A DNA stretch of 63,712 nucleotides, counting the filler, from Reclinomonas americana ATCC 50394 (taxonomy: Eukaryota): assembly GCA_048213135.1 (NCBI GenBank). It is 31 parts of 31 records of this genome, joined end to end, with 100 filler letters (N's around TTAATTAATTAA, not from the genome) between each part and the next. Parts side by side here need not be neighbours in the genome. Positions count along the whole stretch, not along the records: positions 49,883 to 53,691 come from AFZH01024633.1; 30 more parts are not named here. One strand, 5' to 3'. A program made the position numbers and the translations under genes. Of this stretch, positions 1 through 63,712 are shown piece by piece (the first letter of the stretch is position 1; every line of letters starts with the position of its first letter). The notes under the pieces were generated by a model. It saw nothing but the letters and a program-made list of their open reading frames with translations. It made no database searches and was not told the origin of the DNA.

Positions 1-1198
1 GTGCTCCGGCGTTCACACCCTCGGTGATCACGTCGTCGTAGATCACGTCGAAGCAGATCGCGAGTCCCACGGGAACTCCGTCGACGTCGACCACGGGGGG
101 ATTCTCGCCGGGCGTGTACTCGCGCTGGATGAGTCCGATCAGGTCGGGCGCCAGCGCGTTGAAGAATGCCCGATCCGGTACGTACTCCCCGAACGGCACC
201 GGATGCCGCTTGTCGTGGAGGTGCGTCGCTCCCCCGGCATCCGTCCACAGCATCGATGTGTTGAAGTAGCGCTCGTTCCGCCCGGTCGCGGCGTTCGCGA
301 GCAGGGGCGCCCCGATCCGGGTCGTGATCAGCGTCATCCGTCGAGCCAGCGCCTCGTTCTGGAACGGGTCGGTGTCCAGCGACCCCTCCGGCCAGACCAG
401 CAGATCCACGTCCTCGCCGTAAAGGGGGGTCGTGGCCGCGGTCTGCGCGTCGATCACCGAGAACGGCTCGCGCTCGTCGAAGTAGCCGGTGGGACCGTTG
501 CCCTGTACGGCGGCGATGCGCATCGAACCGGCATCCGTCGTCGGGAACAACGGCGTGAAGAACAGGACGAGTACGAGCGCGGCGGGCACGAGGAGTCGCA
601 GAGGAGACCGCCATGCCCGCAGGCGGACCACCTCGATCAGCATGGCGACCAGGAGCACCATGAGGAATCCGAGGCCGCTGACGCCGAACCAGGACGACAG
701 CGGGGCCAGCGGGCTCTCCGCCTGACTCATGCCGATGCGCGCCCAGGGGAAGCCCCCGTACGGGAAGGAGCCGACGAAGACCTCCCGACCCACCCAGAGG
801 GCCGCGACCATGAGCGGGAGGCCCACGAGGCGTCCGGCTGTGCCCGGGAACGCACGCGGCATCCAGCGGTAGGCGAGCGCCGTCAGGATCAGTGCGACAG
901 CGGTGAGCCCGCCCTCGACCACGCTCAGCGCCGCCCACGGGATCGGCCCCAGATAACGCGAGGTGAAGGACACCAGGAAGCCGAACAGCACGATGCCGTA
1001 GACGAGCCCGACCAGCAGAGCACCCCCCGCACGCCGACCGATGAGCGCGACGAGCAGGAGGGCGGTAGCGGGGAACGCGAGCACCCAGATCGCTGTCTCC
1101 GGATAGGCGAGGTTCATCAGGAAGGCCGAGAGCGCAGCGGCGAGCAGAGCAGCCCAGAGCGGCAGGAGAGGGCGCTGGCGCGCCGGGGATTCAGACAT
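1..1198 (-). CDS. lnt: Apolipoprotein N-acyltransferase (3' end truncated)
   Basis: Not in the ORF track. Minus frame starts MSESPARQRPLLPLWAALL, has multiple TM segments, then VQGNGP, VWPEG, KRHPVPFGEYVP and GLAICFDVIYDD (nitrilase-fold Lnt motifs). Lies downstream of helY as in actinobacteria. Confidence 0.93.
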   Translation of the reverse strand, partial: MSESPARQRPLLPLWAALLAAALSAFLMNLAYPETAIWVLAFPATALLLVALIGRRAGGALLVGLVYGIVLFGFLVSFTSRYLGPIPWAALSVVEGGLTAVALILTALAYRWMPRAFPGTAGRLVGLPLMVAALWVGREVFVGSFPYGGFPWARIGMSQAESPLAPLSSWFGVSGLGFLMVLLVAMLIEVVRLRAWRSPLRLLVPAALVLVLFFTPLFPTTDAGSMRIAAVQGNGPTGYFDEREPFSVIDAQTAATTPLYGEDVDLLVWPEGSLDTDPFQNEALARRMTLITTRIGAPLLANAATGRNERYFNTSMLWTDAGGATHLHDKRHPVPFGEYVPDRAFFNALAPDLIGLIQREYTPGENPPVVDVDGVPVGLAICFDVIYDDVITEGVNAGA

Positions 1199-1209
1199 CC
1201 CTCTCATTC

Positions 1210-1425
1210 TCACATCGACGAGTAGGAGACGATTCCACGTCGCACGCCGTCGAGCGCCGTGCGAGCCGTCCGCGCGAGAGCACCGTCCTCCGCGACGATC
1301 GACAGCTGGTCGAGCAGATCGATCGTCTGCTTCGCCCAGCGCACGAAGTCACCCGCCGCCATGTCGGCGTCGATCAGGACGCGATCGAGCATGCCGCCGC
1401 GGGCCCAGGAGTGCATCGCGCCGGC
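1210..1425 (-). CDS. helY: Ski2-like RNA helicase HelY, C-terminal fragment
   Basis: DSHCT-type motif AGDFVRWAKQTIDLLDQL...VRRGIV; tatC-helY-lnt synteny. Confidence 0.88.
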   Translation of the reverse strand, partial: AGAMHSWARGGMLDRVLIDADMAAGDFVRWAKQTIDLLDQLSIVAEDGALARTARTALDGVRRGIVSYSSM

Positions 1426-1525
1426 NNNNNNNNNNNNNNNNNNNNNNNNNNNNNNNNNNNNNNNNNNNNTTAATTAATTAANNNNNNNNNNNNNNNNNNN
1501 NNNNNNNNNNNNNNNNNNNNNNNNN
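1426..1525. other. Artificial contig linker (first of 30)
   Basis: 44 N + TTAATTAATTAA (stops in all six frames) + 44 N. Recurs starting at 2607, 3709, 4865, 6585, 8161, 9888, 11526, 14187, 16290, 17942, 20376, 22223, 26401, 27605, 29405, 30667, 32659, 33905, 37960, 39081, 40628, 41856, 45828, 48536, 49783, 53692, 57592, 61480 and 62608. Confidence 0.99.
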
Positions 1526-2234
1526 GGATGCCGGCCAGCATCAGCATGCTGATCACGTCGGCAGCCGGTGTCGCCAGGGCCGCGAAGACCGTCGCGATGA
1601 TGATCGCGATGCGCCAGCCCTTGAGGATCGCGCGTCCGGACATGACCCCGGCGAAGTTCAACGCGACGAGGAACACCGGGAGCACGAAGGAGACGCCGAT
1701 CACGATCATCAGCTTGAAGATGAAGTCGTAGTACTCCTGCGCCTGGTAGAAGTTCGTCCCGCCTTCGGGCGTGAAGCCCCACATCAGCTCGATCACGTGC
1801 GGCATGATCACGATGCCGAGGTAGCACCCTGCGAAGAAGAGCGGCACGGCGGCGGCGATGAAGCCGATCGTGTACTTGATCTCCTTGCGGGTGAGCCCGG
1901 GCATGATGAACGCCCAGATCTGCCACAGCCATACGGGCGCGGAGATGAACAGGCCGATCGAGAAGGCGATCCGCATGCGCATGTCGAACGCGGCCGTCAC
2001 GGTGCCGAAGTTCAGCGCGCTGAAGTTGTCACCACGCTTCTCCATGATGACGCGGATGGGTTCCGTGATCAGGTGGATGACCGGATCGGCGATGATGAAC
2101 GCGACCACCATGCCGACGACGAGCGCGAGCGCCGCATACATCAGGCGTTTGCGCAGTTCGACGAGATGTGCGCCCAGCGACATCCGCCGATCCCGATCCG
2201 CCTTCTGCTTCACGGTCGGTTCGATGGTTGCCAC
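1526..2234 (-). CDS. tatC: Twin-arginine translocase subunit TatC (3' truncated)
   Basis: MSLGAHLVELRKRL, PVWLWQIWAFIMPGL, FAALATPAAD motifs. Confidence 0.96.
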
Positions 2235-2240
2235 GGTCGG

Positions 2241-2477
2241 TCAGGCGCGAGGCGGAGTCTCAGGGTCGACGCCGGAGTCCTTCACCGTGGTGGGCTCGGC
2301 GACGGCGGCGTCGGTGCGCGTCGCGTCCTCGTCCTTCATGGCCTTCATCTCGCCCTTGAAGACGCGGGCCGACTGGCCCATGCTCTTCGCGAGCGCCGGC
2401 AGCTTCGCAGCACCGAACAGAAGGAGGATCACGGCGAGCACGATGAGCAGGTGCCAGCCTTGCATTCCAGCGAACAT
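2241..2477 (-). CDS. tatA: Twin-arginine translocase subunit TatA
   Basis: MFAGMQGWHLLIVLAVILLLFGAAKLPALAKSMG (FGxxKLP motif); directly upstream of tatC. Confidence 0.95.
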   Translation of the reverse strand: MFAGMQGWHLLIVLAVILLLFGAAKLPALAKSMGQSARVFKGEMKAMKDEDATRTDAAVAEPTTVKDSGVDPETPPRA

Positions 2478-2706
2478 GTCAGGATTCCCGTCTTCGGTAA
2501 GCTTTCGCCCCAGTCTACAGATCAATCCTCGTGATCGGGGCGGTGATAGAGCGCGAGTCCGGATGCCGCCCACTCGCGGGTCGACGACCGCGCGACACCC
2601 GGCTCCNNNNNNNNNNNNNNNNNNNNNNNNNNNNNNNNNNNNNNNNNNNNTTAATTAATTAANNNNNNNNNNNNNNNNNNNNNNNNNNNNNNNNNNNNNN
2701 NNNNNN

Positions 2707-3708
2707 CTCTGGGTGAGAGCGGGCAGATGGCGTTCGAGGATGCCGTGCGTGCGCTGATCCGCGAGCAGGTCGACGACGGGCGAGCCGAGGTGCAGACCCC
2801 GGCTGTGCGCGAAGTCGCTCAACGGAGGCAGCGGCGCAGCCGCCGCCTCCGCGCGCGCACTCTGTGCCCGCACCAGCAGGTGCGAAGCATCCGGCGGAGC
2901 ATTCGTGGGAATGCCGAGACGCTCGAATTGGCTGTCGGGAGCATCGTGATCGTGCAGCAGTTCGGCCAGGAGGCGCAGCATCCGCAATTCCTGTTCGGGA
3001 TCATCGAGCGGGTTCTCCTGGGCAGGATCGTCCTCGAGGTCGAAGAGCAGGGTGCCGAACACGTGCGGATTGATCTGCGCGCGGCCCGGCATCCGCAGCG
3101 TGCGAACGCCCTTCGTGAACGAGAAGGGTGCGGCCAACTCGAGATCGAGCAGCTCGGCGGGGCGGAATCTCTGCCGCATGTGGGTCGGCATGAGCGTGTA
3201 CTCCTCGAGCGGCTCGTTGGAGGGCGTGGCGCACGCGCGCATGTAGACGAAGCGACCATCGGTGACGTTGACGTGACCTCCGTGGATCCCGAACAGCGCC
3301 CCTGGTCGCGGCTCGTCGCCGGCACCATCGGCATCGGCGGTGATGGCCGATCCCGACATGTCCGTCGTCGGAGCGACCGCGAAGTAGTCGAGGATCGTCG
3401 GCGCGATGTCGATCGTCTGCACCAGTGCCTCGCTGCGGGTGCCGGCGGATCGTGTCCGCGGATCCCAGATGAAAGCGGGGAGGTGGACGAGTTCGTTGAA
3501 CCACGGCTGCACGCTCTTGGCCCACCAGCCGTGCTCTCCGAGGAGGAAGCCGTGGTCGGTGTTGACGATGAGCATGGTGTCGTCCCACATGTCGTGCTCA
3601 TCCATCAGATCGAGGATGCGCCCGAGGGATCGGTCGCACATCGACACGAGCGCCTTGTACTCGTTCCTGGCGTGTTCGACCTGCGCCGCCGGTTCCGTCA
3701 CCTTCGCA
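2707..3708 (-). CDS. Sulfatase-family hydrolase (internal fragment)
   Basis: DTMLIVNTDHGFLLGEHG, DIAPTILD, LFDLEDDPAQENPL. Confidence 0.88.
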
Positions 3709-3808
3709 NNNNNNNNNNNNNNNNNNNNNNNNNNNNNNNNNNNNNNNNNNNNTTAATTAATTAANNNNNNNNNNNNNNNNNNNNNNNNNNNNNNNNNNNN
3801 NNNNNNNN

Positions 3809-4089
3809 AAACGCGACGGCGGTGAGTAGTCGCCGGTGAGCCAATCGAGGAAGACGGTCATCCCCTCCGGCGTCACCTGGTAGATCTTGGCGTCCTGGGC
3901 ACCGGGCCGGGTGTCCGTGGTGTAGCTCACCCAGCCTCGGTCCCCCATGGTGGACAGGCTTCGGTAGACCTGGCTCATGGTGGTGTTGGACCGCAGGAAT
4001 CGGCCGTGCACGTCGAGGAACTTCTTGATCTCGTACCCGGTGCCGGGATTCTCGCCCAACAGCCCGAGGAGCAGGTATTCCAACTTCAT
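3809..4089 (-). CDS. PadR-family transcriptional regulator (3' truncated)
   Basis: LLLGLL..PGTGYEIKK...SQVYRSL...AKIYQVTPEG. Confidence 0.9.
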
Positions 4090-4172
4090 TGTCGCATCCG
4101 ATCGATTCCACAAGTAGAGTGCTTTCACACATGATGACACAAGTGGAATAGTCCGTCAATGAGGAGACCACG

Positions 4173-4864
4173 ATGACCCGAGCAACCGTGCCCACGCGCT
4201 TCGCCAACCCCCTGGACCTGGCATACGCGGTGCAGGATCAGTCATTCGGACCGTTCCGGCGCCGGGTCAACCGGGAGGCTGCCGACCCATCGGTGGTCCT
4301 CTTCCGAGACCGCTTCTACCTGTTCGCGTCGATGTCAGGTGGCTTCTGGCACTCGGAAGACCTCGCCGGGTGGGAATTCATGCCGACGCCCGGACTTCCC
4401 GTCTACGACTACGCGCCGGACGTACGAGTGATCGACGATCGAGTCGTGATGTGCGCGTCGCGCCGGAGCTCCCCCGCATCGTTCTATCACTCCGAGGACC
4501 CGCTCGGCGGGCGATGGACCGAGATCCCCGGTACTCGCGGGTTCTGGGATCCGCACCTCTTCCAGGACGATGACGGCCGTGTGTATCTCTACCAGGGGTG
4601 CTCTTCTCGAACGCCGATCGACGCCGTCGAAGTCGATCGCTCGACATTCGAATCCCTCGAGGAGCCGATCCCGGTGATCTCGAGCGACATCAGCACCCGA
4701 GGCTGGGAACGCCGAGGCGAGAGCTACGACGCGTCGACCATCCGCGACCATCCGCTTCTGAAGTGGCGACTCGGCACAGGCCCGTACATCGAGGGTCCAT
4801 GGATGACGAAGCACGACGGCGTCTACTACCTTCAGTACTCGGCCCCGGGCACGCGGCTGAACAC
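4173..4864 (+). CDS. GH43 family glycoside hydrolase (3' truncated)
   Basis: READPSVV, YAPDV, WDPHLFQDDDGRVYLY, YIEGPWMTKHDGVYYLQYSAPGT; RBS GAGGAG upstream. Confidence 0.9.
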
Positions 4865-4964
4865 NNNNNNNNNNNNNNNNNNNNNNNNNNNNNNNNNNNN
4901 NNNNNNNNTTAATTAATTAANNNNNNNNNNNNNNNNNNNNNNNNNNNNNNNNNNNNNNNNNNNN

Positions 4965-6300
4965 CCTGCGTGATGCTCAGGCTGCCCGGAACGTACACGA
5001 CGCCGGTCGGAAGCCGATCGCGGAGGATGCTGAGCGTGCTGGCTTCGGACCCGGTCGACTGCACCGCGAGCCGGTACGTCAGGAAGTCGCCGGGTCGGAC
5101 GGCGCCGCCGTTCTCATCCGTGACGGTCTTGTCGGCCGTGACGGATGCGAGGTAGTTGTCGACCGCGATCCCGATGACCGCCGGGAACTCGAACTCGTTC
5201 GAACCGCGAGCATCGAACACGGCGATGGCCGAGGTCTGACTGTTGCCGATGGCATTGCGCGTCGATGTCACCTTGGCGTCGACGGAGAAGTTGTTCGCGT
5301 AGGCCGGATTGCTCGGCGGCTGCACGCCCAGGTTGCGGATGCTCGCATTGGCGTAGTCGTTCGCGATGGGACCGGGGTTGGCGATCTTCGTCTGGGAGGC
5401 GAGCGTGTTCCCGACCGACACCGAGTCGGTGAACCCGGCGTCCGCGTCATAGATCACGGTGGCGATGTCGGCCCGCACGTTCCCGACGGGCGGAGTGCGG
5501 AATCCGCCGAACGTGATCGCCGTCGTCCCGCCCGTCTGCTGTGCGACGAGGCCGTCGTTGATCACGACCTGGCGGTTGACGTCGCCCGGGACGGAATACA
5601 CGACCATCATCGACCAGCCCGCCACCCCGTAGATGTCCATGCCGCGCGCGCTGGGCGATGCCGTGTACGTGCCGGATCCCTGCGCCTGAACGAGAGCCGT
5701 CACGTCGGCGAAGTGGCTGAACATGGCGGCGTTGCCGCCGAGCGGCGCCGAATCCGTCGTCGTCGCGGGGAATGCCTCGTACGCGATGCCCGCGGAGCCC
5801 GGCCCATCGATCGAGATGCGGGGGATCGCCGAGGGATAGGACGTCCAGTACGCGCCCGCCCAGGCGACCTGGGCACCGGCCGGGAGCTGGAGGTCCGATG
5901 ACGACGAGAGGTTGGTGCCGACGTTCACCCCGTCGACGTCGACATCGATCGTGTTCCGGGAGCCGCCCGCGGGGCTGTTCGAGTTGAACGTGAGGTCCCC
6001 GGTGGTGACTCCGTAGTTCCGCGCGCTCGCACACGAGCTCGCCGCCCAGCCCACCGTCGTGCTGCAGGTCGACCAGGCGTTCCCGAGCACGCGGATCGTT
6101 CCGCCCTCGAGGTTGTCGCTGTAGCGCACGCTCATTCCCCGCACCGCCGCTTCGGCCGGCGCGGGCGCATCGAAGACGATCAGACCGCCGACGACGACCG
6201 CTGTCGCCAGTATGAGCGCCGCAACGCGACGGAACGCGCTCCGATGCTGCGCGCGCCCGGCGATGCGCTCTCGACCCGACATCCGAAGACGCATCGACAT
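4965..6300 (-). CDS. Secreted/surface protein entering a DUF11-type repeat (3' truncated)
   Basis: GAGGGGG RBS, long signal peptide ending AEAA, SSSSDLQLPAGAQVAWAGAYW, then KTVTDENGGAVRPGDFLTYRL...DRLPTGVVYVPGS (DUF11-like). Confidence 0.78.
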
Positions 6301-6452
6301 CCCCCTCTGATGGCACCAGAGACGATCGACTCTCAGCGGATCAGCACTTTGACGCGTGACATCCTTAGGCTCTCCCGTCGCTTTCCGGCGCACAAGAAAA
6401 ATGATTTATGTACCATCTGCGCCGCGTGTTGCCCACCGCGGGCCGAGAACGA

Positions 6453-6487
6453 CGAAGTGCCCGCCGCCTCTCGGCGCGGGCACTTCG
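6453..6487 (-). terminator. Intrinsic terminator-like hairpin
   Basis: CGAAGTGCCCGC...GCGGGCACTTCG inverted repeat about 10 bp after the stop at 6498. Confidence 0.7.
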
Positions 6488-6497
6488 GAACGCGGGC

Positions 6498-6584
6498 TCA
6501 CTCGTAGGTGGCGAGCCTCATGGTCGCGGTCGCGCTGTGCGCGGCCATGCCCTCGGAGTCGGAGATGACCTGCACGGCGTTCGC
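6498..6584 (-). CDS. C-terminus of a histidinol dehydrogenase-like protein
   Basis: ANAVQVISDSEGMAAHSATATMRLATYE* matches the HisD EGxxAH C-terminal motif; only 28 aa visible. Confidence 0.6.
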   Translation of the reverse strand, partial: ANAVQVISDSEGMAAHSATATMRLATYE

Positions 6585-6684
6585 NNNNNNNNNNNNNNNN
6601 NNNNNNNNNNNNNNNNNNNNNNNNNNNNTTAATTAATTAANNNNNNNNNNNNNNNNNNNNNNNNNNNNNNNNNNNNNNNNNNNN

Positions 6685-8160
6685 CAGGCATGAGCTCGAG
6701 CGTGTGCGTCAAGTTCGACGTGGCTAATACCAGTGGCGAGGGCACCAGCTCCACTGGTCTGTATGTCAATGGTGCCGCACCGACAAACACCGGCTCGATC
6801 AATCTGACAAGCAGCAGCATCACCCTCGGTAACGGCAATGTGATGAACGTCAGCATGACGTACAACGGCACCACGTTGTCGGTCACCATCACCGATAGCA
6901 CCACGTTGGCGACTGCCACGCAGTCGTATACTGTCGACATTCCGGCCACCGTGGGCGCCAGCTCAGCATGGGTCGGCTTCACGGCAGGCTCATCGTTGTC
7001 GGGCAGTGTTGTGTACACGCTGTCGTCATTCACATTCGCCGACCAAGCAGCGTCCACTGTGGTGACAGGTCTGCCGGCCATTGCCGTATTGAATGTGGGT
7101 GCGACGGCGCTGACACCAACAGTGTTGACACTGGCGACTGCCACCACGGTGACTTTGTCGGGCAACCAACTGGCGACTGGCGACACGGTCAAGGTGGTGC
7201 CGAACTCGCTGCAGGTTGCCGGCTCTCTGCTGGTGTCGATCGATGCCAGCACGCTGCCACTCGGTGCAGTGACGACGGTATCGAATAGTGGCACGTTGGG
7301 TGGCACCTTCACCGCGGCCGGCAGCACAATGACGGTGGCGGAGCAGTTTGCGGTGCGTGGACTCGTGTTTAACGGCACTGCGTACATGGCGCATTCCGTC
7401 GCGACACCACCGACGACGCTGGTAGGCAGCAAACCGTCGTTCACGATTGAAGTGTGGGCCTTCAATCCGACTGTTGAGTCTGTGGAATGGTTGGTTTCGT
7501 GGGGCGTTCGATTGACCTACAGCCAGATCTCTTTCGGCGCCGGTTCCCACACGGGTTGGGGGGCGGTGTCTCATTTCAACAGCGATGTAATTTGGAGTGC
7601 TGGAGGACCGCCGACAGCGAACGCCTGGCACCTGTTGACGTACACGTCGGATGGCACGACGGATAGAATTTACATTGATGGCGTGCTGTCCAACACCGCT
7701 ACGCAGGTGTCGCTTGTCATCAGCAGCGCGGTACCGATTACACTCGGATCACAGTACGACTCAAGCGGAGTGGCATATGCTGTTGGGCGCCCAACGCTCA
7801 CCATGGCTCGTATCCGTATCCACAGCGGTGCTCTCTCTGCTGCGCAAGTGCTTGCCAACTTTCAGCAGGAGCAGTGTGTGTTCCTGTCGGCAGTGGTTGT
7901 CGGCGGCAGTCCCTTGTCGGTGGCCACTGCCGGCACGCTGTTGGTCTCCATGGACGCCACTGGACTGGCGCTGGGTTCTGTTAGCACAGTCAGCAACACT
8001 GGATCACTGGGCGGTGTCTTCACGGCGACAGCGAGCACCGTGACTGTGGAGCTGACGAACGGTGCTCGTGGTCTGCAGTTTGACGGGACGGCATACATGC
8101 CACTGTCGGTAAGCACGCCTGCGTCGCTGAAAGGCTTGCGTCCGGTTCTCTCGATCGAGG
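6685..8160 (+). CDS. Fragment of a large surface protein: L-type lectin domain, partial Ig-like repeat, and LamG/concanavalin-like domains (second one partial)
   Basis: VKFD..N..GEG...TGLY...YNGTTLSVTITD...AWVGFTAG (legume-lectin-like); FTIEVW...WHLLTYTSDGTTDRIYIDGV...RIHSGALS (LamG); LLVSIDA/LLVSMDA domain start repeated. Open across the whole contig. Confidence 0.8.
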
Positions 8161-8260
8161 NNNNNNNNNNNNNNNNNNNNNNNNNNNNNNNNNNNNNNNN
8201 NNNNTTAATTAATTAANNNNNNNNNNNNNNNNNNNNNNNNNNNNNNNNNNNNNNNNNNNN

Positions 8261-9887
8261 CGTACCAGTCAATTGTTCTCGTCAGCAACAGCAGCTTGTG
8301 GGTGCTACTCGATGTGTCGAGCACGGCTGCTGGCACGTATGCCATGTGCATCCGGGATCGGCCAGCCGGAGTGTACGTGCTGGCCGGGTCGGTGACCGTC
8401 GGTAAGTTGTCGTTACAGGGCAGAAAGAAGAGAGGAGCAGGGAAAGGGAGAAGCGATGGTAGAAGGCAAAGGTAGACGGTGCAATAGAAGATATGGAGTT
8501 TGGGGACAGAGGCACAGAAAGAGTGAGAGCGATTGCTTCAGAAAGTGTTGATGACTGCTTATTGGTGGTCATGTCGCGCGCATCGTCGTGTTTGTGGGGC
8601 ATTGAAAGAGTGAGGGCAGAAGAATGCAGTGTTCAGAATGCGTTGGTGACTGCTTATTGGTAGTTTTGTCACGCGCACTTTCATGGAAGAGGAGGGAAAA
8701 GAAATAGGAGACTAAGGTACGGAGAGAAACAGACGGCATGTGGCAGAGGAGAAGGAGAGTGATGACTGCAGATTTGTATGCAATGCATGTTGTTAGTGCT
8801 GCATGGCGACGTCATTCTCTGCCCTCTCCACCTTCCCCTGACATTGTTTTTGCTGCCTCGCTGCAGTGCAAGCCACCATGTCAGTATCGACAATTTCAGC
8901 GGCCGCTGCTCAGGCCATTGCACTCACGGGCGGCAGCATGAACAACACCAGCGCCGACGCCGTGGCATTCATCGTGTCGGCTGACTGCACTGCGGCGTCG
9001 CCAGCAGTGGTTGCGTCGACCAGCGTGAGTGCGACGTTTGTGAGTGCCGCGAGTATCAATCTCTCCGTGAACGCCACCGGTGCCACTGCTGGAGCGTACT
9101 CGCTGTGCGTACGCTGGACATCCGGCAGTGCGTACCAGTCGCTCGGATCGCTGTCCATTGGTAGAGACGATGATGCGTGCGTGTACGGTTTGTTGATGTG
9201 AGCTGCTCATTCTGCTCTGCAGGCAATGCTGCTCCCACCGACATTGCGCTTTCGAGTCTCACGTACGCCGTTCCGACCACGATGAACGCCGTGGTGGGCA
9301 CACTGTCGACCACAGACGCGAACGCCGGCCAGACATTTACATACACAATTGTGGGCGGCGCCAATGCGACAGCATTTGCCATCGTCGGGTCGCAGTTGCA
9401 AGTGCAGACGGGTGGTCTGGTCGACCGGCAACTGCGAGTGACGATTCGCAGTACCGACAATGGCACGCCCGCGGCGTCGATCACCAAGTCATTTGTTCTC
9501 GCTTCAGGTGCAGTATGCGCAGGGGGTGGGATGCGAGGAGAACACACTCTTGTTTGACGACCTCACCACAGCTGCATCGCCGAGTACCGGTTGTCCGTGT
9601 CAGCGGAGTTCTGCAGTTGACCCACCAGGTTTGCTTTCATTACTGCTGCCGACTCTGCCCTTCCTTTTCTTACTTTGGCACTATGGTGTGCCTCGCAGTC
9701 GGCCTGGAGGTGTGTCAGTTGGAGAATGTGGATCGTCCGGGCAATGTATACGCCGCGCACAACGTGAGCAGCGCGAGTGCGTGCTGCATGAAATGCGATG
9801 GCGACGCTGCTTGTCAGGCGTGGGTGTTCCTGGATGCCGCTGCTGCGTCGAATACGACCGGAAAGTCACTGTGTCACCTCAAGGTCT
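8261..9887 (+). CDS. Eukaryotic multi-exon surface protein: Ig-like repeats + cadherin domain + PAN/Apple domain
   Basis: Exons <8261-8401, 8867-9160, 9223-9507 (NAAPTDIALS...VGTLSTTDANAGQTFTYTI...FAI...VTIRSTDNGTP, cadherin-like) and 9699->9887 (ENVDRPGN...CCMKCDGDAACQAWVF...CHLK, PAN). All introns GT-AG, phase 1. Confidence 0.8.
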
Positions 9888-9992
9888 NNNNNNNNNNNNN
9901 NNNNNNNNNNNNNNNNNNNNNNNNNNNNNNNTTAATTAATTAANNNNNNNNNNNNNNNNNNNNNNNNNNNNNNNNNNNNNNNNNNNNTGCAG

Positions 9993-11525
9993 TGACTGCG
10001 GTGTCGGTAGTGCCGGTCGTGCTGCCTGTATTTTCCGCTCTCGGCACGGAAGTTGTAATCTCCATTCAAGGGTATGGAATGCAAGACGCGGACCTATTGC
10101 TGCTAGTCAGCAGCACCGCGTCGTGTACCGCCGGCGCGCCACCGCCAAATCTCATCGGCTTCACCATGACACGCCCGTCGCCGTCACTGTATGAGATTTC
10201 CATTGGACTGCAGGTACCACTTGCAGTTGCCGGCACCTACAAGTTGCGTCGTGGTGTCCATCCTCCCGCCAGCGTCCGCACCTTGTTGCTAAAGGCACTA
10301 TGGCAGACTGTGTGTGCGACCGGGCGGTGTCAGTCCGCTGTTACAGTTCGGCGATGTGGCTGGCCAGCAAATTCTCACGTTTGGTATGTGTGTGGTGTGT
10401 TATTGTGGACAACTCTGGTGTCACGGAATCTCACGCCTGCCCCTCTCTCACCAAGTTCGCACCGTGTCCATGTCGCCGACTCTGTTGGTGGCCGACAGCG
10501 TGGCGAAGCGGGTGACGATCTCTGGCTACGGCATGGACGCCAGTCTGGAGTACTTTGTCGTGGTGCGCGACTCGGCGTCGTGCTCGGACAGACCTCCCAT
10601 GGCGGTGGGGCAGGCCGTCACCGTGCCGGCGTTGAGCAGCAGCAACGCGTTGATGCTGGATGTCAGTGTGCCTTCTACGACCGCCCAAGCGGGCACCGGT
10701 CTCCAGCTGTGTGTGCGATACTGGCCCGTGGACGGCACCGAGTACGATTACTTTCCCTTTGACTCGGTTGCCAGCAATCGATTCTCAGTTGGTGAGGTCG
10801 CGGCTACGTGCCACTGGCCTCTTGTATCGTCTCACCAACTCTCTGTGGTGTGTGCGCTCACAGTTGCACCGTGGTTCGTGGCACCGGTGCGCATTCCCGT
10901 GTTGCTGACGGTGCTCGGCAGCGAATCGATCGTGCTCACCATTGTCGGCGGCAACATGCCGCTCGGTGGTTCATACGCACTCGTATCCGGCGCCAACACG
11001 TGCTCACCACTGCCGCCGAACGTGCCGCCCACTGCCTGCCCAACGACGTGGACCGAGACCGTGAATGGCGACGGCACCACCACCACGCAACTGAGCGTCA
11101 CCGTACCCATGCCAGGCTCGGCCGGGGCCGGTGGCTACCACTTGTGCTACCGACCACTCACTGCCGACCTCAGCGTGCAGTGGGGCGCCGTCATGGACGA
11201 TGCTGTGATTAATCTCGGTTCGTGCAACGGCGGATTGTCGCCAACGTAATGTTCTTTTCCCACATCATCCTTGTGCTCGTGCTCGTGTCTGCAGTTCATG
11301 TGCACGACATTGTCGGTGCGTTGGTGGCAGATGGGGCGGTGCACACGGTGCGCGTTCGAGGCGTGAACCTGCTGGAGACGCGGGAGGCGTTCCGCATGGT
11401 GTCGGCGGGTGGGTCGTGCCTCACGGATCCGTCGGTTGGGTTTGTCGGCATGCCCACTTTGGCGGCGGTGGATGTGATGGAGGTGCGGAGGGGGAGAAGG
11501 GGAAACGGGGAAGGGGGAAGAAGGG
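9993..11525 (+). CDS. Eukaryotic multi-exon surface protein, Ig/IPT-like two-Cys repeats
   Basis: Exons include 9993-~10242 + ~10306-10383, 10456-10791, 10864-11217 and ~11295 onward; each module ends with a LCVR/LCYR motif. Confidence 0.75.
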
Positions 11526-11879
11526 NNNNNNNNNNNNNNNNNNNNNNNNNNNNNNNNNNNNNNNNNNNNTTAATTAATTAANNNNNNNNNNNNNNNNNNN
11601 NNNNNNNNNNNNNNNNNNNNNNNNNAATCACAGGCGGGGAAAGAAGTTTAGGGAGAGAGAGATACGGCACGAGATGGATAGGGAGGGAGGGAGCGTGAAG
11701 AAAAGCCTCCTTTTCTCTGTGCTTTTGTGATCACTCGAGTGCGTGTCCATGTTTCTCTCTCTAAATATATCGCTTGAGCCTGTTGCACTTTTACTGCTGG
11801 TGTACTCTTTGTGCCGTTCCTGTGTCAACTCTCGTACTCTCTCCCCTCCATGTGTGCTGAAAAGACAAATGACTGGCAG

Positions 11880-14148
11880 GTTCCATATCGGCTTGTCTTT
11901 GCACTAGTGGCCTCCACACGACCGTGGCAGCTGTGCGTGCGGTTTACGCACGACATTACTGTCAGCACCGGCGTATATCCGTGGTATCCTTTCAGTTACG
12001 CCAACAACAATCGACTGTACCTGTCGTACGTGTCGCTGCGAGTGGTCGATGCTGTCTCGTTGGCAAACACTGGCCTGCCCGGTTCGTGACTCTCCTCGGT
12101 CAACACCATTGCTGAGAGCTTCTGATCTTTTGCCACTTGCAGTGGTCTACTACGGCCAGCGACAGCAGTTCGACTTTGTGTGCGAGAACCCCACGGCGAC
12201 CTCTGGCCGATTCGCGATTACCACCGACCTGCAGCAGGTGCCGGCTCCAGAGGCGGTGACGTCGGTGTGCGACGAGCACACAGAGAATGTGTTTGTGTGG
12301 AGTGTGCCGGAGTACCGGGCGTTTGATCGTACCTTTGATCCGCCGTCGCTGGCCGCCGCCGTGCGACCGGTGACGATTGGTGTGCGAATGAGTGACAATT
12401 CGACAGCGCTGGTGGAGGCTGCGCTGGTGGAGCGCTCTATCGAGGTCACGTATCCGCCGCCCGGCTCTACGCTGACGCGAGTGGATTCTTACGATATCAA
12501 GTGGATATGCAACTGGCCGCTGGTGACGCGCGTGTCAATCAAGCTCGTGTACACGGGGGAACAGGAGCACGAGTTCTCGCTTGTCGGTGAGTAGAAGGGG
12601 GAGATGGTGACGGAAAGGAGAGTGCGTTGACTGACATTCACGGATGTGTGTGTGCAGATGACTATGCCAGTGTGTGCGATGGTGTGACGGTGAACACGGT
12701 GTCGTCGCCGGTGATGATCACTGATGATGCGGTGGCGGGCAAGAATACGTATCGCATGGTGGTGGCCGATTATCCCAATGGTCGGCTTGCGGGCGCGGGG
12801 ATCTACAGTGTGGATGGTGAGGGGGAGGTGGAGAGGGAGAGAGGGGGAGGGAGGAGGGAGAAGGGAGGTGGAGAGGAAGAGAGGGAGAGGAGAAGGGAGG
12901 TGGAGAGGGAGAAGGGAGAGGGCGAGGGAGAGGAAGAAAGTGAAGGGAGAGGAGGAAAGAGAAGGGAGAAGGAGAAGGGGATATTCGTACTGAGGGAGGT
13001 GCAAACAGATAAAGAGAAGAGAAAGAGAAACGTGGAGGAAGAGTGATAGATCTGTGGGGTGAGAGTGAGCACGCCAGTGGTGTGAGCACCTCCAAGGCAA
13101 TGTGGACTTCTTTGTGTGAGTGATGATATGTTGGCACTGAACTCGTATCTCTTACATTGCTCTCTGCAGTTCCGCGCATCTCTGTGACCACGCCGGTGTA
13201 CGGCTCGGTGGCTCTGACAAATGACACTCTTCCTATCTCGTTTTCGTGCACTCGTCAAAACATGACTGACGCCACCATTGTAGTCCTCGGTGAGTAGGAC
13301 ATCAGGGCCAGCAGGAATACAGTGCAGCTTCCTCATCGCTTGCTAATGTGCACAGATTCTTTGTGGAGCCTGGATTCCTTTGGTACCATTCACAGTATTC
13401 TGTTGGCAGGCACAACAAGCAGTGGTGCGTCTGCATCGGAGCGTGCATTCATTCGCGGTGGTGCGGGTCCGTATCGTCTCGACGAGAATGATCCGCGCAT
13501 TCTTTACTACTCGGTCGTGCATTCTGCGTGTGGACCACTTGGCACACCGAACGTTGTTTCGTGGGTACCAGACTTTCCACAGTTACGCCTTTGTCACGAA
13601 CCGACCTCGCCGCATCTCGTCACTTAATTTAACGCTTCTCTCTGTCACTCACATAGACAAGAGCCGACCACCAGCACTCGCGCTGCCGACCAACCACTGA
13701 GATTGAGATCGCAGCCCATTACGCAAGACTCGTGGCTGCGCGCGTGGATCATCGACGTCAACAACCCCACGGCGCAGATCATTGGCGGCTCCGACGTGTT
13801 CCGCGTGGTGGCACCGTCGAGCCCGGAGGCTTCGTTGGCTGGCTCGCTGGTGTCGGTGCCCGTGGACGTTGGCGGTGACCCTGCGCTTGATCCGCCTGCC
13901 GCCACTGGTGGCAGCTCGAGTTCTCCATCAATGTCAGCGACCATGCCTTCGGCAGGCACCGATTCGGTGACAACGACGACGACGGCAGTGAGTTGCTCCG
14001 GATTCATGTGCTGGTGGTGGCCTTTCTCCGTTGCCGCTGTGGTACTTGTTGGTATCTTGGTTCTGTGGTTTGTATGCTGCTCGTCTCGCAAGCTACGCAA
14101 GACAACAGAGGAGGACGAGTTGGTGAACAAAGAGCTTGTCGCTGCCGG
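11880..14148 (+). CDS. Eukaryotic multi-exon type I membrane protein, C-terminal part
   Basis: WQLCVRF repeat end, further exons, a Ser/Thr/Pro stalk, then TM WWWPFSVAAVVLVGILVLWFVCC followed by SSRKLRK. Exon boundaries approximate. Confidence 0.65.
12820..13045. repeat. Polypurine (GA-rich) low-complexity intronic tract
   Basis: Almost pure G/A; similar tracts at 15020-15090, 22323-22490 and 25460-25560. Confidence 0.85.
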
Positions 14149-14380
14149 TGAGTTTGCTTGTGGTGGCTCTCTCTCTCTCTCTCTCTNNNNNNNNNNNNNN
14201 NNNNNNNNNNNNNNNNNNNNNNNNNNNNNNTTAATTAATTAANNNNNNNNNNNNNNNNNNNNNNNNNNNNNNNNNNNNNNNNNNNNAGGAACAGGCTGTA
14301 GCATTGGGAAGTGTTCGAGGCAGCCAATTCTGGGAAGAGATTTTCTGTGTGTATACTCAACCGGGTTCTGTCGCATTGCA

Positions 14381-15542
14381 GCCCGCCGCCCACGTGTACA
14401 AGCCCGTCAAAGAGGTGCATCTGCAGCATGTTGCGCTCGGCCATGACACGGTCCTGGGATTCGGCGTGGGACTGCATGTTGTGCGAGCAGTGGAGGGCGT
14501 GTCGGCGTATGCTGCAGTTGCGCACCCGTCAAAAGAGCTTGCTGCGCGTGTGTGCGTGGACGACGAGTGAGCTTACAGTCGTCGATTCTACTCGTTTGTT
14601 GCAGCCCGTACTCGGCATGCAGGCGTCTCCATCGCTGGTCGTGCTTGATCGCGTGCTCTTTGTCAACTGCGCCAAGACAGTTGAGACTGATCCGACGCTG
14701 AGCGACGCGAATGCAACGTCAGTCGTGTCTGTGGAGCGACGCGGCGGCACCACCGAGAGCACCCTCTTGCTTCCACACGGTGCAGCATACGGAAAGGAAA
14801 TTGCGGCGCAAGTGGACAGCGGCAACGCTGCCGGCTCGTCCATTGCGCAGCTGTGGCGTCGTGCTCTGCGGCGCAATTTGCCGTTTGCTTTCAAGATTGC
14901 TGGTCGCCTTATGTGCGTCATTTTGGCCGTGGCCATGTCGGTGGCCACCGTGACTACCATCACCAAATTCCGCACTCAAGAGGAGGACATGGCGGTGGTG
15001 AGTATTTCATGTGGGCGCGAGAGTGGAAGGAGAAGGAGAGGGAGAGAGAGAAGGAGAGGGAGAGAGAGGAGGGAGAGAAAGGAGAGGGAACTCCTCTCTC
15101 GCTCTCAAAGTCTCAAGCTCGTGCCCGTCTCCTGCTGCCAATCTCTCTCTCTTCTCTGCAAGCGAAAGACAAGGGGATAGAGCGAGAGAAGCAATGCGAC
15201 TGACTCACTGCCGTGCCCTTCTATCCGTAGACCACGTCGTCTCTGATGAGCGACGTGCTTCATGCACTGGTGCTCGAGCCGGTGTGGTTGATATTGTTGC
15301 AAGTGGCGGCGTGGATGTTGTGGAAGTGGAGATCGTGGCAGCGTCAGAAGAAGCAGCAGGACAGTCAGACACAGCCGCAAGGACTGGAGCCGACACAAAC
15401 TGAGCAGATGCAACCTGCTGCAGCTGGGGAGGAGCAGGAAGCAGCCGCACGCAGGCAACAAATACAAGAGCAGCATGAACAGGAGAGGCTGCAGCGGCGT
15501 CAGCAGGCGCTCGAACGGTTCCGCACAGGTGTCGTTGCGTGA
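14381..15542 (+). CDS. Eukaryotic hypothetical membrane protein, 3' exons
   Basis: Spliceable ORFs with two hydrophobic segments (LMCVILAVAMSVATV; VLEPVWLILLQVAAWMLW) and a Gln/Glu-rich tail ending RTGVVA*. Confidence 0.5.
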
Positions 15543-15875
15543 ATGAAGGAGAAGGACAAGCTGTGAGCGGGGGAGAAAGGGGGAGGGAGAAAGAGCACAG
15601 CAGGAAATGGAGGCAGGTGGGGAAGAGAACAGAGGCTGCAAAACAATTTAATGGGCGAGAAACATCAGGTGAAGAACGAGAGGCTACCGAGTAACAGGCT
15701 GGGAAAAATAGAAACCAACGGACGAAGTCGACAACACATGGGCGAGAAAGGATTGACCGCGGCAAACCCACAGGCAACAGGTCAGTAAAGAGATCGAAAA
15801 AAAGCAAGAGCGAGAGAGGCCTATCGCACTCTCTCTAATACAGAAAAATCCAGCGAGGCAGTTGCCATTTTCTTC

Positions 15876-16289
15876 TCACCAACAATGGCTGGGATTAGCG
15901 AGACACCGGTGCATCACAACCTCGGCGTCCTCGACGATGAAGCAGCGCAGCACCAACTCTGGCAGGCACCGCGAATCCAATGCCTCCTCTGTGCTCTCCT
16001 GCATCCGCTGGACAACCTGCATGGCCGAGTGCGCGGTGGCGAGCTCGGAGTGAGCAAGGCCGCTTGGCGTCGGCCACACTCGTATCGTATTGTCGAGGCC
16101 ACCGGCACTCACAATGTGCCGACCGTCGGGGGTGATGGCGACGGACCACACCCAATGCGTGTGCCCATCCATCCGTCGCACTTGCTCTCCACTCGCCAAC
16201 GACCACACTCGCACAGTCTTGTCCTCACTCCCACTCACAGCGTGTTGCCCGTCGGGAGTGACGGCGACACACAAGACAACGGCAGTGTG
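15876..16289 (-). CDS. WD40-repeat protein with conserved C-terminal tail (5' truncated; paralog of 50477-51662)
   Basis: VAVTPDGQHAVSGSEDKTVRVW repeats; tail TPSGLAHSELATAHSAM...DSRCLPELVLRCFIVEDAEVV. Confidence 0.92.
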   Translation of the reverse strand, partial: HTAVVLCVAVTPDGQHAVSGSEDKTVRVWSLASGEQVRRMDGHTHWVWSVAITPDGRHIVSAGGLDNTIRVWPTPSGLAHSELATAHSAMQVVQRMQESTEEALDSRCLPELVLRCFIVEDAEVVMHRCLANPSHCW

Positions 16290-17660
16290 NNNNNNNNNNN
16301 NNNNNNNNNNNNNNNNNNNNNNNNNNNNNNNNNTTAATTAATTAANNNNNNNNNNNNNNNNNNNNNNNNNNNNNNNNNNNNNNNNNNNNCCACGTACCTG
16401 TCACTGTGTTGCTCTCTTGCATGCACAAGGTGGAGGTGGAGCATTAGGTTGCTGTGGCACCTGACTCAGCATGCAGAACCTGTTGTGGACCAGTCTCTGT
16501 GTGGTCACCACTGGGCCGGTGTTCGAGAGAGTCTGTGATGGATGTGACCCTGCTGCCATTCGGCGATGCCCGTTGCTGCTGTGGAGACTGTCAGTGGGCG
16601 CACGCCTCACAATCATTAGAGATATCCTGGTCACACGCGTCTGGACGCGTACGTCTGGGTTGTCTCCGCTCAGCGAACCTGAAGCCGGTTGCATTACTGG
16701 TTGCTGGCCGCTGTACTATCTTGCAGGCATGCTGGCCAGCGCTGTGGACGGAGAGTAGTCTGTGGAAGCATCAGTTGCTTGTGTTCCTCTCGGCAGTTGA
16801 AGTGCTACTGTGCTCCCTCGTTTCGATGACATGGACATGGATTGATGTTGATGTCGGCAGCGTCGCGGAGACAGTGCTGGTGCTGGGGCCAACGTTGTTG
16901 GCAAGCGTGCTGTTGGCAAGCATCTCCTTTTGTGCCGGGTTGTCTGAGACAGAATTTCGTGCGTCGTCTGTTGCCGTGTTGCCGGGTTCTGAAATCCCTT
17001 CTGTCTCGCACTGGTTCAGCCTCCGTACCACGTGAGGGTGAGAGATCCCGCAAGGATGCAACCAGTGCATACGGCAGCGAACGTTACGCCAATAATGGTG
17101 ACCAACTGAACGATCACCACTTGTGAACGTGTACACGCGGTGCATGTATTGACTGGTCGTGTTCGCGTATTGCAGTCGTGTGTTGCTGCTCTTCGAGTTG
17201 CGGGGAGTTTGTTGCAGTTGCGGCCAGTGTGCATGCGCGCGAGTAGTCGAATTTGGCGTGTTTATGCTGCAGTGGGGGACGCCGGATTTCGTTCTTGCAA
17301 AATTCTTTCTTCTGGCGGAAGGTGAGCAAGTACCACCCCCCCGTGTCGTTTCATCCAGTCACCCACTCACTTGTGCGTCTCCCTCGCCTTTATATACTGT
17401 TCAGCCACAGGTGGCCGTCGCCTGGCTTTGCTACACGCACAAGCCACATGTTCTTGTCCGATGCCGTGAATCGGTGTGCACATGGAGGTGAGCGAAGTGT
17501 GGTCGCACGGCATGCCTCGCGCGCTTGTTGCACCGCTCCTCATCATTCCTTCTCTTCGTCTCGCTCACTCACAGCAGTTGGCGGCAACTGCCCGGCAGTT
17601 GGTGGTGGCTGTGGACGCCGGCGGCGGAGATGGCGCGCCCCCGCCCTGCCCTCGGCAGCC

Positions 17661-17726
17661 ATGCTGACGTTGCTGGTGATCTGGATGGGCCTCGTTGCCG
17701 TTGTGATGGCCGCCTCGGAAAACGTG
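17661..17726 (+). CDS. First exon (signal peptide) of a eukaryotic secreted protein
   Basis: gcagccATG, MLTLLVIWMGLVAVVMAASENV, then donor GTGCGC. Confidence 0.5.
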
Positions 17727-18041
17727 GTGCGCACGTGTGTTTGCAGTTGATGTGCTGCAACGCATGTTGACACTAGTACTCTCGTGCCTTTGCCAGAAGG
17801 AGGAAGGAGCCGGTGTGGAGTTCGTGACTGCTCACGCAGCGCCCGTTTATGTGGATGGAGCGGTGAGGCAAACTTGCTTCAGTTAATTACTGTTCTTGTG
17901 AATGTCGGCCTCCCGCACTCACGAGTGCGTCGCAATGTGCANNNNNNNNNNNNNNNNNNNNNNNNNNNNNNNNNNNNNNNNNNNNTTAATTAATTAANNN
18001 NNNNNNNNNNNNNNNNNNNNNNNNNNNNNNNNNNNNNNNNN

Positions 18042-20375
18042 CGACAAATAAACACACTCTGTCGCTCTCACACACACCTGCAGTGATGACACTCGCTCCC
18101 GCCTGATACACTATCGGATCCGGAGGGAACTGCACACACACGCTGTACGGTCCCACCGCAAGCAGGTCGTTCACCGACGCCGCTTTCGCCACCAGTTGTC
18201 GTGCTCCAGCAATGCCCGTCTCGGCCGTGCTCTGCAGCGGCACAGGTGTCGCCACTCCAGCACACGTTGAGCCAGCGACAAGAGTCACCACGTTCGGTGT
18301 TGCCAGTCCACGCCCGAGCACCGTCAGCGCAGCGCCCGCTTCCTCGGCATTGATCAGATTCGGCTGGAACCCTTCTGCCGTCGGATCTGTGCACCAAAAC
18401 TCGTCAAAACCAATCCACGCACAACCTGCAATCATCAGCATCATCCTCGTCGCCACTCACATGCTGTCAACTGCGTCGCCGAGATCTGCGAGAAGCTGCC
18501 AGCGCCACCATACTGAATGCTGCACCATGTCTCCACACAGTAAGCAACGTGTCGCCGCAAATCATCGTCGCTCAACAGACCACCCTCCATCTTTTCCTCT
18601 CATTCACCCCACTCACCACACCGCATACGCATTCACTGGAACCCACGCGTCAGTCGGCACCGTAATCACCGTCGTACGTGCTCCAGCCATGCCGCCCATC
18701 ACCAGTGCCGTCGCAGGGAACGACGCAAGCGCTCCCGCACCACCAGCCCCCGGTGTGCACGAAACACCAGCCTCCAGTCGCACAACATCCGACGCCCGCA
18801 ATGCAAGGCCACTCAAGGTGAACTTGTCGCCGCCAGCCTCGGCCCGGATGCGCGCCGGCGAAAACGCCGTTCCAAGCGCCACTGCACACTTCACAGTGAG
18901 TCCACCGCACCATATCTCTTCCCCCGCCTTCTCTCTCTCTCTCTCTCTCCCTCTCACGCACCTCCGACAATCTCCGTGCTCCCGACCTTGACAAACACAC
19001 CCGGCTGCGCCAGATACTCCACGCACACACTGAACGTGTCCGGAGGAGTCGCCTGCAACAGCAGACCCACCCCGCCAATCACACCCACAATCTGTGTGCG
19101 CGCCACATTCGACGACAGCGTCGCCACTTGAAGACCGCCACTCGTCATCGTCGCACAGCTCGTTCCGGTCTCCAGTCGCATTCGCGTCACCGTCCGCGAA
19201 ATGTCAAGAGCAACGCCGCTCACCGTCACCGACGCCGTCGGAACCTCCGCTGAAATAGACACCGGTCCAAATCCTTGCGTCGACGCTGCGTGAAGAAGAA
19301 CAGACCAACCGTGTCAGTCCACACGCACAAAATGACCTCCGTCACAATGGCAACACAATTCTCCGCCGCACGCAACGAACAAACACGTTGCCCGGCACCT
19401 TGAAGTACGTCCCCAGTGCCGAGAACCGAATGCACAGGCTGTACTCAGCACTCGGCAGTCCGCCACCACCCACGCTGATCGTCAGCGTCGTCGCACCACC
19501 GCCAAGTGTCGATGTGCCACTGGCATTCACGGTTCCCATCACACCACCCCCGCTGCCGCTGCACAGTGTCCCCGGCTCAAATCGCACCTGGCTCGCTGCA
19601 TCAATGTACACGCCAGTGATCGTGAACTGCGCACTGGCCGTCGTCGCCAGCACCGTCTCAGGCGTGAACGAAGTTGCATTGGCTGATCACACACACACAA
19701 CGGAGTCAGCATCAACTCAGCACCACTCCATAATTTCGACGCCCACTCACCGATATTCAGCGGCAAGGCATCCTGGTACGGGTCCGACGGCGCCCATCGC
19801 ACGCACACACGACGCTGACCAATGCTGCTTGCCCCGTTCGCGTCCACCGTCAGCACAATCGACGCCGCGCTCACAAACTGGATGCTGGTCACCGTGGCCA
19901 CCGACGTCGGCGACCCACTGCACGATGCTGCCACCACAAACGCCCCGCTGTCGGCCGACACATCCACAAAGCCGAGTCCCGAGAGAGTCACAGTGCGTCC
20001 CGCAAGCGGCTCCACAGTGGGCGGTGTCGTGGCACTGAATGACGCTGCATCGGCGAAACACGCTCGTGAGTCATCATCAAGCCACTCCCTTCCTCTCTCT
20101 CTCTCTCTCTTCACCCACTTCCGCCTCGACCACTCAGATTGCACAAACACTCACTCACCAACACTCAGCGGCAACACCGAAATGTACGGCACCGTGCTGC
20201 TCCACCGCACACACAGCTGCCGCGCAGCTCCCGTCGCTCCAGTCGCATCAATCGTCAACGTCATCTGCGTCGTCCCCGCATACCCACTCACAACAACAGA
20301 CGTGTTGGCTGCCACAGTCGGCGCTGTCGTTGTCGGAGTCGAGCAGCTGGCCGCGATAATAATGGCCGACGCATC
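18042..20375 (-). CDS. Eukaryotic giant surface protein, tandem Ig/IPT-like two-Cys repeats (internal fragment)
   Basis: Exons 20375-20159, 20044-19751, 19682-19377, 19285-18962, 18881-~18617 + ~18520-18461 and ~18387-18079; module boundaries at phase-1 GT-AG introns. Confidence 0.85.
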
Positions 20376-20475
20376 NNNNNNNNNNNNNNNNNNNNNNNNN
20401 NNNNNNNNNNNNNNNNNNNTTAATTAATTAANNNNNNNNNNNNNNNNNNNNNNNNNNNNNNNNNNNNNNNNNNNN

Positions 20476-22222
20476 AAAGGCCACACCAAGCGTCGCAGAC
20501 CGCAGGTCCAAGAAGCCCGCCCCATTCAGCGTCACCACCTGGCCTGATCGCGCATTCACAGCCGGCACCGATGTCGTGCTGAATGTACCTGCAGCGCGCG
20601 CACCACAGATCACGTCAGCACCTGTCGTTGCCAAAACGAGACAACCAAGTCACGCAACTGACGTTGATCGGCGACACCAACGAGTACTGCGCGTGCGTCG
20701 CATTGCTCCATCGCGCACACAAGCTGTACACGCCGCCCGCAACACCACTGGCAGTCGACAGCAGACTCATGCTCGTCGACCCGCTGAGGTACGTCCCGCT
20801 TGACACACTAATCACCGCCGCCGACGCCGTCGATCCGCACGATGTCGCAATCACGAACGCCGCTCCATCACCAGACACGTCCACAAACCACGTACCCGTC
20901 ACACTCAGCGGCTGCGATGCCACAGCGCCCACCGCAAGCGGCACAAGCGACCCGAATGACACTGGATGAGAAATGGATCAGTCAACGCACAAGCACAACA
21001 GAAACACACAGCCGCACACAACCAGCACAACTCACCAACATTGATCAGCGTCACAGCAGTCGTCGAGTACAGTGCTGTCGACTGCCACCGCACGCAGATC
21101 TTGTACGATCCCACCGGGATGCTCGTCGCGTCAACGACAAGTGCCACCAGCGACGTACTCGTCCACGTGTGTGTCAAAGTCCCCACGGCAGTCGGCGCCG
21201 CCGTGCTCGGTACCGTGCAGTCTGCCGCGATGAGGTACGCCAGTGCATCTGATCCAGCATTCGCCAGCGCCGTTCCCGACAGCCGCAAACTCCGTCCACT
21301 CAATCGCACCATCGCCGTTGGGTTCACAGACGTCACCTCGGCCACAACAAGTTGTACCGATCCAACCAGTGAAAAGTTGCCGACGTTGCCGAATCGGATG
21401 CACACTGCACAGTATCCGGCACTCACAGCCGCCGTCGTCGCACCCTGCGCTGTCACCGCCAGTTGTCGAGCTCCCGGTCCGCCACTCACCGACCCATTCA
21501 CCATCACCGGGAAGCTGCCGCCACTCGCCGTGCACGTCATCGATCCCACCTCCAGTCGCACAACATCATTCGTCGACAGACCTCGCCCGAGAACCGTAAA
21601 CGCCGCTCCAGCTCCCACTCGATTGATCACACTCGGCGTGAATCCAGACGTCGTCGACACTGGTGTGTGCCACAAAGTCAGCCATCCAACTCATTCTCCT
21701 CCGATTCCCCTTCCCTCTTCCCCCCACAATCAACTCACCTCCAGTAAACTCCGTCGTCCCGACCTTGAAGTACGATCCAGGTGTCGGCGAGTACTGCACG
21801 CACACACTGAACGTGAACGGCGGCGTTCCAGTCGGCAGCAGCAGTCCGTTGCCACCAACTGTCACGGTCAGCTGCGTCAGCGCTCCGTTCGCCACAAATG
21901 TCGCCGCCTGCGTCGACAGCGGATTCGTTCCAGTGCATGCCGTCCCCGGCTCAAACTGCACTCCCACAATCGCCGTCGTCGGAATCAGATCCGCTCCGGT
22001 GATCACCAGAGTCGCCGTCGCATCCTCCGCGAGAATCGATGCAGGACTGAATGTCAGACCGAGTGCTGCACCCACCCACAGCGACATGGTCAGTCACACA
22101 CCACACAACACACAGCACAGCACAGCAGTCAAGGAGGATTACTCACGGACAACCAACGACGTGCTGCCCACTTTGAAGTACGATCCGCTTGCAGAGAACC
22201 GAATGCACACACTGCATCCATG
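20476..22222 (-). CDS. Eukaryotic giant surface protein, tandem Ig/IPT-like repeats (probably upstream part of the 18042-20375 gene)
   Basis: Exons 22222-22147, 22065-21739, 21659-21036 (two modules), 20961-20659 and 20588-<20476; all phase 1. Confidence 0.85.
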
Positions 22223-22511
22223 NNNNNNNNNNNNNNNNNNNNNNNNNNNNNNNNNNNNNNNNNNNNTTAATTAATTAANNNNNNNNNNNNNNNNNNNNNN
22301 NNNNNNNNNNNNNNNNNNNNNNGGGGAAGGGGAAGGGGGACGGGGTAAGGAGAGGAAGGGGGAAGAGGGAAGGGGGAAGGGGGACGGGGTAAGGGGAGGA
22401 AGGGGGAAGGGGGGAAAGGAGTGAGAGGAGAGCGAGAGGGGGGACAGTGAGAAGGGGGAGAGCGAGAGAAGGAGAGAGCGAGAGGGGGGTAGAGCACACA
22501 CGCTGCGCACA

Positions 22512-25000
22512 CCTGCAATCGCTTCATGGTCGCAAACGACTGGTTCAACACGCGTTCCGTCTCCGCATCAACATCATCTGAGCACACGCCACACGTTAGT
22601 TCTGCAGAGTGATTGCAGCAACAAGCGTTTCAACAAAACACAACGTCGTTGCGAGTACAGACGAGACGACGCTGATGCTGAACGTGGCCGATGGCTCCGC
22701 GGTGGTTCAACTGAAGCCGAGCGCCGCGAGGCCGATGCGACTGGACGCGCGGACGCTTGCTTGCTGCTGCCACCCTGTTTTCGGGACTTCTTCTTACTCT
22801 TGACGCGTTTGCCTGCAGACATTGGTGAGAAAGCGGCTCCAAGATGCATTGAACAGTGAGTGGCACACAGCCAACCTCCGACCACCACAGGTGGATGCTC
22901 GCGCGACTGCAGCACTGGATCATCGTTGCCTGACGACGATGAAATGAAGCGCGAGACGCTGGTTCCCGATCTCCTGCTCAACGACTGGCGACCGCGCTCA
23001 GTGTTGGCCGGGGTCGGCAACGCCAGCGACTGTGCAAAGGTCTATGGCTCCGCGTCAGTCAGTCAGCCAGCAATCGCAAGTACAATTATGAAGTCGGACG
23101 TACCCGCTCCACACTGCCAGGCGCGGTGACGGCACTGAACGCCGCCGTCATTGATGATCCGGCACCGAAACGATCGACAGACGCACTGCGGCGTCGTGAC
23201 TTGCGAGAGGCAGAGCGTGGTCTCCGTGACGTGGCCGCCGGCACCACAATGCCCTTGGCGAGCGCGTCGTACTGTTTCTCGATCTGCTGAATGATCTTTT
23301 CGGGCTTGCGCTCAGGTGCATCCTTGAAGAACGACTTGCGACTGCACGCGCGTGTACGAATGAGGGCCGGAGAGACAAAGAAAGCACCGAGGTCGGAAAA
23401 AGTCGCGCGCAACTACATGAGATCCCGGGCGTGGCCGTCACGCACTGTCGACTGTTTTGCTTTGCTGGAAAAGGTCTTGTGGCGCGCCAGCGCCAAGTGA
23501 GCAGTGGAGACCAACTCGTCCAGGTCGGGTCGCCTCGTATCGTCGAGCAGGATTTCTGCACAGGAAATGAGTGCACGTGCCACGCGCTCGAGGATTCAAT
23601 GGTTGCTGCGCTCACCAAGGTCGGAACGCTCCTGTCGAATGTACTCGTCAATGACTTCGTTGTTCAGCAGACTTCCCCAGTACTTGCGCGTTGACAAATG
23701 CACTGGCGTCGCCGCTGCGGCAGCACTCTTCTTCGCCTTCTTCTGCTTCGCCTTTTGCTCCGACACGGGATCACCAGAGAGACGAGGAGCAGACGACGGG
23801 CGTGAAGATGGCGGCGTCGGGAGAGGCTCGCGTCGCGGCACTGCACTTGTGGTGTCCAAGTCGTGTGACTGCGCGCAGTTCGAGCATGGGTAAGCGAGCG
23901 AGTGAGCGGCGGAAGAGGCGGCCTCTCGCACTCTCTCACCGAGGGTTCGAAATCACGATGCAAGTCCCCCGTGGCGTCCATGCGTGCGCGCACAGTCGGA
24001 TTGGCGTCGGTCAGTATGCGCCGGTGTGGAATACTTGAGGAGCGAGCCGGTGGCGGACCCACTTCACCACCAAACTGGAGCTGGCGTCGCGATGTCGTCG
24101 ACGCATTGTTGCTGCCCGTCGACACGAACGAGACCGACGCGCCCGACGGTTCTCCCCACGCCTGACGCGCCGCGATCGGCACAACAAGACGCTCCTGTGC
24201 ATCGGCAGGTGGCGCCGACATCGCTGCAATGGACGGCTGAGGCGGTGGTGGTGGCGACGGCGAGTGGCGTCGCCTCTGCTGCTGCTGCAAGTACTCCTGC
24301 GCATGCGCGGCCGTGTTGCGCAACGGCGCCACCTCAAAGTACTCAGCCGCCGCAGTCGTCGTCGGAGGCGGGCCTGCAGGAGCGATGAACGTGCTGCCGT
24401 TCACGTCACCGATGGAGGCCGATGTGTTGAGACGATCGGCACGGCGTTCAAACTGCGCAAAAATGTCATCGACGCCCGATTCCTCCAGCACCAGGCGATT
24501 GTATCGGTGTGTCAGTGCGTCCTTGAGCACTCTACGCGCGCGTGTGCGTGAGGGGGAGGAAGGAGACCTTGTGTGTGACACAACAGAGAGGCAGTCCATC
24601 ACCTGGCAGTCTGATCGACGACCACGAGTTCGCCCGGGCGATGCGAATCGTGTGCCTGTCGCTGCCCCGCGCGTTCCAGGTCCTTTAGTAGCACTGGCAC
24701 GGGCTTGCGCACATCGCTGCAGTGGACGCACGGATGATTTTTTTGAGTCAGTGAGTGAGAGAGTCGACAAACGGTCACAGAGCGAGTGTGCGAGTGTGAA
24801 GAGAGAGAGTGAGTGAGAGACAGCGTGTGTGTGTGTGCACGAGTGGCATATGTGCTGGCGTAAACGCACCCGATGGGTCGCTTGTTGTCGCCCTCGAGAA
24901 GCAGCTTGTAGCGGCCCGACGCGTGCAACATTCGCGCAAAACTGTATGTGTAAATCGATTGTCCTTCGCGACGACGTCTCCCTTCTTGGCACCCTTTTTC
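22512..25000 (-). CDS. Eukaryotic hypothetical multi-exon low-complexity protein
   Basis: Long spliceable ORFs (VLKDALTHRYNRLVLEESGVDDIFAQFERRA..., Gln/Pro/Lys-rich); exon structure unresolved. Confidence 0.45.
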
Positions 25001-25103
25001 GCTTCCTCTTTACTTGCAATCTCACACACACACACTCTTCCCGTCGCTGCTGGCCCTCATACACACACGTACACACCACCGACCCTCGTCTCCGTCCCTC
25101 CCA

Positions 25104-25452
25104 TCAACGGTAGTAGCTGCTGCCGCCTCGGCCAGCAATGTAGCGATCCACTGTCCGCTTGAACTCGGCACGGTTGGTCCTCATCAACTCGGCCGCCTCT
25201 GCGAGGACAAAGGTGTGTGAGCAGAAAGGATTGAACCGAAGAAGAAGCAGGGCAGTACAGACCCTTGTTCAGAGGGTCGTCCGGGTTCGGCTCGTGGAAC
25301 AGGAGCTGCAGACCGCAGATCACGGCTGTGGCAGCAGAGGGATACTCAGGGCGGGTGCAATCACATGAATGAATGTGGGGGAAGTGATTTACCCTTCAGC
25401 GTCAGCACCGGCTTCCAGTCCTCGCGCAGAATGTTGAGGCAGATCTTGCCGT
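25104..25452 (-). CDS. UBC12: NEDD8-conjugating E2 enzyme Ubc12-like, last three exons
   Basis: Exons 25452-25393, 25325-25263 and 25198-25104 splice to [50 protein letters not shown]...; [12 protein letters not shown] is the Ubc12/UBE2M active-site signature. Confidence 0.88.
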
Positions 25453-25734
25453 CTGAGGGAGCGGGGAAAAGTGGAGTGAGGGGAAGGGGGGAGGGAGGGA
25501 GTGAGGGGAAGGGGGAGGGAGGGGAAAGGAGAAGGAGGGAGGGAGGAAGGGGGAAATGCAAGTAGGGTTGTGTACGACAAAACAGGATGTGTAAACACTG
25601 TGTGCGTGCATGGGAGGACGAGGGGGATTAGAGAGGAGGGAGGGGGAGGGCGAGAGGGAGCGAGGCCCCAAGAAAAGGCTCAAGCAATGTGCATGACAAA
25701 GCAAGAATGTGTAACGAGTGGCACAAGAAGGCAA

Positions 25735-26400
25735 ATATAAGAGAGCAATGTGTGCGAGAAACAAAGACAAGGCGAGAGAGTTACAGAACAAGCGGAGTGT
25801 GTGAGAGGGAGGGAGGGACAGCGAGGCAGAGAAGGCAGCAAAGAGGGCAGGAATAGAGCGCCTGAGAGGCAGAGAGAGCAATGTGTGCATGAAGATGGTA
25901 CAAACGAGCGACAAAGACAAGCGAGAGAGTTACTGAACAAGCGGAGTGTGTGAGAGGGAGGGAGGGAGTGAATGACAGAAAGGGAGTGAATGAGAGAGAG
26001 CGCGCGCGCGAGGCAGAGAGAGCCAGAAAGAGAGAGAGGGTGAGAGGAAGACAGCAAAGAGGGCAGGAATAGAGCGCCTGAGAGGCAGAGAGTAGCAATG
26101 TGTGCATGACGATGAAACAAGCGACGAAGACAATGCGAGAATGTAACAGAACAAGTGGAGTGTGTGAGAAGGAGGGAGGGAGTGAGTGACAGAAAGGGAG
26201 TGAATGAGAGAGAGAGCGCGCGCGCAAGGCAGAGAGAGCGAGGCAGAGAGAGTGAGAGGAAGGCAGCAACGAGGGCAGGAACAGAGCATGAAGATGACAT
26301 TAACGAGCGGATACACAGACACAGCAAGAGAGTAACAGAACAAGCGGAGTGTGTGAGAGGGAGAGAGAGGGAGAGAGAGGGAGAGAGAGGGAGAGAGAGG
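25735..26400. repeat. Degenerate tandem repeat inside the Ubc12 intron
   Basis: Blocks ACAGAACAAGCGGAGTGTGTGAGAGGGAG (about 4x) and GCAAAGAGGGCAGGAATAGAGCGCCTGAGAGGCAGAGAG (2x plus a variant). Confidence 0.8.
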
Positions 26401-26500
26401 NNNNNNNNNNNNNNNNNNNNNNNNNNNNNNNNNNNNNNNNNNNNTTAATTAATTAANNNNNNNNNNNNNNNNNNNNNNNNNNNNNNNNNNNNNNNNNNNN

Positions 26501-27063
26501 CAGCTGTCGAGTCCGATCGGCTTCCAGATCCCGCTGGTGGCGACATCGATGCCCCAGTCCCAGCCGAAGTTGGATGCCGTCTTGCGGAGCGCGTTGTAGG
26601 GGTGGTGGTTCGTGTGCGGGCGCGGTCCGTGGGCGGCGCTGCGAGCCTCGGCCTCGGCGATGGGCGAGGCGAAGGTGATCACCAGGCTGTTCTCGCCGTC
26701 GACGAGGTGCGGGCGCACGTCGAAGCGGTAGCTGCGGTGCTGGTTCTCGGTGCGGCCGACCACCGCGCCGTTGAGCTCGATGGTGGCGACCGTGTCGAGT
26801 CCTTCGGCGACCAGATCGTGTCGATCGGACCCGTCGTCCTGCCAGTCGAATCGAGTCTCGTAGCGCCAGACCGTGCTCCCGATCCACTGCTGCTCGGCCT
26901 CGTTGTCGCCGTCGAACGGCGGTGCGATCAGCCCGGCGGCGAGCAGATCGGTATGCGCGCATCCGGGGACCGTCGCCGGGATCGATGCGCCGCGGACCGC
27001 TTCGGGCACGGGTCCGTCCGCGGCCGTGAGGGTCCAGTTTTCATGCAGGGGGCGGAATGCCAT
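26501..27063 (-). CDS. GH2 beta-mannosidase, N-terminal part
   Basis: ATVPGCAHTDL, EGLDTVATIELNG, LRKTASNFGWDWG...GIWKPI. Confidence 0.92.
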
Positions 27064-27108
27064 GAGCGTCCTTGCGTCGGGGGCCGAATCAACGTTCTTA
27101 CTGCTGCT

Positions 27109-27133
27109 ACTTTATTACATAGGTTAACAAAGT
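27109..27133. promoter_or_regulatory. Putative ROK-family operator
   Basis: 25-bp imperfect palindrome ACTTTATTA-CATAGGT-TAACAAAGT between the divergent GH2 and ROK genes; AT-rich in a high-GC context. Confidence 0.65.
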
Positions 27134-27188
27134 CGGTAGAGTCATCGGGAGATATGATCCGGATGTCAGTGGATCGAAAGCAGGACAG

Positions 27189-27604
27189 GTGGCAGACGCA
27201 CGAGGCGGTTCGGCATTCGATGCCTGGCCCTACCTGACCGGCGTGGAACGCGGCGCGCTGCGCGAGCTCCTCATCCATGGCGCACTCCCCCGCGCCGAGA
27301 TCGCGCGTCGCATCAATGTATCCCGAGCCAGCCTGACACGCGCCTCGCGCGTGCTGATGGAGCACTCGCTCGTGGCCGAGGACGAGATCGCGCTCCGCGG
27401 AGCCATGGGACGACCGAGCGAGATGCTCGTCATCCGCGAGGACACCCACCATCTTCTCGGGATCAAGCTCACCGGAGATTCGGTCTTCGCCGTCGTCACC
27501 GATCTGCGCGCCCGCAGCGTCGCCGAGGTCGAGGAGCGGCTCGTCTCGACATCCGTCGAGGACACCGTCGACCAGATCGCGGCCATCCACGCGCGCTTCG
27601 CCCG
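27189..27604 (+). CDS. ROK-family transcriptional regulator (3' truncated)
   Basis: HTH RAEIARRINVSRASLTR, GRPSEML, LGIKLTG...VVTDL. Confidence 0.9.
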
Positions 27605-27743
27605 NNNNNNNNNNNNNNNNNNNNNNNNNNNNNNNNNNNNNNNNNNNNTTAATTAATTAANNNNNNNNNNNNNNNNNNNNNNNNNNNNNNNNNNNNNNNN
27701 NNNNCGGTTCTAGGGCGCTGCTCACCTTCCGCACGGCACGCGC

Positions 27744-29096
27744 TCACCCCTCTGTGAGGACCACCCCTCGGATCGCGAGAGCGGAACTCTCGAGAATCGT
27801 GAGCGTCAGTTCCTCTCGCGCATGCGCGTGGTGATCTTCGAACCGCAGCGAGGCCTTCGAGTCGTCGGATGAGACGGCGACCACCCCGACGACGGCCTCG
27901 CCCAGCCGCACTTCGATGCGACCGACCCCATCGGCGTCGATTCGGATCCCGGTGAATCCTGAGGCGGAGCTCACAAAGCGGAACGCCGCCGTGTCGCCGG
28001 GGACTCCACCGAGGAGGACTTCCCCTCCCGGTCGATCGACATCGATTCGAATCTCGCCGGAGAGCGCACACGCCCGGTAGGCGTCGATGTACTCTCCGGC
28101 AGCGAACGGCTCGCCAACGCCTTGCGAGGTCATCGGCACCTCAGGGATGGAGCCATCCTCCCGGACCACGATCGGCTCGATGCAGAGCCGGCGGTGATAT
28201 CGGCTCCCGCGGCTGCTGCGGTGGTAGAACACGTACCACTGCCCGTCCAGCTGCTCGATCGAGCCGTGGTTGTTCAGCGTCTCGGGGTCGCACCCCGTGT
28301 TGTCGACGATCACGCCACGGTACGCGAACGGGCCCAGTGGCGAGGATGATGTCGCGTAACCGAGGCAGGTGGCGCTACCGCGGCTTCCATCCGCGAAGAC
28401 CAAGTAGTACGTCGATCCAATCTTGCGCATCGACGCCCCCTCGTGGAAGCCGTGCAGCTGCTCGGTCACCAGGTCGTCGACGATGCCTTCCGGATCGAAC
28501 GAGATCATGTCCGGGTTGAGCGCGACCCCATGGGCTCTGAGCTGTCCCCAGTAGTAGTAGGCGGTGCCATCGTCGTCGACGAACACCGCCGGGTCGATGC
28601 CGGTGACCGGGAGCTGACGAGCATCGGTGAAGGGGCCTGTCGGCGACATCGACCGCGCAACGCCCTCGCTGCCATCGGACATGCAGAAGTACAGGAAGTA
28701 CTCACCGTTCCGCTCGGCCACGTCGGGCGCGTAAAGCAGCGGCAGGTGCGCGTGGGCCTCTGGAACCAGACCTCCATCGTCCAATCCCGCTTCGATCGCC
28801 TCAGCCGGTAAAGAGGAAGCGTACCCTCGGGCATCGGGAAACCACGGGACGTCCTGTCCGCGGAATGACGGACCGTCGATGCGCCACTCGCGAAGATCGC
28901 TCGTGGATGCGACGACGTATCGATCCGAGCAGTACCACCCGTCGAGGTCGTCGTACGATCCGTAGACGTAAAGCCGCCCATCGGACATCACATGCGCCTC
29001 GCCATCGGGGATGTGATGCTCGACCGGCAGCACGGGGTTGCGTGCCCGAATCATGCCGCCGGTCGCGGTGGTGGGGTCTGCGTTGCGGTCGCCCAT
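27744..29096 (-). CDS. GH43 glycoside hydrolase with C-terminal CBM-like domain
   Basis: IPDGEAHV, LYAPD, GIDPAVFVDDDG, FHEGASMRK, NNHGSI, YVFYHR. Confidence 0.9.
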   Translation of the reverse strand: MGDRNADPTTATGGMIRARNPVLPVEHHIPDGEAHVMSDGRLYVYGSYDDLDGWYCSDRYVVASTSDLREWRIDGPSFRGQDVPWFPDARGYASSLPAEAIEAGLDDGGLVPEAHAHLPLLYAPDVAERNGEYFLYFCMSDGSEGVARSMSPTGPFTDARQLPVTGIDPAVFVDDDGTAYYYWGQLRAHGVALNPDMISFDPEGIVDDLVTEQLHGFHEGASMRKIGSTYYLVFADGSRGSATCLGYATSSSPLGPFAYRGVIVDNTGCDPETLNNHGSIEQLDGQWYVFYHRSSRGSRYHRRLCIEPIVVREDGSIPEVPMTSQGVGEPFAAGEYIDAYRACALSGEIRIDVDRPGGEVLLGGVPGDTAAFRFVSSASGFTGIRIDADGVGRIEVRLGEAVVGVVAVSSDDSKASLRFEDHHAHAREELTLTILESSALAIRGVVLTEG

Positions 29097-29310
29097 GACT
29101 GCCTCTCCGACGCGAGTCCTGGTGCGACGGCGTCGACCGACGGTAGCTCGACGGCAACGCACCGTGCGAGACCCGAACTGACTTTTGCGCAAGGAACTGA
29201 CGGCGCCCGGCCGTTCCCATACTCTCCTCGGGACGCACCTGGAGAACGTTCTTCAGAGCTGGCACGCGACGACGCTCGCCGGTACGCGACGCCCCCAATG
29301 GAGGAGGATC

Positions 29311-29404
29311 ATGACCGTCCATGTGAGAGTTCTGCGCCGCAGCACGATCGCCGTGCTCACCGGTGCACTCATCTTCGGATCAGCCATCAGCGCGACGAGC
29401 CCGG
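29311..29404 (+). CDS. Secreted protein, signal peptide only
   Basis: GGAGGAGG RBS; MTVHVRVLRRSTIAVLTGALIFGSAISA. Confidence 0.55.
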
Positions 29405-29504
29405 NNNNNNNNNNNNNNNNNNNNNNNNNNNNNNNNNNNNNNNNNNNNTTAATTAATTAANNNNNNNNNNNNNNNNNNNNNNNNNNNNNNNNNNNNNNNN
29501 NNNN

Positions 29505-30025
29505 CGCTCCAGTCCGGAACGACCCTCGCGGCCGGCACCTGCGACATCGGCGCCTCGGCCATGACGATCACCGACGAGCGCAAGGCCAACATCGACTTCT
29601 CCGACCCGTACTACGAGTCGCTGCAGTCGCTGCTCGTGCGCACCGACTCGGGCATCAAGTCGATCGACGACCTCTCCGGCAAGAACGTCGGCGTGCAGCA
29701 GGGCACGACGGGCGAGGCCTACGCGACCGAGAACGCGACCGGCGCCCAGCTCGTGCAGTACCCCTCCGACGGCGAGCTGTGGCCCGCGATGCAGGCCGGC
29801 CAGATCGACGCCATCCTGCAGGACCAGCCGGTGAACCTCGAGCACGAGAAGGCCGACAAGGCCTACAAGATCGTCGAGGAGTACGAGACCGGCGAGTCCT
29901 ACGGCTTCGCCTTCGCCAAGGGCGAGAAGGACGAGCTGCGCGAGGCGATCAACGGCGCGCTGAAGGAGCTGCAGGACGACGGCGACTACCAGACGATCTA
30001 CGACAACTACTTCACCGCGAAGTAA
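29505..30025 (+). CDS. Polar amino-acid ABC transporter substrate-binding protein (5' truncated)
   Basis: MTITDERKANIDFSDPYY, VGVQQGTTG, DGDYQTIYDNYF. Confidence 0.93.
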
Positions 30026-30053
30026 TCGGCGAGCAGCGTAGAGCAAGGAGACC

Positions 30054-30666
30054 TTGACAATGGCGTTGAGGCGCAGCACGAAGAGCAAGCTCTATCGGTA
30101 CATCGTCTACGTGGTGCTGATCGCCGTCGTCGTCTGGGCGGCGGTCAGCACTGACTGGGCGAAGATCGGTCCGCTGTTCTTCAACCCCGAAGTCGCGATC
30201 AAGATGTTCCCGGGGATCATCACGACCGCGCTCGTCAACACCCTGTGGTTCACGGCGGTGGCGTTCGTTGCCGGGCTCGTGCTCGGCGTCGTGCTGGCAC
30301 TGCTCAAGCTGTCGAGCATCGGGCCGTTCCGGTGGATCGCAACGGCGTGGATCGAGTTGTTCCGCGGGCTCCCCGCGATCCTCACGATCTTCGCGGTGGC
30401 CTTCATCCTGCCGATCGCGCTCGGCATCTCGGGGCGCGATCTCGGCGGTCCTGTCGTCCTGGGACTGATCGGTCTGATCCTCGTGGCGTCCGCCTACATG
30501 GCGGAGACGATCCGCGCCGGCATCCAGGCGGTCCCGAAGGGCCAGACCGAGGCGGCGCGCTCCCTCGGCATGTCGCCCATGAAGACCACCTTCTGGATCA
30601 TCGTGCCGCAGGGATTCCGGATCATCATCCCGCCGCTGACGAACGAGTTCGTGCTGCTGCTGAAGG
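30054..30666 (+). CDS. Polar amino-acid ABC transporter permease (3' truncated)
   Basis: IELFRGLP, AYMAETIRAGIQAVPKGQTEAARSLGM. Confidence 0.94.
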
Positions 30667-30766
30667 NNNNNNNNNNNNNNNNNNNNNNNNNNNNNNNNNN
30701 NNNNNNNNNNTTAATTAATTAANNNNNNNNNNNNNNNNNNNNNNNNNNNNNNNNNNNNNNNNNNNN

Positions 30767-31555
30767 GTGCACAGGGACGCCGACCGCAGAGAGATCCAGT
30801 CCCCAGTCCGACATGGCGAGGGCCGTGTCACGTGCGTACCCCAGTGGCCCCTGGGCGAAGCCCTCGTCGAGTGTGCGGCGGAAGCTCTCTCTGAAGCTCG
30901 CGTCCTGGTACACGGGAGCGTCCGCAGTCGGCGGATCGGACATGATCATCTCGAACAGGCTCGACGCGGAGAACGAGGTGAAGGCCTTCGTCGCCTCGCC
31001 GAGAGAACCCTGTGCCACACTCCGGACGAATCGTCCCATATCCTCCGGCAACTGCGCCGTCACCGCTGGATGCGCCACTTCATCGCCGGGGGAGACCAGC
31101 ACCAGAAGTGTGGCCGCTCCCGCGATCGCCGCGGCGATCGCGAAGGGAGCGCCCTGGGAGTTGGCGACGATGGGGATGGCGTGCCCGGCGAGCTCCGCCA
31201 CGAGGTCGGCGACATCCGCTCCGACGCTCTCCAGGGTCTTGGCGGGATCGGCCTCGGATCTGCCGAGCCCGGGGCGGTCGAACGACACGAGACGGAGACC
31301 ATGAGCCTTCAGCACCTCGCCGCCGAAGGCCATCGAGGAACCGGATGCCGCGCCGGGAATGAACAGCACAGGAGACCCGTCGACGCTTCCGTATTCGGCG
31401 TAGGACAGGATGCGACCATCTCGGGCCGTGACGGTGCCGCGTGCGAAGGGCTCAGGAACGAGCTCAGCCACGGTTCCCGCGTGCGCAGCCGGTCGGTGCG
31501 ATTCGCGGCTGTCTGGCCGTTCGTCGTCAGCGGGCATCGGATTCCGGTCAGGCAT
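30767..31555 (-). CDS. Alpha/beta hydrolase (3' truncated)
   Basis: DGRILSYAEYG, FDRPGLGRS, ANSQGA nucleophile elbow. Confidence 0.88.
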
Positions 31556-32198
31556 GATGGACAGCCGCCCAGAACGGCGAGAGCACGCGCCACCCCAGCG
31601 CCTCGTAGAGATGACGGCCTTGCCCGCTGGCGAGCAGGATGCCCTCGGATCGCCCTCGATCCAGTGCGGCGTTCGAAAGCGCGCCCATGATCGCCTTTCC
31701 CAGGCCGCGCCGCTGATGCGCGACCTGCGTGACGATCTGATCGGGCACTGCGAGCGCCGTCAACCCCAGGCGACCGCTCGCTGCGAGAGCGCCGGAGTCG
31801 GTCATCACCTTGGCCTCGAGTGCAGAGCCTTCGTCGTCCATCGTGAGGCTATACCCGTACGGCAGTGTTGGCGCGGCGCGTACGAGCCGAGCGCTCATGA
31901 GGAACTGAGGCTCGACGAGTCTCCAGCCGACGGGCATCGTCGGTTGGGCCTCATCGCGGGCCGCAGGCCATTTGATCCAGAAATTCGAAGCGGCGGTGTG
32001 CGATGCCAACTCGCGGGCGCGTCCGGTATGCGGCCCGGTCAGGACATACCGCGCGGATTCGGAGTCAGAACCGACCTGGATATGCACACCGCCCCGGATC
32101 GGAGTCGGAGATGCGTGGCCGCGGGACCGGACCCATCCCTCGGTCCAGGCGAGGATGTCGGCTGCGAGAACGGGGGCAGTCTGCTTGGCGTCTGGCAT
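31548..32198 (-). CDS. GNAT-family acetyltransferase
   Basis: HQRRGLG acetyl-CoA motif, GRHLYEALGW; translationally coupled to both neighbours. Confidence 0.88.
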   Translation of the reverse strand: MPDAKQTAPVLAADILAWTEGWVRSRGHASPTPIRGGVHIQVGSDSESARYVLTGPHTGRARELASHTAASNFWIKWPAARDEAQPTMPVGWRLVEPQFLMSARLVRAAPTLPYGYSLTMDDEGSALEAKVMTDSGALAASGRLGLTALAVPDQIVTQVAHQRRGLGKAIMGALSNAALDRGRSEGILLASGQGRHLYEALGWRVLSPFWAAVHHA

Positions 32199-32658
32199 CA
32201 CGCCGGGGTCAGGTCGAGTCGCAGGTGCAGGATGGGGAACGGTCTTCCCTGGTCGTCGAGATCGGAACGAGAAGCGACCGAGAACCCGCGAGCGGCGTAG
32301 AAGCGGCGGCCGCTGTCATTGTCCTCATTCACGTCCACCCTCAGCTCACCGAGTCCGACCTTCGAGACGTCGTCGCGGACAGCGTCCAGGAGAGCCGATC
32401 CGACGCCACGACCCTGCGCAAGCTCCGCGACGAACAGCATCTGGATCGCGCCCGCCTCCTGCGCGATGAACCCCAGAGCTGTCTCGGCTGCGTCGGTTCC
32501 GTCCGCTGTCTCCTCGGTCGGAACCGCGATCCGCAGATCCGCAGCGGACTGCAGGTAGGAGAGCACGTGCGGTTCGTACCAGTCGATGTCGGCGGGACTC
32601 AGGAAGTGGTGTGTTGCCTCCACGGCGCTTCTCCAGACACTGAGGAGTCCGGGTCGTT
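32198..32658 (-). CDS. GNAT acetyltransferase, YjaB-like (5' truncated)
   Basis: VWRSAVEATHHFL, QGRGVG, VDVNEDN, DDQGRPFPILHL. Confidence 0.88.
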
Positions 32659-32758
32659 NNNNNNNNNNNNNNNNNNNNNNNNNNNNNNNNNNNNNNNNNN
32701 NNTTAATTAATTAANNNNNNNNNNNNNNNNNNNNNNNNNNNNNNNNNNNNNNNNNNNN

Positions 32759-33904
32759 GATCGTCGGCAGGCCGAGGTCGATGTTGAGCTGCAGCGTCTT
32801 GTGCTCACTCTCGTTGCCGGCGTCGTCGGTGGCCCAGAACTCGATCGTTCGCGACCCATGCAGGAGTTCCACCTCCGCAGTGTCGGAGTTCCAGATCCGC
32901 CGACCGTCGTACTGGACCTGGATGTCACGAATGCCGGAGCCGCCGTCGGTGGCCGAGACTCTGAGCGTCTTGCGGTTGGACCAGTCGCCGTCTGCGACGT
33001 CCCAGTCCGAGGTGACCTCGGGACGGGTGGTGTCCGGCTTCTTCACGGAGAACTTGATCTCCTGCTTCGTGACGAGCCCGTTCGCGTTCGAAGCGATTCC
33101 GGTCCAGGTGTAGTCACCCTCCGGCAGCTTCAACGGCGAACCCGGGGCAACGTCGTGTCCTTCGTGGTCGCGCACAACGCAAAGGAAGATCGGTGATTCC
33201 GCGTCTGCGCAGGAATAGTCGACGAACTCGTCGCCCTGTCCTGAGTACGCGCCGTTCATCACCGGAGTGACCGGAGTGAAGGACGGAGCGGTGGTGTCGC
33301 CGGGGTTCGCCACCCAGAACTGGTAAACGCGCTCGAACCGAAGGCCGATCGAGTTCACGGCGACGGCGGTCCAGAAGTAGTGACCGCTCGGAAGCCACAG
33401 CGGTTCGCCGTTGGTCTGCGGGTGGTCGTTGTGATCGTAGAGCGCACAATCCGAGATTCCGGATTCGCTGTCGCGGCACTCGAAATCGATGGTCACTCTG
33501 CCGTCACCGAAGAACACCTGATTGGCGGCTGGAGTCCAAGCGAAGAACTCGGGCGGAGTGGTATCGGTCACTGCTTCCTGCTCCGCTGCGGAGGCCGGGG
33601 CAGAGGACTGCTCCGGACTCTCCGCCGCGACATCTGTCGGGGCAGCGGAGCTCGGCTCCGACGGGACAGCTGGCTCCGTTTCCGGTGCGGGCTCCGGGAC
33701 GGGTGCCGGCTCCGGTTCGGGTGCCGGCGCCGGTGGGGCTTCAGGGTCCACCGGGTCCGTATCGGTAGAAGGCTCAGCGACGACCAGTGAGGTCGTCTCT
33801 CCGGCCGACGAGGTTTCCGCAGAGGGAGCCTCGCCCATGGCAAGGGCAGGCCCCGCCGCGATCAATGGCAGGGCGATCAACGCCGCGACTGCCATCGCAG
33901 CCAC
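32759..33904 (-). CDS. Actinobacterial secreted protein with Pro/Glu linker and Ig-like repeats
   Basis: Signal peptide, PEPAP linker, repeats DTTxP...CxDxESxIxxC, ATDDAGN. Confidence 0.75.
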
Positions 33905-34589
33905 NNNNNNNNNNNNNNNNNNNNNNNNNNNNNNNNNNNNNNNNNNNNTTAATTAATTAANNNNNNNNNNNNNNNNNNNNNNNNNNNNNNNNNNNNNNNN
34001 NNNNGTATCCAAAACATCAACGCCAACACCAATCTTGAGGCAGCAGCAGGTTCCTTGTGTGTTTGTGTTCGCTCTCGGAGCTCCGAACAAGTCGAGAACT
34101 GCGATCTTCACACCGCATGAGTGTGGGCGAACAGTGGATTTGACGCACTTGCATACAGACGCATCATTTTCTGCGATCGTACATGGCACATCGAATTCGA
34201 ATTCGGGAAAAGTCCATAGGCAGGCAAACAAAGCATAGCCGGATTTGGATCCGAGAAGCAGCTGCAGGCAGAGCGACGTCGAAGCAATGGAGGCGTCGTC
34301 ATTGGTGGTGAGGTTGAACAAAAGAAGACGAGCTTTTCGTGTTGTTGGTGAGGCACATATCGGTGGTGGCTGGTACCGCTGCGGTGGTAGGCGCAGTTGT
34401 TGTTGTTGTTGTTGTCATTGTTGTCGCAGCGCTAGCAGTGATTTCAAACACTGTGACGTAGACAGCGTACTGACAGGTGGCCGCACAGCAGGTTGAAACA
34501 AAGGAGAGCCTGTCGTGTTGGTGGTGAGACTCATGTCAGTGGTGGCAAACAAATAAAAAATCCCTTTCACTCCTCACTCCGCCTTATTA

Positions 34590-37540
34590 TTAGCATGCAT
34601 TGGTGTAAATCTTATCCGAACTTGTGGTGACAAACACGCGACCCCCAGACGCACTCATGGCCACATTCTGCACCTCAGCGACATTCAACTCTGTCACCTC
34701 CCACGACACGCCCGCATCGGACGACATCCACAGGCCTCTGAGTTTGCCTCCGACGTAGTTGCCACACACTACGGCGATGTACTTGCCGTCGAAGCTGAGA
34801 GCGACTGATGTCGACAGACAGCCTGTGATGGCTGGGACTCGCGTATACGAGACAGCACCGTCACGGGAAATGTACACAGAGCCACCTAACACAGAATTAT
34901 AAGCAAGAAAAACAATAACCACTGCTCCGTTGCCGCTCACGCCGACGGTGATGAAGTCGAGCTCCAGAGCAGACACCATCGTGGTACCCAAGTCAGTCGT
35001 CCTGTACGCGCCGCCAGTATCGTTGCCGGCGGCATTGGCAACCAAGACCGCCAGTGAGCAGTCATAATTGCACTGCACCGCAGACCAGCGTTGGTTCGGT
35101 TGTGGAGACCGAGTAAATGTCGCTCCGTAATCTGTCGAGACGTAGACACCGTCGCTGTCACAACAGCCACCGTTGGCAGCCGCCATGATCGTTTTCCCGT
35201 CATAACTCATCGTGATACCCACCCAGTTAGCAGTCGGTGCACTTGCGGTCCACGAGTTTCCGCTGTCAGTGGAGATCCAGAGTTGACCATTCTGAACGGC
35301 GGCCGCCAGCACTGTGCCGTCGCTACTCATCGCGAGTGAAACGTACGCTCTGGAGGTAGTCGTTTGCCGAGCCGACCATGTCACGCCACTGTCAGTTGAC
35401 ACATACAGGAAGCCGTTCGCATCGGCAAACAGCTTGGTGCCGTCGACGTTTGATACAATGTGACCCCATGAGAGACTGTTGCCTCGAGCAGTCCACGTTC
35501 GCGGAGTGCAATCACTCCTCGAAATCGATGCCGACGAGGACTCCTGCACCCAGGCACTTCCCATGCTCACCACCTTGATCGAGTACACGGAGGCAGGGGC
35601 AGACTCGTCCAGCCACCGTTGGAACTGTGCTGTGCCTGCTGATTTGACCAGAACACGGAAGCCACCGCCGGCTTGCGGGCCAATGCAAGAGTGCGCGACT
35701 GTGAACTCTCGCCCAATAGCCACCGTCGCGGGATCCGGCAGGGTGATGGTGATTGTAGTGGATGCAGCGGCAGGGAAGCACGAAGACGGCATCACAATGA
35801 GACGAGCGTCGGCGAGAGTTGCCGCGTAGTCAGAGGAGACCGCGCGGGTGGCCAGCGTCACGAAAGTGGTAGAAATCGACGGGACTGAAAGGCTGCCGCA
35901 TGATATCGTGCCAGAAACAGCAAGTGATGTAGATCTGTAGCTTGAATCTGAACGCCCGTCACATTGCCTGAAGTGCTGAGACTGCTGCCCGTCACCACGC
36001 CTGCCGCACTCACTGCGCCGGTCGACACAACACTGCTGGAAACAACACCGCCAGGAGTACTCACACTACCACCTGTCACCACGCCAGTCGTACTCACAGA
36101 GAAGGTTCCAGAAACGTTGAAATTTGTAACATTGATGGTGGTGGCGGATATGCTGTCTGTGACAGTCACTGTCGCGGCTGCGACACTGCCAGACGTGCTG
36201 AAGCTGCCACCCGTCACCAAGCCTGCCGAACTCACAGTGCCAGTCGACAATACGCTGCCAGCAGTCATACTGCCAGAAGTGCTGAGACTACCACCCGTCA
36301 CCACACCCGTCGCGCTCACTGTGCCATTCGACACAACACTGCCAGAAGTCATACTGCCAGAAGTGCTGAAGCTGCTGCCCGCCACGAAGCCTACCGAACT
36401 CACAGTGCCGCCTGAAACCATGCCGCCAGATGCCACACTGCCCGAAGTACTGAGACTGCTGCCCGTCACCAAGCCTGCCGAACTCACAGTGCCACCTGAA
36501 ACCATGCCGCCAGATGCCACACCGCCAGAAGTGCTGAGACTGCTGCCCGTCACCAGGCCTGCCGAACTCACAGTGCCACCTGAAACCATACCGCCAGCAG
36601 CCACACCGCCAGAAGTGCTGAGACTGCTGCCCGTCACCAAGCCTGCCGAACTCACAGTGCCACCTGAAACCATGCCGCCAGCAGTCATACTGCCAGAAGT
36701 GTTGAGGCTGCTGCCAGTAACCACGCCTGCCGTACTCAGCGATGCCATCGAGAATGTGCCAGACACATTCAAATTCGTGGTGTTGATGGTGGCGGCGGAT
36801 ATGCTGTCCGAGACGGTAACCGTCGCAGCTGTGACTTTTCCAGCGGTACTGAAGGTCCCACCGCTTATCGTGCCTTGGGAGCTGACTGAACCGGCGTTAA
36901 CACTTGTTGAGACCGCGAGCACTCCCGTAGTTACTAGACCAGTCGTGTTGAGGCCAGCGGTCGTTATCAGGCCGGTTACGTTCATCGCACGTGCTGTCAG
37001 ATCGCCGTCGATAGTGGCGCCGTCAGCGTGGAGTTCTCGAGTGGTCAGTCTGGAGAAACTCGCAGACTCCAGCGCAGTTGCAACGTCGCGATCGATGCCA
37101 TGCCGAGTCGCGATAATTATCGAACTAATGCCCAAACCGATCAACAAGACTACAATGCCGACGAGCCACGGCCACTTGCGCATGCGCTTGTGCCCGTAAA
37201 TCCTAGGCAGTGCTTCCGGAGCGCGCGGTGCCAACTGAAGCTGCACAAGCAGATCTACATGACCGGGCTGTGCCAATTGCACACTCAGAGCCTGCTGTGC
37301 ACCCGCAGCCTGCTGTGCACCCGCAGCCTGTTGCGCACCCGCAGCCTGCTGTGCACCCGCAGCCTGCTGTGCACCCGCAGCACGCAATGCGCCTGCAGCC
37401 TGCTGTGCGCCTGCAGCCTGCTGTGCGCCTGCAGCCTGCTGTGCGCCTGCAACCTGCGGAACCTGCAGCTGCTCCGCATTTGGTCGCGGCACAAGCGCCT
37501 GTGAATCCGATGTCGGCGGACATGCACTTGATAAGGGCTC
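34590..37540 (-). CDS. Type II membrane fibre-like protein (AGAQQA repeats, TM, Ser/Thr/Gly repeats, ITLP domain, Asp-box propeller), frameshifted near 35930
   Basis: ORFs 35858-37750 and 34590-35861 join if 8 bp at 35928-35940 are removed. TM WPWLVGIVVLLIGLGISSIIIA follows KRMRK. Asp boxes STDSGVTW, STDSGNSW, STDYGATF, SSDAGVSW. True start uncertain. Confidence 0.72.
36370..36712 (-). repeat. 84-bp coding tandem repeat (about 4 copies)
   Basis: 28-aa unit SSLSTSGGVAxGGMVSGGTVSSAGLVTG. Confidence 0.85.
37288..37452 (-). repeat. 18-bp coding tandem repeat (AGAQQA, about 9 copies)
   Basis: GCCTGCTGTGCACCCGCA-type unit on the plus strand. Confidence 0.9.
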
Positions 37541-38114
37541 CACACTGCAGAGGTCAATCACGTCATAAGCGTGACGCAACTCGCTGTGACGATGTCGACT
37601 CGGAGGAAGACACATCCGACGACGGATCCCCCTGAAAACTCCCATCATCGCCGTTGACATTGCATGGTTCCACGCCTCTCTCCACTTCATCGTCCAACGG
37701 AAACTCAATAAACATGGGGATCGGCTGCGCCTTGCACAGATCGCAAACACAGCGTGTCAGATCACGATGCCAGAACTTGCGAGACACAACACAGTGCTCA
37801 ACGTCAAGCCCTCTCGAGAAATATCCGTCAGCTGCAGCCATCGTCACCTCGATCAGTGATCTGTCCAGAAATAGAGTCTGTGCATTGTCAGACGATCAAG
37901 AACGCACATGCACATGTACGCACACACGCACACGCACTCTCATGCACACACACACACACNNNNNNNNNNNNNNNNNNNNNNNNNNNNNNNNNNNNNNNNN
38001 NNNTTAATTAATTAANNNNNNNNNNNNNNNNNNNNNNNNNNNNNNNNNNNNNNNNNNNNCCGCCTCCGTGGCCGGCAGTGGCGCTTGCACCATCGACATG
38101 GAAGGGATGCTTCC

Positions 38115-39080
38115 TTACTGGTTGAGCAGTTCGGTCATCTCGGCGGCGGCGTCCTTCGTCGCGGTCGCGACGTCCTTCTGCCCGCTGAGGATGGCCTGGA
38201 TCATGGCGTTGGTCGTCTTCTTCGCCTGGACGGCTCCGAAGTTCGGCGTGACCGGGACGGATGCTCCGCCGTCGACCATCTGCTCGGCGAACGGCGCGAC
38301 GAGCGGGTCGGTCGAGGCCAGGGCCTCCTCCATCGCGGACTGGACGCCCGGGAAGTAGCCCGTCTCCTTCGACCACTGCTCGGCGAACTCACCGGTGGTC
38401 ATGAGCTTGACGAACTCCCACGCGAGGTCGGCGTTCTTCGTGGTGTTGAAGACCGACAGGTGCGATCCGCCGAGCACGGACGGAGCGATGCCGCCGTCTT
38501 CGCCGGGGATGACCGCCGCGCCGATCTTGCCCTCGAGGTCGGGGTTCGCCTCGATGAGCGCCTTCGGCGTCCACGAGCCGGAGAGCATCATGGCGACGTT
38601 GCCCTGCGTGAACGCGTCGCGCAGGTCGGTCTCCTTCCAGGTGGTGGCACCGGCGGACGAGAAGCCGTGCTGCGTCGCGAGGCCCGTGTAGAACTCGATG
38701 CCGGCCTGCGACTCCTTGCTGTCGAGCTCGCTGGTCCATTCGCCGCCGTCCTGCGTGGCGATCTCTCCGCCCGCGCCCCAGACCCAGGGGTAGACCTGGA
38801 ACTCGGCGTCGCCGGCGACGGGGAACGGGAGCATCTCGGGCTTCGCGGCCTTGATGGCCTCGCCCGCCGTGACGATGTCGTCCCACGTCTTCGGAGCCTC
38901 GAGCCCGAGCTCCTCGAACACGTCGGTGCGGTAGACGATCGAGCGGACGCCCGCGTACCACGGCATGCCGTAGAGCTCGTCGTCATAGGTGCCGGCGACC
39001 GCGAGGCCCTCGACGAGGTCGTCGCGCAGGCCCTTCTCGGCGTCGACATACTCGTCGAGCGGCTCGAGCGCGCCCGCGTC
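38115..39080 (-). CDS. Sugar ABC transporter substrate-binding lipoprotein, C-terminal part
   Basis: YGMPWYAGVRSIVYRTDVF, PKTWDD, LGGSHLSVF. Confidence 0.9.
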   Translation of the reverse strand, partial: DAGALEPLDEYVDAEKGLRDDLVEGLAVAGTYDDELYGMPWYAGVRSIVYRTDVFEELGLEAPKTWDDIVTAGEAIKAAKPEMLPFPVAGDAEFQVYPWVWGAGGEIATQDGGEWTSELDSKESQAGIEFYTGLATQHGFSSAGATTWKETDLRDAFTQGNVAMMLSGSWTPKALIEANPDLEGKIGAAVIPGEDGGIAPSVLGGSHLSVFNTTKNADLAWEFVKLMTTGEFAEQWSKETGYFPGVQSAMEEALASTDPLVAPFAEQMVDGGASVPVTPNFGAVQAKKTTNAMIQAILSGQKDVATATKDAAAEMTELLNQ

Positions 39081-39180
39081 NNNNNNNNNNNNNNNNNNNN
39101 NNNNNNNNNNNNNNNNNNNNNNNNTTAATTAATTAANNNNNNNNNNNNNNNNNNNNNNNNNNNNNNNNNNNNNNNNNNNN

Positions 39181-39482
39181 GTGGTACCGGTCTCGGCGAT
39201 GTCGGGGGTCGTGCCACCGGCGATGGAGGTCACGAAGCGATCGTGGGCGTCGGCCCACTGGATCTCCTCGATGGTGACCTTCGCCCCGGTCTCCTCTTCG
39301 AAGGCCTCGGAGACCTTGTCGTAGAAGGCGGTCGCGTCGGGGTTGGTGCCCTTCATGATCCAGACGGTGAGCTCCTGCCCTTCGCCGTCGGTGCCGCTCT
39401 CGGTGGCACCGCCGGCGCAGGCTGCCAGGCCGAGCGTGGCCGCGGCGCCCAGCGCCACGACCGGAAGAATGCGCTTGTGCAT
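39181..39482 (-). CDS. Sugar ABC substrate-binding lipoprotein, N-terminal part (likely same gene as 38115-39080)
   Basis: Lipobox LAAC, LTVWIM, PDIAETGT. Confidence 0.88.
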
Positions 39483-39660
39483 CAGGGATCTCCTCTTCGA
39501 AATTGCTCCTGGCGGGCATCGGATGCTCACCTGGTAGGAAAAAGTATCCACGACTAACTAATTCGCTGCAAGTTCCTCTCACAATCGTCATGCGCCCGTA
39601 ACATCGGGCTTCCCCGCAGGCTCTCGGCTGCCTGTGCACTGCCGTGGGTATGCTCGCCGG

Positions 39661-40627
39661 ATGCCCAGACGCACTCGAGACAGCGACCGATCCCGGGTCG
39701 CCCGCCACGCAGACACGCGCACCCGCGGCACCGCCTCCCGGTTCCTGAAGGTCACCGGCATCGTGGTGGCCATCGTCCTCACGTCGGCGCTGGCCGTCGC
39801 CGCATTCGTCGTCGTGGACCTGGTCAACCGCATGGGCGACGGCGCTGTGACCCTGGAGGATGCACCGGAGGTCGAGCCGCCCACGATCGACGCCTACCCC
39901 GGCGAATTCAGCATGCTCATCGTCGGCACGGACGAATGCGGAGAGGTCTCGACGGGCCTTCTCGGCGAGCGCTGCTCGGAAGCGGACGGGGGCGTCCTGA
40001 ACGACGTCAACCTGCTCGTGCACGTCTCCGCCGAGCCGCGGAACGTCACCGTCGTGTCCTTCCCCCGCGACCTCATGATGTCGACGCCGGAATGCACCCT
40101 GACGGACGGATCGATCGCCTCGGCCACCGACTACTCCGCCATCAACGAGATCTACCAGCGCGCAGGCCTCTCCTGCGTCGCGAAGAGCGTCACCGACCTG
40201 ACGGGCATCGACATCCCGTTCGCCGCCAAGATCGGTTTCGACGGCGTGATGGAGGTCACCGATGCGATCGGCGGCGTCGAGGTCTGCATCGGCGGCGAAG
40301 GCATCCGCGACGAGCAGACCGGCATCGACTGGCCCGCCGGCATGCGCTCGGTGTCGGGCATCGAGGCCCTGCAGTTCATCCGCACCCGACACGGTGTCGG
40401 CGACGGCAGCGACCTCGCACGGATCTCCAACCAGCAGCAGTACATGTCGCGGCTGATCCAGAAGATCATGAGCGACGAGGTCCTCACCGATCCCGCCAAG
40501 GTGCTCGGCCTCGCGAACACCGTCGTCGACAACATCGAACCCAGCGACGAGCTCTCGAACCCCATCCGCCTGGCCCAGCTGGCCATCTCGATCAAGGACG
40601 TGCCCTTCTCGGACTTCGCATTCCTGC
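39661..40627 (+). CDS. LytR-CpsA-Psr (LCP) family protein (3' truncated)
   Basis: N-terminal TM, LIVGTD, VVSFPRDL, ALQFIRTRHGVGDGSDLARISNQQ. TATGCT a few bp before ATG suggests a leaderless transcript. Confidence 0.92.
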
Positions 40628-40727
40628 NNNNNNNNNNNNNNNNNNNNNNNNNNNNNNNNNNNNNNNNNNNNTTAATTAATTAANNNNNNNNNNNNNNNNN
40701 NNNNNNNNNNNNNNNNNNNNNNNNNNN

Positions 40728-41855
40728 GTCACCTTCGCATCGACCTTGAACTGCGTCAGCACGCTGGTGATCTGCTCGATGACCTTGTCGGTCGCCTCGG
40801 AGCGCATGACGGGCGCAGGCCCCTCGACGAGCAGGCCGGGCGACGGCAGGATGTACGGGGCCACGGGGGCCTGAGGCCCTCGGTCCCCCGGACCTTCGGT
40901 GCCGAAACCGTCGAGGCCCGGAAGCTCGGGCATCTCGCCCGTGTCGGACTCGTCGTCGAGAAGCGCGGTCGCCTGCTGCTCCGCGAGCGAGTCGGTGACC
41001 GAGCGGACATCGGTCAGCACTTCGGTGGCGGCGTCGTAGGGATTCTCGACCACCACGGCCTGGTCGTAGGCGGGGGTCGGCTCCGCCGTGTTCAGCAGAG
41101 CCGTGATGTCATCGGAGCCGAGAGTCCCCTCGTCGGGGTCCTCCTCACGGCCGGTCTTGTTGCGTCGCCACCACGGCAGCACGTCCGGATCGTCGACCTT
41201 GTCGGCCTCGTCGATCGCGGCCGCATCCTTCGCGGGCTTCTCGGTGCGCTCCGCGTCGAACATCCAGGCGTAGAGGTCGCCGAGGCGCGCGCCGATGCGG
41301 TTCGGCGGGGTCTTGGTGAGGATCAGGACGCTCAGTGCAGCGAGAAGCGCCAGCACGATGTAAGCGGGGATGTCGGTCAGATAGGTCAGCGGCTGGCCGA
41401 GCATCCATCCGAAGAGGCCGCCCGATTCGCTGAGCGCGAGCATGCCCTCCTTGGGCTGCGGGCGGGATCCGGCGACGTGGCAGATGCCAGCGAGCGTCAG
41501 CACGAACAGCCCGAAGCCGATCCCGATGCGCCCGTTGTCGTGCACGGAGGACGGATGCCGGAACAGCCAGCCCGCGAGCAGGAGCAGCAGCACCGGCATG
41601 ACGAAGGCGACGCGTCCGATCAGTCCTCCGACGGAGAACGCGCTGATGTTCGCGGCGACGTCGTTGCCGATGAAGAACCACTCGTTCACCGCACCGGCGA
41701 CCGCGAGCAGCACGAGCAGGAACGGGAATCCGTCGCGACGGTCGTCCTTCTCGAGGCTCTCCGGACCGAAGGCGCGGAACAGCCCTCCGACGCCGTGCGC
41801 CAGTCCCGTCCAGGCGCGGACCGCGACCGGCGGCCTGTCCTGCTCGTCGATGTAC
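40728..41855 (-). CDS. ftsK: DNA translocase FtsK, N-terminal membrane region (fragment)
   Basis: KDDRRDG, GGLFGW, linker, then YILPS..LL...VLTQFKVDAKV. Confidence 0.88.
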
Positions 41856-41989
41856 NNNNNNNNNNNNNNNNNNNNNNNNNNNNNNNNNNNNNNNNNNNNT
41901 TAATTAATTAANNNNNNNNNNNNNNNNNNNNNNNNNNNNNNNNNNNNNNNNNNNNGTCGTCTCTTTGTGGTGAGATTTTTCTCTGCAGG

Positions 41990-42598
41990 CATGCTGCTCA
42001 CCTCGTGGAGCAGCACGCGTCGGAGTCGCCACCGGCCACGGCACTGAGAGCATACTACGAACAGTCGCTGGGAGTGCTGATGTACGACATGCCACGCATG
42101 CTCAAGGCCTACGACGCAAATGGCGTGTACCGGGTCTACGACATTACGAACAGCTCTGTGTTGTACTTTGTACGAGTACCTTATGTGCCGGAGGTGGTGG
42201 ATGCGTACCAATCGAGCGTCACTTACTATCGGTACGCGTGTCTCTCTCGCCAACCTGCGCGGTAATCCACATGGTCGCTGATATCCTCACTTCGCAGACA
42301 ACACGGTTACCGAACGGACATTGCCAAGCTCACGTGGTACAAGTTGTCGCAGATCCGACGCAGTTTGCGTGAGGTACACCCCGATGTTTTGTGCGTGCGT
42401 GTGTGGTTGGGAATGACGGTGCGCTGACTCTTGTGTGCTGCAGGCCATGGCGGTCGGCGAATTGCACGGCGTGTGTGTGGGCTGTGAACGCTCGCATCGC
42501 GAGCATGCGTTGCTCGGTCGGCCACTGGCGGAGGTGCTGGCCGTGGCAGAGGTTTGTCGGGGAGACTTCTTTCCCTTGCTTATATCGGCAACTCACTG
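41990..42598 (+). CDS. Eukaryotic hypothetical protein, 3' exons
   Basis: Spliceable ORFs (LRAYYEQSLGVLMYDMPRMLKAY..., GYRTDIAKLTWYKL...) convergent on GlyRS. Confidence 0.4.
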
Positions 42599-42897
42599 AT
42601 TGTTGGTGATGACGTAGGAGGGTGGCATTCTGCAAGCACTCGAGGTTTCAATTGGGTCTCACGGGCAGCTGCAGGGCAGTGTGGAGTACACATAGCGTGC
42701 GTGTGTGGAGGCTAGTGCTTACTTTTTTGGGGGGTATAGATTTATGTGTATCGAGTGGAATTTGTTGTTGGTGTGTGTGTGTGTGTGTGTGTGAGGAGGT
42801 TGAAGCGAAGAAGAATAAGTGTGGAGTGATGGCGGTTGTCACTCTTTCGTCTTCCGTCCTTTTTTTAAAAAAATTGAAAGCGTTGTTTGTTGGGCAA

Positions 42898-44882
42898 CTA
42901 TGCGGGATACAGGGCGGCCCAGTTGCGCGAACGCACCACGGCCAGCAGTTCGTCTATCGTGATTCGCTTCTGGGTCATGGAGTCTCGCTCGCGCACAGTG
43001 ACGCTATTGTCGGCGAGGCTCTCAAAATCGACGGTGACACAGAACGGGGTGCCGATCTCATCCTGCCGCCGGTATCGCTTGCCAATCGATTGTGTCACGT
43101 CAAAGTCGGTGCGCACCACGTCGACCATGGACTGGAAGAGTGAATTCGACAGCTGCACCAGCGGCTGAGCCATAGGGGCGGTCGACAGCAAGTGAGTGAG
43201 GCAGACGGTAACGAATCTCCACATCATTCACCCTGCCTTGCCAAACCTCTTTCTTGGAGAGCGGCAGCACGGCAAACTGGAACGGAGCGACCTCGGGGCG
43301 GAGGCAGAGTCGGATGCGACTGGTGCCGTCTTTGGAGGCCTCGACTTGGTCGACTCGGTACGCATCCAGCAGAGTGGCGTACAGCAGCCTGCACGCATGT
43401 TTTGTCCCCGCTCAGTTCAACTACAGACGCAACTCGTGACCGCTGCTACTCACCGATCGAGTCCAACCGCAGGTTCGATGCAGTGCGGATAGAACGGCTC
43501 ACTAGTGGCACCGGAGCGGAAGCGCAGATCCTGACCCGAGTGCGTCGCGTGCGCCTTCAGGTCGTAATCGGTGCGATTCGCAATGCCCCACAGTTCGCCC
43601 CATCCCCACGAGAACAAGAACTCAATGTCCGTGGTGCCCGCCGAGTAGTGCGCCACCTCCTGCACACAATCACATGCACGCGCACGTACGTGAGTGCGGT
43701 GACGCCTTGCCACCTACTCTCGTGCAACGCAACTCCAGGGCCGAATTCACGCATCCGGAAGCTCTCCGGCCGCAGGCCCACCACGTTCTTCAACCAATCC
43801 ACACAGAACGTGATCCAATACCGATACCATGTGGGCGACGACTCGGGCGCACAAAAGTACTCCATCTCCATCTGCTCAAACTCACGCGTGCGGAAGAGCA
43901 AGTGTCCCGGCGAGATCTCGTTGCGGAACGAGCGACCGGTCTGCGCCATGCCAAACGGCAGCTGCGGTCGCTCCGTCTGCACCAAGTCCGCAAAGTGTGT
44001 AAACATGCCTTGCGCCGTCTCCGGGCGCAGCGGCAGCACATCACTCGAGTCCTCGGTGCAGCCGAAACGCGTCTCAAACAGCAAGTTGAACAGGCGTGGC
44101 GGAGACAACTGGCACTTGTTGGCCTTTGCATCGCCGCACCCGCCGTGCAAGTCACGCGAGCGTGCAGCATCCACAAAGAACTCACGGAACTCGTCCAGCG
44201 AGAGACCGGCAATCTTCTTGCCGGCCTCGTCGCCCAGTTGCTCCTCCACCAGCTTGTCTGCACGCGACCGGCGACCGCATGTCTTGCACTCGACCAGTGG
44301 ATCGGTAAAGTGCTCAATGTGGCCGGTTGCCTCCCACACTGCATGGGGCGGAAGTGAGACACGCAGCAGCAGCAGTGTCACATGCTTAAAGGAAACGCAC
44401 CCTTGCGCGACATCAAAATGCACGTCTCCACGCCGTACACATCGGGTCTGCGCTCCACAAAGTGTCGCCACCACAAGTCACGCAGGTTCTTCTTCATCTG
44501 CGTACCTGCGCGGTGTCTCGAGAGAGTCAGAAGGGACAGGGAGAGAGAGAGAGTGTCTGTGATGCGATGTATGCATGCTTGTGTGTACCCAGCGGGCCAT
44601 AATCAATCAGGCTCTCCACGCCACCGTAGATGCTGCTGTTGGCCATCACAAAGCCGCGGCGACGCAAGAGTCGTTCCACGGCTCCTGGTCCCTCGGCAGC
44701 CATCTTATCGTCGCCCTGCGTGCACACAAAGCACATTGCTGATTACATGCATGCACAACTCACTCGCGCTGTGTACTCTCTCTTACACTGACCACTGAAG
44801 CTGAGGGTAATGAGGTCGACCATCGCGCAGTGACAGGTGGCGAGAACAGTAAGCGCCCTCCACGGCGTGCAAGCAGCAGCAT
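42898..44882 (-). CDS. Mitochondrion-targeted glycyl-tRNA synthetase of bacterial alpha2 (GlyQS) type, intron-containing
   Basis: Exon 1 (44882-44787) [27 protein letters not shown]; then IYGG...[83 protein letters not shown] introns. Confidence 0.92.
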
Positions 44883-45148
44883 TCGTCGAGAGCACCCAAG
44901 AGGACAAGCAAGACTGATTTCAGCGTTTTTGTGTTTACTACTCTCTCACTCTCACTCTCTCTCACTCGCTCGTTTTCCTCATTCTTGTTGGTTATTCGAC
45001 AATCACCGGCAAAAACAGTCATCCACTCCACACATACACACATGCAGACTCGCCTCACCCACATAGAACCAGATATACAAAATCACACACGATGCAGCTG
45101 GATAGACGCCTGCTAAGTGCCGACAAGTGCGCAACGTGGTGCCAACTA

Positions 45149-45827
45149 TTATGCGACGTAATGGTAGAGACTCGAATCTGTGACGAGCGGGCACGCAGTC
45201 AGCAAAAAAATGAGGAGAACCCGCACACAAGCGCACACACACGCACCAGAGTCATCACGCCGCAGGAACTCGCGCAGAATGAGGTCCTCGATACGAGTCT
45301 TGACTTGGCGCGGCTGTGGCCTGAACAGGTTGAGCTGCTGCAGGGTCTCCGCCACCAGCGCCTGATGGGAGAGCGTTCGTCGGGCCTTCATCACACGCAC
45401 AATGCAGGCGTCAATCATGTAGCGCCGCTCCTGCTCACGCTCCTCCGGCTGACCGCCAGGCCCAGCCTTCTTCACCGTGATCTTCGGCAGCGGGATGCTG
45501 ATCTTCAGTCGCTTGGTCTCGAACGCCTCGTTGAATACAACAGTCTCCTCCGCGCCCAGATTCTTGGCGCTGTTGATGCGCGTCAGGATCTGGAACTTGC
45601 CGGCACACAGACCCATGATGGCGCGCTTGACTTCGTCGAGCGGGATTCTGCAAGCGACAGGGCGGTCACAAAACGAGTGCACGCAGCGAGCGACGGCAAC
45701 GACGACGACGACGACGCAACTGTGTCATCTCGTGAATCTGCTGTACAGTGAGCTCGGCGTGCGTGTTGAAGAGGAGGCACACGGATGCTTGGTGACCCGT
45801 CATGGACAACTCGCGCTTGCCAATGGT
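45149..45827 (-). CDS. Cullin, C-terminal neddylation domain (5' truncated)
   Basis: ERRYMIDACIVRVMKARRTLSHQAL...KTRIEDLILREFLRRD...YHYVA*; two introns. Confidence 0.93.
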
Positions 45828-45927
45828 NNNNNNNNNNNNNNNNNNNNNNNNNNNNNNNNNNNNNNNNNNNNTTAATTAATTAANNNNNNNNNNNNNNNNN
45901 NNNNNNNNNNNNNNNNNNNNNNNNNNN

Positions 45928-47768
45928 ATCCAAGGGTCTCAAGGGCGACAAGGGCGACGAGGGCAAGGTGTGTGGCGAAACGTAATGAGGTTCAGTGTCA
46001 ATGGTGATATTCATCGCTGGTGCATTTGCAGCCTGGTGTGAAGGGAGACAAGGGATCGAAGGGCCTGAAGGGCGACAAGGGATCGAAGGGCTTGAAGGGA
46101 GACAAGGGATCGAAGGGTCTGAAGGGCGACAAGGGATCCAAGGGCATGAAGGGCGATAAGGGAGACAAGGGTGCCGACGGCAAGGACGGCAAGGATGGCA
46201 AGGTTGGCGTACTTACTATCGTCCGACAGTTGATGCATGCTATCTCATTCTCTTCTCGTCATAGCCGGGCACCAAGGGATCCAAGGGCTCTCATGGCGTG
46301 CCGGTGAGTCCGCCGCCGTCATTTCTCACCCGTGATTTTCCGGAACTCATGTGTGGGTTGTGCGATACAGAGCTTTGGATTGCGATGCTTGAACGCGTCG
46401 CTGTCGATGAAGGAGCCTCGCTGTGAACCGACAATTGTCCAGTGCCCTGCTGGTGCGTCTATTATTCCAGTTTGCGACTATGGTGGGCATCGATCGTGCT
46501 CATCGTCATATGCAGGCACTGTGGTCACTGGCGGCGGCATCATTAACCACCTGCGCGAGTTCTCCGATCGGTGTGTTGGCGTCGCGTTCCTCTTCCAGCG
46601 TACGCCAACGATCACTAATTGTGTGTCACTGTTGCAGGTCGGTGCTAATGGACAGCAAGCCGTACGAAAACGGATGGAAGTGCCAAGTGTGAGTCGGCAG
46701 AAGAAGAAAAGTAGATATTTGTATTGTAGACCGATGCCTAACGATTCGTGTGCGTGCGTGCTTGTTCTCGCCTGTGCATGCGCAGTGGCATCAGCGGCGG
46801 CAAGTGGTCTTGCTTCGCTCGGTGCTGCCGACTGCCGAAGGACACTATTGTCGTGACTGCGCAAGGTGATTCTGATGCCTCCGGCAAGTCGGTGGCCAAT
46901 TGCCCAAGCGGTTACCAGGTGCGTCATATTTTGTGTTTGTGCCAGATGGATGTGTGGGTTGTGGTGAATGCTGAACGGACAACCGCGACATGTACGCAGG
47001 CGCTTGGCGGCGGTATCTCGATCGGCACCAGTGGCCTGCAGGGACAGCCGCTGGATCGGTTCGCGTACAGCGAGTCGCGTCCCAAGAGCGACAGCAGCGG
47101 ATGGCAGTGCAAGGTCGGCCTGCCAGGTGCGTTGTATAGTCAGCAAGCAATCGTGGGTGTTGCAGAGCGCATGCAGAAGCTGACTACGTGGATTGTGGAT
47201 GTGTCTGCAGGAACCACGCCTGCGCCGTCGTGGTGCTTTGCTCGATGCGCCAAGTTCCCGTGCGCACGCAAGGTCGAAGTGGTGAGTGGTGCTGGCGAGA
47301 TTGCGACCTGTGTGTGCCAATATCTGCACATGCATGCCTGCGGCTCACTGTTGCATGTGGCGACACACGCAGGTGCAAGTGGACGCGCCAGAGGCCGACA
47401 CGTTGCGCGTGTCGTGTCCGACTGGATCGACGATGGTTGGCGGCGGTTCGCAGTACGATGCTGGCAAGGGAGCTTGCAATGGTTTGTTGCCTTTTCTGAG
47501 GAGGAGTATTGAGGTTGTGAGTTTGTTTGCTGATGCGTGCAAAGCAGGCACCAACGTGTTCGAGGAATCGTTCCCCGAGTTGTCGAACACTTGGCGGTGT
47601 GACATGTTGCGTGTGGTGTGCTGGTGTTGTTGCTTCCATGGAAAGGCAATGTGTGTTGACATGAGCTGTGTGTGCAGGGCACTGGATACCGGTCGCGCAC
47701 TGTCGTGCTTCGCGTCGTGCGTGCACGCGGAGGGCTCGCAGGGTATCCCTGATCTCGTTGTCGAGTAA
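45928..47768 (+). CDS. Collagen-like protein with three Cys-containing C-terminal repeats (5' truncated, multi-exon)
   Basis: Gly-X-Y (GDKGSKGLK)n exons; then CPAG|TVVTGGG...SKPYENGWKC, CPSGYQ|ALGGG...SRPKSDSSGWQC and CPTGSTMVGGG...SFPELSNTWRC; stop at 47766-47768. Confidence 0.8.
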
Positions 47769-47882
47769 GGCAAATGAGCAGCAGCGTATTCAGTGAAACC
47801 GTTTCGCGGTGTATCAAAATCGCGCCATATTTGACCGTTTCATCACTTTCTTACTTGAAGCAGGAGAAGAAAAGAGAAGGAG

Positions 47883-48535
47883 ATGTGTCGTACTGTTTTC
47901 AAGCAGCAGCTCTGGTGGTCCCGCAGCGTCTTGTGGTGCGCGGTGATACTGGCTGTGTTGCTTGTGGCGTCTGTCGCCGCTGCCGCTCGCGAATCACTTG
48001 ACGAAGACGCCGACGGTCTGCACCTCACCACTGCAAACTTTGCCAAAGACCTTTTTTTTCTCACAAGGCCACAGTCCTGGACAACGTTGACTACGATGAG
48101 GCGTCTGTCGCTGTCGACAGCAGCCCCGATGCAGTCACAGATGAAGATGTGGAGCTCAATGACGACGTGAGTCTATTTGCACTCCGTTTCACAATCCATT
48201 CGTTGGTTGACCACTTTTGTATTATATCACAGCCTGCAGGCGACGATGTTGACGACATCGATGAGGAAGACTTGCATTCGTATGGTCCGTGGACTACCTC
48301 CAGCAGTCATCGCCGTCACTCACGTTCACACGTGAAGTCGCACAAGGCAAGTGCTCTGCCTGTCGTTGTTGTGCTCTTGTTGTTTTCTTTTGCTCACACG
48401 TTCTCTGCAGCATGGGCATTCGAGTGGAGACGAAGACGGTGACCGTGATGATAGTCGTGGGCACGGTTATGGAAGCTGCCATGGTGCGTCTTGCAAGAAG
48501 AAGAAGAAGATTCACCACACCCGCGGACTAGGTAA
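47883..48535 (+). CDS. Eukaryotic secreted protein with Asp/Glu-rich, His/Ser-rich and poly-Lys segments (3' truncated)
   Basis: Signal peptide VLWCAVILAVLLVASVAAA; four short exons; one GC-AG intron at 48347-48410. Confidence 0.62.
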
Positions 48536-48635
48536 NNNNNNNNNNNNNNNNNNNNNNNNNNNNNNNNNNNNNNNNNNNNTTAATTAATTAANNNNNNNNN
48601 NNNNNNNNNNNNNNNNNNNNNNNNNNNNNNNNNNN

Positions 48636-49627
48636 GGTGGAGCGAACGGCAGTTGCGCGTTCATCGCGGGGGCGGGGACGGATGCCGTCGCGGCGGCATC
48701 CGCGTTCTCGGCGAGCAGGCGCTCGTCACGCCACCGCGCCCACTGGTCGAACTTCGTCAGCAGCGCACCGACGGCACCGAACAGCCACGCCCAGGTCGCG
48801 GGGTCGAGCGTCGACACCTTGCGCTGCGTGTAGAGGAAGAGCCAGTCGTCGACGATCTCGACGTCGAGCTGGGCGGCGTTGTCGATGAACCGCGCCATGA
48901 TGTCGGGCGTGAACAGATAGAGCGCGTCGCGCTCGTATCCCGCGGGGCAGTACAGCGTGAAGTACCGGTCGAAGTCGCCCTCGAGCGAGAGGCGCTGCTC
49001 CTTCTCGAACGACGCGGGCAGGTTCGATCCGAAGCTGTTGTTGCCGTTCGCGTCGAGGACAATGTTCGGGAGCGGCACGTCGAGCTTCACCGCCACGTAC
49101 CCCCAGCGGTAGGTCGTCGAGTTCTTCCCCGACTGCACCGTGTACTGGTAGTTGCCGAACTCGACGAAGCGCGGGCGGGTGCCGCGGACGAGGTCGGTCG
49201 ACTGGCGGGAGCGGCCGAGGCTGAAGATCATGCCGGGCAGCAGCGGATCGGCGATCTTCGCCTCGTACGACATGCCGTTCGCCTGGGCGAAGCGGCTCAG
49301 CCGGTAGCGCGTGGCCTGGGCGTTCCGTACGCCGAGCCAGATCATCAGGACGACCGCGACCAGGACCAGGCCGATGAGCACCAGCGGGATCACTGCGATC
49401 CCGGGCGAGCCGCTCGCCGACGCCAGGCTGAGGAACACCGTCACGATGATCGGCAGCACCACGATGCCGGCGACCGACGCGGCCACGATGCCGATGATCG
49501 TCGACGTCGAGGCGCTCGTCGACTGCCGTGCTCGCAGCTCGGCGGTGAAAGCCCGGACGGCCGCGGAGTCGACCGGGTCGGTGAGCGGCCGGGCGTCGAA
49601 GGTGATCGGGGGCTGCGGCGCGGTCAT
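48636..49627 (-). CDS. Actinobacterial membrane protein (DUF3137-like, 3' truncated)
   Basis: Two TM helices, then LSLEGDFDRYFTLYCP.GYERDALYLFTPD. Confidence 0.7.
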
Positions 49628-49782
49628 CGGTTCACCTGGTCGGCGTCCCAGGTCAGGTCGGTGCCCTCCGGGATCTGCACCGCCTCGAGGCGGTCGTCGG
49701 CGCAGATCTCGTGGATGAGAGCATCCGGCCCCGCCACGATCGTGGAGTCGAAGTCGATCTCGGACACCATCACCCACGAGCG
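49624..49782 (-). CDS. Actinobacterial hypothetical protein, C-terminus
   Basis: SWVMVSEIDFDSTIVAG...DLTWDADQVNR*; ATGA overlap with the next gene. Confidence 0.6.
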   Translation of the reverse strand, partial: RSWVMVSEIDFDSTIVAGPDALIHEICADDRLEAVQIPEGTDLTWDADQVNR

Positions 49783-49883
49783 NNNNNNNNNNNNNNNNNN
49801 NNNNNNNNNNNNNNNNNNNNNNNNNNTTAATTAATTAANNNNNNNNNNNNNNNNNNNNNNNNNNNNNNNNNNNNNNNNNNNNC

Positions 49884-50462
49884 ACCGACCGACTGTGAGT
49901 GTGATTGAAGGCATGAGGCATTGATTGTGACTTGGGGGAGGGGAGGCGAGCCTCACGACGCAGCTGCCTCGTCCATCGATGTGTACGTGCTACTGTACTG
50001 GTCGCTCCTCTCCTGTTCCCTGTGACTCTCCTTCTTCGTCGTACCATCGTGACGTGCACCTCGTCAACTTCGCTGTGGGCCGAGCCAAGGAGATGTGAGG
50101 TGTCGCTGACTCGCTCGCTTCGCTGCTCAATTGATTCTCGTGTGTGCCGTGGCATCAGCTGCACATCCAAGCAGCCCGACATGCCAGTCCTCGTTGAGAG
50201 ATAATGCAGGGCAGTAGAAAGAGAGTGTCGCTGGACAGCAGCGCGATGCAGTGGAGCGCCACCTTGTGTCGCCAGCATGTCCATGCTGCCGATTTCGCAC
50301 CGACAAGTCCCATGTCAGTCTTCGAAAGCCCACGCGCATCAAAGAGCCACATCGCACACACTACCGCATGATGTGTGGAGTGCTGGTTGCAGCCCGGCGA
50401 GGGATGGACGACGTCTCAGAGCAAGGCGGGTAACAGTGACAATCCCGAGCGAGCAAATCACA
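49884..50462 (+). repeat. Copy 1 of a ~580-bp non-coding direct repeat (upstream region of WD40 gene)
   Basis: Starts ACCGACCGACTGTGAGT.TGATTGAAGGCATGAGGCATTG, ends AACAGTGACAATCC.GAGCGAGCAAATCAC. Confidence 0.9.
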
Positions 50463-50476
50463 CATACACACGGAGA

Positions 50477-51662
50477 ATGGCAACAAAGGTGTGAATGTGT
50501 GCGCACTTTTGCGTGGTTGGTGTCTGTGCGTGCATTATATTCGTGTGATCGTGCGTGTGTGTGGTTGCTGTTTGCGTTGCTGTGCATGTGCGTGTCTTTG
50601 AATGCCTCTCCACGTGCGTCTCATCACGAGTGATCGGCACAGATCATTCAGAGTCCCGCTGCTGTGCGGTCCGTCGCTGTCACTCCCGATGGCGAACACA
50701 TTGTTGGTGGATGCATGGACAGCACCGTTCGAATGTGGTCTCTGGCGAGTGGGGAAGAAGTGCGAAGGTTCAAGGGGCACGCTGGCAGGGTGTTCTCTGT
50801 CGCAGTCACTCTTGATGGTCAGCTTATTGTCAGTGGCGGTGGAGACTGTACCGTGCGTGTGTGGTTGCTGGAGAGTGGGATGGAGGTGCGACGGCTGGAG
50901 GGACACTCCCGGGAGGTGTGGTCAGTCGCCGTCACGCCTGATTGTCAGCACGTTGTCAGCGGTGGCTACGATCAGACAGTGCGAGTGTGGTCACTGGCGA
51001 GTGGCGAGGAGGTGCGACGGATTGAAGGACACGCCAACATGGTGTGGTCAGTCGCCGTCACCCCAGATGGTAAACACGTTGTGAGTGGGGGTGGAGACAA
51101 CACAGTGCGGGTATGGTTGCTGGCGAGCGGCGAAGAAGTGCGGCGGTTGGAGGGACACACTTCCTGGGTGCAGTCTGTCGCTGTCACCCCCGATGGTCAG
51201 CACATCGTGAGTGGCTGTAGGGACAAAACGGTGAGAGTGTGGTTGCTGGCGAGCGGGGAGGAAGTGCGACGGTTGGAGGGACATGCTTCATGGGTGTATT
51301 GTGTCGCCGTCACTCCCGATGGCCAGCACATCATTAGCGGGAGTGAGGACAGCACCATTAGGGTATGGTCTCTGGCGAGTGGCGATGAAGTACGACGGTT
51401 GGAGGGACACACTGAATGGGTGTCGTCTGTTGCCGTCTCTCCCGATGGTCAGCACATTGTCAGTGCGGGTGGCTACGACAAGACCGTGAGAGTGTGGTCT
51501 ACACCGCGTGGCCTCGCTCGTCTCGAACTCGACGCCGCGCGCTCCGCCATGCAGGCTGTGCAGGAGATGCAGGAGGAAGAAGTAGATTCGCGATGCCTTC
51601 CCGAGCTGGTTCTGCGCTGTTTCATCGTCGAAGATGCCGAGGTTGTCCCTTTCCGGTGCTGA
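50477..51662 (+). CDS. 7-repeat WD40 protein with SOCS-box-like C-terminal tail
   Basis: Exon 1 50477-50488 (MATK), phase-0 intron, exon 2 50643-51662; seven 42-aa repeats; tail STPRGLARLELDAARSAM...DSRCLPELVLRCF. Confidence 0.9.
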
Positions 51663-53107
51663 GAAGGTGAGCCGAAGGGAGAAGGTGGCTGCTGGAGAAT
51701 GTGAGTTGTTTTTCTTGTTGTGCGAGGGAGAATGGGTGGTTGTTCATGGTGCAGGTGGGGAAAGAGGACGACAGAGGAAGAGAGAGAGGTCGTTGATGAT
51801 GAATTGTTCTCTGTGTTTGTTCCCCTTTCATGTGAATGATAGTCTGCGGCCGTGAATGATGTCTCCCTCTGTGTGCGTATCTCTTTCTCACCTCCATTTT
51901 GTGAGCAAGCTCGATGAATCACCTGGGAGTCTCTTGCGTTTTTTTGTCTTGTTGTATGTCTGTTGTGCGTGCATCTTCCGTCGTTCGTGTTTGTGCCTCA
52001 GGAGAGCGAGTCGCCGTTGTCTATTTCCTCGCGTCTTCTTTTGCGCACCACTTTGGCATCACTGCTCTGCTTCCCATTGTGCCTGTGCGCCGTGGGCATT
52101 CTCCTTCCGGCTCTGAAGAATGCATGTCATCCCGCTCTCCCTCTTTCATGTCCCTTGCAGAGTCTCTCTCTCTCTCTCTTTCTCCACCGCCTCCCTCCTT
52201 TATGCGCTTATCTGCTTCCTCAGTCGTCCACTCCTCCTTGCCGCACAAGCTCGAGGCCGAGCATGCTGGTCTGCTCACCGTTTTCCGACTGCCATTCTGC
52301 CGTCGAGTTGGTCAGTCCATCATGGTGAGCTTCCCGATGCCGAAGTGTGTGAGGTGACATGACTGCAGACTGACTCCGCTCTCCCCCTATTGAAGGATGG
52401 TTGTGTGTGCAGAAGCTTCCCTCGGCTTGCCTCTTGACCAAACGCGTGTTGGCATCAGGTGCTGATCGGTGTGTTTGTCAGTGAGACAGAGCAGATATCT
52501 ATCTCCTACCTCCATTCTTCGCTCACAGTGTACCGACATGCAGGCACCTTTAGGGCAGGTCCCCCTCGTTGTTCCGTAATGATTGCAGGCGTGCTGTGCA
52601 GCGCCCGCTGCCGGCTGTCACCTCACTAAGTCGGCTCCCCACTCGCATCTTACCAATGCTCGAAGCAGGTGTGTGACCTTGTTCGTCTTGATCGCTCTTC
52701 TCTCCTTCCCTTTACTCACCCCATTCATGCAGGTCGTGCAGGCCATGGAGTTCGTGGCTTGGTGGGTGTACACATGCGCGCGTGCCGTGATGTGCGATGG
52801 TGGCCTGGTTGGTGGATCGTTTTCAATCCCGGCTGGCAAGTCGGAGCAGATCGATGATGTGCGCACGTTGGTTGCTGCTCTCACCGCCGAGTGACCATGA
52901 TGGTGGCCATGGGAGACTGCAGACACGCGCAAGGCCTGCAACACATGCATGGGACGTGCGTGTTCTACTCCTGCGTTGAGAAACATTATGGCGAGACTTG
53001 GAGATTGACCGACTCCATTCCGTGTGTGACCAGAGCACCGGCGCGTTGGCAAGTGACTGGCATGCAAAGACACGTGGTATGCCTCACAGTACATTCATGA
53101 GACGATT

Positions 53108-53682
53108 ACCGACCGACTGTGAGTATGATTGAAGGCATGAGGCATTGATTGTGAGTTGGGTGAGGGGAGGCGAGTCTCACGACCCAACTGCCTCTTCCAT
53201 CGCTGTGCTGCTGTACTGGTCGCTCCTCTCCTGTTCCCTGTGACTCTCGTACTTCATTGTCTCGCCTCAACTTCGCGGTGGACCGATCCAAGGAGTCGAT
53301 GACTCGAGCTCGGTGCTCATTGGATTCTCGAGTGTGCTGTGCACATGTGGCTTCAGCACAGCTGGACCACAGCTGCATATCCAAGCAGCCCGACATTCCA
53401 ATCCTCGTTGGCAGAGAATGCTGGCCGGTCTCGATGCAATGGAGCGCCAACCTCGTGTCACCACCACCACCTTGCGCATGCATGACGTCCATTCTGCCCA
53501 TATCGCGAGTCCCATGTCGGTCTTCGAAAGCCCACACGCATCAAAGAATCCACATTGCTCTCATACTGCTGATGCTGTGCGGGGTGCTGGTTGCAGCCTG
53601 GCGAGGGATGGACGACGTCTCAGAGCAAGGCGGGAGAAGAAAGGCGGGAAACAGTGACAATCCTGAGCGAGCAAATCACGCA
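53108..53682 (+). repeat. Copy 2 of the ~580-bp direct repeat
   Basis: Same start and end motifs as 49884-50462, with substitutions and indels; about 3.22 kb downstream. Confidence 0.9.
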
Positions 53683-53849
53683 CCACCCTCTNNNNNNNNN
53701 NNNNNNNNNNNNNNNNNNNNNNNNNNNNNNNNNNNTTAATTAATTAANNNNNNNNNNNNNNNNNNNNNNNNNNNNNNNNNNNNNNNNNNNNAAGCAGTGC
53801 ACCAATAGTGGTCACAATGCCGCCGCTGTTCAAGCCGCCAGAGCTCACC

Positions 53850-56800
53850 AACCGCCTTGCAGCGAACCCACAGTCGTCACACTGCGGTAGCGCGACGACG
53901 GCTTGATCGTCTGGAACAGCTGCACGCAAGTGCCGGCAATGGCCGGGTTGGTGCCACTGCCGAGCACAGCAGTGTTCATGCCCAGACCGTCAGCGGCGGC
54001 CGCGCGGGTTGCCAGTTGACGCCAGGAAGCGGGTCGTCCACTGCCAGTACACCAGGTAGTAGGTGGCGGCCGCAGTCGTGCCCGAGCCGACCGCAGTCCA
54101 CGACACGCGGTACTCGTTGGCGGCGTAGAAGTTCAGCGACGGAGAGCCAGCAGCCGGCACAATGCCAGTCGTGGTCACCGGCGACGCCTGGATGTAGATC
54201 GACAGCGAGTTGTTGCCCGTGCCAATCGAGTTGGTCGCGTTGAGGAAGAAGCGGTAGAAGTTGCCGTTCACCACCGTCACAGACGCCGTGGTGTCGGTGG
54301 CACCCAACGCGACAGTCGGGCTGTAGTCGTAGCCGACGCACCAGTCAGCGACTGGGCAGAAATGGCAGTCGACGCGCCAGTGGCGGTCGTCCACGAGAAC
54401 GCAATCGCCGTGCCAGTGTTGCTGGTCACCGCAAAGTTGGGCTGGTCATTCGGCACCTGGCCCGTCAGCACGTTGTTGTTGAGGCCGTTGCCGATGATGC
54501 CGTCACCGAAGGTGGCCAGAGTGGTCGACGTGCCAATGCCGTTGATGCCGCGCACATCGATGAAGTAGTTGGTGGCGTCGGTGAGGCCGCGGATCACAGC
54601 CTGCTGCACCGACGTGGTGTTCTGCGTCAGCGTGCTGGCCGTAGCCGCGCGCCACGACACCTGCCACTGGGTCACGAAGCCCTGGCCGCCAGTCTCCTGC
54701 GGCTGTCCCCAGCTGAGCCAGATCGAGGTCGAACGCTTGAGCAGAAGGTTCGACGACAGCGACGTGATGCCGCCTGGGCGCTGCGGCGACGTGGCCGTGG
54801 TGATGGTGATGGCCGTCGCAGACCAGGCAGTCTGGTAGCCGTTGAACGACGCCACGCCAATGCGGTACTTGGTGTTGGAGGTCAGGCCATTCACCAGCAG
54901 CGACGAGGTGGTCGAGCCGAGCGAGCCAGTGAACTGAGTCACATGTACAAACGAGTCCGGCACGAAAGTGGTCGAGGTGACGTTGGTCAGGTTCTGCACC
55001 AGCACCTGCACGCCGACATAGTTGTTGAAGCCGTCCGACGTGGTCAGCGAGTACGTATACTGCGTGCCGATCACCGTCGACGGGGTCGACAGCGTGAAGG
55101 TGGTGTAGCCGGAGCCAGTCGTGCCAGCCGAGCCGCCAGTGGTCAGAGCCGGCAGCGGGTACGGGCGCACAATCGAGTTGGCAATCTGCGGCAGAGTGCC
55201 CGACTGAGCACCGCTCTGCGTCGAGGTCACACCAGAGTCCGAGCGGGTGTTGGTGGCCTGCACGGCGTAGGTGTACGACTTGCCCGGAATGGTCGGGAAC
55301 GAGAAGTTGGTGGTCAGCGTCGTCCACGTGTAGGTGCGGTTGCAGTTGCTGGTGTTCTGCGTCACAACGTAGCCGTTGATCGAGGTGCCACCAATGCCAA
55401 TCGGCGATGCCCACGAGATGCTGGTGATGGTGTCCTGGTAGCAGTTGCCAGAGAAGCCCACACCGAGGGTACCAGCCACAGCAGCGCAGCCGGCGCTCGA
55501 GTTGGTGCCGTGCGAGGTCGCAATACCTCCAGTAAGCGTCGGGGCGGCGGGGGCGATCGGAGTATCGTCTGTGGTGGGAGAAGGGAGGCGGTGGATGAGA
55601 TACTGATATTCAAAAAAGCACATGTCTCCCTGTCACGCTCTCTTTCTCTCTCTCTCACCCTCTCCCTCTCCATCAATCTCAACCCCCTTCCCCTTTCCCC
55701 TTCAACAACGCAACTGCTGTTGTGAGTGGTCCGAGTGATCGGACCAGCAGCAGTGGCCGAGTTGGTCGACGTGGCAGTGGCGTACACCTGGTACGTATAC
55801 GTGTACGACGTGTTGGCCGTCAGCGTCGTGTCGGCAGTGTAAGCGGCGGTGGTCGCCCAGCCAGCCGGCAGGGTCACCGTGCCCACAGACACCGGGGTCG
55901 CGCTGCCCTGGCCGCGGAAGATCGTGAACACCGTCACGGCGTTGGAGCCAAAGTTCTGCGGAATCGTCCACTGCAGGAAGATGTTGGTGAGGCCGTACTG
56001 CGTCACGACCAGGCTGGTCGGCGGGTTCGGCACGACACCGGTGGCAGCCGGAGTGGTGAAGTTGATCGACGAGCTGAACACGCACGTCACCGGGTTGGCG
56101 GCAGTGCCAGCCGGGTTGAAGGGCGAGGTCGGGAAGGCGATCGAGAACTGGTTGCTGGCGCAGATCTGCAGGTTGACCGAGGTGCCAGCCGGCAGGCCAG
56201 TCACGTCAATGTAGTAGGTCGACAGGTTGCTGTTCCACGATCCAGTGCCAGTGCCGTTGGTGGACGGGATGGAGCTGGTGTCAATGTTGGTGGCAGTGCC
56301 GGCAGTGGCCGAGGTCACCGACGAGGCGCGCGCTGGTGGTGTAGTACGTCACACGGTAGTTGGGGACGCTCGGGGTCGGCGTCGTCAGGTTGCTCTGCGA
56401 GCCGTTCGAGGTGGCAGTGTTGGAGCCGCCGACGCTGATCGGAGTCGAGAAGTTGAGGCGCACGCCAGGCGCGAGTACGCCACACCAGTGGGCGCAGCCG
56501 GCACCGCACCATTGTTGTCGGTGGTGGCCTGGATGGAGCCAGCCGACGAGGCACTGGTGTTGTTGTTCACAGTGAACTTGGCCTTGACCGTGTACTGCGT
56601 GGCAGCCACAAAGTTGTTGGCGGTGCCGCTCACAGTGAAGCCGGTGATCTGCTGGTAGAAGCCAGAGTTGTACGAGAACAAGCCGTGGAACGAGGTGGCG
56701 ATGTTGCCGTTGCCAGTCGCGCCGGTGGTGATGGCAGGCTGGTCAGAGCTGGCGTTGGTCACCGTGTAGGCGGCGGTCGGCGCAGCGCCAGTGTCGCCCG

Positions 56801-57591
56801 TGCCAAAGGTGGCCGGGTAGTTGAAGGCGACGACAAACGACGTCGAAGTGACCTGGTCCACAGAGCCAGTGTACGGGGTCACAGTGTAGCCTGTCGGCGT
56901 GGCCGGCGCACCCGACGCCAGGGTCACCGTCACGGGTCAGGTTGTCACCGTTGGCACCCGGAGTGCCGCTGCCGTTGTTGTAGGTCGTCGAGATGGCGCA
57001 GCTAGCTGGTGCCAGTCAGACCAGTGACCTTGACAAGCACGCGGTTGCGCGACAGACCGGAGCTACCGGCCGGGATGCCGAAGTCGGTCAGGTCGGCAAT
57101 GGTGGTGACCACAGTCACCGCACCGGTGCCGCAGTCCGACTTGATCATGACGTACCACGAGGCAGCGCCAATCACACCCACGTTGGCCGCCACACCCTCC
57201 CACTCCACCCACGTTGAGGTCGACGTAATGTAGCGCAGAGTGGACGACAGCGTCGGCGCCGCAGTCGAAACCTTGGTGGCATCCGAGCCGCTGGTGGTCA
57301 GAGTGCCGCTCCAGGGAACAGCCGAGCGGTTCACCTGCGACTCAGTCCACACATTGATGGTGCAGCCCTGGCCAGTGGTGGCGTTGGTGGCCAGAGTCAC
57401 ACCGCGCCACGTGCCAGACGACACGGTGGTGTCGGTCACAGTTGTGGGACCAGCGTCGCCCACCAAGAATGGGCGGTCGGCAGTGGTGCCGGTGGCGAGG
57501 TTGGTTGTGTCAATGTCCTGGAACTGGTTGGCGCCAGTGCCGACAGAGCCGTTGGTGGAGAGACCACCCTGGCCGACGAGGTCAGCCGGCA
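53850..57591 (-). pseudogene. Giant Thr/Ser/Gly-rich fibronectin type III repeat protein with multiple frameshifts
   Basis: FN3 motifs (WxxP, GL...T.Y...V...N..G) in successive frames; frame changes near 57003, 56934, 56472, 56328, 54361 and 54030; one phase-1 intron at ~55571-55714. Confidence 0.72.
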
Positions 57592-57691
57592 NNNNNNNNN
57601 NNNNNNNNNNNNNNNNNNNNNNNNNNNNNNNNNNNTTAATTAATTAANNNNNNNNNNNNNNNNNNNNNNNNNNNNNNNNNNNNNNNNNNNN

Positions 57692-60600
57692 CACCAACGC
57701 CAACCGCGGCGCCCATGATGGGAGGTTTCTCGCGCCGACGTTTACGACGGCGCCCAGGCCCCTTGCGCCGTCGCAACGGCGCAGCTGCAGAACCCACCCA
57801 CTTGCGTAGTCTCTCCAGCACAGAGAGTAATGTGCGTCGAGCTTTACGCGATTCTGCGTGCACAATCAACGAAGTCACCACCAACGTTCTTTGCATGAGT
57901 TGTCCCGAAACCACGCTCACCGTGCATTCTCTGGTGTCTCCGCGCGGCATAATAGTGCTGCCTCCATGTCAGCTGTTCACCAACGCGGGGGGCATCTGGA
58001 TGCGATGCGGCATGGGCATAGCCACTCGCGAAGGCGACACCGTCACAAGAGCCTCGTGCACCACGCCGATCACTTTCAGCACGTGGAACACGGACATAGC
58101 GCATCGCGCAGTCGATGATGTCACCGGCGATGTGCTTCATCGCTCGTACACCACCGTTCGTGTCTGTACGCACACGTACAAACAACATGAGTGCCGCGAG
58201 AGAGACATAGTGAGAGAGAGAGAGATTGATGTTGATTGTTCACCTTCGGAGAGCATGCGCAGTGCATCTGCCCCCATGATCATCGCCACGCCATGCGGCA
58301 TCTGCAACCTGTCGGCACGGCCCCACATCAGCAGCATTGAGCGTGGACACGCGAGGGCGTCTGACAACGAAGCAGATGAGTACAGAGAGAGAGAGAGAGA
58401 TCTTGGAGAGACCGAGGAGGGTGAGATGCCTCCGTGAACGCAACTGCTAACGAGCCGCGTAGTTGCAGTGTGTTGCACGAGGCGAATCATCGCCGTCTTG
58501 GACGCAGCAAAACTGGCAACTTTTGCGTCCATGGCCAGTTGTTGCGCCTTGTCGCGTTCCGCGAGCTCAGCACTGGCTCGCTCTACTGCCTGCAGCGACC
58601 GCGTCCACTCGGGCGCCGCTTTGCAGAGCAGAGCGTCAAGCACAGGTCTGGCCAAGAGAGCATCGTCGTCGACGCAGAGTCGGTGTGCGGCCGAATCATG
58701 GGCACCGACAGACGTTGCTGCGAAGAGCGATGCAATGCGATGCGTTGCACCGATACATGTCGTGGACCCGGAGGCCACCAGGAAGCCAGCGGGGAAGCAT
58801 TTCCTCAACTCCTCGGCGGCAAAGCGAACGAGGCGTGTGCGTGTCGCCGCTGTCGCATCGACCTCGGCTCGCATACGCTCATCACCGCCAGCTACGGATG
58901 CCGCTGCAGCTGACGAACTGGCGCCACCGTCCGCGTCACTCTCGCCATCCTCCGTCTCCATCGCGATCGCAATCGCGCCAGTGTGTGCAAGTTGGCAGAC
59001 GTCAACCAGGGAGCTGACGGCATCCATGATAATGCTGCGCCTCATGTTATCGTCACGATCGTGATCGATCAGCGGTGGGCGCTGCGGTTGTCCTGCCGCT
59101 GCGGCTGTCGATCGCGATGCCTTGTCTCGCAGGAGACAGGCCAAGTTGAGACGCGTATTGCACCAGTCTCGCACGAAATTGTCCAAGTGGAATAGATAGG
59201 TCGAGCACAGCAATCTGTTCCGCAGATCGTCACCCTCGGACTCGACCGCGGGCACTCCCATCGCCTCGTCGACGTCCTGATCCATGTCGATCGCGGTTTC
59301 GACATCGACCGCGATTTGCCGTGCACAGTCGACCGTTGCGAAGGGCACAAGCTGGGGAGTGTTCAGCAACGCCGCCGCTTCGTATCCACATACCCCAGAT
59401 GCTCCTAGAGCTTGCAGCGTCGTCATGTATCGCAGCACAGTCCAGTTCGCGGCCTCCGGGTGAGGAGGGCCATGTGGGAAGAGGTTGCTGATGATTGTTG
59501 GGGAGCACGCACAGAGGGGGCGGTCTCCGATCATCTCTGGATCCGATCCCGCGTACCACTTCTGTGCGCGTGGGCAGTAGTACTGTGGGCCTCCTGCAGC
59601 TGGCACTTGCTCCTCCTGCTGTTTGCGAAGCCCGTCCATTAACTGCGCCATGAGGCTTGTCTTGGCTGACGGAGTTGGTTGCCTGCGCGTGCTTTCTGTG
59701 CATCCACAGTGATCATGATGAGTTACAGAGAGACACACCATTAAGCAGCAGTGCACAGATACTGTAAGCAGCACACCTCGTCGAAGCTGGCACATGCACT
59801 GATCCAACGCGTGTCGAAGAATTGATGAGAGCAACTGCACAACGCTGCGCGTTTGCCTGGTGACTTCCTGTTGCAGTTGTGCTGCTGTCTCTGGATCCGG
59901 AGGGTCATCGCGCCGGAGCCAATCGCTCGTCGCCTGAAGCACGTCACAGAAGCTCTTCACGCTGTCAAGGCGGCGGGAGGCACTGTCCGCATAAGAAGCG
60001 GCGGCTGTACATATCACACACAAAGAACAAACAGAGTGACCATGAGCTGCATGAACAATATCAAACGAGAGACGATTGCCAGTCATATCACACACCTGAC
60101 GACGTCTCGAGTTCCACCCACATCAGCGAGGAAAGACTGTTGATGACACCAAGTTGAAGGGTCAGGAAGGCTCGTGAAAATTGTTCCCGCTGATGACGGC
60201 GTCGATGTATCTCTGGCGGTCGCAGTAGGGGGTCACGATCACCAGACATCGACGTAATCACTGTTGTCCAAACTCTTACAAAGTCGCCATCCAAGAATTC
60301 AAGCAGATCAAACGCAGTTGCGAGTGCTTGTTGCTGGCCAGGTACCGGTGCATCTAATAATGAGAGAGACAAAACAAAGAGTCAGACTCATGCTCAAGTG
60401 TGCAGTAAAAGAATGCACACATACAAAACACCATTAGCCACATTCCAACAAAGCGGCAAATGAGTAGAAGACACTGTTGACTAGTACTAACGATCGCAGC
60501 GATACACGTACTTGAAAGAGAGAGATAAACAGATAGACAGACAAAGAGACAGACAGGCAGGCTGCACATGCAGGTTGATCATGACAGAGGGAGAGAGTGA

Positions 60601-61479
60601 TTGTTGGTGACAGAGACATGTAAACAGTACGTAACAGATCTGCAGAGAGCACAGATTGACGACAGACAGACAGACAGGTGCAGATTGATATAGCTGGACA
60701 TGTCGTTTGAGAGAAAAGAGAGAGAGAGAGAATAGAGAGGCAAACTACGATAACATCAAAAGTCGACGTCTACCATGGTACCACGGTACTATAGCTACCA
60801 TGAATGCATGCACATGTACATGTGTGACCACTCACCGTGAGCACGCACTTCTCCATGCGCATGCAGAATACCTCGCAACACCTCGACTGCCTCCGCCAGT
60901 GACCGTGCGTGAGACGACAGAAAGTCGACGTCGTGCGCGTGTACGATGGTACCAGCTGCAGTAGCGTTCGGATCCACCTTCTGTGCTTGCCCGTCGATTC
61001 GCATCGCTCGTTGCACATCCCTGATGTGCGCCAACTCGTCCACAGCGACTGCCAGTTGCTGGGCGATATGCACGATACAGAACGATTGATCATCTGGCGC
61101 TGGCCGATTGCTGAGCCGCACTTCACCTTGGCGCCGGCCAGATATCAAACCGGCGGCACCCACTGCGTCGCTGACACCGTTGCATTCACACGGCACGAGC
61201 AGCGCAAGGTTGCGTAGATCCGAGACACTGATCTGCTCTTCACCCGCAACCGCCCTTGCAGCAGCAAATAGCTGGTGAAGCAACTCACAGCCTCGACGGA
61301 AAAGTGCACGCTCATACTGAGCAGCATCAACAACAAAGCCAGCACGGTGGTCCACGCCCACGTCGTGTGTACTCTCATCGATATCAGAGTGCGTGACTGG
61401 GTTGCAAAGATCCTCCAGCAGATCTGCAGGTGACAGCACATGCGAATAATTTGAGCATAGATCAGCAAACAATGACATG
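57692..61479 (-). CDS. Eukaryotic large hypothetical multi-exon protein (fragment)
   Basis: Long ORFs 60795-61478, 60088-60372 and 58137-60095 bounded by GT-AG sites; no family recognised. Confidence 0.5.
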
Positions 61480-61579
61480 NNNNNNNNNNNNNNNNNNNNN
61501 NNNNNNNNNNNNNNNNNNNNNNNTTAATTAATTAANNNNNNNNNNNNNNNNNNNNNNNNNNNNNNNNNNNNNNNNNNNN

Positions 61580-62342
61580 CCTGCTCTGGAATCTCCCGGA
61601 CGAGCAGCGCGGCGCGCTCGGCCTGCCGGATACCGCCGTGGTCGATGCGATCTACCGCGACAAACTGGGCCTGACCGATCGCGACCTCTCAGCCGAGATC
61701 CTGGGGCGGCGCGTCCGCATCGCCGGGACCACCACGGACATCCGGTCCTTCTCGACCGCGCCGCTGCTCTTCACCGAATATCGGGCCGCGCAGTCCTATG
61801 GCTGGATTTTCGGCGACCAGTTCTCCTATCTGCTGGTCAGGCTTGTGCCCGGCTCCGACCTGGAATCCACCAGAACCGGGCTCGTCGCGCTCGGCAATGG
61901 CGAGCTCGACGTGATGACGCCGGCCGAACTCGCCGACAAGACCACCGCCTACTGGATGCGAACGACCGGTGCCGGGCTCGGCCTGGCGACCGGGATCGCC
62001 GTCGCCCTGCTGATCGGCTCATCCATCGCCGGCCTGTCGCTGCATACGATGATCCAGCACTACGCCGAGGAATATGTCTGCCTGCGCGTGATCGGCGCGT
62101 CCTTCCCGTTCGTCGCGGCGATCCTAGTGGCTCAGGCCCTACTCTTCATGGCGTCTGCGTCCGGCATCGCCGTCATCCTCGCCAACGTCCTGTCGCGGCA
62201 GATACGGGCGGCCGGGGGCACGACCTTGCTGCCGGGCTGGGTGAGCCTCGCCACCTGCGCCGTGCTCGTCGCGATCGGCGTCGCCATGGCGCTGTTCTCC
62301 GCCCACCGGATCATCATCCGGGCGGAAGGGGCAGCGCGATGA
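61580..62342 (+). CDS. ABC exporter permease, FtsX/DevC-like (5' truncated)
   Basis: Periplasmic part, then YW..TTGAG, EYVCLRVIGAS, TM helices. Confidence 0.82.
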
Positions 62343-62607
62343 GCCTCGCCCTCGCCTGTCGCGGAATCAGCAAGCGCTATGCGGCCTCTGGTACCAGCCC
62401 GTTGACGGTCCTCCGGGATGTCGACCTGACGCTCCATTTCGGACGGTTGAGCGTTCTGATGGGGCCATCCGGCAGCGGTAAGACCACGCTGATGCGCATC
62501 GCCAGCTGCATCGCGGCTCCCGATGCCGGCGAGGTCACGGTGATGGGGCGGACGGTCGCCGCGCTCTCGCCCAAGGAGCGGGCGCGTCTCAGGGCCCGCC
62601 ATTTCGG
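62339..62607 (+). CDS. ABC transporter ATP-binding protein (3' truncated)
   Basis: Walker A GPSGSGKTT; ATGA overlap. Confidence 0.92.
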
Positions 62608-62707
62608 NNNNNNNNNNNNNNNNNNNNNNNNNNNNNNNNNNNNNNNNNNNNTTAATTAATTAANNNNNNNNNNNNNNNNNNNNNNNNNNNNNNNNNNNNN
62701 NNNNNNN

Positions 62708-62889
62708 GGATCGACTACCGGGTGGTCGAGGCCTGGATCACGCTGTCCGCCGACTGCCGGCTCCCGGTGGGAGCCCGCGTCGACGTGCTGGTCTGCCTGG
62801 ACGGGACGGATCGCGGCTGCAGCAGCCGAACCGATCCCGGCACGCCGCCGGATCATCCGCGTGATCGCGTCGTCGCGGCGGACAGATAG
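62708..62889 (+). CDS. HlyD-family membrane fusion protein, C-terminus
   Basis: IDYRVVEAWITL...LPVGARVDV; follows the ABC genes across the linker. Confidence 0.65.
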
Positions 62890-63011
62890 CCTGCAAGCAT
62901 GCCGGGCAGCGTAACGGGAATGTGAGAGCCCTTGCCGTGGCGGCGATGTTGGAAAGCCCCATGCGGTGATTAGCTCCCTAGACGGGCGACTTGATCACAC
63001 AGGAGATTGCC

Positions 63012-63236
63012 ATGCTTTCGCGCAAGATCGCCGCCGTTGCGGCCGCGCTTCTGCTTTCAGGAGCGGGCTCCGTGGCCTATGCCACCGAGCTCGGTGCCGA
63101 GAGCATCGTGCATGAGCAGACCCAGAACCAGCGCGCCCTCGCCGAGCAGGCGCAGTATCTCGCCTATCACGACCACTTCAAGGGCGTGGAAGGCCAGCCG
63201 GGCCGCGGCGCAGGCGTCCTGCCGCATCACAACTGA
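63012..63236 (+). CDS. Small secreted protein
   Basis: CAGGAG RBS; signal peptide ending AYA; ~50-aa mature part; own terminator. Confidence 0.75.
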   Translation: MLSRKIAAVAAALLLSGAGSVAYATELGAESIVHEQTQNQRALAEQAQYLAYHDHFKGVEGQPGRGAGVLPHHN

Positions 63237-63255
63237 GCGCTGGGACACGCTTCGG

Positions 63256-63284
63256 AAAAGGGGCCGCCGCAGCGGCCCCTTTTT
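63256..63284 (+). terminator. Rho-independent terminator (bidirectional type)
   Basis: AAAAGGGGCCGC-CGCA-GCGGCCCCTTTTT. Confidence 0.9.
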
Positions 63285-63397
63285 CATGGCGCCTATCGAA
63301 ACGCGCCTGAATCTGGAAAGACTGAGCGCGGCGCATGCAGGAAGCGGGAACTGAGCCGGAACTGGCGCCGTTCGATAGGAATGCCTGAGATGCGGCC

Positions 63398-63712
63398 ATG
63401 ATCATCCGCCAGCTCGTCTATCTCGACGCGCTCGCTCGCGAAAAGCACTTCCGCAGGGCGGCCGAGGCCTGTCATGTCTCGCAGCCGACGCTCTCAGCCG
63501 CGATCGTCCAGCTCGAGGAGGAGCTCGGCGTGCTGATCGTCGAGCGCGGGCGCCGCTTCCAGGGCCTGACCCGGGAGGGCGAGGTCGTGCTCGCCCATGC
63601 CAGGTGCATGCTGGCCGAGGCCGAGCAGATGAAAGGCGCCATCGCCGAATTGCGCGAAGGCGTCAGCGGCAAGATCAGGCTCGGCGCCGTGCCGACCGCG
63701 CTGCCGATGATC
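63398..63712 (+). CDS. LysR-family transcriptional regulator (3' truncated)
   Basis: Not in the ORF track. MIIRQLVYLDALAREKHFRRAAEACHVSQPTLSAAIVQLEEELG...IRLGAVPT. Confidence 0.94.
   Translation, partial: MIIRQLVYLDALAREKHFRRAAEACHVSQPTLSAAIVQLEEELGVLIVERGRRFQGLTREGEVVLAHARCMLAEAEQMKGAIAELREGVSGKIRLGAVPTALPMI

Follow-up and report, generated by a model that had tools for sequence, protein, structure and literature searches.

In the metazoan class 1-1 modules described in Patthy 2021 (PMC8001218), such as Ig, FN3 and EGF, a symmetric exon with a phase-1 intron on either side encodes one autonomous extracellular domain carrying a disulfide-type Cys pair, and several domain types with this layout occur in one gene. 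A related organization is described outside animals in brown-algal ROCO and NB-ARC-TPR genes, in which each symmetric exon encodes one LRR or TPR in long arrays that are read as exon shuffling or duplication and that permit in-frame alternative splicing (PMC11378527). At the level of the fold, the closest described domain is IPT/TIG (PF01833), a seven-strand E-set Ig-like sandwich found in plexins, Met/RON, EBF and the C-terminal part of NFAT/Rel, which forms tandem arrays in receptor ectodomains.

Here, we describe gene fragments that likely derive from a microbial eukaryote and encode large type I cell-surface proteins, built as chains of two-Cys IPT/TIG-like modules with one module per phase 1-1 exon. 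With the animal class 1-1 modules as described in PMC8001218 they share all three properties named above: the symmetric phase-1-flanked exon, several domain types in one gene and the Cys pair. They differ in that the probable host is a microbial eukaryote, not placed with or near animals; that one module type is seen multiplied, with mobility between genes only a possibility; and that the background phase spectrum may itself be phase-1-rich (6/10 introns). The brown-algal genes resemble these arrays as a non-animal case of one repeat per symmetric exon, but the exons described in PMC11378527 are 72 bp long, are of phase 2 rather than phase 1, and each specify one LRR motif of a candidate immune receptor rather than a whole extracellular domain of ~100 aa.

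The window, the whole 63,712-nucleotide stretch of DNA that was analysed, consists of 31 short contigs joined by N spacers. Positions 8261-22222 span seven of these contigs, and a module profile search found no module on two of them (14287-16289 and 16390-17941). Applied to the 1299 stop-to-stop ORFs of the whole window, the profile identified 19 modules, 11 full-length and 8 partial, all on five contigs (8261-9887, 9988-11525, 11626-14186, 18042-20375 and 20476-22222) and never more than six on one contig. The profile was built from the same window modules, so this count is partly circular; a reversed-sequence control gave no matches. The count agrees with the initial annotation of this DNA, which had reported more than 15 full or partial modules on five contigs. 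Predicted features are listed in Table 1.

Table 1. Predicted features of the five module contigs, in window coordinates
Feature	Position	Strand	Evidence or remark
Module C-terminal part, contig start	8263..8401	+	Ends in phase-1 GTAAGT donor; profile positions 53-98, i-E 4e-11
Type A module exon, 294 bp, phase 1-1	8867..9160	+	Module profile
Cadherin-like exon, 285 bp, phase 1-1, domain tentative	9223..9507	+	Weak donor GTGCAG; Pfam Cadherin E 0.015, protocadherin E 0.008
PAN/Apple exon, phase-1 entry, runs off contig	9699..9887	+	PAN_4 E 3.2e-11, 43.5 bits vs 27
Module interrupted two codons before Cys2 by phase-2 intron 10243-10306; donor GTTGCG	9988..10383	+	
Divergent module exon, 336 bp, phase 1-1	10456..10791	+	Module profile
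Divergent module exon, 354 bp, phase 1-1	10864..11217	+	Module profile
N-terminal part of further module, phase-1 entry	11295..11497	+	Module profile
Module C-terminal piece around Cys2, phase-1 GTTCGT donor	11880..12081	+	i-E 0.005; upstream exon off contig
Membrane-proximal exon, 444 bp, phase 1-1	12143..12586	+	Matched neither a family nor a PDB sequence
Two small phase 1-1 exons: 12658-12816 (159 bp), 13170-13289 (120 bp)	12658..13289	+	353-nt GA-rich intron between
Last exons on contig: ~70-aa exon, then stalk/TM/tail; phase-1 donor at contig end	13356..14148	+	
Last two thirds of a type A module, at contig start	20160..20375	-	Module profile
Type A module exon, 294 bp, phase 1-1; exon used for structure model	19751..20044	-	
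Type B module exon, 306 bp, phase 1-1, GTTGCG donor	19377..19682	-	
Type B module exon, 324 bp, phase 1-1	18962..19285	-	
Type B module with internal phase-2 intron 18520-18616 in Cys2 codon	18461..18881	-	
Type B module exon, 348 bp, phase 1-1, after 35-nt intron	18078..18425	-	
Type B module C-terminal end, contig start	22147..22222	-	Module profile
Type B module exon, 327 bp, phase 1-1	21739..22065	-	
Exon of 624 bp, phase 1-1, with two modules (type B followed by type A) and no intervening intron	21036..21659	-	
Type A module exon, 303 bp, phase 1-1, GTTGCG donor	20659..20961	-	
Type A module, N-terminal third, contig end	20476..20588	-	Module profile

The module is ~100 residues long and has two conserved Cys, which would form one disulfide. 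In the family, both Cys are present in 347 of the 359 instances that cover both columns; losses are rare, and a test for co-loss gave p = 0.11. The second Cys lies in strand F within the motif G.Y.[LV]C[VI][RQ][WFY] and is 89% conserved across 414 instances. Every module exon has an open frame in which the conserved Cys, Gly and aromatic positions are retained. The two subtypes distinguished at the outset, here called A and B, are real, and a third, divergent group occurs on contig 9988-11525. Identity is 24-43% within types A and B and 12-25% between groups.

The nine exon lengths of 294-624 bp given in the initial annotation are all exact, and module exon lengths are exact multiples of 3. 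Nine single-module exons and the double-module exon are of phase 1-1. Its statement that modules are separated by phase-1 introns also held: 13 of the 14 module-module boundaries carry a GT-AG intron, every one of them in phase 1, and the remaining boundary lies inside the 624-bp exon. The firm GT-AG introns of the module genes number 21, comprising 19 in phase 1 and the two internal phase-2 introns that had been noted near the second Cys. Every splice junction is a prediction from sequence. A branch-like motif, CT[GCA]A[CT], occurs 17-33 nt before the acceptor in 10 of 11 introns examined, compared to ~0.10 per intron expected by chance. The shortest predicted intron is 35 nt (18426-18460). 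Retention of the intron would break the reading frame in 19 of the 21 cases; two introns of 72 nt, 10384-10455 and 10792-10863, keep the frame and contain no stop codon, so that read-through is possible. Exon ends coincide with fold ends, as strands cover residues 2-96 of a 97-residue exon product, and profile matches within single exons extend from positions 1-4 to 98-99 of 100.

An AlphaFold2 model of the module, made with an 18-row module alignment, has seven strands (pLDDT 94, pTM 0.83). This is the beta-sandwich anticipated when the modules were described as Ig/IPT-like, and its nearest structures are IPT/TIG domains. In a VIA-align comparison with 48,161 chains, the top six were all IPT/TIG: EBF3 IPT (Z 10.1, rmsd 1.9 over 80 residues), EBF1 (9.6 and 9.0), Met (9.3), Plexin A1 IPT3-6 (9.0) and Plexin A4 (8.9), with rmsd 1.9-2.3 over 80-81 residues. 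Foldseek likewise placed EBF3 and EBF1 IPT/TIG in the top rows and Met, NFAT, CAMTA1 and plexin lower, with PD-1 and glycoside-hydrolase domains interleaved and values of E 3e-3 and weaker (TMq 0.52-0.65). Sequence comparisons point in the same direction. The N-terminal pattern of IPT/TIG, P...G..vtitG.gF...v.vg...C, is common to the window modules. TIG was the sole Pfam family reported for both window exons scored, at 17.9 bits (E 0.003) and 11.6 bits, both below the gathering score of 20.9, and a PDB profile search with the modules found a Plexin-A4 IPT (E 0.025) and an IPT/TIG protein (E 0.12). The module profile also matched 19 stretches of P0119, a canonical TIG-repeat protein (Pfam TIG E 7.7e-232), at a library-wide E of 2.1e-7. 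An hhalign comparison of the modules with 21 P0119 repeats gave a probability of 79.8% (E 1.4e-5) over 42 columns, in the N-terminal half of the module only; the match stops after the first Cys, and the second Cys is specific to the subfamily. On this combination of modelled structure and profile matches, the module, at first not recognized as a named family, is assigned to the IPT/TIG superfamily as a divergent two-Cys subfamily of the E-set Ig-like domain, although it is sub-threshold in Pfam.

Among 1.84 billion proteins, the family comprises 224 cluster representatives at E <= 0.001, and the named carriers are protists, mostly Euglenozoa. No library protein is more than 62% identical to any window module. 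Transcript-derived relatives from EukProt come from Sulcionema specki, Artemidia motanka, Lacrimia lanifica, Euglena longa, Papus ankaliazontas and Fabomonas tropica, and a further relative is Guillardia theta XP_005832561.1. All are 'hypothetical' or unnamed, and their identity to the window modules is 17-62%. They have the same tandem two-Cys module as the window, with adjacent modules mostly 0-4 residues apart in the 13 relatives examined. Pfam TIG exceeds its cut-off in 6 of 24 relatives scanned; it scores 20.3 bits in the relative P0063 and 16.8 bits in one of eight further relatives. Domains neighbouring the module in the window and relatives are cadherin-like, PAN, LamG_3, SAM and FG-GAP.

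Two of these neighbours lie on the first module contig. The PAN/Apple exon matches PAN_4 (PF14295) over positions 1-51 of 51, above the cut-off. The exon before it is tentatively cadherin-like: it scores 16.1 bits against Pfam Cadherin (PF00028; cut-off 28.8), its protocadherin match is to gamma-B4, and its model (pLDDT 65) retrieved protocadherins among weak Foldseek rows, none at E <= 0.001. A membrane anchor is predicted on contig 11626-14186, where positions 13712-14148 encode a stalk rich in Ser and Thr, a single transmembrane helix and a short tail of charged character, after a tentative phase-0 intron at about 13565-13711. No signal peptide was found on any module contig of the window. 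The Lacrimia and Papus relatives have a signal-like N-terminus and one TM-like segment near the C-terminus, and those of Artemidia, Fabomonas and Euglena longa have a TM-like segment in that position. These features support the earlier designation as surface proteins, probably of type I. The term 'giant' fits the relatives, which are 1,100-7,348 aa long, but the window contigs carry at most six modules each; that the proteins are large, and that the fragments belong to one protein, rest on the relatives.

A different origin has to be considered, given that contigs 98-100% identical to the bacterial genome G001 make up the bulk of the window, with eukaryotic contigs mixed in. The modules could be non-functional as eukaryotic genes, being either error-broken bacterial Ig-like adhesin genes or decaying pseudogene repeats, and the module profile does match Ig-like regions of the bacterial proteins P0049 (RHS repeats) and P0057 (Por secretion tail). 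However, module contig 18042-20375 has no match in G001, GC is lower in the module contigs (0.56-0.61 vs 0.63-0.69), and the interruptions are canonical GT-AG introns, mostly with the branch-like motif, unlike random frameshifts. The exons are open with their conserved positions retained, and Ubc12-like, cullin, WD40 and GlyRS genes provide a eukaryotic context in the window, with the same intron signals on sister contigs. We therefore regard this origin as very improbable, and the bacterial-adhesin or pseudogene reading as strongly disfavoured. The module contigs would instead come from a microbial eukaryote with GC-rich DNA and many introns, and its short contigs would have joined those of a bacterium during assembly or binning.

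Within a eukaryotic origin, the meaning of the phase-1 layout depends on the background. The initial annotation took it to indicate an independent or ancestral exon-shuffling system, with housekeeping genes of the same genome as the control. The three Ubc12-like introns that it had reported as phase 1 are so on re-examination; together with GlyRS (1,1,0,2,0) and cullin (2,1), the control is itself phase-1-rich at 6/10, and such a system is not established. The excess in the module genes (19/21) gives Fisher p = 0.07 against this control of 10 introns in three genes, or p = 0.17 when the tentative phase-0 intron is counted. Pooling the two sets gives 25 phase-1 introns out of 31, and an exon-final G precedes the donor in 14 of 19 phase-1 introns of the module genes. 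A genome-wide bias towards phase 1, with one intron multiplied by tandem duplication, could thus produce the pattern without shuffling, the likeness to animal class 1-1 exons being coincidental; we rate this somewhat short of an even chance. The modules are old duplicates by their low identity, so a conserved boundary fits inheritance, and the small phase 1-1 exons of the anchor gene, which do not encode two-Cys modules, suggest a gene-wide or genome-wide phase bias. On the other hand, 6/10 is not significantly above a 30-33% expectation (p = 0.08-0.09), and heterologous domains in the same genes also occupy their own phase-1-bounded exons.

The latter observation speaks for the shuffling proposal, which is partly supported. 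In this reading, IPT/TIG-like, cadherin-like and PAN domains would be mobile phase 1-1 cassettes exchanged between genes in a non-animal lineage, as an independent or ancestral counterpart of the metazoan system. The phase-1 layout extends beyond the repeated module: the cadherin-like exon is of phase 1-1 and the PAN exon has a phase-1 entry. Exon ends match fold ends, domain order varies (cadherin-like then module in P0063, module then cadherin-like in the window), P0002 and P0072 join LamG_3 to modules, and domain-boundary introns are in phase 1 in 16 of 16 cases vs 6/10 in the control (Fisher p = 0.014). This comparison is weakened because all 13 introns at module boundaries probably go back to a single ancestral intron, copied by tandem duplication, and do not count as 13 independent events, which leaves about four independent boundaries. 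In addition, the lectin/LamG contig 6685-8160 has a single intron-free open frame of 491 codons that covers several domains. True exon shuffling, in which modules pass from one gene to another, would fit the data, but we consider it rather unlikely.

We propose that the module arrays were expanded by tandem duplication, each unit comprising an exon together with its intron, in which case the phase-1 boundary would be inherited and not gained repeatedly. Variation of the surface coat by exon skipping, as suggested in the initial annotation, is pure speculation. If the genes are expressed and spliced as predicted, each module would be contributed by one symmetric phase 1-1 exon whose ends match those of the fold, and the ectodomain would consist of ~100-residue modules in series, with other extracellular domains in between (cadherin-like and PAN/Apple here, LamG in relatives), and would lead into a Ser/Thr-rich stalk, a single transmembrane helix and a short tail. 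Such proteins would probably function in adhesion or recognition at the surface of the cell.

Reading the five module-bearing contigs in three frames reveals open segments of about 100 codons with short GT...AG intervals between them, and the gene anatomy described in the initial annotation proved accurate overall. All nine complete exon lengths listed there are exact, and one more complete module exon can be added (see the table). More than 15 full or partial modules on five contigs had been reported; a module profile run against the 1299 ORFs of the whole window found 19 instances (11 full, 8 partial) on five contigs only, a count that is partly circular since the profile was made from the same modules. 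The profile returned no instance in the reversed-sequence control and no module on two contigs within the range first noted. Predicted junctions fix 21 introns in the module genes, 19 in phase 1 and two in phase 2, and a tentative extra intron would be in phase 0. The statement that module boundaries are phase-1 introns holds for 13 of 14 module-to-module boundaries, all 13 in phase 1; the exception is the join inside the 624-bp double-module exon, where there is no intron. The two phase-2 introns reported within modules are confirmed, one lying at the second Cys and the other two codons before it.

Retention of 19 of the 21 introns would lead to an in-frame stop or a frameshift. Two 72-nt introns are in frame and stop-free, and read-through is possible in principle; if retained, they would add 24 Cys/His-rich residues between modules and leave the protein unbroken. 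Intron lengths in the module genes range from 35 to 191 nt, with outliers of 353 and 465 nt. The shortest predicted intron is 35 nt, compared to 61-191 nt for 18 of the 20 others; without it two module exons would not join in frame. GTGAGT is the donor in 9 of 21 introns, and a CT[GCA]A[CT] motif lies 17-33 nt upstream of the acceptor in 10 of 11 introns examined, compared to a chance expectation of about 0.10 per intron. We predict from these sequences that the module-gene introns are ordinary spliceosomal introns. The non-consensus donor GTTGCG(T) recurs in 5 of 31 introns, of which three belong to module genes, one to the GlyRS gene and one to the cullin gene, and two more donors read GTTCGT, which suggests a second accepted class of 5' splice site in the host of these contigs.

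Positions of features in the window
Feature	Position	Strand	Remark
High-GC contigs matching bacterial genome G001	1-6584, 26501-27604, 29505-33904, 38060-41855		98-100% identity, twelve contigs
GH43 contig, high GC	27705-29404		no match in G001
Lectin-like contig	6685-8160	+	one 491-codon open frame
Module contigs, first to fifth	8261-9887, 9988-11525, 11626-14186, 18042-20375, 20476-22222		anchor gene on third
Contigs without module	14287-16289, 16390-17941		profile search
Additional complete module exon	18078-18425		348 bp
35-nt intron	18426-18460	-	predicted
72-nt introns	10384-10455, 10792-10863		in frame
Tentative extra intron	about 13565-13711		phase 0
GTTGCG(T) donors	10243, 19376, 20658, about 43733, about 45722
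GTTCGT donors	11218, 12082
Intron upstream of Ubc12-like exon	25454 to beyond 26100	-	>600 nt
Sortilin/Vps10-like frames	34593-37756	-	two overlapping long open frames, 491 + 632 codons; match E 4e-12
GlyRS gene	42900-44700	-	five coding spliceosomal introns
Collagen triple-helix repeat ORF	46008-46304	+	Pfam Collagen E 4.6e-11; eukaryotic-type contig

Eighteen aligned copies share the pattern P...G..G[FL]...C...G.Y.[LV]C[VI][RQ][WFY]...Y. The two subtypes proposed earlier are borne out as type A (5 copies, ...LCVRW) and type B (6 copies, ...C[VI][EQR][FY]...F/Y.KVG), and to these must be added a third, divergent group of 3 copies on the second module contig. Identity is 24-43% within types A and B and 12-25% between groups, so the copies are old duplicates rather than a recently homogenised array. 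The beta-sandwich that had been anticipated was obtained by AlphaFold2 from the module alignment as a seven-strand all-beta model (pLDDT 94, pTM 0.83), whose strands cover residues 2-96 of the 97-residue exon product; in this model, the exon coincides with the domain.

The initial annotation recognized no named family for the module. The Pfam TIG model scores 17.9 and 11.6 bits on window exons, under its cut-off of 20.9. In a Foldseek search of the PDB, the IPT/TIG domains of EBF3 and EBF1 occupied the top rows (E 3e-3 and weaker), followed by Met, NFAT, CAMTA1 and plexins with other Ig-like domains interleaved. Separate structural alignment against 48,161 representative chains was led by EBF3, EBF1, Met, Plexin A1 IPT3-6 and Plexin A4 (Z 8.9-10.1), and among PDB sequences the module profile matched Plexin-A4 best (E 0.025), followed by an IPT/TIG protein (E 0.12). 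The profile also reached P0119, a protein in a library of 1.84 billion, at E 2.1e-7 over 19 stretches; Pfam scores this protein as TIG at E 7.7e-232. Alignment by hhalign of the window modules with 21 P0119 repeats gave a probability of 79.8% and E 1.4e-5 over the N-terminal 42 columns, with the first module Cys paired with the Cys of a 'G..C' stretch in the repeat consensus. On the basis of the fold matches and the profile and hhalign links to P0119, we place the module as a predicted divergent IPT/TIG subfamily rather than as a novel fold. What sets this subfamily apart is its second Cys, located in strand F.

In the same library the profile found only 224 cluster representatives at E <= 0.001, of which 75 have E <= 1e-10 and 9 have E <= 1e-30. 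The best 150 of the 224 contain 414 module instances in 147 proteins. Among these instances the two Cys are conserved at 90% and 89% and one Gly at 92%; of the 359 instances spanning the two Cys columns, 347 keep both residues, and 88% of the 414 have no further Cys. Because the two are kept together and other Cys are few, one intradomain disulfide would fit the pattern. The gap between adjacent detected modules is mostly 0-4 residues in 13 relatives examined, in agreement with the direct exon-to-exon joins predicted for the window. Nine of 30 hits looked up bear species names: the diplonemids Sulcionema specki, Artemidia motanka and Lacrimia lanifica, as well as Euglena longa, Papus ankaliazontas, Fabomonas tropica (twice), Guillardia theta and a 1188-nt contig labelled as a Formivibrio MAG. 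The module relatives are mostly euglenozoan, ancyromonad and cryptophyte. Pfam calls TIG above cut-off in 6 of 24 hits and no family in 12, and none in 19 of 32 relatives scanned. Two of the 24 are plainly bacterial (RHS repeats; Por secretion tail); thus, the profile extends to Ig-like domains of bacteria as well. Identity between library proteins and window modules does not exceed 62%, which indicates that the source organism is absent from the library.

The best library match, P0001, is 7348 aa long with 32 module stretches, and belongs to a cluster of 11 members. It is an intronless giant relative, since eight different assemblies encode it as one uninterrupted open frame, on contigs of 22-69 kb; N, S and E are abundant at both ends of the protein. 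For P0152, a 2692-aa member of the same cluster, Pfam found nothing and a search of prokaryote genomes gave no locus. No relative was found in JGI metagenomes with a single module as query, and no homologue in a protein search with the double module that covered longer proteins only. A protein atlas offered, as a lead only, eukaryotic clusters that all lack names; in one of them 41% of the members carry TIG. In the literature we found nothing joining 'TIG domain' with diplonemid, Diplonema or surface protein, and no description of a two-Cys IPT/TIG family in main texts.

In Lacrimia and Papus the N-terminus of the protein is hydrophobic and signal-like, and a single TM-like segment lies near the C-terminus. 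A TM-like segment is also present in the proteins from Artemidia, Fabomonas and Euglena longa, in Artemidia together with a C-terminal SAM domain. In the window, the third module contig ends in a Ser/Thr-rich stretch, a single hydrophobic helix and a short charged tail. Given these features, members of the family resemble large surface proteins of type I. The module also has neighbours of other domain types. On the first module contig, a 285-bp phase 1-1 exon of weak cadherin similarity (Pfam Cadherin E 0.015; protocadherin gamma-B4 E 0.008) comes after a module exon, and after it a PAN/Apple exon entered in phase 1 (PAN_4 E 3.2e-11). The cadherin identity is tentative because the exon could be modelled only poorly (pLDDT 65) and gave no significant fold match. 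In the relative P0063 a cadherin-like domain precedes the module, the reverse of the window order. The adjoining lectin-like contig, outside the range first noted, reads as legume-lectin-like plus LamG_3 without an intron; LamG_3 occurs together with the module in the relatives P0002 and P0072, and the lectin-like contig may thus encode a member of this protein family.

The 63,712 bases of the window comprise 31 contigs of 1-4 kb each, with N spacers between them, and these contigs fall into two GC classes. Those of GC 0.63-0.69 carry bacterial genes (Lnt, TatC, sulfatase, GH43, GH2, solute-binding and permease proteins, FtsX/ABC), and 12 of 13 tested match G001, a complete bacterial genome of 4.1 Mb. 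The exception, the GH43 contig, may come from a strain-specific island or a second bacterium. Those of GC 0.55-0.61, which include every module contig, carry eukaryotic genes with spliceosomal introns, among them WD40 proteins, a cullin C-terminus, a Ubc12-like E2, a Sortilin/Vps10-like protein and a collagen-repeat ORF. The fourth module contig had no match in G001. Given the two GC classes and gene sets and the near-identity to G001, the record represents a bacterial assembly or bin into which contigs of a microbial eukaryote have been mixed, and the contaminating contigs deserve flagging as contamination of a bacterial genome. An Rfam scan of the window gave 0 matches, and thus no rRNA or SL RNA. 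The GlyRS exons match G001 (C1:3075262-3076404) at 72-77% nucleotide identity in three collinear pieces; this is a bacterial-type (alpha2) enzyme within a eukaryotic gene structure, which may reflect gene transfer or plain conservation. A diplonemid origin of the eukaryotic contigs was not adopted, because the dominance of GTGAGT donors and the frequent branch-like motif are unlike published diplonemid patterns. Diplonemid donors are mostly G/GTATG with YTRAY motifs in 2-16% of introns (PMC12621601), and D. papillatum has 1.6 introns per gene (PMC10161547).

The initial annotation had cautioned that phase 1 might be equally dominant in housekeeping genes. As a control, ten introns were anchored in three non-module genes: three in the Ubc12-like gene, all phase 1; five in GlyRS, placed with the help of homologues (phases 1, 1, 0, 2, 0); and two in the cullin C-terminus (phases 2 and 1). 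Phase 1 accounts for 6 of 10 control introns compared to 19 of 21 in module genes, which is no significant difference (Fisher p = 0.07, with a small control), and inclusion of the tentative phase-0 intron gives p = 0.17. The control stayed at ten introns because a codon log-odds model and codon-position GC are too weak for an unbiased ab initio scan, and because the Sortilin/Vps10 junction, with no clear canonical intron joining its frames, and the WD40 gene ends offered no unambiguous introns. The intron upstream of the Ubc12-like exon is CT-rich and of low complexity with near-repeated blocks, compared to introns of about 70 nt elsewhere.

When only domain-boundary introns are considered, 16 of 16 are in phase 1 compared to 6 of 10 controls, a nominal p = 0.014 for introns that are almost certainly copies of very few ancestral ones. 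Tandem duplication is the most economical account of this pattern: an exon-plus-intron unit would have been duplicated in tandem, in a genome perhaps rich in phase 1. The control is not significantly above the usual 30-33% phase 1 (p = 0.08-0.09). A gene-wide or genome-wide phase-1 bias is nonetheless hinted at, since anchor-gene exons of 444, 159 and 120 bp that are not the two-Cys module are also phase 1-1. A strict correspondence of one domain to one phase 1-1 exon, with cadherin-like and PAN exons likewise bounded by phase 1, is a layout commonly cited as the mark of Metazoa, and genuine exchange of putative 1-1 cassettes between genes is possible, if rather unlikely. Equally doubtful in our judgment is the broader proposal that a microbial eukaryote distant from animals builds surface proteins from class 1-1 cassettes, putatively IPT/TIG-like, cadherin-like and PAN modules each in its own phase-1-bounded exon, by shuffling that is independent or much older.

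In Patthy (2021), class 1-1 module shuffling is treated as restricted to Metazoa (PMC8001218). Smithers et al. describe alignment of exon and domain boundaries across eukaryotes, some protists included, and cite the phase 1-1 excess as metazoan (PMC6547436). Brown-algal ROCO genes are a published non-animal case with one repeat per symmetric exon, but in phase 2 and alternatively spliced (PMC11378527). Main texts in the literature searched gave no account of extracellular modules encoded by phase 1-1 exons in Euglenozoa or comparable protists. Were a clear case outside animals established, it would speak to why class 1-1 modules predominate and to whether exon shuffling is truly confined to animals. 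If the class 1-1 cassettes are real, intron-mediated shuffling of extracellular modules either had an independent origin or is much older, and, more speculatively, the arrays could also vary by in-frame exon skipping. Returning to the module itself, its sequences argue for a coherent, largely unannotated IPT/TIG subfamily of predicted protist surface proteins. If this reading holds, the subfamily appears to supply Euglenozoa and certain other protists with large surface proteins, and its interest lies in how poorly the cell-surface biology of these organisms is known.

What the first reader, a model, noticed from the sequence alone, without database searches (positions are those of the whole stretch)
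50477..51662. WD40 propeller with homogenised repeats and hypervariable top-face positions: candidate diversifying receptor
Seen: seven 126-bp repeats with a near-invariant scaffold EVRRLEGH---V-SVAVTPDGQHIVSG--D-TVRVW-LASG. Variation concentrates after GH (AGRVF, SREVW, ANMVW, TSWVQ, ASWVY, TEWVS) and before D (CM, GG, GY, GG, CR, SE, GY). Established: fungal HET-E/HNWD non-self receptors show this pattern of concerted evolution plus diversification at these ligand-facing positions. Unlike them, this protein appears complete (MATK start exon) with no NACHT domain. Inference: a stand-alone variable recognition family, possibly innate immunity against viruses or intracellular bacteria.
Basis: partly seen in the sequence, partly recalled or inferred. 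Interest (0 to 1): 0.8.

Follow-up and report, generated by a model that had tools for sequence, protein, structure and literature searches.

The report
Ordinary stand-alone WD40 propeller gene
This is a normal seven-bladed WD40 propeller gene from a protist, probably a jakobid; its blades look alike because selection preserves the fold, not because they were recently copied, and nothing marks it as an immune receptor.

Summary
The repeats are real. There are six full 126-bp units plus one N-terminal partial unit (TRF; Pfam WD40 x7, E 1.5e-81), and they fold as a complete seven-bladed propeller.

The repeats are not homogenised. Units are only 66-77% identical in DNA. Synonymous divergence on the scaffold is near saturation (dS 0.66-1.69) while dN is 0.04-0.22. 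No conversion tracts are visible. At the variable codons, non-synonymous change does not exceed synonymous change, within the gene or against a paralog.

The same entropy profile appears in 42 unrelated WD40 proteins (Spearman 0.79). It is also described in print for highly repetitive WD40s (PMC5587647).

The gene does look complete without a NACHT domain. It has a four-codon first exon, a 154-nt GT-AG intron, and a full-length relative that starts at the propeller.

One thing is new but minor: a conserved C-terminal box under purifying selection. It is shared with a window paralog, a Reclinomonas americana EST and one metagenomic propeller. A second gene unit follows in tandem.

The parts
49883..50476 (+). 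Non-coding upstream region (promoter/5'UTR) of gene unit A; starts at the contig's first base
   Evidence: Aligns in conserved blocks to 53107-53691 with indels that are not multiples of 3; no credible ORF
50477..50488 (+). Putative exon 1: four codons beginning with ATG
   Evidence: First ATG in its frame after an in-frame stop about 35 codons upstream; followed by GT. Inferred; no cDNA
50489..50642 (+). Putative 154-nt GT...CAG intron, TG-rich
   Evidence: Donor and acceptor printed; in-frame TGA at 50631-50633 closes the propeller ORF upstream; same splice-site style as the GlyRS introns on contig 41956-45827
50643..50759 (+). Partial WD40 unit 0 (strands a-c of blade 1)
   Evidence: strands 8-13, 19-24, 28-33 in the models
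50760..51518 (+). Six full WD40 units (42 codons each; the last has one extra codon)
   Evidence: TRF period 126; Pfam WD40 x7; unit table
51519..51662 (+). C-terminal tail of 47 residues plus stop; two low-confidence helices
   Evidence: dN 0.16 / dS 0.84 versus the paralog; pLDDT 31-62; no Pfam or PDB match
51585..51647 (+). Conserved C-terminal box (D-[SR]-R-C-L-P-E-[LM]-[VI]-L-R-C-F-[IL]-V-E-[DE]...)
   Evidence: Invariant columns in the four-sequence tail alignment; the profile finds P0241 at E 2.4e-21 and P0243 at E 6.3e-4 among 1.84 billion representatives
53107..53691 (+). Second copy of the upstream region: start of a tandem gene unit B, cut by the contig end
   Evidence: Direct-repeat blocks at 85-95% identity, spacing 3202-3224; alignment
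15876..16289 (-). Paralog fragment on another contig: last two blades, tail and stop
   Evidence: tblastn 72% over 129 aa; translation; dS 0.96 versus the main gene

Best explanation
This is a complete, stand-alone seven-bladed WD40 beta-propeller of about 343 residues. It is encoded by a two-exon gene of an intron-bearing protist, probably a jakobid, on a 3.8-kb contig of a fragmented assembly that also carries bacterial contigs. The blades are old repeats kept alike in protein sequence by purifying selection on the fold. The residues that differ from blade to blade lie in the d-a loop, at the start of strand a and in the b-c turn. These are the ordinary top-face positions that together make one asymmetric binding surface for a partner. 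A conserved C-terminal helical box, also under purifying selection, most likely provides a second, family-wide interface. The protein would then act as an adaptor that brings a blade-specified ligand to a shared partner. The gene sits in a tandem pair and has at least one older paralog. Paralogs differ mainly on the top face, which would suggest different ligands. Shown: anatomy, fold, age of the repeats, selection regime, family members. Inferred: exon 1 and the intron, the adaptor mechanism, the role of the box.
For: - WD40 x7, E 1.5e-81.
- AlphaFold2 with a four-sequence alignment gives all five models at pLDDT 86.9-89.2, with propeller blocks at 93-98.
- The nearest solved folds are the PkwA WD40 domain 5yzv (E 1.3e-30, 41% identity), designed 7-bladed WRAP-T, the 'highly repetitive propeller' 2ymu, and WDR5.
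- Between repeats, scaffold dS is 0.66-1.69 and dN 0.04-0.22.
- Against the paralog, the scaffold has dN 0.11 / dS 1.2 and the tail dN 0.16 / dS 0.84.
- Variable positions map to the d-a loop and b-c turn in the DSSP strings.
- 42 generic WD40 hits show the same entropy profile (Spearman 0.79, shared top positions 8, 9, 10, 12, 28, 30), and 15 of the 42 are at least as internally alike.
- Hu et al. 2017 (PMC5587647, passages read) describe conserved repeats with diverse hotspot sites.
- Between paralogs, top-face positions differ at 9 of 14 sites against 13 of 64 elsewhere (Fisher p 0.002).
- The tail box is shared with a Reclinomonas americana EST product and with P0243.
- The organism has short introns.
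Against: - No transcript evidence exists for exon 1 or the intron. No sequencing run could be listed.
- The 154-nt intron is longer than the two GlyRS introns I measured by eye (83 and 62 nt).
- No partner is known.
- The box matches no Pfam family or solved structure and is modelled at low confidence.
- Omega near 1 at top-face codons rests on 16 codons and saturated distances, so episodic positive selection is not excluded.
- The assignment to a jakobid rests on one EST relative at 68% identity, not on a marker gene.
- The control set was chosen by likeness to this protein, and 78 of its 120 hits were dropped for having fewer than five full repeats.
Confidence: 0.7

Rival explanations
1. One reading: a stand-alone, diversifying recognition family. 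Repeats would be homogenised by conversion and top-face residues driven apart by positive selection, serving innate immunity in the manner of fungal HET-E/HNWD.
For: The variable positions correspond to the HNWD selected pairs that flank the conserved V and D (PMC1805685, passages read). Paralogs differ preferentially on the top face. A tandem second unit has an upstream region diverged by only about 10%.
Against: Units are 66-77% identical in DNA with dS about 1, whereas HNWD repeats reach up to 100% identity. There are no conversion-like tracts. Non-synonymous change does not exceed synonymous change. The pattern is generic to WD40 proteins. There is no NACHT or other effector domain. Only four sequences carry the box across all collections searched.
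Confidence: 0.07
2. A substrate receptor of a ubiquitin ligase. The propeller would bind the substrate, and the C-terminal two-helix box would dock onto an adaptor, in the manner of WD40-SOCS-box (WSB) or F-box/WD40 proteins.
For: The architecture is a propeller plus a short conserved C-terminal box containing an L-P-E-hydrophobic motif. The box is predicted as two helices and is under purifying selection. The likeness to SOCS or F-box motifs is recalled, not computed.
Against: No F-box or SOCS_box Pfam match even at E up to 10. The tail profile gives only chance-level PDB hits, the best being ribosomal eL34 at E 0.34. By eye the motif spacing does not fit the BC-box or Cul5-box consensus. The ESM Atlas gives nothing above 0.76.
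Confidence: 0.15
3. A truncated or dead gene. There would be no intron, and the ORF would simply lack a start because it is a decayed copy in a repeat-rich region.
For: Without splicing, the first in-frame ATG lies inside blade 1. The contig is short and flanked by a repeated segment.
Against: The 339-codon frame is intact, with strong purifying selection against the paralog. A well-placed ATG, GT and CAG restore a start in frame. P0243 starts at the same place. A relative is expressed as an EST in Reclinomonas americana.
Confidence: 0.05

Closest known systems
Highly or moderately repetitive WD40 proteins of prokaryotes, protists and fungi (Hu et al. 2017, PMC5587647), e.g. Thermomonospora curvata PkwA WD40 domain (5yzv) and the Nostoc 'highly repetitive propeller' (2ymu)
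   Same: Idealised 42-residue repeats with a near-invariant scaffold and diverse top-face hotspot positions. Internal identity is about 0.70. These are the best fold matches, and the best sequence hits are up to 59% identical.
   Different: The paper reads high internal identity as young duplication, but here synonymous sites between repeats are near saturation. This protein also carries a conserved C-terminal box that none of the hits cover (coverage about 83%).
Fungal HET-E/HET-D/HNWD NLRs (Paoletti et al. 2007, PMC1805685; Chevanne et al. 2010, PMC2873952, listing only)
   Same: WD40 repeats of 42 residues whose most variable positions flank the conserved V in the d-a loop and the conserved D in the b-c turn.
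   Different: No NACHT or HET domain. Repeats are 66-77% identical in DNA rather than up to 100%. No evidence of conversion or of positive selection.
Gcp1-Gcp3, the WD40 proteins that co-occur with the mitochondrial T2SS in jakobids and heteroloboseans (Horvathova et al. 2021, PMC8134430)
   Same: WD40 proteins without N-terminal domains, present in jakobids including Reclinomonas.
   Different: Those are Pex7-like (passages read). The box motif occurs 0 times in the six supplementary files held, which list the Gsp and Gcp sequences.
WD40-SOCS-box (WSB) and F-box/WD40 substrate receptors
   Same: A propeller plus a short helical adaptor box. In WSB the box is C-terminal (recalled).
   Different: No profile match to either box.

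Membership tests
WD40 repeat beta-propeller (Pfam PF00400) | Several WD40 repeats scoring above the gathering threshold | tested here: met
   265.8 bits against a cutoff of 27; seven stretches
WD40 repeat beta-propeller (Pfam PF00400) | Closed seven-bladed four-stranded propeller fold | tested here: met
   27 strands plus a short N-terminal bridge; pLDDT 93-98 over residues 1-289; TM 0.82/0.96 to 5yzv
Highly-Repetitive WD40 (Hu et al. 2017) | Internal repeat identity of at least 0.7 | tested here: inconclusive
   Mean 0.692-0.697 over six full units by my own count. This sits on the border, and their counting method differs.
Highly-Repetitive WD40 (Hu et al. 2017) | Recent repeat duplication (low dS between repeats) | tested here: not met
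   dS 0.66-1.69 on the scaffold
Fungal HNWD / HET-E NLR | N-terminal effector plus NACHT NTPase domain | tested here: not met
   Only WD40-type Pfam hits. The upstream 590 nt is non-coding. Homolog P0243 starts at the propeller. The tail profile found no long form among 1.84 billion representatives.
Fungal HNWD / HET-E NLR | Repeats nearly identical in DNA through concerted evolution | tested here: not met
   66-77% nucleotide identity; longest exact run 21 nt, reached by 469 of 2000 shuffles
Fungal HNWD / HET-E NLR | Positive selection at top-face codons | tested here: inconclusive
   pN 0.57 against pS 0.67 between repeats; dN 0.57 against dS 0.53 versus the paralog, 16 codons. No excess, but distances are saturated and the sample is small.
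Fungal HNWD / HET-E NLR | Repeat-number polymorphism and repeat shuffling among paralogs or strains | not testable with these tools
   No genome held and no runs listed
SOCS-box / F-box substrate receptors | Profile match to SOCS_box or F-box in the non-propeller part | tested here: not met
   At E up to 10 the tail matches only RRM_1, at E 0.11; the PDB profile search gives chance-level hits
Gcp1-3 (miT2SS-associated WD40) | Orthology to the published Gcp1-3 sequences | tested here: inconclusive
   Only a motif look-up was done: 0 occurrences of the box in the six supplementary files. The paper calls these proteins Pex7-like.

The most novel reading that the evidence does not exclude
This could be a jakobid-lineage family of stand-alone propellers, amplified in tandem. 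The paralogs would keep one conserved C-terminal docking box while diverging mostly on the ligand-binding top face. That would make it a modular recognition set, with many specificities and one output, that works without any NLR-type NTPase. It could serve in prey, symbiont or virus sensing, or in substrate selection for a single effector complex.
Probability: 0.08. Interest if true: 0.6.

Novelty: new member of a known kind. Interest (0 to 1): 0.2.

Why it matters
Mostly as a caution. Blade-to-blade variation at top-face positions inside a single WD40 protein is the normal way a propeller builds a binding site. It is not evidence of diversifying selection; that needs comparison of the same blade across alleles or recent copies.

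The small positive result is an undescribed, selectively maintained C-terminal box. It defines a rare propeller family seen so far only here, in a Reclinomonas americana EST and in one unnamed assembly. If the tandem array proves large, it would be a tractable case for asking how protists diversify adaptor specificity.

Tried and rejected
- **Whole genome:** none is held. The nearest genome, G001, is a bacterium that matches the neighbouring high-GC contig 48636-49782 at 97%. It does not match the WD40 protein, its upstream DNA, or contig 53792-57591.
- **Sequencing runs:** none was listed, and no RNA holder was listed.
- **Earlier findings of the scan:** nothing by place or by sequence.
- **Rfam and tRNA scans of the window:** nothing.
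- **Organism identity via the GlyRS fragment:** best hits are only 40-47% identical and mostly unnamed, which is uninformative.
- **Whole-protein homolog search:** 1770 generic WD40 hits, best identity 59%, none covering the tail.
- **Tail region against 186-594-aa proteins:** 41 candidates, none at E of 0.01 or better.
- **Tail profile in prokaryote genome contigs and JGI metagenome contigs:** 42 and 184 pattern matches, none confirmed.
- **P0242:** an internally repeated 357-aa protein hit over 21 residues in six stretches. I set it aside as spurious.
- **ESM Atlas on the tail:** best score 0.76, below the level of a lead.
- **PDB profile search on the tail:** chance-level hits only.
- **Gcp1-3 identity:** considered and not supported.
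- **Bacterial origin of the contig:** rejected on the introns in sister contigs, the jakobid EST relative and the GC class.
- **Region 51663-53106:** holds no convincing ORF.

Full report
**Setting**

The window is not one stretch of genome. It is 31 short contigs (1.0-4.1 kb) joined by spacers of N-runs around a stop-codon linker, and the contigs fall into two GC classes. The high-GC class looks bacterial: contig 48636-49782 matches the held bacterial genome G001 at 97% over its whole length. The finding lies on contig 49883-53691 (3809 bp, GC 0.566), which is in the lower-GC class. G001 has neither the protein nor its upstream DNA. No whole genome is held for the window.

The lower-GC class is eukaryotic. 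A glycyl-tRNA synthetase gene on contig 41956-45827 is broken into at least five homology blocks in different frames. I read these as separated by short GT...CAG introns; the two I measured by eye are 83 and 62 nt.

**Check of the observation**

- TRF reports a 126-bp period over 50730-51498 (6.1 copies, 73% matches).
- The frame is open from just after a TGA at 50631-50633 to the stop at 51660-51662.
- It encodes one partial and six full 42-residue WD40 units; the last unit has one extra codon.
- Pfam scores seven WD40 stretches at E 1.5e-81.
Entropy peaks at unit positions 8, 9, 10, 12, 27, 28, 30, and also at 41.
- In the AlphaFold2 models, positions 8-10 lie in the d-a loop, 12 at the start of strand a, and 27-30 around the b-c turn. 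That places them on the top face. Position 41 lies in the bottom c-d loop (DSSP strings).

So the anatomy is confirmed.

**'Homogenised' is not confirmed**

- Across the 15 unit pairs, nucleotide identity is 66-77% (mean 71%) and amino-acid identity 60-79% (mean 69%).
- By Nei-Gojobori counting, the 34 scaffold codons have dS 0.66-1.69 and dN 0.04-0.22.
- The eight variable codons are saturated for both classes, with mean pS 0.67 and pN 0.57.
- The longest exact in-register match between any two units is 21 nt, which 469 of 2000 shuffles of the mismatch positions reach.

The repeats are therefore old. They are kept alike by selection on the protein, not by recent conversion. In HNWD genes, by contrast, repeats reach up to 100% identity within and between genes (PMC1805685, passages read).

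**Is the variable-position pattern special?**

I built a profile from the six units. With it I cut repeats out of the 120 listed hits of the homolog search, which are mostly bacterial and metagenomic WD40 proteins. Forty-two hits had at least five full repeats; 78 were dropped for having fewer.

- Their mean within-protein entropy profile correlates with this protein's at Spearman 0.79.
- The top variable positions are shared: 8, 9, 10, 12, 28, 30.
- 15 of the 42 are at least as internally alike as this protein.

The control set was chosen by likeness to the query, so it shows the pattern is common in this class, not in all WD40s. Hu et al. 2017 describe the same thing for 'Highly-Repetitive' WD40 proteins of prokaryotes, protists and fungi: conserved repeats with diverse hotspot sites (PMC5587647, passages read). 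Differences between blades within one protein are how a propeller builds one asymmetric binding face. They are not polymorphism.

**Comparison across copies**

A paralog fragment lies at the end of contig 14287-16289 on the minus strand. It holds the last two blades, the tail and the stop. Over 126 aligned codons, dS is 0.96 and dN 0.18.

| Codon class | Codons | dN | dS |
|---|---|---|---|
| Scaffold | 63 | 0.11 | 1.2 |
| Variable | 16 | 0.57 | 0.53 |
| Tail | 47 | 0.16 | 0.84 |

(All.)

Top-face positions differ at 9 of 14 sites against 13 of 64 elsewhere in the two blades (Fisher p 0.002). With the Reclinomonas sequence added for the last blade, the counts are 5 of 7 against 11 of 35 (p 0.085). 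Top-face residues therefore evolve about as fast as silent sites, and much faster than the scaffold, but not faster than neutral. This fits relaxed or shifting constraint. It does not show positive selection, and with saturated distances it cannot exclude it.

**Gene structure**

- Without splicing, the first in-frame ATG falls inside blade 1.
- The ATG at 50477 is followed by three codons and a GT. The intron would be 50489-50642 (154 nt), ending in CAG and joining in frame.
- That ATG is the first in its frame after a stop about 35 codons upstream.
- The 590 nt before it recur at 53107-53691 in blocks of 85-95% identity, with indels that are not multiples of three. This is non-coding DNA heading a second, tandem gene unit about 3.2 kb downstream, cut off by the contig end.
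- Nothing convincing is encoded in 51663-53106.
- The full-length relative P0243 starts a few residues before the first strand of blade 1.
- With a four-sequence alignment, all five models fold residues 1-289 as a closed seven-bladed propeller at pLDDT 93-98. In the single-sequence run only the best of five models was good.

The 'complete, no NACHT' claim is thus supported, though the first exon remains inferred.

**The tail**

The last 47 residues match no Pfam family and no solved structure. A two-sequence tail profile, run over 1.84 billion representative proteins, found three hits at E of 0.001 or better:

- P0241 (116 aa, E 2.4e-21). This is the product of a Reclinomonas americana EST in EukProt. 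It is 68% identical to this protein and 64% to the paralog.
- P0243 (381 aa, E 6.3e-4). This is a divergent propeller with low internal repetition that ends in the same box.
- P0242, a spurious repetitive protein.

Further searches for the box found nothing. The box is predicted as two helices at low confidence.

Conservation of the box across a highly repetitive and a non-repetitive propeller, with omega about 0.2, argues that it is a functional second interface. Its partner is unknown. A likeness to SOCS or F-box docking motifs is only a recalled resemblance, and no profile supports it.

**Organism**

The EST relative points to a jakobid. Jakobids are grown on bacteria, which would explain the bacterial contigs; that statement is my own knowledge. 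PMC8134430 mentions partial R. americana genome assemblies. The Gcp1-3 WD40 proteins described there are Pex7-like and lack the box in the supplementary files held. The organism assignment remains an inference.

**Verdict**

This is a real but ordinary stand-alone WD40 propeller of the idealised-repeat class, and a new member of a known kind. The reading of homogenisation plus diversification, and the link to immunity, do not. The one unrecorded feature is the conserved C-terminal box, together with the tandem arrangement.

Noticed in passing
window 1-63712: The window is 31 short contigs joined by N44-TTAATTAATTAA-N44 spacers. There are two GC classes: about 0.63-0.69 and about 0.55-0.61. Contig 48636-49782 is 97% identical to the held bacterial genome G001. 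Contig 53792-57591 (GC 0.636) is not found there.
   Followed up: partly
window 41956-45827 (minus strand): A glycyl-tRNA synthetase gene split by several short GT...CAG introns. Its best database relatives are only 40-47% identical, so the eukaryote has no close sequenced relative in the protein collection.
   Followed up: partly
window 34005-37959 (minus strand): Long ORFs with a Sortilin/Vps10-type (BNR-like) propeller stretch (Pfam E 4e-12). The contig also has coding-looking tandem repeats of 84 bp x6.6 (36183-36738) and 18 bp x9.4 (37289-37457).
   Followed up: no
window 46039-46171: A 27-bp / 9-bp tandem repeat that would read as Gly-X-Y (collagen-like) triplets in one frame.
   Followed up: no
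window 6687-8159: An ORF open at both contig ends, with a legume-lectin-like domain and a Laminin_G_3 domain (Pfam). At GC 0.596 its origin, eukaryote or bacterium, is unclear.
   Followed up: no
P0243 (protein from an unnamed Logan assembly): A 381-aa propeller with low internal repeat similarity. It ends in the same C-terminal box as the window protein, so the box is not tied to the idealised-repeat type of propeller.
   Followed up: partly
window 12819-12979, 15029-15089, 22323-22495, 25473-25567, 26355-26400: Many GA/TC-rich low-complexity tracts lie in the lower-GC contigs, often between ORFs.
   Followed up: no
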